NCBI GenBank assembly: GCA_000320545.1 | Contig: ADNK01001700.1 | Coordinates: 1-64,000, forward strand | Length of the DNA stretch: 64,000 nt | Source of the DNA: Bigelowiella natans CCMP2755 | Taxonomy: Eukaryota; Protista; Cercozoa | Direction of reading: 5' to 3' | Part shown: positions 1 to 64,000 of the stretch, one piece after another | Numbering within the stretch: the first letter of the stretch is position 1 | Layout of the letters: the number at the start of each line of letters is the position of its first letter | The notes under the pieces: model-generated | What the model was told of the DNA's origin: nothing | The model's input: the letters and a program-made list of their open reading frames with translations, nothing else | Database searches by the model: none | Translations under genes and position numbers: made by a program

Positions 1-4
1 GGGA

Positions 5-362
5 CTAACCCTAACCCTAACCCTAACCCTAACCCTAACCCTAACCCTAACCCTAACCCTAACCCTAACCCTAACCCTAACCCTAACCCTAACCCTAACC
101 CTAACCCTAACCCTAACCCTAACCCTAACCCTAACCCTAACCCTAACCCTAACCCTAGCCCTAACCCTACCCTATAACCCTAACCCTAACCCTAACCCTA
201 ACCCTAACCCTAACCCTAACCCTAACCCTAACCCTAACCCTAACCCTAACCCTAACCCTAACCCTAACCCTAACCCTAACCCTAACCCTAACCCTAACCC
301 TAACCCTAACCCTAACCCTAACCCTAACCCTAACCCTAACCCTAACCCTAACCCTAACCCTA
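5..362. repeat. Telomeric array (CCCTAA)n / (TTAGGG)n, chromosome left end
   Basis: Near-perfect CCCTAA tandem array from the window start, with a few variant units at about 153-178. C-rich strand is on +, as expected at a 5' chromosome end. Confidence 0.97.
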
Positions 363-600
363 GACCTTGAACACAACCCCAAGCCTGAATCTGAACGTGA
401 CCCTGATCACCAACCTTGAACCCTGACCCTGAACGTGCGTGTGAACCTTCGAAGCTTTTCACTTTGACTTTTGATTCGAGTGTCACTTCGATCCGCCTGG
501 TTTACAACAGAACCCCAAGTCTGAATGAGATCACGAATCCACACCCTGAACCCGAAATCTGAATCCTCTCCCCAAGTTCTGACCCCGTCTAGCCGGTCTG
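363..600. repeat. Degenerate subtelomeric telomere-like repeats (CCCTGA/CCCCAA variants)
   Basis: CCCTGA at 401, 421, 427, 544 and CCCCAA at 377, 513, 570, plus TCTGAA/CCTGAA/CTTGAA spacers, directly adjoining the canonical array. Confidence 0.8.
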
Positions 601-888
601 AACTCGCAGTCAAACTTCGAACACTTTGTTTTTTGAACTTCACTTTCGATCTTGAGCCAGTGAGATGTGTGCATCTTGAATTTGTGACTTGAAGTCAAGT
701 CACGCACGATTGCGAGTTGCGCTGATCGTGGCTGTCGAGTGCTTTGATGCAGTTGAGTTGTCGATGTTTCTGTGACATTGCCAAGTTTCATCGTGCAATG
801 TCATTTCCGTTGTGTGGAACCGCACACCACGTTTCCATGTGCACGCTGCACCACTCATGCCCACGCATTTCACACCTGTGGCGGCTCA

Positions 889-1573
889 TCACACAGCACA
901 CCTCGTTGGCACGCCATGATCGACAAGTGACAGAAATGGAATTTGAAGCTGCATTTGCAAAATTCTTGTCTCCATTGGAGAACACGGTTCCGTTGTTGAT
1001 GTGAACGACATGACAAATGCTGAACAACAAACGGTTCGCAATGAGTGGCCTTTTCCACGAGAATGGTTCAGAAATTCCATTGACATTGGTGCATATTCGC
1101 CAACTACTTCTTCGGTGAAGGCTGTTTTGTTTGACTTTTTGAAATCAGGCATTGTCATTGGAGCAAGAACAGACCCGAACATGACAGCGAAATTCATGTT
1201 CACAAATGCGAACAGCATCCTGAAACCAATTGCTATGCCACCGATGTCACGCCAACCAACTCGACCAATGGATCTTGAGAACATTCAAAGAATTATTCGC
1301 AAAAGTTCAGCAAACGACAGCGAGACATACAAGTAAAAAATGATTAAAAATTAAAATGTTAATAGTTTAAATCACATCGATCAACATGCGAGTGGGACGC
1401 ATCTGTTCTACATAAAAGCATCATTTATGTCTAATCATCGCATCATTACGACCTGAAAATCTCATCTGGAAGCTCCTCAGGTTGAACTTGGAAAGGATTG
1501 AAGAACTTGAGTGCTTCGAGAGGTTTAATTCCTGAATACAACCATACGTACACACGAATTAATGTATACATTA

Positions 1574-1619
<46 letters not shown>

Positions 1620-2616
1620 TGTGTTTGAAAACATACAGATTGTGATGAAAATAGTGAAGATGTTGATGATACAAAAGTAATGACATCAAATCAGAGATGA
1701 TGTGCAGTCTGAAGAAATCATCTAAAATATTTCTACTATGAAGAAAGAATACTCATTGACTTCTTTTTCATCCTCTCGTTTGATGTAATCATTTTGAATT
1801 TACCCTCGTAAAATCTACTTGCGACGGGAGATGGATGTACCTAATAATGTGTTTTTTAAAAGTACAGATTGTAAGTGATACAATCATTTTTGATGATGGA
1901 TTAGTAAGAGACGTATCCAGTAGGAGAATAGCAAGGTATTGTTGAAGAAATAGGCTGTTGTTTTCTTCATACCACGCATACGTCCACACCACGACTGGCA
2001 TTTTCCATTTGAAGTGCAGCTCCAAAAGCAGACATAAACGCTTTCGTAGCACCATACATGCTGATAGTAGATGAAGGTATAAGATTTAATAGCGATCATT
2101 CATCATCATTAACCACTTGCTATCTTAATCTCCAGGTACTTAATTGATTCATTCACATAAGTAAAGTTAACCAGGTTCATCATTAACACTACTACTACTA
2201 CTACTACTACTACTTCCACCTTGAAAAAGCAGCCGGCATATATGCAGCTGCAGAAGACGTGAAGACAATGCAACCCTTTTTAAAATAAAAGAATATTTAA
2301 TACTATTTTATTTGAATGTCCAACCTCCTGTGGCTGAATAAGTTGATAATGTGATAATTACGGTACTAATACCACGTAATAATATGCAATATCATCATTT
2401 TCCTTCAACCATTATCACCATTCTGATGATGATGATACACATGTCAACTGACGCCACAACTAAGATAACTATGCAATACCTCTATTATTACAGTTAGGAT
2501 TATTACCCGTGTGTTGGAATCGATCATCTTGGAGAGAAAATGGTGAGTTATCTTCACGGGTGCAACAGCATTGCATTCAACATTTGCAACTTGCGCAGAT
2601 ATTGGGACCTGCACCA

Positions 2617-2661
<45 letters not shown>

Positions 2662-2924
2662 TCGTCATCATAATCATGATCATGATCATCGTCGTCGTCC
2701 TCTCATCATTGAAGAAGATAAAAATAGTTTGAGAAGCGGCAGAACAATATATTGCGGTGTTGCCTCCCTCTTTTGGATGGGATGGGCGAAAAGCAAATAT
2801 GTATTCGGAAATCATCTTCTACGCGTATCATTCCGGAACTAGTTGCTTTAGTGATTGATAGTTTATATGGAATATTCTGCTATCAATCAATGAATCAAAT
2901 CAAATCAAATTATTTCCCCCTCAC

Positions 2925-2960
<36 letters not shown>

Positions 2961-4161
2961 AATACTACTTCTACCACTACTGTTACTACTTTACTGCTGC
3001 TACAATGTACCTGGTTGAAAAATTCTGCAACTATGTACCCCGCATTGTTAAACACAACTTGGACTTTTTTGTCTTCAGTAGCCTTTTAGACATCATCATC
3101 ATCATCATCATCATCATCTCCATGTGATCATTTAAATCAGTTAAACTATTGGTTGTTACTATTTATTATTGCAACAACAACAACAACAACTACTACTACT
3201 ACTACAAAATACAACGCAACCACCTTGATGATTGGATCATATAGTCTATCTATACAACGTAACCACCTTGATGATTGGATTCATGTAGTCTATACCAGGA
3301 GCAAATTTCACTCCTACACTCTCGAATTTGCGCTCGGGATATTTCTTCTTCATTTCTTCCTTTAGTTGTCGTAACACACCAGCTTTTAGCATATTGAAAC
3401 ATATCTTCTAGGTGTCATAACAAGTAGGTTTCATAAGCACATGAGTGTAACATGACACTCCGATCTCATCACGCAGATGGACCCCCTTATCGCTAATGAG
3501 AGATGGAATCTTATTCGAATATTGGCTTGTTACCGTTGTTTTGGAAAGAAACTTGTTCTTTGCATCATCTGGAAGCCCAACGATCACCACTGTAAATGTA
3601 CGTTGCAGAAGAGCAAAGAGAAATAAATAATAATGCCAAACTTATTTGAAAAAAAAGTGATAATAATCTATGTCCCCGTGGAATTGGCAGCCTTGACTTA
3701 ATAGTATGGATGATACTGAATTACTTACCATTGAGACCCTGGGTGGCAAGCTTTTCTACAATAGCTTTTCCGATTCCGGTACTTCCTCCCGTAACAAGTG
3801 CCCACTCGGCACCATACTTTTCCCGTAGATTGGGGACAGGGAGAAGAATGTGCAAGAATGGAAAAAAATACGTGAAGACCACCATGAAGCCTAAGCTGGA
3901 AGGACAGAAGGACGATACATCAGAAGAAAAGTGTAAGCGAAAAAGTGATACACGGCTACTAAGAATCATTGATTTTTGGTTAGGACGAAAATGACGATGT
4001 TGGGAAGTACAATGCGCAGGTGTAGACGAGAATCGTCGGAGAAATATACCTGAATTAACATCATCATTATTTCACCATTCGAATCTGGTATGACTACATC
4101 CTAGGGTGTATGCTTACACAATGGCAGCAAGAGCTGCTAGGATTGCAAGGGGTAGAATCAT
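889..4161 (-). CDS. Short-chain dehydrogenase/reductase (3-ketoacyl-CoA reductase / 17beta-HSD12-like), multi-exon
   Basis: Exons give MILPLAILAALAAI (N-terminal anchor), NLREKYGAEWALVTGGSTGIGKA (Rossmann TGxxxGxG), VFNNAGY, GCIVFTSSAA and MYGATKAF (YxxxK). ELPDEIFR splices in frame (intron 1452-1274) to SIGRVGWRDIGG...PDFKK. The stop position is tentative. Confidence 0.85.
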
Positions 4162-4559
4162 AGCTTCTTTTTGAGTTTTCCACGAGCTTGTAGGATGTAG
4201 GATGCGGGTTGGTCTGATATCAGGATTCTGGAGCGTCGTCGTCGTAGTCCCAGTCGTCACAGATTCAGAGACTATCCGGAGATCTATTCGAGATTCAAAG
4301 GAGATTAGCAGAGATTCATCGGAGTTGAGCGACATAATCTAGAGAAAGAATGATGGTCACATACATGAAAAGACATGGAATTCGTGTTGACGCAACATGA
4401 GAAATGCAAAAACAACACTTCGCGCTTTGGCGCCAAACGAGCTTCCCGCCAAAACACATCAATCAATCCAATATCTCCCCCTCGCACGTGATTGGAATTT
4501 AACATTGGCAATCGGTTTCCTCTTCAATCAGTCTGCAATTTCCTTTCCTCGCTAAACAT

Positions 4560-6508
4560 ATGGTGACCACCTCCAACACCACCACTAATGTAGTTTGCCG
4601 CGATGGCCAGATGACCCTCCTTCGAAATCTTCTTCACCCCGAGCACTGCCACTGGAGAGGAGTCTATGTTACTGGTCCTCCCAACACAGGGAAAACCACT
4701 TGTGTTCGTCTAGCTCTCAGGTTGCTACTCTTCTTTCTCCCACCCTTCTTTCGCACTGGTAAAAGTGAGGGAAAAACAAATTGACGGTATCTAAAATGAT
4801 TTTTACTTGCAGAGATACCATCCATGCTTATGTCGACTGCCAAAAACTGTTCAATGAGAGGCTGATCTGTGGAGCGATAGCGAAGCAGTTGCGAGATTCT
4901 AGTGGATTATCGTCATCGTCCTCCTCCTCCTCCTCATCAGCATCATCATCATCATCATCGACACCATCAGTTTATCACTTAATGTCTTTATCCCATGACC
5001 TGGAGTCCAACGCAACACTCAAATCCCACATGACGACGGGATTTGTTGTGCTGGATAGATTAGATGCCCTTGCGAAGTCGACGTCAAATTCAAGGTTCCT
5101 CGATGGGCTCTTTCGCTTAGCAGAAAGTGCACAAATCCGGCTCTGTTTCGTGTTGATATCTACGGGTGTCATCAAGGCAACTCGAATCGTACCAAACGGC
5201 GGCTGTAGTGGTAGTAGTAGTAGTAGTGGAGGCTTCAGTAGTAGCAGCCTGATGACTATGATGATCCCAGTCCCATTTTCGGCATACAGTACGGACGAAT
5301 TAGTTGAAATTTGCATGCTTCGAGTCCTAACACCACAAGATATATCGGAAATGGCCTGGAAGAAGCTCCTACGCGTTGTAATTGAAGGTCTGCAGTATAT
5401 AACACGGGACCTAGGCATGTGCCTTCGTGTTGCCAAAATGATTAAGCCCTATGCAAATTCCCTTGTTCGCGAGGACGTTAAAAAGGGTGCAGCAGCAGCA
5501 GCAGATAATAGAGGGAGTCGTAGGTTTGTCCAACAGGGAGAGAAGGGAGGTAAGCGAGGAAGGGGCCGAGGAAGGAGAAGAAAGAGGGATGAAGACGATG
5601 CTAAAATAATGGTGGTTGGGAACAAAGATTGTAGTAACAAGAGTATGATAGATGGGAACAAAGAGAATGGCAGCAGCAGCAGCAGCACGAGTCCGGATGA
5701 AAAGGAGGGGGGTCTAGGGGATAATAGGTCTCTCCAACAAATACCATCGTCGGCATTATTCTTACCTTCATCGTCATCTGTGAGATTGGAGTTACAAACT
5801 CTCAAAATGCTTGTGCGGCACCTATGTGATCATGCGCACACTGATGCAACCTTCACAGAGAGCCTAGTAGGTAATTTCTTGCAGCTCCCTCAGAATGACA
5901 CGAATATGAGGAATAAGAAAGGTACTACCATTCATAGTAAATTAGTCGCTCCAGCTGCTACTAGTGCTGGCAGAGACACCGCTGCTTCCTCACCCCTTTC
6001 GTCAGAAGGCATGATTTTCGAGGACGTCATTATGCAGCTTCCTACCATAGCAAGCTACATTATATTTGCTGCATTCTTAGCAGCACATAATCCAGCATCG
6101 ACAGACAAGCTAAAGTTCAGTGCTGAAGTTGACCAGCCTAGACGTAAACGACGCCGTCGACGAAAATTGAAAAAACTGAGTGGTGGCAAGAAATCTAGCA
6201 GTATCGTTGTTTCACCACTACTTTCAGGACCAAAGTCTTTTGAACTGAGTAGAATGATTGCAATATTCGACCACATCTTCGATAACATGGAAGATCACGG
6301 GCAAGCCGTAGTGCACACACTCACGTCTTCGCTTGTTTCTCTGAAACTTCTCTCACAGATGGAAAGAAGCAGCAGCTCGAAGGTAGATTGTTTTCAAAGG
6401 GGTCTAAAGCTCTACTGCAATGTCGGCTACCAGGATGTGCAAAAGCTTGCTAAGAGTTTGGACTTTTCTCTCGAAAACTTCTTATATGATCCGGAGGCGG
6501 AGCTATGA
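4560..6508 (+). CDS. ORC5: Origin recognition complex subunit 5
   Basis: Walker A GPPNTGKT in exon 1. GT-AG intron 4721-4812 joins in frame to AYVDC...VVLDRLDAL...FSAYSTDEL. ORC5 C-terminal motifs FAAFLAAHNPASTD, GPKSFELSRMIAIF and YCNVGYQDVQKLAKSLDFSLENFLYD. Confidence 0.88.
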
Positions 6509-7322
6509 GACCATACAATTGTTTTCGGCAACCTTACGTACCAGAATTATTTGTGCAAAAATAGCAAACTTTTGATCACTGAGCCCTGACCGTTATTATG
6601 TACTACGATTCTGGTTTAAATTTTATATATTGCATACATTCATACATATTCACCCCATTTGTTGCATAAACTGTCGCTGATGTGTACACACTCTTGTTGC
6701 GATATACAAATAATGCACTGACAACCCCATGCTAGCATGCTCTCAATACTCCATTGTAAAAGGATGAATGAGCTCATACATAGCTCTTGCCTTCTAACCA
6801 CATGCATGCTATCTACGTTTGCCCCACGCAAGCTAGTCTAGACATTTGTAGTGCGCGCCAGCTAGCCAGGCACAAGTATAAGATGGTGCACATACTCACA
6901 TACAGCCCTACAACCAGAGCGTGCTAGTATAACGAGCAAATTTGCAAAGCTAATGGTTTGTGCAAAATTGTACGCCGATGAGATATATAACCTTGAAACC
7001 GATAAGCTGTAGGTTGTATAGCTACATAAGGATGACAATTAAAAAGATTTAATCAATTAATTACATCCATCTCATAGGTTGCAATGCGATTTCCTTGGTT
7101 TGTACTAGCTACTACTACGCACGACGGTAGTGCTGTGATGAGTAGTAGAGCATAACGGACAAGCCTCAACTACTACTATTATTTTGCATTCATTGCATTA
7201 TTCGATTTCACAATCCCCACTTTGCATTGAATAAGCTTAGACGAGTAGGGCTTTTGACTGGCTAGCTAGGCTGATGATTCCACACGTACGGTCGGCGATG
7301 TAAAAACTAGCTCAACTCACGA

Positions 7323-9306
7323 CTAGACGAGTGAGATTGCAATGACATCATTTTCTAACAAGCTGAGATGAACAGCTTCAATCCTCAGCTTTCCCTCGCT
7401 GTTTGTATCGGTTACAATACTTATTACCTCAGATTTATGGTCATTGGCGTCGCCAATTCTCCCATTATTGCGTATTACTTGGGTGTTAAATGTTGAATCT
7501 GGTTTCAAATGGGTAACGACGAGATCCTTGTGCCCAAACGCTGGTAGCTGCATCCGCACGTGAGTCCAATTGAAGAAATCCACGTGCACATTCCCTATGT
7601 GATAGTGGAATTCTAATCCAGAGGAGGAGGCTGACGAGGAAGTAAGTAGAGGGTCAATCTCGATAGAGGTGAGGCCTATATTGACACCATACCTCACCTC
7701 TCTCAGTAAGATGGTAGCTAGTGCAGGATATTCAAAGTAGAATGGAGAACGTGCCTCTTTGCCGTACTTATCAAATCGCTCGTGTAGCCATGTGCGTGAA
7801 TTCAGTCGCTGCTGAAGACCATCCAAAATTAACGTATCGAAATCATGGGTTCTTCCAAGACGTTTTCGGGCGTGTGCATCCGCCCAAGCTATCCGACCCA
7901 TTGTTACAACCTTCAAATTATAATCACTGTCATCCTTGTCGTCGTCATCATCATCATCATCATCATCATTATCACCAATTTTAGGTGGTAGCCTCTGATT
8001 TATGGACACGTCATCATACACAAGAAAGACTGAACCAAAACGAGCAAGAAAGTGACAGAAAACGCAGAATGCAACATATACGAAAACAAAGACTACTCAA
8101 AACAACTACCGAATCCCCGCAAATAGTGCCACGTTCCTTAATATAACAATCATCATAGCCATCATAAGGCGTCTCGCAACAGTAAGTTGAGGTTCCGTTT
8201 GGATGCGAATACGCCCCTCCATCGATTCGGCCAAGAATCTAAAATACACACATTATTTTGTTGTTGTTACCAGATATTGATAGCGATGACGAGGACAGCT
8301 ATGGGTGCAAATGTACTTGCGAAGGAACGATTTCTATGAAGAAATAGCAATGATGATGACGACAACGATGACGACGACGACACAGCCGATGGAATCTACT
8401 GCTGCTGCTGCTGCTACTACTACTACTACTACTACGCATGTCTGCTGCTCTGCTTTCTGTGTCGGTGCTCGAAAAAAGGTCGTCGTCGTCGTCGTCGTCG
8501 TCACATTCAAGGGCTGCTGCTGCTGCTGCTGTACTACTACGCGTAATTTCTTCCTCCTCCCTCCTCATCCTCCAACCTACCTTCTCACTATCAGAGCGGC
8601 TTAGGTTTGCAAAAGCGACTGCGAGCAAGTTTGAGTCATAATCAACGAAGTCTTTTCGAATTAAGGTCTCCTCCTCCTCCTCCTCCTCGTGGCTGTCGAA
8701 GAAGAAGCTTATTAGGTGATCACCACCCCCTTCTTCTTCATCTCCATGTTTATCAGCAGCCCAAAGCCGCTTTCTCAGGTTTATCGACACGTTCTTCGCC
8801 ATCTCAAGATGCCTAATAGCTGCTTCAGGAATCAGCCGAAAGAACTCATCACCATCGTCACGATGATGTATGTGGCTGCTGCTGCTGCTATTTTGGTGAT
8901 GATAGTGACGATACAGGACAGTTTCGAATTCAGCCAAGCGTCTTAACAGCAAGGGCATGATTGCGTTTGTGTCTGACGTATATCCTTCCCGAATACATAC
9001 ATCGATCCACAGAGGGCCGTTTAGCTTGAACAAGCCAACATCATGATCGTACTTATCTATTAGGTACTTTCCAGCTGCACGTATCAACGGAGCGTTGGCC
9101 ATCAGCCATTCAACACCTTTTCGGCCTAGGTGTGCTGCGAAAGTGAATGCTGTGAGTAGCCAGAAGATGTTGGGTCCTGGCTGAGTGGACGACGCTATTG
9201 ACTGATATGTCCATTTAAATGTGTTTCCCCCGATAAAATGATGCGGCAGTTGGCCACCCTTTATATTATTCATGTTGTTTTCTATAACCTGTGATGATAG
9301 AAGAAA

Positions 9307-9344
<38 letters not shown>

Positions 9345-9615
9345 AAAGAGACTTCAAATAAGTGTAAACAATATAACCAGATTAATCATGCAATAAGCAA
9401 CCTTCAAAAGAATAGAGAGGCAATTTATCAATTATCACCACTAAATAACTAACCCCTTGCACTTGGCGCATGAGATACTCGTCGCCCATATAAATCAAAG
9501 ACGTCATTGTAAGGAAATTATCTGGATCGAAGAAATTAAAGTTTTCGCTGTACTCAGCCAGTGGGTGATACAGAGACGTAGACGAGAGCCCTTCGTTGCC
9601 CTTTTCTGCTCCTGT

Positions 9616-9659
<44 letters not shown>

Positions 9660-9793
9660 AAATATGTATAAATATGTATAAATGGTTTATCATAATCCAT
9701 CAATCCTTCCTCTCTCTCTCTTCTCTCTCTCTTTCTCTCATGTTGTAGTATCTAATACTACAGTAGTATTAATAATATCACACTACTACAATA

Positions 9794-9824
<31 letters not shown>

Positions 9825-10360
9825 GCACCTCTCAGACACCCAGCTGCTGATGCATAGGCTCCTGTCAGCATTGATTGTAGGTCATCATATGGCAGATTAT
9901 ATATCTCATGATCCTCTCCCCCCCTTTGACCAACGCTGGTGGAAGCACTCCGTGCAATCGGGGGATCAAGATTGAAGAGCAGAGGGAAATCATCCTTGTT
10001 TGCCGCACACTCTAGCACGAATCTCCATCGAAACCCGGGAATCGTCTGGACTTTGAAATCCCACGCCCCACTCCCTGCAGCACTCCCATCTTTTTCTTCC
10101 TGGCTTCTTCTTCCAGGTGACGACTTCTTTGTCCACTTGTTGATAATCGATTCATCTGATACTTCGCCAACAATAGATAAATACACGCTCCACCTGTGAA
10201 TAATACGTGATAAATGTCAGCCTTGACCTCAATAGTTATTGCATGTGGCCGCACAACTAACTGCTGCTAAAACTCCACAGTGAGTGATTTGATTTGATTT
10301 GTTGCTTCTTCGAAATAATGCTACAATCGTAAGTTGTACTACACGTAATCTCCTCACACT

Positions 10361-10391
<31 letters not shown>

Positions 10392-13340
10392 AATACTACA
10401 ATGCTACTACAATACTACTACTCTACTACTAGTAGTACTAGTATATGAAAATTAAGCGTGGATAGTGGTTAATCGTGATCGTCACCCGTCCATGGCTTTA
10501 TCACTCGTAAGCGTTCCTCTTCCAGCACTACTGAAGACTAGTTGCTCTATTTGTTGCCGATCACTCGACAACCTAGTGGTGTTGATGTCAATCCACCCCA
10601 TAGAACAGGCAATTGACCCATGAAAAGGACCTTTGTGTAAGTCAGAATAGTGTTACCAGTAGGGTGCAAGTGTAATAAGTGTTTCTGTGTGTATAGCTTT
10701 TATATATCGTCGTCTGTTTTCGACAGACGATCGGTTGCGACTCCTCCTCCTCCTCCTCCTCCCTAACCTCCTCATAATACAGCTGTGGTCTTATGATGCA
10801 TGCTGGGGATGGAAATAGGCAAGGAGCTAGCCAATACATATATGATGGGAAAGAAGAGAAATTAAGTAAAAGGCAAAAAAGGGCGTTTTTAATGAGAGAG
10901 AGAGAGAGAGAGAGAGAATAAGAGGAAGAGACCGTCGCTCCAAGTGCTGCTGCTACTGTCTTCGGCTGATTTCTTACTTCCCAATACATACCAAGATCTC
11001 AACGTTTGGGTTGAGTGGAATACTCCGTGGTCATCATCCATCATCTGGGTAGCTCCATTTGCATACCTGTTTAATTGATACAAGAGGAGAAAGAAAGAGT
11101 ACCCCCAATAATATATAAATCATCGCTTTTTCTTCGTAGTAAGGATCCTTCTTCTCATAACGACGACGACTTGCACAATAATATTGAACAACTTGAAAGT
11201 AGAAGAAGAGAATAGCAGCTCACCACTCTCTTCTTTATGCGACTACTAATACTAGAAGATTTCAATCATTATCATCATCATCATTGTTGTCGTTGTTGAT
11301 GTTGTCCATCATCATCTTTATCATTATCGTCACCATCATCATTGGCAGCAACAGCAACAACATCACCACCACCATACCAGCAGCAGCAAGAAAGAAGGGA
11401 AATGAGCAATTATAAACACAAACAACCGTGCATATATAGATCTTGGTTTGTTCTGGACGAGGTATCCGAAGAAAGAGGCCGTAATGTTGTGTGGAAAGAG
11501 AGCTCCGGAGACCTCTAAGATCACCTTTCGGAACCCTTGCTTAGCAGTGAAAAGCATGGCCTCTTCAATTACAGGTATAGATGCTCCTTGTCCCCCCCCA
11601 AATCTTTTCCCATCATCCTTATGAACAGCCGCAATCCTTCGACACTCCACACGCACGATGGCGTCGCTTTCATTCAAAATCGTTATAATTGGTGTAGCCC
11701 ATTGCATGCTGCTGATATTGAGCTGTTGGTCGTTGGAAGTAGCGGAGTAATCTAATACAGTGAATTGCAGGCCACTGCTCCTATTCGCTGTTTCTTTGGA
11801 AAGCATCATATTATGACCATACCTTCCGAAGCCAAGCGGATCTCCTGACATAGAAGTAATGCTACCGTTTGAATATGCCAGAGAGAAGTATCCATTTTCA
11901 AGAGAAAAACCACCTGCAACAACAAAAAAAGTAAAGTCCTCATCATGATCATCGTCGTCGTTATCGTCATTATTATATCTTGCTATTGCAATGAAAACAT
12001 TCGGAAACAGAATGTGAATCATCATTTAAGCGCTGCAGCAGAAGCCAATAAAACAAAGTGCCATGGATCGCTAGTGTGCACAGAAAGCCAGTCTCTACAA
12101 TCGATTGAATGTCATTGCCTTCAGTTAGCTCGAAGCGAACGGGAGGATGCTGCAAAGGCCGCTGGTTCTGTGAAGATGGTGCCACTGTCGTCTGAGTAGT
12201 ATTAGTAGTAGTAGTAGTAGTGGGGACTGTAGTATTTGTAGGACCAGAAGAAGGAGCTGACGTCGGTTGATGGCTCGGTAGTAGAGGCAGTGGCGAGGAT
12301 GTCCAGGCTGTGGATGATGACGGAGAATGACTGCTGCTGGAAGTTGGAGACGACGATGAGGTCGCATTCGGAAGTATATTGGGGGGGGGCTGTGGGGGAG
12401 AGACTGACGTATGCTTTGCTTTCTCGAATTCGTAGAGGGCGCCAAAAATGAAAAGCACAATGCCTAATATGCAAAGAAAACCGGAACAGAAGTTTCTGGA
12501 AATATAAACGGCGCAACGAGATCTTGTAAATGCCCGGCAGCATCGACCAGCAGCGTTGCTGGAAGCGTCGTTAGTGTCCAGGTCTTCGATCTCTAGTTCA
12601 AACTCTTCGATGTAAACATCCTCATCAGCATCAAACCGTAAGGGGTCGTGTATGTCCTCCTCCTCCTCCTCCTCCTCCTCCTCCTCATCATCATCATCAT
12701 CGCCTGTGAATTTCTGGATAGAGCTCAGCTCACTGAAATAAGCGCATCAAGGAATAGCACACACACACACACAAACTAACTTGATGGACTTGATGATGTT
12801 GGGAGCGAGTTTCGAAGTAAATCAAAACGGATTTCCAAAAATTGAACAACTTACGTTTGAATGCCTTCGTCGATGTCATCGTCCGGATCCTCGCGAGGGA
12901 TAGCAGAGTGCGAAGCAGCAGCACCAAAAAAGGACATTCTCCGTATTCTAGCTGGCAACTGCTAGTATTAATCACGAGAGAGATTACTTGTATCGTATAC
13001 GGACAGCAGCTTCATATCTGATGGATGCACAAGAAGTGCATCTTTGGCTTTCGGGGGTCGTATTAGTCCTCGCTTCCTGGTGCTCTTCGGAAGTTCGAGG
13101 GGGGAAGGGTAAAGTCCACACCAAAACTTCACTACGACTTATATTTATCGTTGTCGCAGAGTGATATTTGAGATACAGCCTTATTTCACTTATCACTAAA
13201 CATCATCATGTCGCTCTTGCTCAACACAGACGATTAGAAAAAGCGAGACAACACCAAACATGCACCGAGAAGGCTCATCAAGCTACCGTCTACTGTCGTC
13301 CCCATGACATGGTGAACATTAAGAGTCAATTCGACCATTT
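7323..13340 (-). CDS. Putative type II membrane glycoside hydrolase, six-hairpin (alpha/alpha)6-barrel-like, multi-exon; 5' end uncertain (about 12700-13340)
   Basis: Acidic N-terminal region, a TM segment (FLCILGIVLFIFGAL) and a Ser/Thr/Pro stalk. Downstream exons carry NFFDPDNF, GQLPHHF, PGPNIFW, GPLWIDV...YTSDTNA, DFVDYDSNLLAVAF and MGRIAWADAHAR, reminiscent of (alpha/alpha)6 glycosidases. Family not verified. Confidence 0.55.
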
Positions 13341-13547
13341 TTTTTTGTCGTTGAAGTGTTTTCGGCGGTAGAGAAAGACCAAAAGCTCGCTCTCGAGCCA
13401 AACCAAAGCTAATAAAACGCGGGAAATCGTTTGCCATGAAGCATGCAGTACTTCACAGATACATGATAGTCTAGTAGAAAACACTTATTCGGATATGCAT
13501 TCATACATAGTTTCCCTACGACCGTTGTTGGGGGAAGGCCGTTCCCC

Positions 13548-14757
13548 ATGATGCATGGTGAAGGTGATGAGGACGGGAGGGAGGGAGGACGTGGAGAAAC
13601 GCGGGGTGATAACAAAGTGAGTGCGATAGGCGGAGGCATGCAGTCACAAGACGCCACTGCGACAACTAGCTTTGGTGAAACTATATCATCTTTGATGAGC
13701 GGTGGAATTGACATTGACGACGTGCATCGAATGCTTGAACGCCACATGGAGGAGGGGGTTAATAATAAGGATGTCATTGATAAATTGTACCCCGTCGAGG
13801 ACACTTTAAAGCCCAAAACCTCACATAGAGAGCAGGAGTTGGAAATGGAGCTTCGTAAGGTGGAGGCTCGCCTCAAGAGAGCGACGATGACTGCAGATGA
13901 GGCGAAAGCAGATGCTGATAAACAAAAAGCAATTGTTTTCCAGCTCAAGGAGGAAAATCTACGTGTAGCTACCGAGAAGAAGAACCTTGAGAAATCTATT
14001 AAGCTGGCAGCAAATGCAGATGGCGCTAAGAACGACCTTGCTGGGGAGCTGCGTAAGGTAACCGAACTACTATTCCATCAAATTTATAGCTTGCAGAGTC
14101 GGCCTTTGAGCTTAACTTTCTCGTTCTCGCACCATAGACATATGAGGATCTCAGAGCAAAATATATGAATCTGAAAAAGAAGTATGCTATTGATCTGGAG
14201 CGATTCAAACGGTGCTATCCTAGTCTGTAGTAAATAGCCCTTTTTATGTGTCATCATTCTGCTACTCACCTCTCTAAAACCCAAACCCAGATACCAAGCC
14301 AAGAAAAAGTCCGAAATTCAGCTTCTTTCTCAAAAGTTGACGAAATCTCTGAAGACTCTGCAGTTAGGAGAACAGGTGCGTAAGTTCGAAATATGTATGC
14401 CTGTGACCACACAACGATTTGACCTGAGTTTGCACAGGAGATGATGGCTGCCAAGGAAGTGAAACAGGAATTCTTCCAGGTAGAATTTCTCAACTCAGTT
14501 TCTCTCTCACCTGTGATTTCGTGCTATACATTCTGACGAACGTTTCCTTGACACACACAGCTACGACAAAGACTGAGAGACGCTGAGATGGCTTTGGGCG
14601 AAGCTCGCGCCGAAGTCCAGGCATCGGATAAGTACAGGAGTGAACGTGATGCAAACTACGCAGCCTTAACTTTGGTACTAATACTACTAGTACTGCCACT
14701 GCTGCTACTTCTAGTACTACTACAACAATAACTACTACTACTACTACTACAACAATA

Positions 14758-14791
<34 letters not shown>

Positions 14792-17762
14792 GTAGTAGTA
14801 CAATACCGGAATATACCACCTTGGTATCTATCCCCTCTAAATGGTGTTCGACTACTATTTTCAGGTGAGGAGCCAATATGTCGAGCTTTCCCAGCAAATG
14901 GAAGTCCTCAAGGCGAGAAAGTCCGATTTCGAGCATCGGAGAGACAACAAGAGGAACGATGACGAAGTGCCAAAGCACCATGGTGACAATTCTGGATGCA
15001 TTGGTGGCGAAATAAAAGGGGGAAGGACTGATGCGCAGAGAGAATCGAAGCGAGAACATAATCTGCCCCACTCTCTAATTTCGCGCCATCAGAATAAGAG
15101 AAGACATCAGGTACAGAAGCAGCAGCAGCAGGAGCAGAAGGCGGAGGATGGATCAGCTACAGCATCATCATTTTACGATCTAAAAACTAGATCTCATGTA
15201 AGACCTGTAGCTTCATCAACAAGAGACAGTAAGAAGGCCAAAACAAATAATGGAGGGTTGGGGAAGACCGACCGCAGTACGGCTGTGTTGACGCCCTCTT
15301 CCCTATCTCGACGTGAGCTCAAGACAGTGGAGTTCTTTTTAAGATCGGAAGCCTTCAGAGCTGAAGCCCGGCAGGCTTTCCTAGCTGCAGTAGCAGAAGG
15401 GGACCAACAACCACTGGAAGTGTCTCGAGATAATCGTCGTCAACACCATCCGAGGGGAATTAGACTCGGGGAAGGCGTGCTGCCAGTTGCCGAATTCATG
15501 AAAGCAGTCGCCCCCCTTCTCGTGATCATCGTTGCGAGACTTCCAGAATTAGCACCCATTTTATCAGATAGTAGTAGAAGCGTGACTGACATTGAAGTTG
15601 GGAAGCTATTACGTTCTTTCGAAGGGCGAGACACTTTGAGTATTAGCGAGGGTCTTTTCCTTACTTTATCGCGTGAATATATACGCATGTGTTGCCTTTC
15701 GCTATACGTTGAGGAATGGCAACAGGTTCTCTCTTGCTGTAGTAACCAAGTTGATAGTAATGAGGAACATCTCACAGCAGAATCCGAAGGAGGCGGCCTT
15801 TACAAGGCTAATAAAATAGTTCGTCGCCGTCATCCTAGCGCCCGAAGAAACGCTCTATCCATGAAAGTGGATCTTATACATCCAGCAAAACTACCAGTTG
15901 AAGCATTAACTCTTCGGTTGGACATTGACTACAATACAAGGATAATGTCAGAAAAGGATGCGGATGTCAATCCGCGGTTCCAGGATTTGCATACGATTCG
16001 TAAGCCAAACATGGAAGCAGCTGTCGTAGAGCCTCAACTCCCACCCACGGAGGACACAAGTATTCCGTCCCAGGACATCCATGAAAAACGTGTTTTCGGT
16101 TTTGAGCACAGGCTGGGAGTGTATTTGTTGGATGACCGAAAGAGGAAAGTACTGTTTGCCAGCGGGATGTTTATCGTGGAAGAAGATTTGGACTCCGGAG
16201 AGCAGATTTTCAATAAATGCGAAAGCAGAGTCTGTTGTTTCGCCATATCAAATGACGAAAACAACCGGACCCTAGTCGCAGCGGGCACTTCTGCTTGCAT
16301 CCTCGATGGCACTACTCCCTGTGACGCAAGCATCGTAGTGTTCAATAGGAAGAATGGCTGTATTCTACGTTGTGCGAAGGCCCACAAAAGCGAGGTATTA
16401 GCGTTGGATTTCTCGCATGACAATTCATATTTGGCTTCTATCGGTGGATGCCCTCGGATTAGGGGGGACACGCTAATAAAAGTCTGGAGGATCATCGAAG
16501 ATTCTCGTAGCATTATTCAGGTGGCAAGTCGGCGTATTGGACGTAGCGAAGGGCTTATAAGAAGGTAAAATGCTAGCATTCGTCTTGGAGATAATAGTGG
16601 GGGGAAATAGAGAGCACGTTCTGGGCTTAAAAAATATAATTGTAGACTATGCAGAGTTACGAATAGAAATATACATTATTTCTCCTATTTGTCAGGGTGA
16701 AGTGGTCACCTAACTCGCGGCGTTTTTTTACTATCGGAGAGCGCCATCTGGAAGAATGGGAAGTAGAGGAGGAGCATCATCATCTGCGAAAGATGGAAAT
16801 CGAGGTCAATTCCAGCAGCAAGTTGAGTCCCTTTCCTTCGCTTTTGTGCTGCACGCATGATGCAGACGGAAGCCTGTGGGTAGGATGTCGTGGAGTTTTC
16901 GGGGATGCATACCGAGTCAAAGATGGAAGGGCGCTGGGAAAGCAAATTCTCCACAATGGAGGGTCGGTGACATGCATCTGTAAATACCAGGACGGTTTCA
17001 TCAGTGCTGGAGAGATAGGTGGAATATGTGTTGTGGACGGCAAAGGCCAAATCATACGCTCAATAAAGCTACCCGAAGAAGGCGTGGTTTCTCTTAGCGT
17101 TCTCAACGAGTCTGTTGTCATCACGACGATGTCAGGTTCGGTGTATTTCGTGGAGACACTCTGCCAGATTCGCTCTCTTGAATCGCTGTTCCCTATTATG
17201 CAAGCTAATCCGGACGGCGTGGCTGAAATGGATGTTTTCTTCTTGAAATCTAGAAGCGAAGCAGGGGAGGGCAAGGAAGAGAAGGAGGAGGAGGAGGGAG
17301 AAAAGGAACTCAGGGGGAGGATTATAACGGCGGGTTCTAATGGAAGTTTCGTCATGTTTGAGCTTAATAATTCAAAGAGAATTACTAGGACGACACTATC
17401 AAGGAGGATGATGATGATATGTCATGATTTCCAAGGGCTAGGTGCTGTACGGTTTTCTCCTGACGGAAAACAAATTGCAGTGGGCCACAAGGAAGGCGTA
17501 TCCATTCTAGACGCTTCGTCCCTGGAAGTGCTTGTTCACATCGAATTGGAGAAAAACTTCCCTGAGAAAGACAGAAATCGTAAGGATTCTGAGGACGACG
17601 AAGAAGATAGAGGTGACAGCAGTCAACAAGCTAGGATCACAAGAAAAACCTGGAAGATGGTCACGTGCTTAGCTTACTCACCACAAGGGGGAGGGGGGTT
17701 GACAAGTAGCAGCACCCTCCTCGCTGTTGGCACGGCTGCAGGAGTAGTGCACATTATCGACT

Positions 17763-17796
<34 letters not shown>

Positions 17797-18195
17797 AAAG
17801 AGCTCGGAGGGAAAAACGACCTTGCTATCATCGATACAATCTAATATGTATTCAGTACGCCACATCGACTTCGGAGTCGCTTCGATCACCCCTTCTTCTC
17901 TGACAAGAAGCAAAGGATCATTAAAGCACAATGACGGTGCTAAAAGAAGAGGAGGCTCGGCCTCCGATTTCCAGCACGCTATTATCAGAACCGCCGACAC
18001 AGGAAATCAGATTTCGTACATATCAATTGATACGCATACGTGCAGACAGCGTCTCCTCTCGCCATCCTCCTCCTCCTTCAAGGAGCATCTCGAAAAGATA
18101 AAATGGCTAGGGTATTCCTGCCCCTTTGTGTGGGGCACTCAAGGCTGCGGAGGACCCACACATCAGCACCAACTTGAACTCGAATGTGTTGCTGC

Positions 18196-18229
<34 letters not shown>

Positions 18230-21200
18230 TATAGCAGTAATAGTAGTGCGGATGACAACACTAACAGCCTAGTAGTAATGGGGGACTCTTTCGGCGCCAT
18301 TTCTCTATTCAGATTTCCCTGTTTGAGAAATGACAACGGACATCGACGGAAACGTGCACATTGCGGCGGGGTAAAGGACCTTCGATTTTTAAATCGATCT
18401 GTTGTTAGCCTGGGAGGGGATGGAACTGTACTACTCTGGGAGCTACAAACCCCCCCAGATAAATATAGAAAATACTCCTGGGAAGAGGAAGAAGCCTCGG
18501 ATAAAAACGCGAAAGAAAAATATAAGAAGGCGCGCCTAAAAAGGATGAAATCGAAGCTAAGCCCTTCTACAAAGTCGAAGCAGCGGCAAGAAGAATTCGT
18601 ATTCCTTGCTGATAAGAAACATCAGTCGTCAACTCAGGTCCTCACACTCTCTCTGCTGATTAACCACGCTGATAAATTGACGAGAGAGGCAGTTTTTGTT
18701 CAAAAATGTCGGCTGCAGTTTAGAAAAACAGATCGTCAATTCTTGGGCAGGATTCCAGTTTCTTGCGCAAAAGACATTGTGCGCCAAATTTGGAACGATT
18801 TCAGGGCAGAGCACAAGGACTTTGCCACTTGTTATTCAGCCGAAATATCGGATATAATATTTGACGCAGCGAGGGCCTTAGAGGATGATGAGCAAAATCT
18901 GTACGATGGAAGCTGTATGGTGGAAGGAGAATTCGATGAAGAAGGACTCATAAACTTTGCTCGTGGAACTATCGTACGAAATACTGCAGAAATGTTTCAA
19001 GATCCAGGAATCCAAGATATACATGTTGGGGGTCAGCATCATCTTAGTAGAAACAGTCCATCTTACTTGCATTCCCGCTTTCGGAATGGTATAGAAGCAG
19101 CTGGTGAGATTCCTCGTCTAGATTTGAAATTGGAATGGGCATATGGCTACAATTCAAGCTCATCCTATGGCTCCAATCTATACTTTGATCCGTTTGGAAG
19201 GGCCATATATCCTGCCGCGGGGGTGGTCGTAGCTTTTGACGTTGAGCACCACCACCAATCTCACTACATCGCAGGAGAAGAAGTAGTATGCATGTGCAAG
19301 GCCCACCATGATCCATCTCTGTTTGCCATTGCCACCACAAAAGGAGGGGGAGGCGGGGGAGGCGAAACAGAAATCACTGTTGACATCCATATCGTTAGCT
19401 CCTCATCAATAGGCGGCAAGGCCTTGCTTCCCAAGTTCGTTATATTAAAAGGAGCTCACAAAGGAGGGGTAGCCACTATGGGATTCTCGGCTGATGGAAA
19501 TCTGCTTGCATCTGTCGACTCCAAACCGCCATACAAAATCAAACTCTGGGCCTGGAAGGAAGGATTACAGGTAGTGTACAAAGAGTCCAAACGAGTAGGA
19601 GGCAATAGTGATGAGAAGACGATGTTCCCGATATACGATCTCCAATGGCATATGCGAAACAATAACGAATTCGTGGTCGTGGGGAAAAAGTACGTGGTAT
19701 TCTACTCGGTAGTACGTGATGAGGATGATGACTCAAGAACCATTACTCTCAAAAGTAGCAGCAGCAGCAGTGTTCCAACCAATTACTCGACAACGGCAGC
19801 AGCAGGAATCATCAGATGCGAGAAAACGTTTATCTGCTGCACCTACATGGAAAATGGCGCGGTAGCGGTGGCAACAAAGGGAGAGGGATCTATTCATGTG
19901 TTTCGAAATTTCAGTTTCGAAACTACTATCAAAGCTCACAGGGGTACCGTCTTATCCCTGACGCAGTGGAAAGAGGGTATTATCAGCGGGGGTATGGATG
20001 GAAAACTCATCACGTGGAAATTGAAGCAGGATGGAGCAAAAACAAAGTTGTTACCGATTGCCTCAATGGAGACAAGATATGCAATAAAATCAATTGATGC
20101 CTTCGAGGAGAAGCTGCTGATCGGCACGAGCTCTTCGCATATATTCCATCTCACCAATTGGCTTCGAGCCCGTGAGCAGAAAACTATGCAGCCTTCTATG
20201 TTGTTCCATGAGATCGACGTATTAGCAGTCGGGATAGTTGGAAACTCCAATGTTGCAATTACCATAGGTAGTGACAATTCCATTCGAAGTTGGGACCTAA
20301 ATACAAAACTTCAGCTCCAAAAAGGGTCTCTGAGTGATTATCCTGGCTTACAGCTACGTGAAGGCTTTGAAAGTCCCTCTGCAAGCGCCACCTGCCTTGC
20401 GGTTCACCCTGAGGAACTCTATTTAGCACTCGGTACTAGAGCTGGAACAATCTTAATTTTCGATCTGGATACTTTTGAAATAATACGAGGGCGCGATCTC
20501 GGGCCTATAGGAAGCACGGACAACCAAAGGAGGAACCTGCTGCTACCAGCTATTACGTGCGTACAATACTCGCCAATGGGCGACGTCCTCGTAGTTGGCA
20601 CCGAGCACGGATCAATTATCCTATGCGATGTGCCCGAAAAATACTCCCCTAAATGTGTGCTGTTGCCTTTCCCACCACCGTGTAAAAAACACGTTCATCG
20701 TTGCTTTATCTCGAAGATGGATTGGTCAGAAGACGGACGCTTTGTCCGCATTCTGAATGGCGAAGGGAGCATTTCTGCTATCCGTGTTGAACCCTCAAAT
20801 TTAGGGCGCTCTTCTTCTTCTTCTCTTATACTGGATGATAGTATTGTTGTTGGACAAGGCTGCACCTCCGTGAAATGGTCTTCGCAGCACTGTGTCGTCG
20901 ATAGATTGAAAATACCATCATCGTCTGACCAATCTAGGTCGTAGTCTACATACCTATTATCCTTTCTTCATGCTTAAATTTTCTGTCTGTCTGTTGATAG
21001 ATATGATAGATTATGCGACTGTTGTATCAAGCAGCTCCTTTTTTTTTTGGTTTCGAGTGTGATATTTGTGTTCTCTCTATGTTATGATTAATAGGACGCA
21101 ACCATTGTACTGCTTGGATGTTCATTCTGAAGACCCTGTCGGTGTTCTCATCGATTCGGACGGATCAATGGCCATTACTTGTCTTGAGTCGTCTTTCATC

Positions 21201-24200
21201 AAAAAGGAGTTGGGATTACGGCGGTATAGCGGCCATCTCGCATGCAGCCAAGCGCAATTCGCTGACCATGGCCGCAAGTTAGTCTCGATTGGAAGGGGGC
21301 GCACTATGTTACAATGGAGATACCGAAATACAGCAGCAGCAGCAGCAGCAGCAGCATCGTCGAAGAGACTTACCGTTCTTTCGGACACAAGAAGGGTTCC
21401 GAGAGCTCTTGAGAAACTTCGCAGCCAGGAGGAGAAAAAGGCATTCACTCGCGCGACAAATGTCGAGGCGCTAAAACGAGCGATTCGGGCGAAGCCTGAG
21501 GCCTTCGCCAAAAGGGCTTTGGAGGAGCTACAGAAAATAGGGAAAAAATCTACAGATGCGCAGTTGAGTGCGGAGGATTGCCGTGAGTGCCTTCAAAGTA
21601 TGTGGACATGGATGCTCGACAACTGGAAGGGCGATCGCTGGAAGTGCCTTTCCCGCCAAATATGTCCCCAGACGAGCTCTGAGCTTACCGAATCGTTTAA
21701 CTTGGAGACTGGGCGGTCGGTCTCCGGATCTACTTGGGAGGAGTTTTGCACATTCTCCATGACGCATCTTGTAGCTCTGAACTGGATGACTCATATAGGC
21801 TTCCCCCTAGAGGACAGCAGCACACTGCACACAATACGATCCGCCCACTTGGGTGTGGTGCTTTCAGATGTCACTAAAAAGAATAACCTTTCCCAGCTCA
21901 AAGATTATGCTGTCGCTGAGGAGTACTACAAAGATCCCGAAGATACAAGATGGAGAATGGAGATTGAAGATAAACAGCTGATTCCGTTGCAACGACTTGA
22001 CCAAAAGCCCCAACAGCACCATGGGGGTGGTGGCAAGAGCAGGAAGGGAAATGGGAGCGCGCAGCGAAAATTTGAGCCTGGTAAACCCGAGGAAACCGAC
22101 GAAAAAGAGACTGCTTCGAGGGTGTCCTCCGTTTCAGTCCCCTGTTCAGAGGTCCTTGACCCTACTACCCCTACAGAGTCCCAACTTCAAAGCTTCGATA
22201 AGAGAATGCCTAATCAACAACTTAAGCCCGCATGGGTATATGGTTACAATTTAAGCGCATCCACAAACAATATTCTCTACGACGGATGCGGCCATTTGGT
22301 GTACCCTGCCGCTTGCTTTGCCATTGTTTTCAACCCAGCTACACATTCACAGAGATATCACAACTCAAACGGTGGCCAGATTCTTTCTCTTGCGAGGAAT
22401 CCGGTTGATCCTCAGGTCATTGCTATAGCGGAGGCCGCGACTGTGACAAACGGAGTGAAAAGTATGCTTCCTCAGGTGTCGGTGTTCCACTCTCTTAGTT
22501 TTGTGTCGTTCCGCATCCCGAATGTCATGAAGCATGCCGTCGTATCGGTATCATTTTCATGCGATGGAAAGTTCCTTGCCACCGCACAAGCAGATTCGGC
22601 TACATTGGCTGTATGGGATTGGAGAACAGGGAAAAACATGGCCACGGAAACTGCCCCTCGAGGCAAAATCGTCCAGATCAAATGGAGCAACGTTGATGTA
22701 GGGTCACTTATTTCTGTTGGTCGTTGCCACGCCTACTTCTGGACATGGGAATCCCAACCAGGAAATTGCTCACTTCGGTGCACCGAAGCGTTGACGAAGA
22801 AAAATGGGAAAAGGAACACCACATTTTCGTTGCAGACTTTCTGTAGCGTAGCGCATTTCCCGGCTGGCAAGGTAGCTGTTGGAGCATCTGGTGATGGCCA
22901 AGTCCACATCTTCGATGCTTCGAGTAAGGCTTTGGTGGAGAGCAAGATTATCTATCGTACATCATCGCTTTCTTGTATTTGCGACTGGGACAGCACAATG
23001 AAGATAAAAGGCGGTATTATCGCTGCGAGCGATCAAGGCCATATCACAGGAATAAACGAAAATTTTGAAAAAGCCTTCTTTTTGCAGTTTAAAGGAGAAG
23101 CTATTCACGCAATAACAGTGTTCAATAACCGACTTGCAGTGGGCACTCGAGCAGGCAAGATATACGAAGTAAACCATTTCTGCTCTTCAAAACATGGAGC
23201 AGCAGCTGCTACTGCTGCTGCTAAGAAAAGACTCGTTGTGGTTGGACACTCGAAAGGCGAACTCCAAGCGTGTGCAATGGATCCTAAAAATCCCAAAAGG
23301 GTATTGACGGCTGCAGAAGATGGGAAAATAATTGCATGGAATCTTGAACAGCATTCTCACGTGAGTATACATGATGTTGCGCCGCCATCCGATAAGAGCC
23401 AGGGTGGCCAGGAAGCCCTCAGTCTGGCCATATCAGCAGACGGTGCGTATTTGGTCGTAGGGGTAGTGTCAGGAAGTTTGCATATCTATGACGCAGTTAC
23501 AATGAGTCATTTAACGTCACGGGAAATCGCCTCATATTCCCTTGAGCGTATTGTGAAGCTCGGTGCAAGTGTCGGAATTCGGGCCCTCAAATACAGCCCG
23601 GACAGTCGTGTTTTGGCTGCTGCGGGCGATGGAATGGTCGTGGTACTTCTCGATGCTACGCGAGATCACTTAGTATCCTGTGTTCTTTCCGCTCACACCG
23701 CTCCAATCCAGGCATTGGACTGGTCAGCTGACGGCATACTGCTTCGATCTGTGTGCAAAGAAGGTGTACTTCACTACTGGGATGTTGATACCACCTCACG
23801 GAAGACCCACCGCTCGAAATTGCATCTTCCTCGTTCCTCCCCCGTGATCCAAGACGCATCCTGGCAAACTTCCAACTGTACGGCAGGGTGGGAGGTTCGC
23901 GGTACGATCCATACGTCAACTGGGCTTAATGCTGTGGACCTCATGAGAAAGAGAGGAGGAGGAGGCGGCGGCATATTGATCACTGGCGACGATTTTGGCT
24001 TAGTAAGCTTGTTTCGATGGCCATGTGCGAGCTCCCATCACGGCCAAAGGGCATTCCATGCACATTCCCATCCATGCTTGGGAGTCAAATTTGGACTCGA
24101 TGGAAATACAGCGATTTCCCTAGGAGGGAGAGATAAAGCTATTGTGCAATGGGACCTCTTCGACGACACTTTGTGCCATCAGTACGGAAAGAGCACCGGT

Positions 24201-25890
24201 GATGATGATGATGATGATGATGACACACCGCTTCCTGCTTATATTGATGCGCCTAAACAAAAGAAACAAGAGGGGAGAAAGAGTAGTGATTTTGACATGA
24301 TCTTGGATCGTCTTGACAACCTACTGGATTCGAAACAATTTCGTATCATTACGCGAAAGTGTTTTGTTGATTTAGTTATTGCAGACACGGGAAACCCCCA
24401 AGGCCAGCACCTCTCGAGGAGGCAGCTCATTGTTATTACGTGTAGACTATGGGAATGGGTTCAGCGTAAATTGAAAATTCAGGGCAATCTCGACGAGAGG
24501 AGCATAACCACTACTGACAGAAATGCCGTCGTAAAGATGCTGGTTCAGCGATATGTTGCGGGAGGAGGTGACTCTGAGAAAAGCAGTGATAAAAATGAGA
24601 GGAAGCATCGAAAGGGTAATAGCAAAGTCGTAAATATGCGTGGAAAAGAGCTACCCGAAGCTATACTGTCCAATCTTTCAGAGAGACAATTTCTTATTGC
24701 AAGTCGCCGCTTAATTAGGGATATTTTCAGCGAGATGTTCGAGGAACGAGGCTGTCGCGATGGCCTAGGCCCAGAACGAAGAATCAATCCAGTTGTTCTA
24801 AAAAACGTGCTACCGGATGCTAAAGCGGTGGAAAAGCTCAGGTTAGAATGTGGGGTGACACTAATGAGACCTCGAGATGTCGTCAACATCCCAAGGTACA
24901 CAGCAGGGTTATCGTTGGATCTTCCGATTCCCTTACAGCACCAGCAGCCAATTGGTAGTAGGAGGAAAAACACTATCCGCAACCTTTTTCCTAAGGAGGC
25001 GGCGACTTTAGAAAGGCCTCAAGAAGGAGGGAAGTCAAAAGAAGCAGCTGCTCGAGAAACGTTCAGCAGTAACAGCAAGTCAATCGGCAAGTATATGAAA
25101 CGAATCTTGGTGCACGGAGAGGCAATTCAGCCGTGGAGACGTGTGGTCCACCTCCTCAAACCGTCGTCCAATCCAAAGCGGAACGTTACAAGAATGCCTG
25201 AAAAGAAACTCGAAATCGATTGGGTGCACGGATATAACCCTGTTGACTCGCGCTCGAACGTAGTCCTAAATTCTGCTGGGGAGGTGGTATATCCTTGCGC
25301 GTCGCTGATAGTCGTGTACGACCCCAAAGAGCACTCGCAAAGAATCCTTCGAGGTCATACTTCAGACGTTCGGTGTCTTGCCCAAAATCCTGCAGATTGT
25401 GACATAATCGCTTCAGGTCAAGCTGGCTTCATCTCTAGTGATGGGACTGTTGCTCCACCGATGATTTGTTTGTTTAATACAAGAAACCCAAAACAGAAGT
25501 GGGTCATTCGTGAAGCCCATTTTCGTGCGGTGCGAGCGATGGCGTTCAATGCAAATGGCAAGATTCTTGCCTCTGTTGGAGAAGACCCCGAGGCAACGCT
25601 AAAGCTCTGGGCAGTGAAGCAGTCAAAATGGGTTTTTGAGACCACGCATACAAGTAAGGATTGTGGAATTGATCTACAGTTTTTTGTTCTTTTGTTGTAA
25701 TTGTTGTCATTCATGCATCGTTTTGATGGAGCTTGACCACAATATACTGGTGGTTGCTGATCCTCCGCTGGTGGGAAAAATCGTATCCCAACGTCGACAC
25801 AACGCAATTCCTGCACCCCTCACCAGTAGTAGCAAAAGATGATGTTCCACAAAACTAGACATTGCCTCAAACAATGACCGATTGACACTG

Positions 25891-25926
<36 letters not shown>

Positions 25927-26166
25927 CTATATACATACACAAGGCTACTTAGCCAATACATTGAGTGCGTGCAGCCCGTGAGCCCCATAATGGAAATATA
26001 GATGCTACATTTAATCATCACGCCTGTTCCCCCTCCCCTTCTTTTGATAGGCAAAAAGAGTGGTTTGTGCTACGGAGTGGCTTGGAGTGCTAGCGACAAT
26101 TCAAGATTTGTTACCATTGGTAACAATGGAATATGCGTCTGGTACCGCAACTATAATTACTACTAT

Positions 26167-26199
<33 letters not shown>

Positions 26200-28588
26200 C
26201 ACTACTACCACTACTACTACTACTACTACATATTTTTGATTGCCACAATGAAGAAGTAAAAGAGACGGTCAATCGGCAACCGTGTACGTGAGGACTTCTT
26301 CTTTTCCACATCTTCGATGGGAGAAGTCAGATTTAAAAAATGGGAGGGAGGAGAAGCAAATAGAAAGATAAATCCGCATCTTGAGTGTGACAATCTTCTG
26401 CATTCAATAGGCAATATAGAATGGGAGTTCTTTCTGCTTCAAAGATTGAATTATGCGAGCCTCATCGGGATCTAAGGTGATACTTTTATTACATATCGTC
26501 ATCTGTTTGCAGTTTTGGGAGAAAATATTGAATTACCACATGTCGTATGTTAATTCATTTGAAACTTGAAGAATGTTTATACAGTAGCACCCTTAATGCT
26601 GCAACCGCGGATCCATATTCCATAATATATATGTACACAATTGATATATTGAATATAATAATGGATATACGGTGCAATCCATACTGTTACATTGAATCGC
26701 TGCTGCAGACGTAAAATGTTGTTTATGTTTTAGGTTCCAGCAACCAATGAGCGTAGGATTTGACCAGAACAGTGAAAACAGATTCATCGTTGGAATGCAA
26801 GGGACTGGAAATTTACACATCTTCGAGGTACTACTGACGTGGAACAATCCATCCACGTCATACATTCGATGATCCCGTCACCTGCTCAATTACTCACACG
26901 GGATTGATTGATTTGACCACAAAATACATACTACTCGTCTTGTCATCCTTTTGTATTTCAGGATGAAAAGCTAGTGGAGACCAAAAAGTGTCACTACGGA
27001 TCCTGTAACTCGATTTCGACTTCAAAGGTGTGGAGGAGAAGACAAGGAGAGCATTAATCGTCAATGAAAATGGAGGATTTGATAGTGATAATTTTGAGAT
27101 CATCATCTTGCTGCTGCTGCTGCTGCTGCCTTTGATTATTAATCAAATGCTTTGTTAAATTGCTCCTCCTACCCCTACTACTACTATGGTTATTAGGACT
27201 GGTTTGTGGCTGGATGTAGCGATGGCAAAGTGACTCTCATAAATCCAACCAATCTCGAGATTGAAAAAACGATCCAGGTGCTATTTTGAGCACACTGAGC
27301 ACACTAAACATACACATGTTGTCCTCTCTCTTATCGGTGGTTTGTATGTAATCAAGTGTAATAATCTTTAAACTATACACGGACGTACACAAGCTGCTGC
27401 TGCTGCGCCAAAATTAAGTTGAATGGTGCTGTATTTATGTTGGGTGATGGTGGTGTCCAATACAATGATCAGTTTCCAAGTGGGGTTAGAAGCGTAAATT
27501 TACTACAAAACGCAATGGTTGCTGGCACTGTGGATGGGAAGGTACCATTAAAAAATCAACGGCTCAAAGTATATATTACTTTCGTTAGGGATAGGATATC
27601 TGCACTTCTTTTCTCGATTAAAGCCGCACTACTTTCTGAAAACATCATTGTTTCAAAACCCCCCCCCTTAAATTTGGGCGTGTAGAGGGAACTAGGGAGA
27701 AGGGAGGATCTGCACAGCAGCAGCCTAGATTTTCCTTTGTTCCTTTTTTCAATATTTTTCTCTCAAATTTATTATTCTGCACCACCACCACCCTCCTCCT
27801 CGCTGATAGTGCTGCTGCTGCTGCTGCTGTTACTCTTCTTACTGCCATCGTCATCAGATCTACATCGTCGATGACTTGAAGAGATTCAAGCCACACCATG
27901 ATCTTCCCGCACCAGTGGTAGAAGTACATTGTGGTGGGGGGCTGCTTAAAGGGATCGACTCGCATCCCTTATCCGTCAGTGGCCACGAGGAGTACGTCAC
28001 AGCCGGCGACGATGGCTTGGTGTGTAGATGGTCGGTACGAATGCGCAAACCTTTACGATATGCACGGCTCAAAAGGTGGACAAGAAGAAGTAGTAGAAGA
28101 AGAGATATTCTTCAGCAGAGACAAACAATCAATAAAAACGACGACGACTCGAAGAAAGAGCTGAATTCCACGGTGCAGCGGCACAATAGCGATAGCGAAG
28201 AAGCGAGGGAGGAGGTAAAAGAAAGTCTGCAGCATCAGCACCAGGCGCATAAATCGTCATCTTACCATCGGCACAATATTGAATATCTTCCTTCCTTATC
28301 GTCCTCCGCCTCTGCAAGAAGTGTCTGCTACAGCCCTTCTGGCGAGCATTTAGCCGTTGGAACCCGGGATGGGGCACTCCACGTATTAAGATGCAAAGAC
28401 ATGCAAACCATTTCCCACCATCAGCTCTCCGATTACTTTGGATCACTATTATCCTCATCATCAGTGATGGGTAACGACAGAAATACGAAAGACATAATCT
28501 CTGGTGGTGGTGGTGGTGGTGGTGGTGGTGGTGGTGGTGGTTTAGATGATGCTGGCCAGGATGACTACTTCCACCATAGTAGCAGTAA

Positions 28589-28620
<32 letters not shown>

Positions 28621-29288
28621 CCAATAGTTGTGCATTCGAAGTGTTTGCGGTAAGGTATTCTCCATCAAATAGTCTCTTGGCCGTATGCATTGCGAAGCAT
28701 ATAATTCTCTGCAGTCCTGCGGAAGACTATGCCCCTAAGGCCGCTGTGGCTACGGGTTTGCAGTGTGATATTGAGGGAGGGTTAGATTGGTCTGCTGACG
28801 GGAACTACATTCAATTCGTTGATTCTTCGGAAATGATCCATTTCTTCGCCATTGATCAAGCGCGACCAGCCCTCTCCCGCAAAGTCGAGGAAATAGCCAC
28901 CATGAAAAATATATCGTGGGCCTCTCGCACGTGCACAGCGACATGGTACCTGCAAGGAACCCGCTCGGAAACAGGGGATGGGAGCGACGTAAAGTCTGTT
29001 GATATCACGAAGGATTCGAAGTTGCTGCTAACAGGAGATCACCAGGGCAATGTTCATCTCTGCCGCTACCCGTGCATGGAGACGAAGAACTTCCGGCGTA
29101 CCGAATTTGCACACGGATGTGGGACGGTTAGGGTAAGGTGCTCGCCTCCCCTCATCAGTAAAGAGGCAGCAAAGAAGCTGAAGATAAATGCCATAGAAGA
29201 AGGGGGAGAAAGTAAAATTGACCAAACATTCGTGCTGTCGATTGGAGAAAAGGATAATACGATTATACAATGGAAGATTGTAAAATAG
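13548..29288 (+). CDS. Giant echinoderm microtubule-associated protein-like (EML) WD40 protein with four HELP/TAPE units, multi-exon
   Basis: N-terminal coiled coil. HELP motifs RVFGFE (degenerate), LKLEWAYGYN, LKPAWVYGYN and LEIDWVHGYN. TAPE-terminal motifs SLFRFPC..SLGGDGTVLLW, SIGRGRTMLQW, SLFRWPC..SLGGRDKAIVQW and LCRYPC..SIGEKDNTIIQW. The long ORFs are linked by short GT-AG introns; a single gene is assumed. Confidence 0.8.
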
Positions 29289-30319
29289 ATTGGGAAAACT
29301 GCGAGCGTAATGCAATGCTTTCTCCTGATATGATACGATGTTGATCACACACACACACACACACACGCACAATGTTCAATAGATAAGACCTTATCGAGTA
29401 ATAAATGCACAACTTGCTCCATAAACATCAGCCATGTTACTTTCTTTTGTGAAACTTATTTGTGCCCATCATAACAATGCACATGTAGACATTCTTCCAT
29501 CGTGAATGAATAACAAGCAGTGCCATGACACATGCACGTGTGCTATCACGTGTACGCTGAGATTTCTGACGCAAATTCCATGCCTACCACGCCTAACGTT
29601 TTGATTCGCGATCGACCAGAGCTACTACACTGTTAGCTAGTTAGACTCATAACTGTTGCAGGTTTGGCCACGATTTTTGGTTGCACAACGCGCACAATGT
29701 TTCTACACAAAAGGTGTATACGCTAATGCAACGTAACAGAGAATTAACAGTAACATGTACAAGGCACGGCATACGTACACATGCGCGACATGTGTTCCAT
29801 CGCCTTGCCTATCAGCTAGCTAGCCAAAGCGTCATGTATGATCGATGTAGTATGTGCGTGCGTACATGCTCATTTTTTTAGGCTATTATAATCTTGCCCT
29901 CTGCAACTTGAGCAAGATTTTGTTGCAAGTCACATGCATCATTCTAGCATTGTTATTGTGTCGCGCAGCAGCCTGTGTATTAGGATAAATGATAGCAGCA
30001 TAATGCATGTTTTGTGCACTGTTGGAATCCTCAAGCTACGGCGCTATCGATTTAATAGGACGACTCATACACACACATGTAAATATGCGGCTATGCTATG
30101 TTCACATTCATTACATATAGCGCACCTACGGACATAGCCTGACACAACAGCGTGATGGATTTGAGACGAATAACGTGGATCAGTATGTGATCGAGCTCTA
30201 GAACCCCTCTAAGATATATGATCGATAAAAGGTTGCAGTATTATAAGGCATGAAAAGCAGAACAACGAATTATCTTTATTCTATTTTAACACACTGTAAG
30301 AGAAATACATCAAAGCATG

Positions 30320-31065
30320 TCAAGTAATCTTTGAAAAAAAAAGATCTGATTAGAAACAGATTGAAATTTACTCCTCACCTATCGACGTGAATTTGCCGTC
30401 CTCCTCCCTGTTGACCTTGTGAAAGGTTGTCACTTCGGATGGATACAGAGGCCCATAGACATGTGGAAAGAGCAATTTCTCTGCAAAAGTAACACGAAGT
30501 TAGGTGACAAGGGTAAGAATACAGCTGCAACAAGCTGCCATAGGAGGGGCAGACCGACCTTTAGTGTGAGATTCTTTGTCGCCAACAGCAGCTGGAGATT
30601 CCCACCTAAAGTTGTAGAATAATAATAGAGCGGTAAGTATAAGTAAATTGATCGTAAATATTTGATATTTAGAATAGACTGATACTTCAGCGGAGATTTG
30701 AGCTTCTTCACGTCGATAGCGAGACAAATCCAATCCCTTTTCGATTCCCGATAAAAATGATTCGCTAACAAGGGAAGGAGGAGGAGGAAAATGGAGCAGA
30801 CTTTGAAAATTTGCAGACGGGAAGCACTCAATGAAATAGGTACAGACGATCTGTCATATTCTCTGATTTTCCCTTTTAAACACTTTTCAAAACACGAACC
30901 TATGCTTATGAGTGACTTTGGGTCATGAGTTGCATGTGTGAAACCATCTTGCTTATAAGTGGCTGGAAAATATGGTTCCTTCTCGCTCGCTTTTGTCCAT
31001 TCCTCCACTTCGATCAGGTGGTATATCGTAGTCGCGTCTGCATGTTGGTTGCACAGGCAATTCAT
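30320..31065 (-). CDS. DUF952 family protein, multi-exon (3' end approximate)
   Basis: IYHL..W....Y...DGFTHAT, ANHFY...WICLAID..KL...KY|E and FPHVYGPL motifs distributed over GT-AG-separated exons. Confidence 0.8.
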
Positions 31066-31156
31066 ACTGGGCCTTCTTCAATTTCTCATGTGTAGTGCAG
31101 AATAAGGCTACTATCAATCAATGATTGAATCAATCATCAGAGGTATATACTACTGT

Positions 31157-31197
<41 letters not shown>

Positions 31198-31507
31198 GCA
31201 CCTGTGGAATTGGCCATGATCGTACTACGGAGCTGCTGGGTGGTGTGTGGTAGAATAACAAGAAATTGAGGGCTGCAGCTTTATCTCATAGAACGAGGAA
31301 TAGGCCCGTTTTCGATAAAACGGCATCGATTTTGGATGTCGCAACCTTGAAATATACGCACAATGGCCTAGTTTTACGGGGAAATCATCATTTACGACAA
31401 GGCACTAATGTTATTATCCAAGAAATAGAAGAACAAGCACCCCCAGCTTGCCTTTTCGCCCCCCCCCCCAAAAGAAATGCCCCCATAGTCTGAACAATAG
31501 TGGCAAA

Positions 31508-32020
31508 ATGATGCAACACAGCTGGTCAAGAGGAAATTCTGCATTTGCCCTTGTCTTTATAGCATCATGGACTGCTGCTGTCGTCTTGTCGGCGTTCTTT
31601 TATCACCCCTGGCTGAACATTGATGGTGGAAAGGTGTGCTTAACCTACGGCCACTCGTTTTCTTACCCCTTTTTATTCTCCTTTATTGCCATCTGATGAT
31701 TTACTATGTTTTCCAGCTTCAATTTCCTGGATTTAACTGGATTCAAGCGTAAGTGAGTGACCATTTGCGCACGATGGAGGCTAATTAGGGGCTGGTTTTT
31801 TGCTTGCTTGCTGGCTATTACTACTTGATTTACAGGACAAACGCTGGAGGATACTCTCCACCACCGTGGAAATTTGAGGTCTTTTCGATCCAGCTTGATA
31901 TAATACAGAAGATTTTAATGGCACGAAGTCTCTGAGAGTCGTCGGTCGGGAATTATTCAATTTTTTTGGCTTTCTGCTTCTACTATTTAGTTCTGAGAAT
32001 ACCCTTTATTGAAACAATGG

Positions 32021-32054
<34 letters not shown>

Positions 32055-32559
32055 AATGATGATGATGATGATGATGATGATGACAGGGGCGAGCTATCTA
32101 CCAGCTTCATCCAGTTGATGTGGAAACTGCCAAGAAATACATCCCTTCAAACCTTAACATTGTTCAATTTGCGGGGTAATAGAGCGAGAAAGAGAGCGAG
32201 AGAGAGAGGGGGGGGGGGAAGGGGAAGCCGAAAATCTATGACGTAACCCATTGCGTTTAATTCATCGAAACATAATCAACTCATTGCATCCCTCTCTCTT
32301 CCTTCTCCCCCCCCTCCCTCCTCCATACCTACATCTCTTGAAAGATATACACTGGGAGGCTTTTACTTAGCTAACTACACAGACAGTCCTGCAAGGGGCA
32401 AGAAGCAATTTGGTGGGAAGATTTTATTGCCTGAATGAACGAAGAACCATGTTGCTTTGCATTGATCACTGTTGAACGTCATCACGTCTTTTGTCTTCCT
32501 GACTATTTTGCAATGGTTTCCCATTTTATGTTCTTTAGGCGAGCTTGTTGTTTGTGCGG

Positions 32560-32631
<72 letters not shown>

Positions 32632-32915
32632 TGGGGGATGAGGGTGGAGGGATGGAAGAAATTGGGGAGGGAGATAGAGAGAGAAAGATGGGGCCAAAAG
32701 AGCGCACATTTAGGCTTCTATCCATCATTTCCAATTTATAAGCAAGTAAAACTTCGTATTGGATTATTGTATATCATGTGATGGGAAACTAAATCTATAC
32801 ATACACGTACATAAACACAAGCATATTAATCAATCAATCATCACAAGGGATTAGTCTGGAATCCACCAACCTCATGTGCTTGGGCCTCACATATCTTCGT
32901 CGGAAGGTAGAAGTT

Positions 32916-32948
<33 letters not shown>

Positions 32949-32980
32949 TGTTGCTGTCGTAAGGAGTATACTAACAACCA

Positions 32981-33020
<40 letters not shown>

Positions 33021-34752
33021 CCTTAACAGGATCCCGTTTTCTGAAATGTACAAACCGTTCACTACTTGTTCATAATTCTTGTTTTCGCAGCAAATCAGCC
33101 AAAGTCCACGGGGAAAGGGAGGTGATTCTAGTGGTTTGATAGTTTATTGTCAATCGTTGTAAGTCTTCATGAATCAAACATCAATTATTTTGTCTGCTGT
33201 GTTGAGGTTGCTATTTGCATGAGAAATGACTCAAATTTTTGTTGTCATGATTTTATGAGGTGGGACTTCCGGAATACATGGCTGATTTCAATGTAGTAGC
33301 CATAGTATATTCGTTTTATCATCAATTTTGCCCCTCCTCCTACTCTTATCTTTCTCATAATTTTTCTGAGCAAGGGGTTGTTTGTTTGTTTGTTTGTTGT
33401 TATCTTGATTCTTCTTGCATGCATGCATTCATTCATGATGCAGATGGATGATCGGCGACCTGGGCTTAGACGAAGCTGGACACAGTTCTGGAAGTCCAAG
33501 ACAAGTAGTAGACCAGAATTATCAGTGATTTCCGGGTAAGAGAGAGCGGCATGCGATGCCACTCAGCTACGTATATGGTGATGAGAATGATTATGATGAT
33601 GATAATGATGATGATGATAAATAGCTGCTGCTGCTGCTACTTACGAGTAAGGAAGGAGGGGAGAAGTAATATCAGCTCCACGACACCATTCTGCCTTCTA
33701 ATTTCGAGTTTTGTGCACGAATGGATAACGTTAAAGCGCAACCCTCTATGATATGAACGACGAGAGACTTTCAAAAGAAATGTGTAATTTGACTAGTTTT
33801 TGATGTTGCCTGAGCTGCTGATAATGAGGTGTCCAGTCTGCTCTTCGATCATGTCAATATTTGCTACTAAACAATGCCCCACATGGATTCTTTCTTCCTC
33901 CTGTTGGAATAATAATGATGACAATAGTGATAACAATAATAATAATAATAGTAATACTAATAATAATTGCATCAGGGGCTCTGAAATGATGAAGGTAGCA
34001 ATACCAGAAGAACGCCGTGGATGGAGGGCAGGTTTCCCCATAGCCATGCGCCTCCCATCGTTTTCCGGATATAATAAGTAAGAAAACAATGTTTGTCGCA
34101 TCACAAATGATTGTTAGTTGAACTTCATGACAAAAGACAACATATCATCCTCCTTCTCCTCCTCCTGCTGCTGCTGCCACTAATCTACAAAAGCTTTCCC
34201 AAATGACCGTGATTAGATGAAATAATTTTAACAACAATGCACAACATTGCACTTATTGTTGAGAAGATTGAGCAAAAACTCAATCTGTCGTGCGGTTTTC
34301 ATTCAGATATGAGAAGAATCTTCTGACATATTCTCTGGATTTGAAATCGAGACTCTCACTCATTGTTCCCGGTTGTGAGGTGCGGATCCATCTTCCTTTC
34401 AGTTTGACAAAAGAAGCAGCATTGAGAACAACATAGTAGGCAAATCAACGAGGAGGGGTGTGCTCAAATTTGCCAATACATAGCATTGGCTGTTTGCTGT
34501 GTTTTGTTTAAGCAAAGCATGTTATAAAAGGCATCGTATGCATTGTGACCATCGCCATTTATATTACTTTGACACTTGCTCATCATTAGGTTCAGGTACC
34601 GAAGAAGTCCCCCCTTCATGAGCTTCTGCGCCGTAGGCCGCTCATATCTCTTTGTTTTGAAAAGCTGAGAATGGATGTTGAGGCGCCGACAAAGTATGAT
34701 CCCGCACTTACTTTCAAGAATGTGCCGTTTAAGTTCCTTCAGAAACAGCCTC

Positions 34753-34790
<38 letters not shown>

Positions 34791-34826
34791 CAAGAACAAC
34801 AGCCTAAGGGGTCATTATCAACCTAG
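31508..34826 (+). CDS. NXD1: NEOXANTHIN-DEFICIENT 1-like protein (acetoacetate-decarboxylase-like fold) with N-terminal signal peptide
   Basis: Spliced exons read GYSPPPWKFE|GRAIYQLHPVDVETAKKYIP..VQFAG, then YTLGGFYLANYTDSPA..F|GELVVCA|GLVWNPPTSCAWASHIFV, VGLP, MRLPSFSG, NLLTYS and PLISLCFEKLRMDV. This matches plant NXD1 motifs as I recall them. Confidence 0.8.
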
Positions 34827-35392
34827 CGAATGATCGCGAGTAGTAGCGATGATAGCCAATATGCAATAAATTAGCATGGCAGCATACGTATGTACTAGCG
34901 TATGAGTATCGTACCGAGACTTTATATATACGACGGATGACGGAGAAAATCTATAGCACACATGCACTGTATGTAAGTCAAATAATGATTTCATGCAATA
35001 AGCTCACGTACGTACGTACCATTGTTACCTCAGGACTATATGCACAGCATAAGGATGATGATGATATCTAGTAGGCACATGATAGCAGCGGGGCAATTTT
35101 GATGCAGCATGCTAGCATGATGCGGCTACGCTAGTACGTACGAATAATGAGTAGAATTAGAGAAAGAACATGCGGTGTATGCATATTAGAATTCATGTGT
35201 ACGAATTTGCATGCTCTACGTGTACATCTTCATGCGTCCATAATGTCCTTAAGCATGCATATTCTAGCTAGCGCAGAGCTCACACATTATACACACAGCG
35301 TAGTGCAAGCGCATATCTTGCATATATATGCTCCCGCGCATGACGACGTACTGCCATGCTATCCGCAAAATCAGATTATCAAGTTTCATCGA

Positions 35393-35884
35393 TTACGGCG
35401 ACTCTCTTTCCCCAGCAATCTGTTGCATGGCCATTGTGCCATTGGAGAACGGATAGCATGCCATTACTTTCTCCGCAAGAAGCCTAGCCTCTAAGCTGCG
35501 GCCACAGCTCTTGATTATACCCCGGCAAAGCTTGAAAGCACTTTGCTTACTAATGAAATCTTTGAGGTCCTCCTCTTGGTAAATGTTGCCCTCGTGAGCT
35601 CCTTTTATGGCATCAAACGCAAACTGGAGTCCGTATAATTTGCAGATCTTTTTATCGTAGGAGAGAGTCTCTATGTCGCCGATGCTGGTCATTTTGAGCC
35701 TGAATCATCGATATTTGATTGAGATTGTGATGGTCATTCGAGGATGCTCGTCGTCGTCGTCACTTACGCGTGTACACACATTAGTTTCTTAAATGAGTAA
35801 GAATACCTAAAGGAACGGTAGCACAACCACCACCACTACTACCACCACCACCACAAGTGCGAAATAATAAATTAAGTACGAAAT

Positions 35885-35920
<36 letters not shown>

Positions 35921-37787
35921 AAAGTTGTAGTAGTGCGTATAGAAGAGAGCATGACCAGTCGGGAAGGAGCTCTCTAAATGGAAACGACTGGAGATTGTGC
36001 ATCCTTTCAAGCTGAAGCATCAAATGAACGGAGAGCGAGCGCGGTCCTTGCTGCATTCGCTCCATGATGCCTCTGATAATGACGGCATACTGGCTATCCG
36101 AGAACGTGCGTGATGGAAGGATGCGGTGTATGATGGCACCACAAAATTGTCGGGGCAGATACTGATGCAAGGAAGGCTCATAGCCTATGAAGTTATCCAG
36201 CAATATCTTCAAAGATAGAAACGTTGACCGTCGTACGCGAGGAGGTCTTTGTGCAGCTACGGCATCATCATTGTCGCTCAGTGCTATTACTTGAAAGTTT
36301 GACTTGCTTGTAGAGATGGTGGTGGTCATCATACAGTCTCCTTCTTCTCGGTCTTCTTCGTCTTCTTCATCATCGTAATTGCACTTAACGTCGTTGTCGT
36401 TATCGTCGTCGTCGTATGGCTCATTCTTACTCCTCCTTTTTGTATTCTTCTTCTTTTCCTTTTTCTTAGTAGTAGTCCCTCGTTTCCTCTTCTTCTTCTT
36501 CTTTTGGGTGCTGGTATCTTGATCTTGTCCTTGTCCTTGTTCTTGTTCTTCTTCTTCTTGTTCTTCTTCTTCGTCAAGTGTCAACCTAGTCACGGCCGTC
36601 CTCTTCCTTTTACTTCTTCGCTCAGCCTTAATAATTCCTACTACTAAACCTACATTCTTTTTGTGCTCATCAGACGTAGTTTTCGTCGTCGTAGTAGTAT
36701 CCTCCTCATTCCATAATCTTAGTTCTATTGGCTTCGTAGCGCGTATGGGTAGATCATAGTGTGTGCCCAGGACTCCATCAACGCTGCAAACGGTGCGTGC
36801 TCCTCTAACCTGATCAACACGTATTGGTAGTGTCATCATTATCATCATCACGACGACAGACATAATAACACACCATCCCATTTTTTTCTATAATCATTTA
36901 GTTTGAATTCTTTAGGGTGGATGGAGGAGAAGGAGGAGGAGGAGGAGAAGGAGGACTGTTATCACCTTCTTAACCGTTCCCGATCTCCATTCATTCTCAA
37001 ATCTAGCCCAAATCTGTTGTCCTATGCTATATTCTTCCCTGATTAGAATGGGACGACGCATGGTGATGATGATGATGATGATGATGATGATGTGTTTGAA
37101 GAGTAAGAACGATTATTTGAGTAGTGTGTGCATTGCTTACTCAGGGATATATGTCCATAGTTTCTTCTGCTGCTGCTGCTGCTGTGCCCCCTCTCCATCA
37201 AACTTCTCCCAGTATGATGTGTCGCACCGGAGAGTAGGCTTTATCTTCAACTCGTATTTACCGATTCTAATGGTGTCGTTTTTAGATATCCCCACGTTGG
37301 TGTGACGGCTGATAAGCTTTCCATTGACAAATGTGTCTCCCGAGCTTTTAAGCCAAATCTGACAGCAGCAGGCATCCAATGTAACATCCAATGTATATAT
37401 GTATGCCTCCATCCCTTTAGCAGTAGTAAGTACCACACACACCTACCTACCTTTTGCTGACAGTCAACTCTGACCTCACAATGAATATGCAACACAAGGG
37501 GATCATCGTGACAGATCACATCACAACTGGCTCCGCTGGGGTATAAGTACAAAGCCATTATCAGTAAGACTCGAGAGAATTTGTGGTGATACAAGAAAAG
37601 GTACTACTACCATCCGATGAGCCAGACGTGCTTGCATATCGTAAAAGTCAGGCCATTTACCAGCAAATCTGCAACACTTGGATAGATCTTCATCATTTTA
37701 GACGTCATCGTCAATTTTTTTTCCTGAGAAGAACTTCTTCTTTTTTCATCATCATCATCCGTGCAGTTGTCAGATGGTTCTAGCGAG

Positions 37788-37819
<32 letters not shown>

Positions 37820-39066
37820 GCCTAATGGCGGCCCAGAGGAGGCTACTACTATTGGTAGTGGAGGTATGGAGATAATCATGTTTGCTGCTACGACTGCTTT
37901 GGTGGACTCTAATGATGGTGATGATGATGATAATGATGATGGTGGCTTTAGAATAGGCGAAGTAATAAGACGACTAGAATCGGAAAAAACATCCAAGGAA
38001 GAAATGGACGATGATTTAGGAACTGCACCATCGCTCTTTGAGGGATGATTCAATCTTTGGTACTTAACAGCCTGTGAGGTGTTTCCCATCGTCGGACTGA
38101 GAAAATTAGTCTTTTCAATATCGCGGTTAACAACTACCGCAGTCTCTGAAGTGGTAGTTCCTCGCTCCTTCTTAATTTTGCCTAAGTTTGTGTTTTGCTC
38201 CGTGTTGACACTGAATGGTACTTTGCTGTCTCGGAACTCACAGACGACGTCGTCATGCCTACACTCTTCTGTCTGCTCTTGAACGACCGTGATCTTCCCC
38301 CTCTGCTCCTCAGTGGTAGTATCATCATTAAGATGGTCTATAATGGGAAGAACCTGCTTTTCAGGATGATTCCTCGAAGATCGTCGTGCACATGAGAGCA
38401 TCTCGACAACAACTTTGCTGTCGTTTGTCCTTCTATCACGTATTGGGTCATAATTTTCCTTGTCGTTTGCCCCAATCCTTTGAGGATGAATTTGAGCAGG
38501 GCTCGAGGTTTGAAGGTCGTGTATTTTGTATGGATACTGATCGTAGCTGTGGTAGCTATTTTTGCAATTTTGTTGCATAATCGCAAATTTCCTCATATTT
38601 TGTGAGGTTTCATTGCACGGGGCTTTGGCCATAGCAACATCTTTGGGTTGAGACTGCACCGAAAACCGTGACAAATAGTCGGGTGTTTTTCTGTCCTCAA
38701 TATGGGCTGGATGGAAACCATTGTCCACTGACTCGTGACTTCTTCCAAATCTGCGGTTGGAGAATCCACCTTTGAATACTTCGGGAGTCTTCATTGACAG
38801 GGCCCTGCGAGTTAACACGATAGTAAACATTTAGCACTTTACCACACACTGGTGACAATGATAACCGACCTTGCAACACGGTCCAGACATTCATTATGAC
38901 TCTCATGTTTCGCAGCCACTGCTTCTATTGGTGTTGAACTTTCAGAGTATTGTTTAATTTTTTTCTTTGGTTGGGACGGCAGAGTCTCATCATCATCAAT
39001 GGTAAGGTCGACTACGATACGTTCCTTCTTCGCCGAAGGTGCAATCGAGCCTGAGACGGTCGCCAT
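35393..39066 (-). CDS. FHA-domain-containing protein with low-complexity regions, multi-exon
   Basis: VWLIG|..CDVICHDDPLVLHIHCEV..|IWLKSSGDTFVNGKLI...ISKNDTIRIGKYEL resembles an FHA domain. Basic NLS-like runs and a SIM-like IVVDLTIDDD near the N-terminus. Ends approximate. Confidence 0.65.
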
Positions 39067-39241
39067 TTTGAATTCAAAATGTGGGCAGAAGTCATGTGAT
39101 TTTTGCATGACGACAACTATTTCTCAGGTTAAAACCTTAGAAACAGAGTTAGCATTGTTATTCTTCCGCCAAAGGGTATCGAGTTTTGCTAGGGAGAGTC
39201 TCCGGGAAGTCTCTAGAAAGTATTCTTCATCGTAGTCAACC

Positions 39242-40124
39242 ATGTCGCCTTTAAAAAATCTAAAATTCTTGTACTACTCGTATTAAACAATTATTAGCAT
39301 AAAACTGGTTGTCGTCTGTTGAAAAACCACTTGCTTTTTTTATCCGCCAACCGCCCCATAAATGCTTGCTTACTAATTTCGCCAACAGACGAGGGAGGAG
39401 GAAGAGGAAACAGGGAAACAACAAATTTGAATTACTCCGAGAGCCTCGGCGATTTCCAAACGGGCCAGCATGGTCATGGTAGCTTCCTATTTCTGGATGC
39501 TACTTATCAGACTAGCCCTTGCGTCGTGGCTGGTAAGCCACTTTCAATTGCACAGTGTCGAATGGATCATCCACATTATTTACACAAATATATGATGTAC
39601 ATTTCGCGTATGGAAATGCATGTTTGCCGTATTGCTTGCAGTCTCCACCTCCACCACCATCACCAGCACCACCACCACTTGACATCATACACGTAATTAT
39701 TAACTATCACCAGGGCTCTTAGCTGCTTATCAACTGGTTTACCGAGCTACGAACAAAAAAAAGATAAAAGCACTTCAAATAGTTCTTGCGTCTTCAACAA
39801 CAGGAGCAGTGTTTTCGTGCATCTTTCCATTCTCTGGGTAGCAAATTCTTAGAAAAATGATGACATTAGGAACGAATTCCAGCTAGCCACCATTCTAAAT
39901 CCCACTATTCGTAAGATTGGGGAAATGGATTGTCTTTGTTTCTGCTTCTAATATCCCCCCACCATTCGATGTGTGTGTGTGTTTTCAACACGTCAGATTG
40001 GTGTTTTTGCAATTATTTGAATACTCAAAGTATGTATACAACTGACTGACATAATTTGAATATTCTACCCGCAGCTGGAAAGCCATAGTGGTCGCCAGCT
40101 CAATACACTATGTAAAAAAATCAT

Positions 40125-40195
<71 letters not shown>

Positions 40196-41320
40196 ATTGG
40201 GGGGGGGATAAAATGTAAAGAGACGAGCAGAGTAGTTAATTTATTGAGTTGTGTGAGTCGCACGGTCATGCATGTTTGTGTGCGTGTGCATGCGCGTGTG
40301 TGCATGTGTTGACTGTGTAAAACCATGCCGAGATTGTGATACAATAACTGGATATTGACTCTTAGATAGATACATTTGATATTAAGAAGAGGACACAATG
40401 TAGAATAATCAGTATGCTTTAATATCACAAACCAACTGAGACCCTGCTGCTGCTGCTGCTGCTGTGTCAAAATATTATTATTCTAAAGGGCTTGCAGGTG
40501 CTTTTTATCGGTTACATGAGCTGGGTTATCGCTACTGGTAACAATTTAAGCAGTAGTGCACAATTACAACAACAACAACAACAACAACAGCAGCAGACAT
40601 TTCAATTGGCTTTTCCACGCTGCTACCTACCAGAAGCACAGCAATAATTATTATATTTTTGTGGACAAAAACCATCATCATGTGCCAGATATTATATCTC
40701 CTTAACAATAGCTACTTCTATGTGTGAAGTTGGTTATTCTCAAGCGTGACCAAATACACTCACATAATACGATATTATAAAGGATTTTACGGCTCATCAA
40801 AGCAAGTTCCTCTAATACATACTGCCGTATTTTACGGTACAAATCGATAGATACTGTGTCGTGCATGTAAATCAAAGGGAAATGTGTCAAAAGCACCCCA
40901 TCATAGACAGTATGAAATGAAAATATGATGCATGCATGCACACATCTTCTTGCGCTACTACGGTCCCAACAACTGTTATCCTTTCATTCTGTTTTTGCAT
41001 CTTCGTCATGCATTATTCCTATTTCTCTGACATCTTATTATGACTGTAACATAAGCTGGATTTTTTCTTGCAAGCTTGACTTTTCACAAAATACTGGGAG
41101 ATACATGATCTTTCTGCGTACTGATTCAGTCTTAGAGTTGGAGATACATGATCTCTATGCGTACTGATTCAGTCTTAGAGTTGTATAACTTATAATTGCG
41201 TTTTATGGTTTATTCCTCTCTGAATTGGGCTGTTGATATCGTAGTGTGCGTCGGGCTGACATTGCTCTGCAACCTGGTACCGTGTATTCTCGTCGTCTTA
41301 CCCATGATTCATTAGGATTC

Positions 41321-41360
<40 letters not shown>

Positions 41361-41787
41361 TGGCTATACATAAAGGCATGCATCTTGTGAAAAGTGCAGG
41401 TAAGAATTTGTACCAAAATACATCATATGGAGAACGAACAACGTATGGTCAACTGTTGATATCTGACAGTGTTTCTGTTGTGAGGAGATAGAGAATAGGT
41501 TGTATGCAAGAATACAAGAAAGGGCTAATGATTACACCTACTCCTTTCACAGACGACCACCATTCTGTTGTTGGTTTCGAACAAGCCTCAATACAATGCA
41601 CTTAGGATAGGAGGAATGGTGAGTGTTTGTACATATTGCATTATACTACTACTACTACTACTACTACAACTACTACTAGATATTGCATTATAATTGCTAG
41701 TTGTACACCGGGGAAGGAATAACCACACAAGAGGGTTATGTGGCCACCATTTGTTCCACCGGACAATGATCTTATGTATTGCATATA

Positions 41788-41827
<40 letters not shown>

Positions 41828-42499
41828 TGTGTGTGTGTTGGTATAATGAAATCTTCTCACCTCCCCATACCTTCTAAAGCAAATGTTTCCTTTCTCTTCT
41901 CGACCAACAAACTCTTGGCTTGTAGTATCATCATCATCATCATCATCATCATCATTATCATCATTTTGCTGTGCTACAGCTATCTTTGCATGTATATGAT
42001 GCTCTACTATATCAAATTCTTGTAATCATTATTGTGTTTTCTCAAAGTTCTTCTTCCCCATTAAATATAGATCATGTTCATGTCCGTATTCTTGCTTTAC
42101 TTGGTCTTTTTCCTTCATCGCCATAGGTTCAGCAAACAATGCCCACTTATAGCCATTGCTTTATTTAAATTTGCAAAATACCAAAATCAAGTATGAGAAT
42201 TCGTATTTGAATTAGTTGTTTATTTGTGTACGTCTTGCAGAATAAGATTCATAAACTCGCAAAAGAGCCTCAAAGGATGCCGGAGAAAGTCTGTTAAAAT
42301 ATCGAAAATAGGGGGAAAGTAGGGGGAGGGGGGACATTAGTCTTTGCTATTTGTTTTGAAAGATAATGATCTCTTACTATCTCCATAAATGAATTGCACA
42401 ACTCTTTGAGTCGTTTGATCGGCCCTTTTTTCCAACTTCAATACCGACGTGTTGATCTGCATCATACCGATATACTGTCTTAGACATGAATACTATAAG

Positions 42500-42539
<40 letters not shown>

Positions 42540-42585
42540 AATATATAATAAATATATATATTTGTGTGTGTGTGTGTGTGTGTGT

Positions 42586-42629
<44 letters not shown>

Positions 42630-44176
42630 GAGTGTCTGTGTGTGCGCGCTATGTATGTCGTTAATTTATGTTGATTTTGGTCGTCATGTACGGATAATCC
42701 CACTACTAAGCTTCCAATCGCCCTGCCTTCTCCCCCCCTCTCGTCCACCGCAGCAAATTAGTAGTAGAGCCTCCTCCTCTTGAGCAAGACAAAGAGAAGA
42801 AACAGCACACCCTCGGCTGCAGCAGCAGCAGAAGTAGCCCCTGCATCGTTTCACCCTCTTATAATAATAATATCCCAAGAAGATCTCTCTTGTCGGGGGC
42901 AGCAGGACCAACAACAAAATTAGAACGCAATCTCACAGTCACTGCTACATCGGGGAAGGAGATCCAACAAAGGTCATTTCTCCATATACATGCATGCAGC
43001 AAATGTAGTAGCAGTAGTAGGAGTAGTAGTATCCCTTTCTACCTCTCTTGAGCCCCCCTCTCCCTTCACCCTCGTCGTGTGTGTTTGTAGCAATCTGTGA
43101 CGCATATTTGGGTGCATATTCATATACTTGGTTGGTGTGTTTGGTGGTCCTTCCCAATTTCCATCACCAGCCTTTTTCTCTTCTTCGCATCTTAACCCTT
43201 AACTATGCTGTTACTGCTGCAATGCTCAATTCGTCGTCCACAGCACTCAATTGACATTGAAAAGAATGGTTATTCCTCCTCACGAGTTTCTTCCAACACT
43301 CATATTGTTGTATCTCTCTCTATCTATTTCGCAGCAGCGGCATTTGCAACCCATCATCTGCAAGTTCCACACAACCAAATAATTCTTATTCTCCAAGGCA
43401 GCAGCATATATCCGCATCATCCCCTCGGATAATCCTGAACAACTACACCTCCTACGTACACGTCTCTAATGGCCCCAATAGGTTGTTGTTACTGCTGCTG
43501 CTGCTGCTGCTGCTGCTATTTTTGCTGGCGTTGACCCACAAGCAGATTCTTGTAGTAGCACCCCTACTTCAGATCTTGTACTTATTGATCGACGTAAGCA
43601 GCAATGATGCCTTATATTCACAATGATGAGAGCAATGGTGCTTTGTGCTAAAGACACTGCTTTTAACGGCATTGCCATCCAGCTTCTTCCACAAATTCAG
43701 CACACGTTGTTGTTGTTATTTTTTTATGGGTGCTAAACTCCAAGAATAACGATCTGGCTCTTGTGTGTGTTTCAATACTTTTGCGTATTATTGATAATTA
43801 CTATTCTTATTCTTATTCTTATTCTTATTATGTGTATGCGTGTGCAGCAGCAGAAACATATCCAGTAGATTGAAGACGCTGATCTTCCTTTTCTCCCTCT
43901 TTGGCACTGTGACTCTAGTCCTTGGTAAGAAGAAGAAGAAGAAGAAGAAAAAGAAGAAGAAGAATACCCATTCCTTCCCTAACCCTAACGTCCTCATCCC
44001 TTCGATGATTTCGCTTGAATTCCGTTGTTTATTGCTCCGATGTTACATTCTTTTTATTCTTCTTGTTATCAATATTTTGGTATATATTGGCTTCTAGGTG
44101 TCGGACTTATGATTAGGAATTTTTACATCAGAAATACAAATTATAGGTTAATTAACATACGTGCACATTTACTTGT

Positions 44177-44214
<38 letters not shown>

Positions 44215-44263
44215 CAATATATATATTTAAATCATTGTGAAAGACATTTAAATATATGTTGTG

Positions 44264-44296
<33 letters not shown>

Positions 44297-45032
44297 TTAG
44301 ATATAAGTCATTTGGAAAGGAAGAAATAGAGAGGAGAAGAATATTGAATTTTCATATATCTACAAAATTAAAATTGAAGTGCTCCTATTTTCTAATCTTT
44401 CGTCCTGTTCGTTAAGATCTGCAGCTACTTACCATTGTAATGATAATATTGATGATGATGATGATGATAATGATGATGATGATCTACATATCTTCCTATC
44501 AGTGACCACATGGATATCCGTCTCGGGTCTATCACTTTTGTGCTTACGTTTAGCAGCATATTCCTCACGCTCTATTATGGCTGGACGGTATTATGAACTA
44601 GAATATTATATAAATTGTAATATGTTTTATGGCCGGTGACACGCGCCCCGCTTGTTGACCGGGGATTGCCAGAATGGGTTTCTTTCTTATTCCAACAACA
44701 TTCATCACGTCATCCCAAGAAGAGTATGTTGTTTATATGTTATTTATTACCCTAAATGATGCTGATATTATGTGTGTCGGTCGATGATACTAATATGCCA
44801 GCTTCCAAGAGGGAAATTGAAGGAGGAGACCAACTCCCAGCTCAATAATAATTGTAGACGTCAGTGTGATGCCAAGAGAGCTGTGGCCAACTCTTCCCCT
44901 CGTGCATGCATCCTGCTACCTTCACAGCAGCAGCATTCCCAAAGAAGATCGTTCCATGTTTCACACGGCACAGACGCTGCTGATGTTGATGATGCTGGAC
45001 AAGAACATCCCTCTTCTCTACGCAGCATATAG
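39242..45032 (+). CDS. Putative multi-pass membrane protein, many small exons; structure uncertain
   Basis: AG/GT-bounded short segments encode hydrophobic peptides (LLAAYQLVY..LQIVLASSTTGAVFSCIFPF; VLFIGYMSWVIAT; TTILLLVSNKPQYNALRIGGM; YLCMYMMLYYIKF; LIFLFSLFGTVTLVL). No family recognised. Confidence 0.35.
41097..41182. repeat. 43-bp tandem duplication (2 copies)
   Basis: GGAGATACATGATCT(T/C)T(C/A)TGCGTACTGATTCAGTCTTAGAGTT twice, with 2 mismatches. Confidence 0.9.
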
Positions 45033-45294
45033 TAATCATACTGTGATTCTTAAGGAGAGAACATTTACTTTTCTGAACTTAATTAATGGAAGTTAAGTCC
45101 ACCAACAAATGAAAATCCAGCCCTACGATATCTGGGTAGCGTGCAACATTCCGCACATGTCAATGGGATGGCGGTCTTAATACTGCTGTCTTTCTAGTTT
45201 CTCGACGGTGGAATACACAATCAATCATAATTAGTAATAAGAAGTAGTCGCCTACTTGGTGATGGCTGTTTATTATTTTATCATGATCAATTTG

Positions 45295-45329
<35 letters not shown>

Positions 45330-46206
45330 GTCACATAGCTACCAGGCAACCAACCTAAAGGCTAGAAGGGCGCGCAAACGTCCAGCCATTCACCGTGCTA
45401 GCATGCTACAGCATGCGACGCAATATTCTAGCATTACTAGCTACGGGTTGTAGATGAAGGCTGATGTGTTAATCTCTCGAAGTCACATGAAACGTACACT
45501 TTATGTACCAGTTTAGCATCTTCACTGACGTGTGCTAATCCTGCATACGCGGCATTGTCATTTTAATAATCAAAGTATGCGCATCGTACTACTAGCGTGG
45601 CAAAGGCTTATTTCTTAATTATTTGTGCAGCGAGATTTTTGGTTGGCTCCTAATAAGTCAATATATATTGTTATTCATCCATGCACACATACAAACACGT
45701 TGCGGGCGAGGGCATTCTAGCATGCTATAGCATGCATGGCCCTCATGCATGGACACTAATAACGCTAAAGGAATCATGAAAGTGGATAAATGCGCTGGAG
45801 TATCATCAACGTTTATGGCCAGAATATGTGTAAGTCAACGTGCTAGAAACAAATTTCGTTTTGTTGTTTTCTGCTAGTATTATGTGTGCGCACGTACGTA
45901 CGACATATACGTACTCGTTTTTCGGCCAAATAAATAAAGCAGATCTATCTAGCAATAATCCCTTAATTTTGATATGTTTTAAGTGCTATTTCAGACGACG
46001 ATAGACATAATGTGCTGTACGTCGTCGCACATGTACTGCACTACTATAACTACTACTACTACTATTACTACTACTACCTACTACTACTACTAGGACTATC
46101 ATCGTATCATACATGTTCTCCCAGGTGCGTCTATTACCCATAATATATAACTGCCGGATATGCTGCTTTTCTTAGCTTGCATTCTGGCACTTCCATGTTA
46201 TAGTCC

Positions 46207-46241
<35 letters not shown>

Positions 46242-46273
46242 CATAATACCATCGTTATATTACTATCATACTT

Positions 46274-47040
46274 TTAATATCTACTATCCTCTTGAAGGAG
46301 AGCAACCTGCGTTTATGATAGCAAAAGCAGGCAAGTAGCAGAGGGGACAAGAAGGAATGGGTGAATAAGAAGGAGGAAAACATGGACGAAGGTGATAACC
46401 AATATCATTTTTCTTTGAATTGACGAGTGATGATAGATAAAGAATGATGATTGATGTCATCAATGTTTGTTCTTACCAATGCCCCAAACAGCTCAGGAGC
46501 TGAAGGAACGTCGTTACGCTGTGTCGGTTGCTCTCGAGAGATTCTTCTAAGCATACCATCCACTGCCACCATAATCCATCCAACAGATTGAGCATATCTG
46601 TAGTAGTAGTAGTAGTAGTAGTAGTAGTTGTTGTTTGTCAAGAACAAGCACCAGATGATTCTCTCCTTGAATTGTTACGAGACAATATTCTCTACTCTCT
46701 TAGAGAGTGTAAGTAGCAGCTAGTACCTGGTAGGAGGGCGCATGCTTGGATTTCGATATGTAGTTTCAGCAGTAGTATCCTTGTCTCCATTGAGAACAAC
46801 ATCAGGAGGAATTACCTTGTTGTTGTTGTTGTTGTTGTTGTTGGAAACAGCAGTAGGAGAGGAGATTCCAGCAGTAGACAATGGTGGTGGTGTAATAGTA
46901 GCTGCAAGATTTACGTTAGCACTACTTTTAGTGTTATCAATGTTGTTGTTGTTGTTGTTGTTGTTGTTGCGTCGTATGGAAGATAGTGAGAGGGGGGCGG
47001 AGGGGTCCGAGATGCCGTGCTCCGAACCGTCAAATGTAGA

Positions 47041-47077
<37 letters not shown>

Positions 47078-48451
47078 CTTCTAGGAGGAAGTTTTCCCAA
47101 ACTTCTTTTGTCTGGTGGCCACACCTGAAATTGGTGGAGAAAACCAATGCCAGAAGGAGAGTAAGTAACCCATACAATAAGCCGTACATGCTAGCATGAT
47201 GGCACAGTACTACTATGATTATTAGTGATGAATACAATAGTAAACATTAACATCAAATAGTAGCAAACCAGTACGTCGTCATAAATAAGTCTTTATACAT
47301 TTATATCATTAGTTGTTCTTCTTACTACTACTATTACTACCGTGCCAACGTGATCAAGCTCACTTTCATACCGTACCACACTTGAACCTGGGATTTCTGC
47401 ATCCTCAGGAATCACCAAACCATCGTTGGCTTTGCCATATCTGATGAGCAGATGGCGGAGGGAGGGAAGGGTAGGGAGAGGGAGATTGGTGAGGAGGGCG
47501 GCGCAGCGAGCAGCTTATGTTTAACACACTACTATGTAAGTACAGCATTTGTGTGTTAGTGTGTGTCTCTCTCCCCCCCCCCCCCCCCCCCCCCTCTCTC
47601 TCTTTCTGTGTTTGTGTGTGCGTGTGTGGACAAGTACACTGGATAATGAGTTGTGGCATCATCATCATCACCTTTTTTTAACATATCGTGTCAAGATCTG
47701 CTGGATACTAAAACACAAACAAAATAACAATTAAACGAATATTTGGACATGATTGTAATATGTAGGAGCATAGAGAAGGTGTGCGTTAGAGGGTGACGAA
47801 GTTATATGAGACTCATCATATCTCTCCTCATTCCTTTGTTGCTCATATTTGCAATCAATAAGGTGCTTTCCCGTGAAGAGAAACAACAAGAAGAAGAAGA
47901 ATGGGACACAAAGTGATTTATATAAGCGGAAGGTGTTGATTGACTACTAGTAGTACCTTGTTGGAGAGTTGGTGCTGCTGTGAAAAGATACTGTAGCAAT
48001 GTTCGGGGGTAACGGATGTCTAATGTTGTTGTTGTTGTTGTTCTTGTTGTTGTTATTTATAGCATAAACAATTAGAAAGAACCATGCACTTGGTCATTTG
48101 TTAGCTATTTTATCGTGATGCTATTCTTCGGCATGTGTTACGGTAGATAGATCGTCGGCGCTCTTAATACTTATTAATAAGTGTAGTAGTAGTAGTAGTA
48201 GTAGCAGTAGTAGTTGTTGTTGTTGTAGGAAATAATTACTTGCTGAGGAAATCCCGTCTGCTTTGATACATCATATCTAAGACAGACTGCCAACTACCTC
48301 GTACATACTGATGGGAGAGGAGAGAAGAGGAGAGCAGGAGGACCAACAACAACGAAGACAATAGAATAATTATCAAACACAAATCATCTCAAGTACAAGA
48401 AGAAAGAGGGGGGGGAGAACTTTAAATCTTCATAAGCACGTGCAGATTCTC

Positions 48452-48491
<40 letters not shown>

Positions 48492-49102
48492 ACACACAGA
48501 CAACACAAACAACACCTTTCTCATCCAATGTGCAAGCGTATAATGAACAGGGTCTCCTGTTAAATCCGTGGCCAAAGGAGCACCTGGTATTGCATGCATG
48601 TACGTGTGCAATTATTCAGAAACAAAGTCTTTCCTGAATCTAACCCCGCCCCTCCTTTCTTGCTATCGATCTTCCTCCTCCTTCTTCCCCTTCTTCTTCT
48701 TCTTCTTTTTCTAAACCAAACTTGTCCACCTCCAAATGGACACTGGCAGAATACAATGCCTCGTACTGCCAACAACAACAACAACAACACAACAACGACG
48801 TACGCAGAAAGAGGAGGAAAAGGGGGGGGGTTAGTAGCAATAAAACAGATATTACTGCTCGTGATTCCTCCCTTAGGGAAAGAGAAAGAGAAGGAGAAAG
48901 AGAGAGGGCACGCAGGATGATGCTTATATATACTGCTGGTGCCTCCCCACAAATGTAAACAGTAGTACTACTGGTACCTATATCTTGTAGTTCATCTTGG
49001 TAGAGAGATAAGGCTGCTGCAGAGTCTATGCCTCCCTGAATAATAAGGGAATACACACCATCACAACGAATAGTACCAACTACAATGTTTCTCAAATACG
49101 TA

Positions 49103-49144
<42 letters not shown>

Positions 49145-49435
49145 TCTGCCCCTATCATCTGAACAGAAGTAGACGACTCAGCAGCCTGCGACGATATTCT
49201 ATTTTGGAGCAAGGTGGTGCTTTTCCTCTTCTATTCCTTACTATGCAAGTCCTCCCTCCTTCTCTCTCCTCTCCTTATTCATTAGGATCATCATCATTAT
49301 CATCATTATCATCACCATCATCACTTTGTTATAACAACAACCAATTCACCTTGCTGTGTGTGACCAAGACGACTTTCTTTTGAGTCGCCGAGTAAGCGTC
49401 GATGATCTCTCTCCTTTGATGACAAGTACATTATA

Positions 49436-49484
<49 letters not shown>

Positions 49485-50367
49485 GTTATTAATAAATATA
49501 TCGTTGATAATATGTATATCTTATTCGTTTGATGGTAGTACCGAATTGCGGCCGCATTTTCATAAACACCACTTGCTCCTCCCACCTAAGAGAGATTCAA
49601 TCACATACATAAATCATAAATACTGTACTTGTTAAATATAGCTCATCACTATTATTATTCAGTGCTGCAGCAGTAACACTCACACATACACACCTACCTA
49701 TCTACCTACCCTACCCTACCCTACCTGTGAGCAAAGCTTTGCTTGAAGACCTGCCTTTCTAAAAGCATTCACGGTGCTATCGAAGTACGCCTTTGTACAC
49801 CACCACCACCACCACCACCAGCAGCAGCAGGAAGGATAAGGAACATGAGGAGGAGGAGGAGGAGGAGAAGGGGGTTAGTGCGGATGGGGATTTTAGCAAA
49901 TCATAGTAGGGTTAAACATTTGTAGATTGGGTTGATCATGACGATGACGATGATGACGATGATGATGATGATGATGATGATGACGATGATGGAAACAAGG
50001 GGCAAGATAATGATGATGGTAATTGCAGAGCAAAGCACGGTGTTTTTAGTGTCGTACGTGCGTTTGTGTATGCGTGGTCTCGCAATAATACCGGATATAT
50101 CTGCCAAAGAAATCCCGGCACGAAGACGTAGTATACATCGTTGCGGAGTAATGAATATCCGGAAGGATCATCCTCCTCCCCTTCCTTCCTCTTCATACCG
50201 GCAATATCATCACCTTCCTTTTCCTGTATCATCATTGCAAATGAGAACGTCGATTTGTGGTATAAAAACACGAACGATGATAAAAAGGACAACTTGCGGC
50301 AGGTTTGACCACATATGCAGCACAGGTGAAAAACACTACTCTATCTCCCCCTCCTCCTTGATTGGAC

Positions 50368-50401
<34 letters not shown>

Positions 50402-50421
50402 GCTCTCTTTTATATGTTATA

Positions 50422-50458
<37 letters not shown>

Positions 50459-51231
50459 GTAGTCCGCACATGCTCCTGAGGTAGTAGTTGCATCCTCGAT
50501 AGAAGCGTGTGAAATCGGTTAGTTTTGTCCTCGACGGGGGGGAGGGAAGGATCCCGTTTCAGCCATCCGATGTATTCCTCTGCTAGTTTACGAGACTCTG
50601 CTCGAGAAAGCAGCACAGAGAGCAGTGCAAATGGGACTTTCACTTTGTCAATCAAACCTGTTCCTGGCGGACCGTCGCCACCCCCCCCACGGCTAAATCT
50701 GCGTAACAAAAGTATATGATGCAATAACTAATTTATTGAATATGTGTGTGCTTTCAATGTATGTATATATTTTTGGTGGTGAGGGGGGAGGAGTCGGGGA
50801 GGTGAGGGCACCAGCACCTCGCTCAATAAGTGGGTTGTGGAAAAGATTTGGAAAAACAGAAGAAGAATCTATGGGTACTTGTCCTCTGCGTGATAGTGAT
50901 AATAATAATAATAATAATGATAATTAAAATGATGATCATAAATGGCTGGTTTTGGTGGTGGTGTATCATGTTGTTACGTACGTTTTGGCCATTGCGCTAG
51001 ATTCAGCTTCTGCTATAGCTCTGCTGGCCTCTTCTAGCACTCTATCGAGCAGCGACTGCTCTCTCCTAATCAATCACGTCATAAAAGTACACATACTTTA
51101 CGAAAAGATGCAAAGAATTGTGTGGGAAGGGGGAGGGAGGATGAATGGAGGGACCTTAAACGACGCTGCGAGTACTTTAGACTTGATTTAAACCCTCGAA
51201 GACGTATAGAAGCCCTTGCCATTTCCGACTA

Positions 51232-51264
<33 letters not shown>

Positions 51265-51494
51265 CAACCACCACCACACAAAAAACAGCACTTATGAAGA
51301 AGTACCAGGCAAAACGTAAAGAGGTGAAGCAAAAGCATCCCCCCACACATATAATACACATCTGCAATCTTCGGTGCTACCAGGGGTCTTTTCTTCAGGG
51401 CTACTAGTTACTGCTTGTTGATAATAATACAGTATCATCATCATCATTATCATCACTATCATCATCATAATCATCGATATTCATCGTCATCACA

Positions 51495-51535
<41 letters not shown>

Positions 51536-51869
51536 CTTGTAATACGCAACGGCCTCCTTCGCTCTCCCTGCCTCTTCCATAACGTTTATGTTCTCTACAG
51601 AGCTGTCTAGGGGGTCGCTCTTCCGTAAATAACGTAGCTGTTTTAGCAATTGCGAAAGTCTTTCTTCTGCCTCCCGTTTTCCTTCTCTTGCCTCTTCCAA
51701 TACCTGGTGATGATGATGTGTATTTATAGTACGGGGTAGTTGAGACACTTTAAATCATTTTTTTGTTCTTCATGGAACTACTGCCTAGATCATAGAGCAT
51801 CGAACCAAAACAGCACTGCGGGGTATTTTCCTATAGAGCTTCTCTAGTACCGATATATCCCCATCTTAA

Positions 51870-51902
<33 letters not shown>

Positions 51903-53222
51903 GCTAATTTAATACAACACACACACACACACACACACTTGTTTGCTGATGCGTGATTGAAGCATATGGAAAGTATTGTTTGTTGGTTAGTTTACCGTTG
52001 TTGTTGATTTGAGCCTTTCTTCCATGCCAGCCACTTCTCCCTCAGTCTACGTACGTAGTAATACATCCATTGATTAGATGAGGATATTAAACACGATCAA
52101 ATTATAAATGCTTTCATTCACGACAATGTATGGCGACGCGGTCATGCTAATATATGCACAAAATCATCAACAGTAGTCGTCGTAGGGCAGTTACTATGCT
52201 CACACCTCTCTAACAAGCGCTCTAAGGTCATCTGAATGAATTGCCCGACGGGGAAAGGTGCCAGCATTGAAAGGAAAACCATCAATATCGCCTTGATCAT
52301 TAGATTTCTCGCTACTGCTCTTTCTATTTCCTAAAAGCCCTGTGTCCACAACGTTTTCTGAAGAGCAATTGCTTGTAGAAGGGGGGGATGAGGAGGGAGA
52401 TTTTCGCAGGACTTCCAAGTGCCTGATCGTGCAGAGTTACGGTGGTAAAACGAGGCGTCATCTCTTTTGAAATGTTTATATATTTGTGTGTGCATATCGG
52501 CATATCATCACTCGAACAATAGCACCTTATCTGCGCTTGGAAAAGAGCATTTGCCTCCTCCTTCTTTGATTCTGTTTGACGTAGTTATTATTATTAAGTA
52601 GTAGCACGTGGGTAGTAGTAGTAGTAATAGTGGTAGTAGTAGGAGTCACTACATAGCGAGGGCCATATATTTATTAGATTGTACTTATCATCATCATTTA
52701 TATTACATAATCACATTCTCCTCTCCCCACCTCTACCTATACTAGACATGACGATATATATGCACGTAATAACCAAGATCTTGGAGTTCCGATATAACTC
52801 TTTTCATCTCATCCTCCCGGGCAGACAGCATAAGCTTTAAGGCCTTGTTGTATTGTAAATGCGAGGAGAGTGTTGATCGTGTTATTAAGCAGCATGAACA
52901 TGGTTGCTGTTGGTGGTGGTGGTGTTGTTACTGTCCACATTGCAGTCACTTATTATCCCTCGAGAGATGTTGATGTTGTGGCAATCAAGGATCTTGGAGC
53001 TAGTACTAGCATCACAACCTTTGTCTCAGATAGATCATCAAACGGGTCTTTTCCACGTAGAACTTCAAGATTCTTCTCACTATCAGCCATCAATCTAAAC
53101 CACGATATCATATCCACCCATTGTAGTATTAGCTACAACTTTCCTCCCCCTTACCTTCCTTTCTATCTCCCCCCCCCCCCGTTCTCTTTTCCCATTGAGT
53201 GCGCTGCTGCTAAAAAGTGTGC

Positions 53223-53264
<42 letters not shown>

Positions 53265-54548
53265 AGGGAGGAGGGGGCTTGATTATCATGTTATTTGTAC
53301 TGCTGACAGCAGACACAGATTGATTTGATAGCATGGATTATCATGCTGTAGTATACATGGGCATGCATTCTCTGGGATCGATACATCGAGAAGATATGAC
53401 AATTTGGTTCGAAAAATTTTACTTGGCCATCCTTCTCCTTTACCTTCTCCTCCTCATCATAATCACCATCATGATCATCATCACCATTAAGATCTATGCA
53501 CTGACTACTACTATTACCTTCTGGCTTCATGCAGCTCCCTGCGAGCGCTCTTGATTAATCTGTTAATATCATTCTTGATTAGTCATTTAATAAGCGAAAC
53601 AGATATCATGAGCATATTTTCTAGAACAGCCGGATGGATTGGATACTCATTCGTTCTAATCGTCTTGATCGATTTATCAGCAATTATCGTCATTTATTAT
53701 CATCTCCATCTTCTTCATCATAATCTCCCTTTTCCCTTCATGTATCGTCAAATTGCATGGTAAGTAAAACCATGCAAATAATGGGTATACTACCTGTTAT
53801 ACATTCTCACACGAATCTTCCAAAATCGCACTTCCCTCTTGGCCTCTACTATGGCTATTCCAGGGCCTCCCTCTTCCCCTGATATTCTATCGACACGACT
53901 CTCCGACGAAGAGGCTGGAGGGGGAAGAATCACACGAGGTTGTTGTTGCGGGTAAAATGACAGTCCGGTCACTGCTGCTTTTCTATAGTGTGGGAAGAGA
54001 TTATTAAGTCTCTCGGATAGTCTAGGTGATGGGGAGAGTGGTGACAAGGAAGAAGCTTCCTGTGATACGTATGATGAGACTGCGGAAACCGAATTACCCT
54101 GGGACTGTTGATGAAGGTGTGGTAGTTGTGAGAATATGACGCGATGATCATGGTGATGACGTAGGCAGCGTCCTCGTGGACGCAAGTTGAGCGCAGGAAG
54201 GGTTCGTGGCGAAGGAGAAGAAGAAGAAAATAGGCTAGTAGTATGTGATACTGCATGAACGGCTCTTTTCAGGCTTCCCCCTCCCCCTTTTTGCACGCGT
54301 AGCCCCTGAGCTCCGTGTATAATCAAAGCGGAGAAAAACAACACCGAAATAACGCCCCAAATTCGAAGAGAAGAAGCTTTTTGCGAAAACGGACGAGGGG
54401 CATGTGCCTGGCGACGACGACGTGGACATGGAAGGGAGGAATGGTGGCCTGCTTTCCATGTTGATATCCTCTCCAAACGTAACCCCGTCCAATCATCTCC
54501 ATCATCCCAAACATATTTGAAGGGGTGAGGGGTGCTTGGAGACACCAT
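46274..54548 (-). CDS. Alpha/beta-hydrolase (lipase-like, HSKGG nucleophile motif) with bipartite-like leader and coiled-coil N-terminal region, multi-exon
   Basis: Leader with hydrophobic WGVISVLFFSALIIHGAQG followed by a Ser/Arg-rich stretch. Hydrolase exons: YVFVPGFLW, KKVVLVTHSK|GGIDSAAALSLY, GIVFCQCPFGG, SDGLVIPEDAEIPGSSVV. It could be two genes. Confidence 0.65.
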
Positions 54549-55303
54549 ATGGGCCTCCTTAGAGGACTCTGCTCTACGTTTTGGCAGAAAGGGGGGGAGG
54601 AGCTATGTTCGAGAGATTGTGTGGAGTTTTGCAGGGTGTTTTATTTTTAATTATGTTCATATTTAGCTTGTCGCAGCAATAAGGAGGACTACATTGTGCA
54701 TAATCTCTCCTAACAATTCAGGGGGTACTCACACGATCCAAAAAGAAAAGTCGGCCTGCGCGCCTGCGCACAGCCAAGCAATTTCGAACCATGACCTTTT
54801 CAAAATCCCTTTCATCTTGAATTGGCGACATCAAATCTGACAATCATCTCACAAAAATTGCTTCTGTTTTCTCACAAGCTGGAAGGAACATTGGGATGAA
54901 AATGAAAATTTGTCGCTCACACTAAATTCCTTTCTTTTTGTGTTGCAGGGATGCCTCAACAACCCCGCGCCAAGCTGGCAAGGACTCTCTAGCTCTGTCC
55001 TGCTGCCATGACGCCAGCACGCTGTTGCCTTCACGCTGCACCCAAGTGAGCGACGTGCTGCGGACCAGCGGAACCAAGCCAGATGCTTCCTCAAAAAATC
55101 CATGAAAATTTCACACGAGGATTGTCATTCATGTTGTGTGCCCTTTGCATTCGAATTTTGTTCTGGCACACGTGCGACGCCACACACTGCCAGACTGCCA
55201 GGTTTTGCAATGTCTCTGCACCTCTGAGTCTCCACTGGTCCAGACCTGCCAACCTCTCTAGCTCTGGAGCCAGGCCCAGCAATGTCACGCTGGTTGGTGG
55301 TCC

Positions 55304-55629
55304 TGTAGCGCGTACCACTACGCGGGCACAAGTCACGTGCGACAACAAAGGGGTTGTCGCGGATATAGAATATAGATAACGTAGATATTAATACAGCATA
55401 GGCACGTGGGTTCCGGCGGGACTCATGGCAGCACACCGGAAGTGTGCTGCCCCACGTGCGGCGGCATTCGCGAAAGCTTCGCGAATGATTACGCAGTGCA
55501 CGATTTAATAAAAATATAATCTTTAATAAAAATAAACACAACTCTTCAAAAGGAAGCAAACGTGCCTTTCCCCCCCCCTGCCTACTTGTGCACGTAGCGC
55601 CTCGGCCTGTGAACACCTTACGCGCAACA
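55304..55629 (+). repeat. 5' LTR
   Basis: Starts TGTAGCGCGTA and ends TACGCGCAACA (10/11 inverted termini). Direct repeat of 60694-61019. Confidence 0.97.
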
Positions 55630-55634
55630 ACCTT

Positions 55635-55652
55635 TGGCTTCCACACACGGGA
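55635..55652 (+). promoter_or_regulatory. Primer binding site (complementary to a tRNA 3' end; isotype not determined)
   Basis: TGGCTTCCACACACGGGA lies 5 nt after the 5' LTR. Its reverse complement ends ...GTGGAAG-CCA. Confidence 0.75.
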
Positions 55653-55668
55653 AACGATTTGACTAACA

Positions 55669-58600
55669 ATGTCACAGCAGCTAGAAGAACAGCAGGACTT
55701 TGGCTCGCAGGCCGTGCAAGGGCACGAGCAGAAACAGGAAAGGAAGGGCGATACGGACGCTAAGGAAGGAGGAGGAACACCTCCACAGGCACCGCCGGGA
55801 CCAGCACCCGGGATTAAGAAAGCAGATGCAGCAGCAGAGGCACTGGAGAACTTCTACGAGGCGGACGACGAGGACGTGGCCGCCGAAAGCAAGAAGGTCG
55901 TAATGGCATTACGAGCCTTGCGACCCAGGGCGAGCAACTACGCCAAACTGAAAGTATCGATAGAATACAAGTATCAGACACATGATGTTTGGGCAGCTAT
56001 CATGCAGGACATCATGGATTACGAAGCAGACTTACCTCCAGAGTGGGCAGCTTTGTTTAGGAACGACGGGGGTCTGGGCGCCTCGCGGGGGACGACCCAG
56101 AGCACCGTCAAGCAGCAGCAGCCGGTACAGCGGAACACCCAGTTCATGTCTGTTAAAACAGCACCGGTTATGATAACGAAATACAACGGGAAAAGAGGTG
56201 AGGCAAGGAGGTGGTGGAAGAACGCTAGGAGTATACTCTGCGACTTTACCCCTAACCCCACCGAAAACGACAAGCTCAAATGGCTAGCTATAATAAAGCA
56301 AGCCATGGACCTTTACGAGACAGGCAGGACCCGGATCAGGCAGCTAGAGAAAATACACACTACAGTTAGTGGGCTACGAGACGTTGAGGCGATAATGAAG
56401 GCTTTTGTAAATGAACAGGATGCTAACTCCCTACCCCAGGCTATTAGAAAATACAGAGCAATGATGCAGCATGAGAGAGAACCTGTTAGAGACTTTGCCA
56501 CGCGCTTCCAGGATATGATCGACGAACTACATGATTTTAATTACAACACAGGTGATGATCAGGCAAGGTTTGAAGAGTTCAAGTTAAAGATAAAGGAATC
56601 CACTTACGTTACGGAGAAAGGCTACACCACGATGGAGGCAGCAGTGCAGGCTATATCCCTACGCGAGCAGGAGCAGGACCGCAAGTTTACCAGCCCTAAG
56701 GTACCTGGCATAGGAAACATTAACGCTATTAAGCCGCAGCGAGACTGGTACAAGGACAGGGAAGGTAACCGACGTTGCGGATACTGCTCACGTAAAGGGA
56801 AACACACCGCTAAAGACTGCAGAGACAGGAAAGAAGGACGACCCAGGATGACGATCAGGCAGCTCAACGAACACTACGAGAAGTTAAAGAGAAAGAAAGG
56901 CAGAGGACAAGGATATAACAACAGCAAATGGCAAGGCAGCAACAACGGGAAGAACAATAAATATAAGAACAAAAAGCAGAACAGTATCAATGCTATACAG
57001 CAGCAGATAAACGGAATATTAGATCACCTTAAGCAGGCGCCGACGAAGACAGCAGTACCAGCAACGCAGGACCAAGACAAGCCCATGACCCTAGACGACA
57101 TAAAGAACTTAGGAGTATGCAACATTAATGACGAAGACGCTAACAGGACTATCAAAGTTGCTATGACCAAGGTTAAAGTTAAAGACAGCTACGGAGACTA
57201 CAAGAAACTACCTGCCCTTTGGGATAGTGGCAGCATGCCGAAGTCCTTCATAAGCCTAAGCACAGTAAGAAGGTTAGGACTATTGGATCAAGTGACTAAG
57301 AAAGAACGTAAATATGCTCAAGCAGACGGAAGCTCTTCCATGAAGACCGTCGGTGAGCTAATGCTAAAGCTACAGATACCTGGCAGCGACGCGGAGACCC
57401 AAATCAAGACCCGAGTAGCCATGACTTTATCCATGGAACTACTCCTCGGACAGGATGCCCTAGAAAAATTAGGGGGGATCATATCATTCTACAATCACAA
57501 GATATACTTTGCTAAGTTGCCAAAGAAGTCAGGCAGGACCATCAGCCAGAACATGATACGGCTTGACGAGTGGACCTCTGAGTCAAGCGTTAATGCGTTA
57601 GAGTTTATGGACCTAGCGGACAACAAGCTACCTACACCTACCGAGCTACGGAAGAAGAACCCCGGCAAGACCATCCGACAGATAACGGAGCTACTGGACA
57701 AGACCCCCCCAGCTGATGATTGGGATATCGACAAAGGCAAAAAGTACATTAATAAAATATTAAACGAGAAGTACTCTGACATCACCAAGCCGACGACGAA
57801 GCCCTCCAGCAAGCTTACCCCAGTAAAGATCGAGCTAAAGAAGGGATACGAAGAGTGCATCATCAATGACCCAGAACATAGGCGACCGGAAGCGGACTGG
57901 GAAAAGATAGAGTGGCAGATCAATGAATGGGCAAAGGAAGGGAAGATAGAGCCAAGCAACTCACCATGGAACGTGAGACATGTGCTAGCTAAGAAACCTA
58001 CTTACCCTTTCTTCCGCCTGGCGCACAACTTCATCCGCCACAACCGAGTAATAAAGAGGATCCAGACACCTACACCAAGGATAGATGACGTTATTGAACA
58101 CGTCATAGGATACAAATACTACTCTTCCCTAGATAAAAATGAATCATACATGCAGACACCCATCCACAAAACCTCCCGCCCCATTACCGCGTTCTCCAGC
58201 AGGCACAGGAAGTGGCACTTCGTCGTATTCCCTTACGGCCTAAGCATATCAGGGGATGCGTTCAGTAGTCAGAACTACAGGGCATACACACATGATGGGA
58301 TGGCGTCTGTGTTGTGGGTGTTTGTGTTTGTGTATGTGGATGATGACATAATATGTACCAACACAGTCGTCGCTCAGATCTTCCTCCTGGAAAATATATT
58401 TATTAGGTTTGCACACTTCGGTTTTACTATTAGACTGCAGAAGTGTACATTCCTAGCTACAAGAATCAAGTGGTGTGGATATTACCTGGAGCAAGGCCGC
58501 ATCACCCCAAACCCCGAGAAAGTAGCAGCACTACAGCAAGCCCCTAAACCTAAGAATGCAAAGGAGTTAAAGTCATTCTTGCAGACTGCAGCTTGGATAC

Positions 58601-60642
58601 TACGTAGGTTCTCCCCTACCTACGCTAGGACTGCAGCTGCTTTTACTACTGCTTACCGGAAGGAGAACTCTGTAGGCCTCAGCTTCGCTAAGGTGTGGGC
58701 CAAGGCTGGCCTTGATGCCCACTTCGATAACCTAATAAAGTTATGCAGCAACACCCTATTGAATGCTAAGCTAGACACTACTAGACCAGCTACCCTATGG
58801 ACAGACTGGTCTAAGCTAGGTATGGCTGCTGTACTTACCCAAGACCAGCAGATCATACGGGTGTGGGGCAGGGCCTGCACAGCAGCTGAGGCCAAGTACA
58901 GCCCTACAAAAGGAGAGTATAAAGCCATGACTGAGGCGCAGAGGAAACTAAGATACTACCTGCTGTCGGTGCCCAGCTTCACCTTAATGACTGACCACAA
59001 GCCCCTCCTAGGCATCGACCGCAAGCTCGAAGCGCCTAACGATGAGTATGCAGCTATGAGGGCGGACACGGAAGAGTTTAGGGACAAGAGGACAGTGGTC
59101 TACGCACCAGGAGACAAGCAGCTTGCTGACTATTTCAGCAGGCTGTTCGAAAAGAAAGTCCCTACCCAGGTCACCCCTATGGTTAACGCGATTACCTTCG
59201 AGGACGGCGACTTCCTGCCTGAGCCAGAGGAGCTCCAGCACCTTCAAGAACACCTGGATAAATACAAACACAAGCATGAGGTACTTAGTGATAGGATATA
59301 TGTATACACTAATAATGTTAGGCGTACCTACGTGCCACGGCGGACCAGGGGAGCCCTTCTCTTTACCGCCCATGGACCTGCACACGTAGGAGAAAACCAT
59401 ATCACTGCTCTACTCTACCATTACTACTGGCCCTACAAGCTAAAAGAGATAAGGACATACCTGCGTGGCTGCAGGTGCTCCAGCTTGAAGGCGGCAGGCG
59501 TCGCCACCAAGGAGTCCAGCAAGAGCCGTGCATCTAAGAAAATCAAAGCAAGGAACTTCTTAGATATCGTGCAAATTGATGTTTATAAGTACGATGGCTA
59601 TCACTACCTTACCTTCGTTGATGTGGCCACTGGAAAGTGCTGGGTTAAAAAGATTATCAAGGTCAACGTTGCTAAGAAGAACAAAGGCTTATATAAGCAG
59701 AGGCATACTAACTGCTACCGTACCTGGGAGTCTGAGCTCCAGGCTATCCCTGATGAAGTTAGCATAAACAAGATACCAAAGAAGTTACATGTGGATAATG
59801 AGACCTCTCTTCTACAGCTACCACACCCTAATATTGATGCCTCACCTGTATACTATGCCCAGTCCAACTCCAAGGTAGAGCGACTCCACCGCACCTTGGC
59901 CAACCTAAGCAGGATAAATAGCACCACACCAGACAAGATACAAGGGTTAGTAAACGACACCTTCACGTCTGGGGGAGGTATCAAGGATAAGGAGAGGGAA
60001 GAAGGCGACGACAACGACGACGATACCGAGAGCGAAGACGAGAAGGTCCCGTACGATGGCCGAGTTCTAAAGGAAGGACAGTATGTTAGGGCCAAGGTAA
60101 ATCTGAGATCGAGAAATAAACAAGACCCCTTCTGGGGTGGCGTTGCAAAGGTTACCGAGAGGAAGGGGAGGAAGCAGTACTACATCTATGATGGGAACAG
60201 GGTCACCTTGCGCCACATCAGTCACCTAAAGAATTATGATATCGGTGAGAAGCTCCTAGAGGATGTTAAAGTAAACCCTACTGTGTGGGAGCGAGCAATG
60301 CCTTGTTTAGGACCCCGACCTAAGTTCGATGTGGAATATGGAAACAATAAGGTCAGGGTGAACGACGATTGGCGCATGAAGATTGTCTATCTAGGCTACC
60401 CTGGATTACGAAATATGGAGAGGGTAGCTATGAAAATAAAGGACGGAAAATATCAGCTACTCTACCTAGCTGTTCCCGACTTACCCTTTGAGCACTGGTA
60501 TAAGGTCCTGGGGGACCTTGATGCAGAGGGCTGGTATGGACACGAACCTAAGGACGAAGGTGAGTTCTGGGTAAGCGACAAAGGAGATAAGGTTAGAGAG
60601 GAATCTATTACCTGGTGGTTGGTGAAGTTCCGAAAGCGATGA
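55669..60642 (+). CDS. Single-ORF Gag-Pol polyprotein (1657 aa) with extra C-terminal domain
   Basis: Gag (Q..RE.V.DF..RF), zinc knuckle CGYCSRKGKHTAKDC, protease ALWDSGS, RT (SNSPWN, PYGL, YVDD), RNase H (WTDWS..GMAAVL, TDHKPL, ADYFSR), integrase (H..AH..C.C, QIDV, VDNE, SNSKVER), GPY/F-like region (DPFWGG) and an about 130-aa tail. Confidence 0.95.
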   Translation: MSQQLEEQQDFGSQAVQGHEQKQERKGDTDAKEGGGTPPQAPPGPAPGIKKADAAAEALENFYEADDEDVAAESKKVVMALRALRPRASNYAKLKVSIEYKYQTHDVWAAIMQDIMDYEADLPPEWAALFRNDGGLGASRGTTQSTVKQQQPVQRNTQFMSVKTAPVMITKYNGKRGEARRWWKNARSILCDFTPNPTENDKLKWLAIIKQAMDLYETGRTRIRQLEKIHTTVSGLRDVEAIMKAFVNEQDANSLPQAIRKYRAMMQHEREPVRDFATRFQDMIDELHDFNYNTGDDQARFEEFKLKIKESTYVTEKGYTTMEAAVQAISLREQEQDRKFTSPKVPGIGNINAIKPQRDWYKDREGNRRCGYCSRKGKHTAKDCRDRKEGRPRMTIRQLNEHYEKLKRKKGRGQGYNNSKWQGSNNGKNNKYKNKKQNSINAIQQQINGILDHLKQAPTKTAVPATQDQDKPMTLDDIKNLGVCNINDEDANRTIKVAMTKVKVKDSYGDYKKLPALWDSGSMPKSFISLSTVRRLGLLDQVTKKERKYAQADGSSSMKTVGELMLKLQIPGSDAETQIKTRVAMTLSMELLLGQDALEKLGGIISFYNHKIYFAKLPKKSGRTISQNMIRLDEWTSESSVNALEFMDLADNKLPTPTELRKKNPGKTIRQITELLDKTPPADDWDIDKGKKYINKILNEKYSDITKPTTKPSSKLTPVKIELKKGYEECIINDPEHRRPEADWEKIEWQINEWAKEGKIEPSNSPWNVRHVLAKKPTYPFFRLAHNFIRHNRVIKRIQTPTPRIDDVIEHVIGYKYYSSLDKNESYMQTPIHKTSRPITAFSSRHRKWHFVVFPYGLSISGDAFSSQNYRAYTHDGMASVLWVFVFVYVDDDIICTNTVVAQIFLLENIFIRFAHFGFTIRLQKCTFLATRIKWCGYYLEQGRITPNPEKVAALQQAPKPKNAKELKSFLQTAAWILRRFSPTYARTAAAFTTAYRKENSVGLSFAKVWAKAGLDAHFDNLIKLCSNTLLNAKLDTTRPATLWTDWSKLGMAAVLTQDQQIIRVWGRACTAAEAKYSPTKGEYKAMTEAQRKLRYYLLSVPSFTLMTDHKPLLGIDRKLEAPNDEYAAMRADTEEFRDKRTVVYAPGDKQLADYFSRLFEKKVPTQVTPMVNAITFEDGDFLPEPEELQHLQEHLDKYKHKHEVLSDRIYVYTNNVRRTYVPRRTRGALLFTAHGPAHVGENHITALLYHYYWPYKLKEIRTYLRGCRCSSLKAAGVATKESSKSRASKKIKARNFLDIVQIDVYKYDGYHYLTFVDVATGKCWVKKIIKVNVAKKNKGLYKQRHTNCYRTWESELQAIPDEVSINKIPKKLHVDNETSLLQLPHPNIDASPVYYAQSNSKVERLHRTLANLSRINSTTPDKIQGLVNDTFTSGGGIKDKEREEGDDNDDDTESEDEKVPYDGRVLKEGQYVRAKVNLRSRNKQDPFWGGVAKVTERKGRKQYYIYDGNRVTLRHISHLKNYDIGEKLLEDVKVNPTVWERAMPCLGPRPKFDVEYGNNKVRVNDDWRMKIVYLGYPGLRNMERVAMKIKDGKYQLLYLAVPDLPFEHWYKVLGDLDAEGWYGHEPKDEGEFWVSDKGDKVREESITWWLVKFRKR

Positions 60643-60684
60643 AGGTCTAAGGGAATAAGGAAGGAAGGAAGGAGCAACGTGACT

Positions 60685-60693
60685 TGGGGGAGG
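60685..60693 (+). promoter_or_regulatory. Polypurine tract
   Basis: TGGGGGAGG abuts the 3' LTR and is preceded by purine-rich AAGGAAGGAAGGAAGGAG. Confidence 0.85.
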
Positions 60694-61019
60694 TGTAGCG
60701 CGTACCACTACGCGGGCACAAGTCACGTGCGACAACAAAGGGGTTGTCGCGGATATAGAATATAGATAACGTAGATATTAATACAGCATAGGCACGTGGG
60801 TTCCGGCGGGACTCATGGCAGCACACCGGAAGTGTGCTGCCCCACGTGCGGCGGCATTCGCGAAAGCTTCGCGAATGATTACGCAGTGCACGATTTAATA
60901 AAAATATAATCTTTAATAAAAATAAACACAACTCTTCAAAAGGAAGCAAACGTGCCTTTCCCCCCCCCTGCCTACTTGTGCACGTAGCGCCTCGGCCTGT
61001 GAACACCTTACGCGCAACA
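60694..61019 (+). repeat. 3' LTR
   Basis: No differences from the 5' LTR seen by eye; followed by the TSD GTCC. Confidence 0.97.
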
Positions 61020-61766
61020 GTCCAAGCTGGCAAGACCACTCTGCTAGCTCTGGCATGCACTCGTGCCAGCGTGGCAATGCCCAGTTGCCCCACCTGGCCA
61101 CACAAACTGGCAAAATGGCTGGCTGGCACACTGGGCGTGCACTTCAAAATTGTTTCCATTTCATCACAATGAACACGAAACAGCGGCACACCCAGCCTCT
61201 TCCAGTCTTCACACCTTGGTCTTGCACATCACACACCCTTGCACAGCAGCTCACTCTGTTCACTCCAGTCTGGCAGTGTGTCAGCTTCAAATTGAACTGC
61301 TTGGTTCTTCGTCAGTCACTCCAGAGTTCCAGAGTTGACAACTGCACCACATTGCCAACCAACCAGCTGGAATCCCAAGTGCGCAGCAACGCTGTGCACT
61401 TGTTTGCGCGGCATTGTTTCATCAGTTTCATGCACAGTGCACAGCCGCAAAACGACAATGATGCATGAATGAGAGTGGCTGGTGCACAACCTTGCCAGCT
61501 TGCAGCTCCAGAACTTGTGTGTGGCGATGCCACGTTTGAACGTCTAGACGTGGTCGATGATCGATGCAACAACGTGCGTGTGCGCCATGATGATGGCAAC
61601 GCTCTGGCTAGCTAGACACTCATTGCACGTCACATTGCCACCTCCAGACCTGCTGGTTCCAGAGCTGGTCTGCAGTTTGGCAGCAGCTGGCTGGCTGCCA
61701 ATGACACAAAAAGTGAAATTGCTTCACTTGGTGTTGCAATGAATGCACGTACGTTTTGTCCAGAAT

Positions 61767-62480
61767 TCAGTCGTTGTCGATGCCTGCAAATGCCACGCAA
61801 AAGGCCAATCCATCGCAATGACGTAGTTTTTCTGCTGCAGTGATGATGGAGCCCGCGTGCACGGTGGGCCAGTCCAGCAGTGGGTGTCGATCCTCCTTGC
61901 CATTCACGTTGTGTTCCAAGTGTTTGGAAAAACCACCATCGTCCACACAGTCTTCAGTTCTCAACTTTTTGATCATCATGCGGAGATCAATTTTCACGAA
62001 GAGAGGATCAGGTGGAAGGTTGCCTGGAGAAGCAGAACCACAGAACCACAGAACCACGTTGTTCTTGCGTGTTGAGACGTTGGCGTCAAAAAAGACACTG
62101 CACGTTCACATGAGCTGCAACAACAAACCTTTCCTGTGCACAACCTTGCTTGCTGGTAGCTGAATGTCTCACGAGTCAATCCAAGAAGTTTGAACTCCAA
62201 TCCCGGAAGTGGTCAGGGAGGTTGTTTGGGAGTGAACACTTTTCTTCACTCGCATCCTGGCAATTCGCACGTTTGCACCAAGTGGGATCATTCTGCCCTG
62301 CACGTAATCTGCAATGTCCAATTGTCCGATGAATCATGTTGTGACGTGTGTGGATGCAGGGCATGAGACCTGATCATGGCCCAACGAACGTGAGGTTGTG
62401 AGGCATTGATCAGATCCAGACAAACGTGAAGTCCACGTGCATGCTTCACAATCGGCAGGCATCTCCTTTCATGTCGCACT
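61767..62480 (-). pseudogene. Degenerate coding remnant inside the TpA-depleted island (identity unknown)
   Basis: ORF fragments with GT..AG intron-like gaps (e.g. ...CTCCAG|GCAAC). Peptides are almost Tyr-free and His/Cys-rich, and the frames do not join cleanly. Confidence 0.3.
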
Positions 62481-62905
62481 TCCTAAACACCAGATGTTCA
62501 GCAGGAAAGATAGTGCTGCGAAAAAATTCCATTTAAAACTAGTTTATGGTCTGTCGCAAGAAGGCATCGTTTTTCAAAGGACGACAGCGGATAGTCCTCA
62601 CTAATGCAAACAACCGTCCAAACTTGAAAAGCAAAATGAGTCACAAAAAGTGACATATTTTTCCTCCTTGACCCAAGAAATATTGATGTCGTAGTAAATA
62701 AATAACCTGCATTTGGAGGTATTAACGGATAAAAGATTTAGTGAATTCCTGCCTCACAAACGCGGAGTCGTCGTTTTGTTGGTTGTGACTGTTTAGGGGG
62801 GAGCAAACCCCTCAATGTTGGATAGCTATGAAAATATGCTGAAGCAGGATTATAGCAGAAGTCACACATGATTCTGCTATTTTTGGTAGATTAAGTTAAA
62901 GTACA

Positions 62906-64000
62906 ATGGGTGGATGCGGATCGACTCTAAGAAAGCAATTTCCCGAGGTTTCTTTTGACACTAAATTGATATTCACTGTGTGTATTCATTGTATGAAACT
63001 TTTCATGTTGAGCGTTTCAGTAACTGATACTTCGGAATCAATCTAATGATACGCAATGGATACACCCCTATTTTGCATATTTCCAGGCATATGATGGCGA
63101 TTATCTTCCTCAATACGAAGGAAAGAGTCCCTTCTATGTTATGACAGCTGATGCGGTAAGTCATAGAGACGCGCAAGTATAAAATTAGCTGATAATGATT
63201 TTTCCAATCGTTACAGTGCCAAAAAATTCGGTATTCAAAGAAAGGTCCTGGTTCACAGGAAGAGACGCCAGCGACAAGTACATACCCTTTGCAGTATCCT
63301 TTATGTTCACCTAATCCGTATACACCTTAACAGCTATTCATGAGTTACTAAACAAAGCTGCGGCGGAATCTGGCGACAAAGTCGCCATGCGTGTGGAACG
63401 GATTCCAGATAAAAAGAAGGTCGGCAAGATGGTTATTAATACTACGAATATATTCTCACATATTAGGATAAATTTATGCAAATTTAGGGGGGATGGGTAA
63501 CCCCATCGAAGGACAACCTTTCACTTCCTGATGATAAATGGGTCACATGGTCAGTGAACTTTTTATTCTAGGTGTATTTTGTTGATGCTATCCAATACTT
63601 TGGTTCAGGACCTATAAGCAGTACAAGAAGGACTGTGAGCAGGCAGCACGAGCTTTAATGGCAATGGGGGTTGAGCAGTTCGGAACGGTAATAGAAAGTG
63701 ATAAAGAATACTTTAAACATTCCTAACCCATTAAGGCAAAGAATTACCCTAACACCCTTACTCATAGGTTGGAGTGTATGGATTCAACGCACCGGAGTGG
63801 TTCATGGCAGAGATTTCTACAATGCTCTGCGGGGCAAAAGTTGCAGGAGTCTATCCTTCGGATTCGTAATCGCTATTTCGAACTATAAGCGAGTGTCTTT
63901 GAAATATTGTGTAATGGCAGTGTGGAAAATGTTGTATTCAAGATGAAGCACTCTAAGTCGACAGTGATCGTGCTTGAGGATGAAAGTAAGCAAAATGTTT
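62906..64000 (+). CDS. Long-chain fatty-acid-CoA ligase (ACSBG/bubblegum-like, AMP-binding), 5' part; continues beyond the window
   Basis: Exons: MGGCGSTLRKQFPE|AYDGDYLP.., IHELLNKAAAESGDKVAMRVER, WVTW|TYKQYKKDCEQAARALMAMGVEQFGT|VGVYGFNAPEWFMAEISTMLCGAKVAGVYPSDS|VENVVFKMKHSKSTVIVLED. Confidence 0.85.

Follow-up and report, generated by a model that had tools for sequence, protein, structure and literature searches.

A young Ty3/gypsy-type retrotransposon family associated with TpA-erased patches of the Bigelowiella natans genome

Around position 55,300 of a 64,000-nucleotide stretch of the Bigelowiella natans CCMP2755 genome (contig ADNK01001700.1, positions 1 to 64,000; hereafter the window), an LTR retrotransposon replete with TA dinucleotides is embedded in intergenic DNA that has lost nearly all of them, which raises the question of how an intact element came to reside in an eroded island. 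The features involved are as follows.

54728..55303, no strand: left half of the TpA-erased island, 3 TA against 35.3 expected
55300..55303, no strand: left target-site duplication GTCC, 4 bp
55304..55629, plus strand: 5' LTR, 326 bp, with TG..CA ends and 24 TA, identical to the 3' LTR
55669..60642, plus strand: single gag-pol reading frame, open, 1657 aa
60040..60240, plus strand: integrase C-terminal SH3-like domain (AF2 model, pLDDT 96)
60244..60639, plus strand: conserved C-terminal methyltransferase-like domain, recognized by fold matches
60686..60693, plus strand: polypurine tract GGGGGAGG, directly 5' of the 3' LTR, read from the sequence
60694..61019, plus strand: 3' LTR, 326 bp, with TG..CA ends
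61020..61023, no strand: right target-site duplication GTCC
61020..62482, no strand: right half of the TpA-erased island, 8 TA against 86.6 expected

The hand counts of the sequence-only reading (3 TA in 576 bp, 8 in about 1460 bp and none in 61047-61544) were confirmed by dinucleotide counting: the observed-to-expected ratios (O/E) of TA, CA and TG are 0.09, 1.39 and 1.72 in the left half (576 bp) and 0.09, 1.82 and 1.76 in the right half (1463 bp), respectively, and not a single TA is found across 61047-61544. The element between the two halves is TA-rich, as claimed (397 TA, O/E 1.13 over 55304-61019), compared with the TA O/E of 0.84 for the whole window. In a 400-bp sliding scan, TA O/E falls below 0.3 only in the island, which measures 2.04 kb once rejoined without the element, and in a subtelomeric tract at approximately 362-1310.

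Hypermutation of TpA to TpG/CpA has been demonstrated experimentally in B. natans (Mettrop et al. 2026, bioRxiv 10.64898/2026.01.13.699255), with 230 of the 231 mutations in two viral regions being A>G or T>C on TpA. This demonstration bears out the earlier proposal that TpA removal also operates away from the telomere. The island is orphan intergenic DNA that exemplifies this already described process: both halves are well below the TpA cut-off of the preprint (Rho <=0.43), and the CpA+TpG value of the 1-kb site, 1.79, exceeds the respective enrichment cut-off (Rho >=1.52). Being only 2.04 kb long and split by the 5.7 kb TA-rich element, the island does not form a cluster of at least 3 consecutive 1-kb windows, which is, however, the detection rule of the preprint and not a biological criterion. 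The TAs that remain are mostly in CTAG (4 of the 8 in the right half), and TpA sites whose A is followed by a G are under-represented in the preprint's own mutation list (10.64898/2026.01.13.699255), a bias that accounts in part for the survival of CTAG. Table S2 of the preprint gives 206 TpA mutations on scaffold 10, 20 of them with a 3' G, and 20 TpA mutations on scaffold 146. The mutator that acted on the island is most likely the one described in the preprint.

A search of the genome with the DNA of the island, as the sequence-only reading had suggested, showed that both halves are single-copy and recovered no unmutated paralogue or ancestor; because of this, we infer the direction of change, from TA to CA/TG, from the composition of the island and the preprint. 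In Pfam scans, the open frame at 53790-54545, examined for the left half, had no match, and those of the right half had no significant match, the only hit (Ndc1_Nup, E 0.018, 14 bits) being under the family cut-off; these scans revealed no coding signal in the island and, together with the lack of paralogues in the genome, gave no indication of viral or transposon ancestry. In the right half, all 152 sampled words are present unaltered in 14 DNA runs, although just 8 TAs are left there to mutate. That no unmutated relative was found in the genome is compatible with TA-poverty being native to the island, that is, a compositional constraint or a property of acquired DNA and not a mutational scar. 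However, the loss of TA is matched by a rise in CA and TG, the same signature recurs in 57 unrelated segments (27.6 kb in total), the context rule of the surviving TAs agrees with the bias in context that the preprint's de novo mutations show, and the island has no coding signal, all of which makes a native origin of the composition barely credible.

The inserted element shows the hallmarks of Ty3/gypsy retrotransposons, namely TG..CA LTRs, a short target duplication, a polypurine tract and, in Pfam and PDB alignments, the domain order protease, reverse transcriptase (RT; aa 798-939 of gag-pol), RNase H (aa 1018-1118), integrase. Gag and the aspartic protease yielded weak matches, and an integrase zinc finger and DDE core are present and were aligned to the PFV integrase, with the protease and zinc-finger matches scoring under the curated cut-offs of Pfam. 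No Chromo match was found in the Pfam scans, so the element does not qualify as a chromovirus. At the protein level, the element has 100% matches among the jgi/Bigna1 gene models.

The element is expressed. RNA reads include abundant sense RNA, with poly(A) tails that follow 55551 in the 5' LTR and an AATAAA upstream, as well as spliced antisense RNA. The A>G difference at 55400, seen in 9% of the RNA reads, was considered as a possible case of RNA editing and rejected: G is present in 18 genomic LTRs, mostly paired at the typical LTR spacing on one contig, as expected of the two LTRs of one element, and hence represents a DNA subfamily.

The boundaries of the element are sharp. The two LTRs are identical (0 differences across 326 bp), as the sequence-only reading had it, with the start of the 3' LTR corrected to 60694, and the composition switches exactly at the target-site duplications, the first LTR TA lying 3 bp inside the junction. 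In a 2021 DNA run, contigs extend across each of the two junctions, from flank to LTR, with no mismatch, reaching 25-26 nt into the LTR, under the 31-nt bridging rule. The joints listed in four runs include none from 55303 to 61020, as an empty-site allele would give.

The family to which this copy belongs consists of about 660 LTRs, or roughly 330 copies, and is extremely homogeneous. For a 35-nt LTR segment that contains 9 TAs, there are 657 exact occurrences, 659 when CA, TG or CG is allowed for each TA, and 661 at <=3 mismatches. Twenty-two other full-length copies differ from the window copy by one base, and LTR divergence is zero in all 23, although private mutations may have been masked if reads from different copies were averaged in the reference assembly. 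Thus, the family is not itself being eroded, and the element is not detectably a mutator substrate. The analysis of flanks covered these 23 of the roughly 330 copies; variants with other LTR spacings (5153-6384 bp) may include older members of the family that are eroded. The earlier suggestion that the element is simply too young to have been hit holds to the extent that the whole family is near-identical, but youth alone is an unlikely reason for the intact TAs, considering that the rate measured in the viral regions implies about one hit per copy every 230 generations.

To place the insertion in context, we recorded the TpA O/E of the flanks of the family copies, a check proposed from the sequence alone. 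A site was taken as a desert when the rejoined 1-kb sequence had a TA O/E <=0.43, the 5% cut-off of the preprint, which also marks 5% of the 64-kb window. By this definition, 17 of the 23 insertion sites are deserts compared to about 5% expected (binomial p = 6e-18). The median TA O/E of the flanks is 0.18 at 0-250 bp from the element, 0.39 at 250-500 bp and about 0.7 beyond 750 bp. The deserts around the copies are small, about 0.5-2 kb, with arms of approximately 250-700 bp on either side, and the insertions are biased toward their centres (KS p = 0.011). The 23 loci are in unrelated DNA, the flanks having nothing in common but microsatellites and a single 322-bp repeat (two loci, 83% identity), and six open frames in the deserts at other loci had no significant Pfam match. 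Host genes (GH7, nucleoside hydrolase) are located 0.2-0.6 kb from some of the insertions.

Several other accounts of this pattern were rejected. No tRNA gene is present at any of the 23 loci, which rules out tRNA-gene targeting, and the limited sharing among the flanks is incompatible with insertion into one repeat family. Old copies of the element do not underlie the deserts, given that pol homology was found neither in the flanks nor elsewhere in the window. There is no site motif, the information content being <0.4 bit at every position across 20 bp on each side. Finally, one-shot deamination of single-stranded DNA exposed by repair during integration predicts a mirrored asymmetry that is absent, CA and TG both being raised on both sides.

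Because 17 of the 23 copies sit in unrelated deserts, the island was eroded before the insertion. Among the three alternatives offered by the sequence-only reading, most support goes to mutation before insertion, with such islands either targeted by or tolerating the element, whose TAs are intact up to the LTR ends; that the islands are silenced is an assumption. We propose that TpA-to-TpG/CpA hypermutation drove the island nearly to saturation, and that a copy from a Ty3/gypsy-type family that is very young, transcribed and present in high copy number subsequently integrated there, generating the GTCC duplication. The family would either land in small TpA-erased patches, usually near the middle, or be retained only in such patches. 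On the whole, it is probable that the island eroded first, that the element was nested in it later, and that this nesting is not due to chance.

As to the cause of the association, we lean toward directed integration, in which the integrase would read a state of DNA or chromatin common to the old targets of the mutator. The rival possibility is that integration is near-random and only insertions into functionless DNA persist, with deserts comprising much of such DNA. In a gene-dense, probably haploid genome, the proximity of host genes to some insertions implies a small neutral space, so that selection alone could yield enrichment without targeting; a bias toward the centre would follow as well if desert edges adjoin functional DNA, and the absence of a sequence motif at the insertion sites fits. 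However, deserts account for about 5% of windows, whereas callable intergenic DNA makes up approximately one third of the genome (Table S1, 10.64898/2026.01.13.699255), and most intergenic spacers of the window are not deserts in the sliding scan. An enrichment of roughly 15-fold would therefore have to arise by selective survival alone in a family that has existed only very briefly, its copies being still identical, and this alternative appears possible but rather unlikely.

The candidate reader under directed integration is the methyltransferase-like domain at the C-terminus of the integrase. Structure prediction relied on an alignment of 34 sequences, whereas one of 2 sequences reached a pLDDT of 46 only. 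The SH3-like domain that precedes the candidate reader has the PFV integrase C-terminal domain as its best fold match (4bac_A, Z 8.4, rmsd 2.3, 64 residues). The methyltransferase-like domain itself has as its best matches 6irx_A, a cap adenosine-N6 methyltransferase (Z 7.1, 117 residues), and 3uzu_A, a KsgA (Z 6.4), and has 64 relatives in a representative library. No Pfam match was detected for this domain in Pfam scans, a PDB sequence search with the C-terminal domain was likewise without a match, and a feature search of the ESM Atlas with the C-terminus gave no usable match. At what appears to be the position of the catalytic loop, where an NPPY-type motif is expected, the family has a conserved GYPG.

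This domain could also be invoked in a reversal of cause and effect, whereby silencing nucleated at the copies recruits the mutator to the flanks while the element is protected, for example, by its adenine-methyltransferase-like domain, or refreshed by cDNA gene conversion. The deserts do extend to both sides of the insertions, which lie roughly at their centres, and the coexistence of sense transcripts of the element with spliced antisense ones would suit a silencing origin. However, the switch in composition is base-exact, no change has befallen the TA 3 bp into the LTR or, in 657 of 661 LTRs, the 9-TA segment, and the 4-bp target duplications are perfect in 21 of the 23 copies, with the two imperfect ones showing no difference of the TA-to-CA/TG type. 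Moreover, the left and right flanks lack mirrored CA/TG strand asymmetry, and the replacement of the NPPY-type loop by GYPG does not favour protection by methylation. Deserts also exist without any element, such as that at 362-1310, and the preprint counts 124 clusters poor in TpA across the genome, in which most genes are unannotated (10.64898/2026.01.13.699255). We therefore consider it very unlikely that the element causes the deserts.

A more speculative version of directed integration, to which we assign a low probability, is an arms race over adenine, in which the methyltransferase-like domain would read or mark adenines, steer copies into DNA where mutation is finished and shield the TpA of the element, with the deserts marking a mutator targeting unit of about 1 kb. 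If true, this would account for the presence of some 330 identical, transcribed copies untouched inside eroded DNA.

The desert in itself adds little to a known process; it is the nesting that matters for understanding that process. For a general anti-repeat defence such as the repeat-induced point mutation (RIP) of fungi, about 330 identical expressed copies would be a prime target, and yet the family appears untouched, so repetition or transcription alone is not a sufficient basis for the targeting of the mutator. Furthermore, a fresh insert that stays intact in the middle of a patch implies that either the patch has ceased to be a target or it is sequence, and not position, that sets the target. 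The preference for deserts provides a genomic read-out, in the form of the places where new insertions land, that could reveal the chromatin or DNA state recognized by the mutator, and the aversion to a 3' G narrows the search for the enzyme.

The island and the system of Mettrop et al. come from the same organism and share the loss of TpA with a gain of CpA and TpG; the island differs from the clusters of that study in its small size, in being split by an element and in that no viral or transposon origin was found for it. LTR elements, retrotransposons, CTAG and telomeres go unmentioned in the text of the preprint (10.64898/2026.01.13.699255), which reports neither the tie of a retrotransposon family to the deserts nor the escape of that family from erosion.

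Fungal RIP resembles the process in B. natans in producing dinucleotide-specific transitions and sharply bounded, skewed islands in selfish DNA. However, RIP turns CpA into TpA and enriches TA, a polarity opposite to that at the island, and is triggered by duplication, whereas here a single-copy island was hit and the identical copies were spared.

Antiviral and anti-element defence by ADAR, ADAT/TadA and APOBEC likewise involves deaminase-type transitions with a strict 5' neighbour, and a U/T before the edited A holds for ADAT substrates. In B. natans, by contrast, it is DNA that carries the fixed changes, which affect both strands and lie in single-copy sequence.

An adenine-methyltransferase-like module fused to pol is also found in the DAM-carrying LTR retrotransposons (Fernandez-Moreno et al. 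2026, bioRxiv 10.64898/2026.05.21.726589), a study whose text does not mention Bigelowiella. The DAM domains of those elements are reported to keep the catalytic pocket and are linked to 6mA and active transcription (10.64898/2026.05.21.726589), whereas the Bigelowiella domain has GYPG at the expected catalytic loop, gave no family in the Pfam scans and resembles N6-adenine methyltransferases in fold only at Z 6.4-7.1.

Parallels to the proposed behaviour of the integrase are the elements with directed integration, chromoviruses, Ty5, Ty3 and Tf1, in which copies are concentrated in a narrow class of sites and the integrase carries an extra C-terminal domain. Chromoviruses read heterochromatin marks through a chromodomain, which the Bigelowiella element lacks; Ty5 is directed to Sir4, Ty3 to Pol III genes and Tf1 to promoters, whereas the sites of the Bigelowiella element have neither tRNA genes nor a motif. 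In this element, the extra domain is methyltransferase-like, and the target class is defined here by a mutational scar alone.

The TpA-poor island consists of two halves (2.04 kb when rejoined) that are separated by an LTR retrotransposon:

54728-55303, left half of the island: 3 TA against 35.3 expected from base composition, observed/expected (O/E) 0.09
55304-61019, + strand, retrotransposon (the element)
61020-62482, right half of the island: 8 TA against 86.6 expected, O/E 0.09

These numbers match the hand counts of the sequence-only reading, and so does the complete lack of TA within 61047-61544. CA and TG reach 1.4-2.0 times expectation in the island, and the DNA between its halves contains 397 TA (O/E 1.13; 0.84 for the whole window). 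Both outer edges, at 54728 and 62482, are sharp, the adjoining DNA being TA-normal, and a 400-bp sliding scan of the 64 kb revealed only two tracts with a TA O/E below 0.3, namely the island and positions 362 to ~1310. The latter tract, which includes a 504-bp TA-free gap, directly follows the CCCTAA telomere repeats (1-361), whose TTAGGG type agrees with B. natans, and an apparent reading frame ends near 1334, beside this subtelomeric desert (window 1-1320). The host genes near the telomere (within 4781-6505 and 14841-25697) are ordinary ones, for an ORC5-like protein and three large frames (575, 1415 and 1544 aa) with WD40 matches, the two largest of which strongly match EML beta-propellers.

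The sequence-only reading had proposed a genome search with the rejoined island; searched half by half at the DNA level against the 91.4 Mb genome, each half proved to be single copy; all sampled words of the right half are present in 14 of 14 DNA runs. None of the open frames scanned in the island yielded a Pfam match above the family's own cut-off, and long frames are expected there anyway because TAA and TAG cannot occur in a desert.

Of 302 new point mutations in mutation-accumulation lines of B. natans, 231 were located in two viral regions, one of an integrated giant virus and one of a virophage. A>G or T>C changes account for 230 of the 231 and were placed on TpA by the authors, who proposed an adenine deaminase and described 124 genome-wide clusters of TpA-poor, CpA+TpG-rich 1-kb windows, mostly holding unannotated genes (Mettrop et al. 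2026, bioRxiv 10.64898/2026.01.13.699255). Across 27.6 kb of desert (57 segments, taken from the window and from flanks of element copies), CTAG retains 0.89 of its background density and the nine other NTAN classes retain 0.06-0.27. We tallied by hand, as trinucleotides, the contexts of the 211 mutations on scaffold 10 (the viral region) from Table S2 of the same preprint; the base 3' of the deaminated A is biased (chi-square p = 1e-5), with the expectation taken from the TAN shares of the window rather than those of the viral region.

Base 3' of the deaminated A: number of mutations, observed/expected
A: 67, 1.53
C: 52, 1.06
G: 20, 0.45
T: 67, 0.97

The viral region is half-depleted and should be rich in resistant contexts, so that G is probably disfavored even more strongly than these numbers show. 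CTAG alone places a G 3' of the A on either strand, so its survival is at least partly due to this aversion; CTAG may even be fully immune, for example through a CTAG-specific modification. The same table lists A>G at TAG 3 times, against 17 for T>C at CTA, the equivalent change on the opposite strand (binomial p = 0.003), whereas the three other context pairs are balanced between the strands; this imbalance could stem from gene orientation in the viral region combined with stop-codon avoidance, or from a strand effect.

The LTRs of the element (55304-55629 and 60694-61019, 326 bp each) are identical, as had been claimed; they start with TG and end with CA, GTCC is present on both sides of the element, and a polypurine tract lies just upstream of the 3' LTR. 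With the first LTR TA located 3 bp past the junction, the composition switch coincides exactly with the target site duplication, in accord with the sequence-only reading. The element has a single reading frame of 1657 aa, the product of which matches jgi/Bigna1 gene models at 100% and contains, in an order that is that of Ty3/gypsy elements:

gag and protease (weak matches)
RT and RNase H
integrase zinc finger and DDE core
SH3-like integrase C-terminal domain

A whole-genome search identified 22 further full-length copies that are identical to each other and differ from the window copy at one base, 59705, which is A in the window and T elsewhere, including every read or contig of four public runs. 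Residue 1346 of pol reads His (CAT) in the window copy against Leu (CTT) elsewhere; the A reflects either a private change within the integrase region or an error of the assembly. A 35-nt LTR segment with nine TAs has 657 exact matches in the genome, 659 if each TA may be CA, TG or CG, and 661 at up to three mismatches of any kind. There are thus about 660 LTRs, that is, roughly 330 elements, with essentially none of them TA-eroded. Some variation exists within the family: in 18 LTRs the position corresponding to 55400 has TA>TG, mostly as two matches on one contig and otherwise as single matches, with some pairs 5153 to 6384 bp apart compared to the usual 5390. This change and the one at 56712 (both CATAGG to CATGGG, TpA to TpG) appear in 7-9% of the RNA reads; given the genomic share of 55400 G (~2.7% of LTRs), this subfamily is over-represented in RNA. 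TpA>TpG accounts for 2 of ~5 credible variants among the copies. One copy (locus L009) has an additional partial LTR of 156 bp immediately before its 5' LTR (C1247:9409-9564).

We surveyed the insertion sites of 23 copies, including the window copy. Each has its own 4-bp duplication, perfect in 21 of the 23; at the remaining loci, L024 and L025, the pairs are GTCA and CACA, and TGTT and CGTT, respectively, and the GTCA/CACA copy may be a recombinant of two copies. The flanks are unrelated to each other except for microsatellites and one 322-bp repeat, and are TA-poor next to the element, with CA and TG raised in step with the TA loss.

Median flank TA O/E (23 copies) by distance from the element
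0-250 bp: 0.18
250-500 bp: 0.39
500-750 bp: 0.55
beyond 750 bp: about 0.7

Rejoined 1-kb sites have a TA O/E of 0.43 or less in 17 of the 23 cases (binomial p = 6e-18), this value being the lowest-5% cut-off of genome-wide 1-kb windows in the preprint, which marks 5% of the window too. Site by site, ~19 of the 23 insertions lie inside a TA-free patch (median ~0.9 kb), nearer to its middle than expected by chance (KS p = 0.011, n = 17; 0.0014 for patches of at least 500 bp). Some insertions have ordinary host genes (GH7 glycosidase, nucleoside hydrolase) starting 0.2-0.6 kb away, indicating that the patches are intergenic. No tRNA gene, pol remnant or sequence motif was found at the 23 sites. 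Microsatellites of the compound (CT)n(GT)n type and long (GT)n/(CA)n ones frequently lie less than 1 kb from insertions (L009, L010, L012, L014, L016, L018), and intact (TA)n tracts occur outside deserts (L014, L017, L025); the former possibly derive from (TA)n that the mutator changed into (TG)n or (CA)n.

All 23 sequenced copies retain the TA located 3 bp into the LTR, 657 of 661 LTRs retain the nine-TA segment further inside, and the duplications show no drift of the TA-to-CA/TG kind. These observations imply that the island was eroded first: mutation of the flanks after insertion would require a process that halts, exactly to the base, where the LTRs begin. A repair-linked, one-strand mutation model was rejected, CA and TG both being raised on both sides. 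The sequence-only reading had offered three alternatives, of which prior erosion of the site, together with insertion that is targeted to or tolerated in DNA of this kind, is best supported by the LTR-end TAs and the flanks of the 23 copies. As the cause of the nesting, directed integration is favored over survival or protection.

The second alternative, that the element is too young to have been hit, is unlikely to account on its own for the intact TAs. At the viral-region rate, 211/(6169 x 3132) = 1.1e-5 per TpA per generation, a 397-TA copy would be mutated once per ~230 generations, and the nine-TA segments summed over the family would receive 0.065 hits per generation; 2 TA variants are seen among 659 segments. 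Far more than a few dozen generations must have passed while ~330 copies built up and became fixed, and mutation of the family therefore runs far below the viral-region rate, with the caveat that private changes can be lost by averaging when near-identical repeats are assembled.

A candidate for directing integration lies in the integrase tail. Pfam and PDB sequence searches with the tail gave no match, and an exhaustive profile search retrieved 64 relatives. In a structural model (pLDDT 96, 34-sequence alignment), residues 1-67 match C-terminal domains of retroviral integrases (PFV, Z 8.4) and residues 69-200 match the alpha/beta methyltransferase fold, the best matches being N6-adenine enzymes (PCIF1, Z 7.1 over 117 residues; KsgA, Z 6.4); because these Z values are middling, we denote the domain methyltransferase-like. 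The GYPG motif, conserved in the family, would map to its catalytic loop, judging from the strand order of the model. No chromodomain was detected in the tail, and the position of the methyltransferase-like domain at the integrase end would make it a natural candidate for site choice.

In a 2021 DNA run, contigs from each flank enter the LTR for 25-26 nt without mismatch, which is below the 31-nt bridging rule and fits the occupied allele; an empty-site joint, which the sequence-only reading had suggested looking for, is not among the joints listed for four runs. Low-depth DNA contigs of two runs join the LTR end to the LTR start with 1-4 extra letters between (55629/55630 to 60693/60694; 61019/61020 back to 60693). 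Such joints may come from 2-LTR circles or tandem elements, which would be a hint that retrotransposition continues in culture.

The element is expressed, with a strong sense RNA signal: ~13,800 RNA reads carry poly(A) after 55551, downstream of AATAAA (equivalent site in the 3' LTR, 60941), placing the polyadenylation site within the LTR. More than 12 joints of 60-350 nt with CT..AC ends, in contigs of a probable RNA run, lie inside the element (55630-60693); such ends are GT..AG introns on the minus strand, so that spliced antisense RNA exists beside the abundant sense RNA, and two of these introns are backed by a few raw RNA reads. The RNA of the element shows no swarm of A>G changes at TpA.

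The process behind the desert is already described, and the island is a further, small example of it. The words LTR, gypsy, retrotransposon, CTAG and telomere are absent from the text of the preprint (10.64898/2026.01.13.699255). The new result is the family-wide nesting in deserts: a very young, expressed retrotransposon settles preferentially in TpA-erased DNA and is itself spared.
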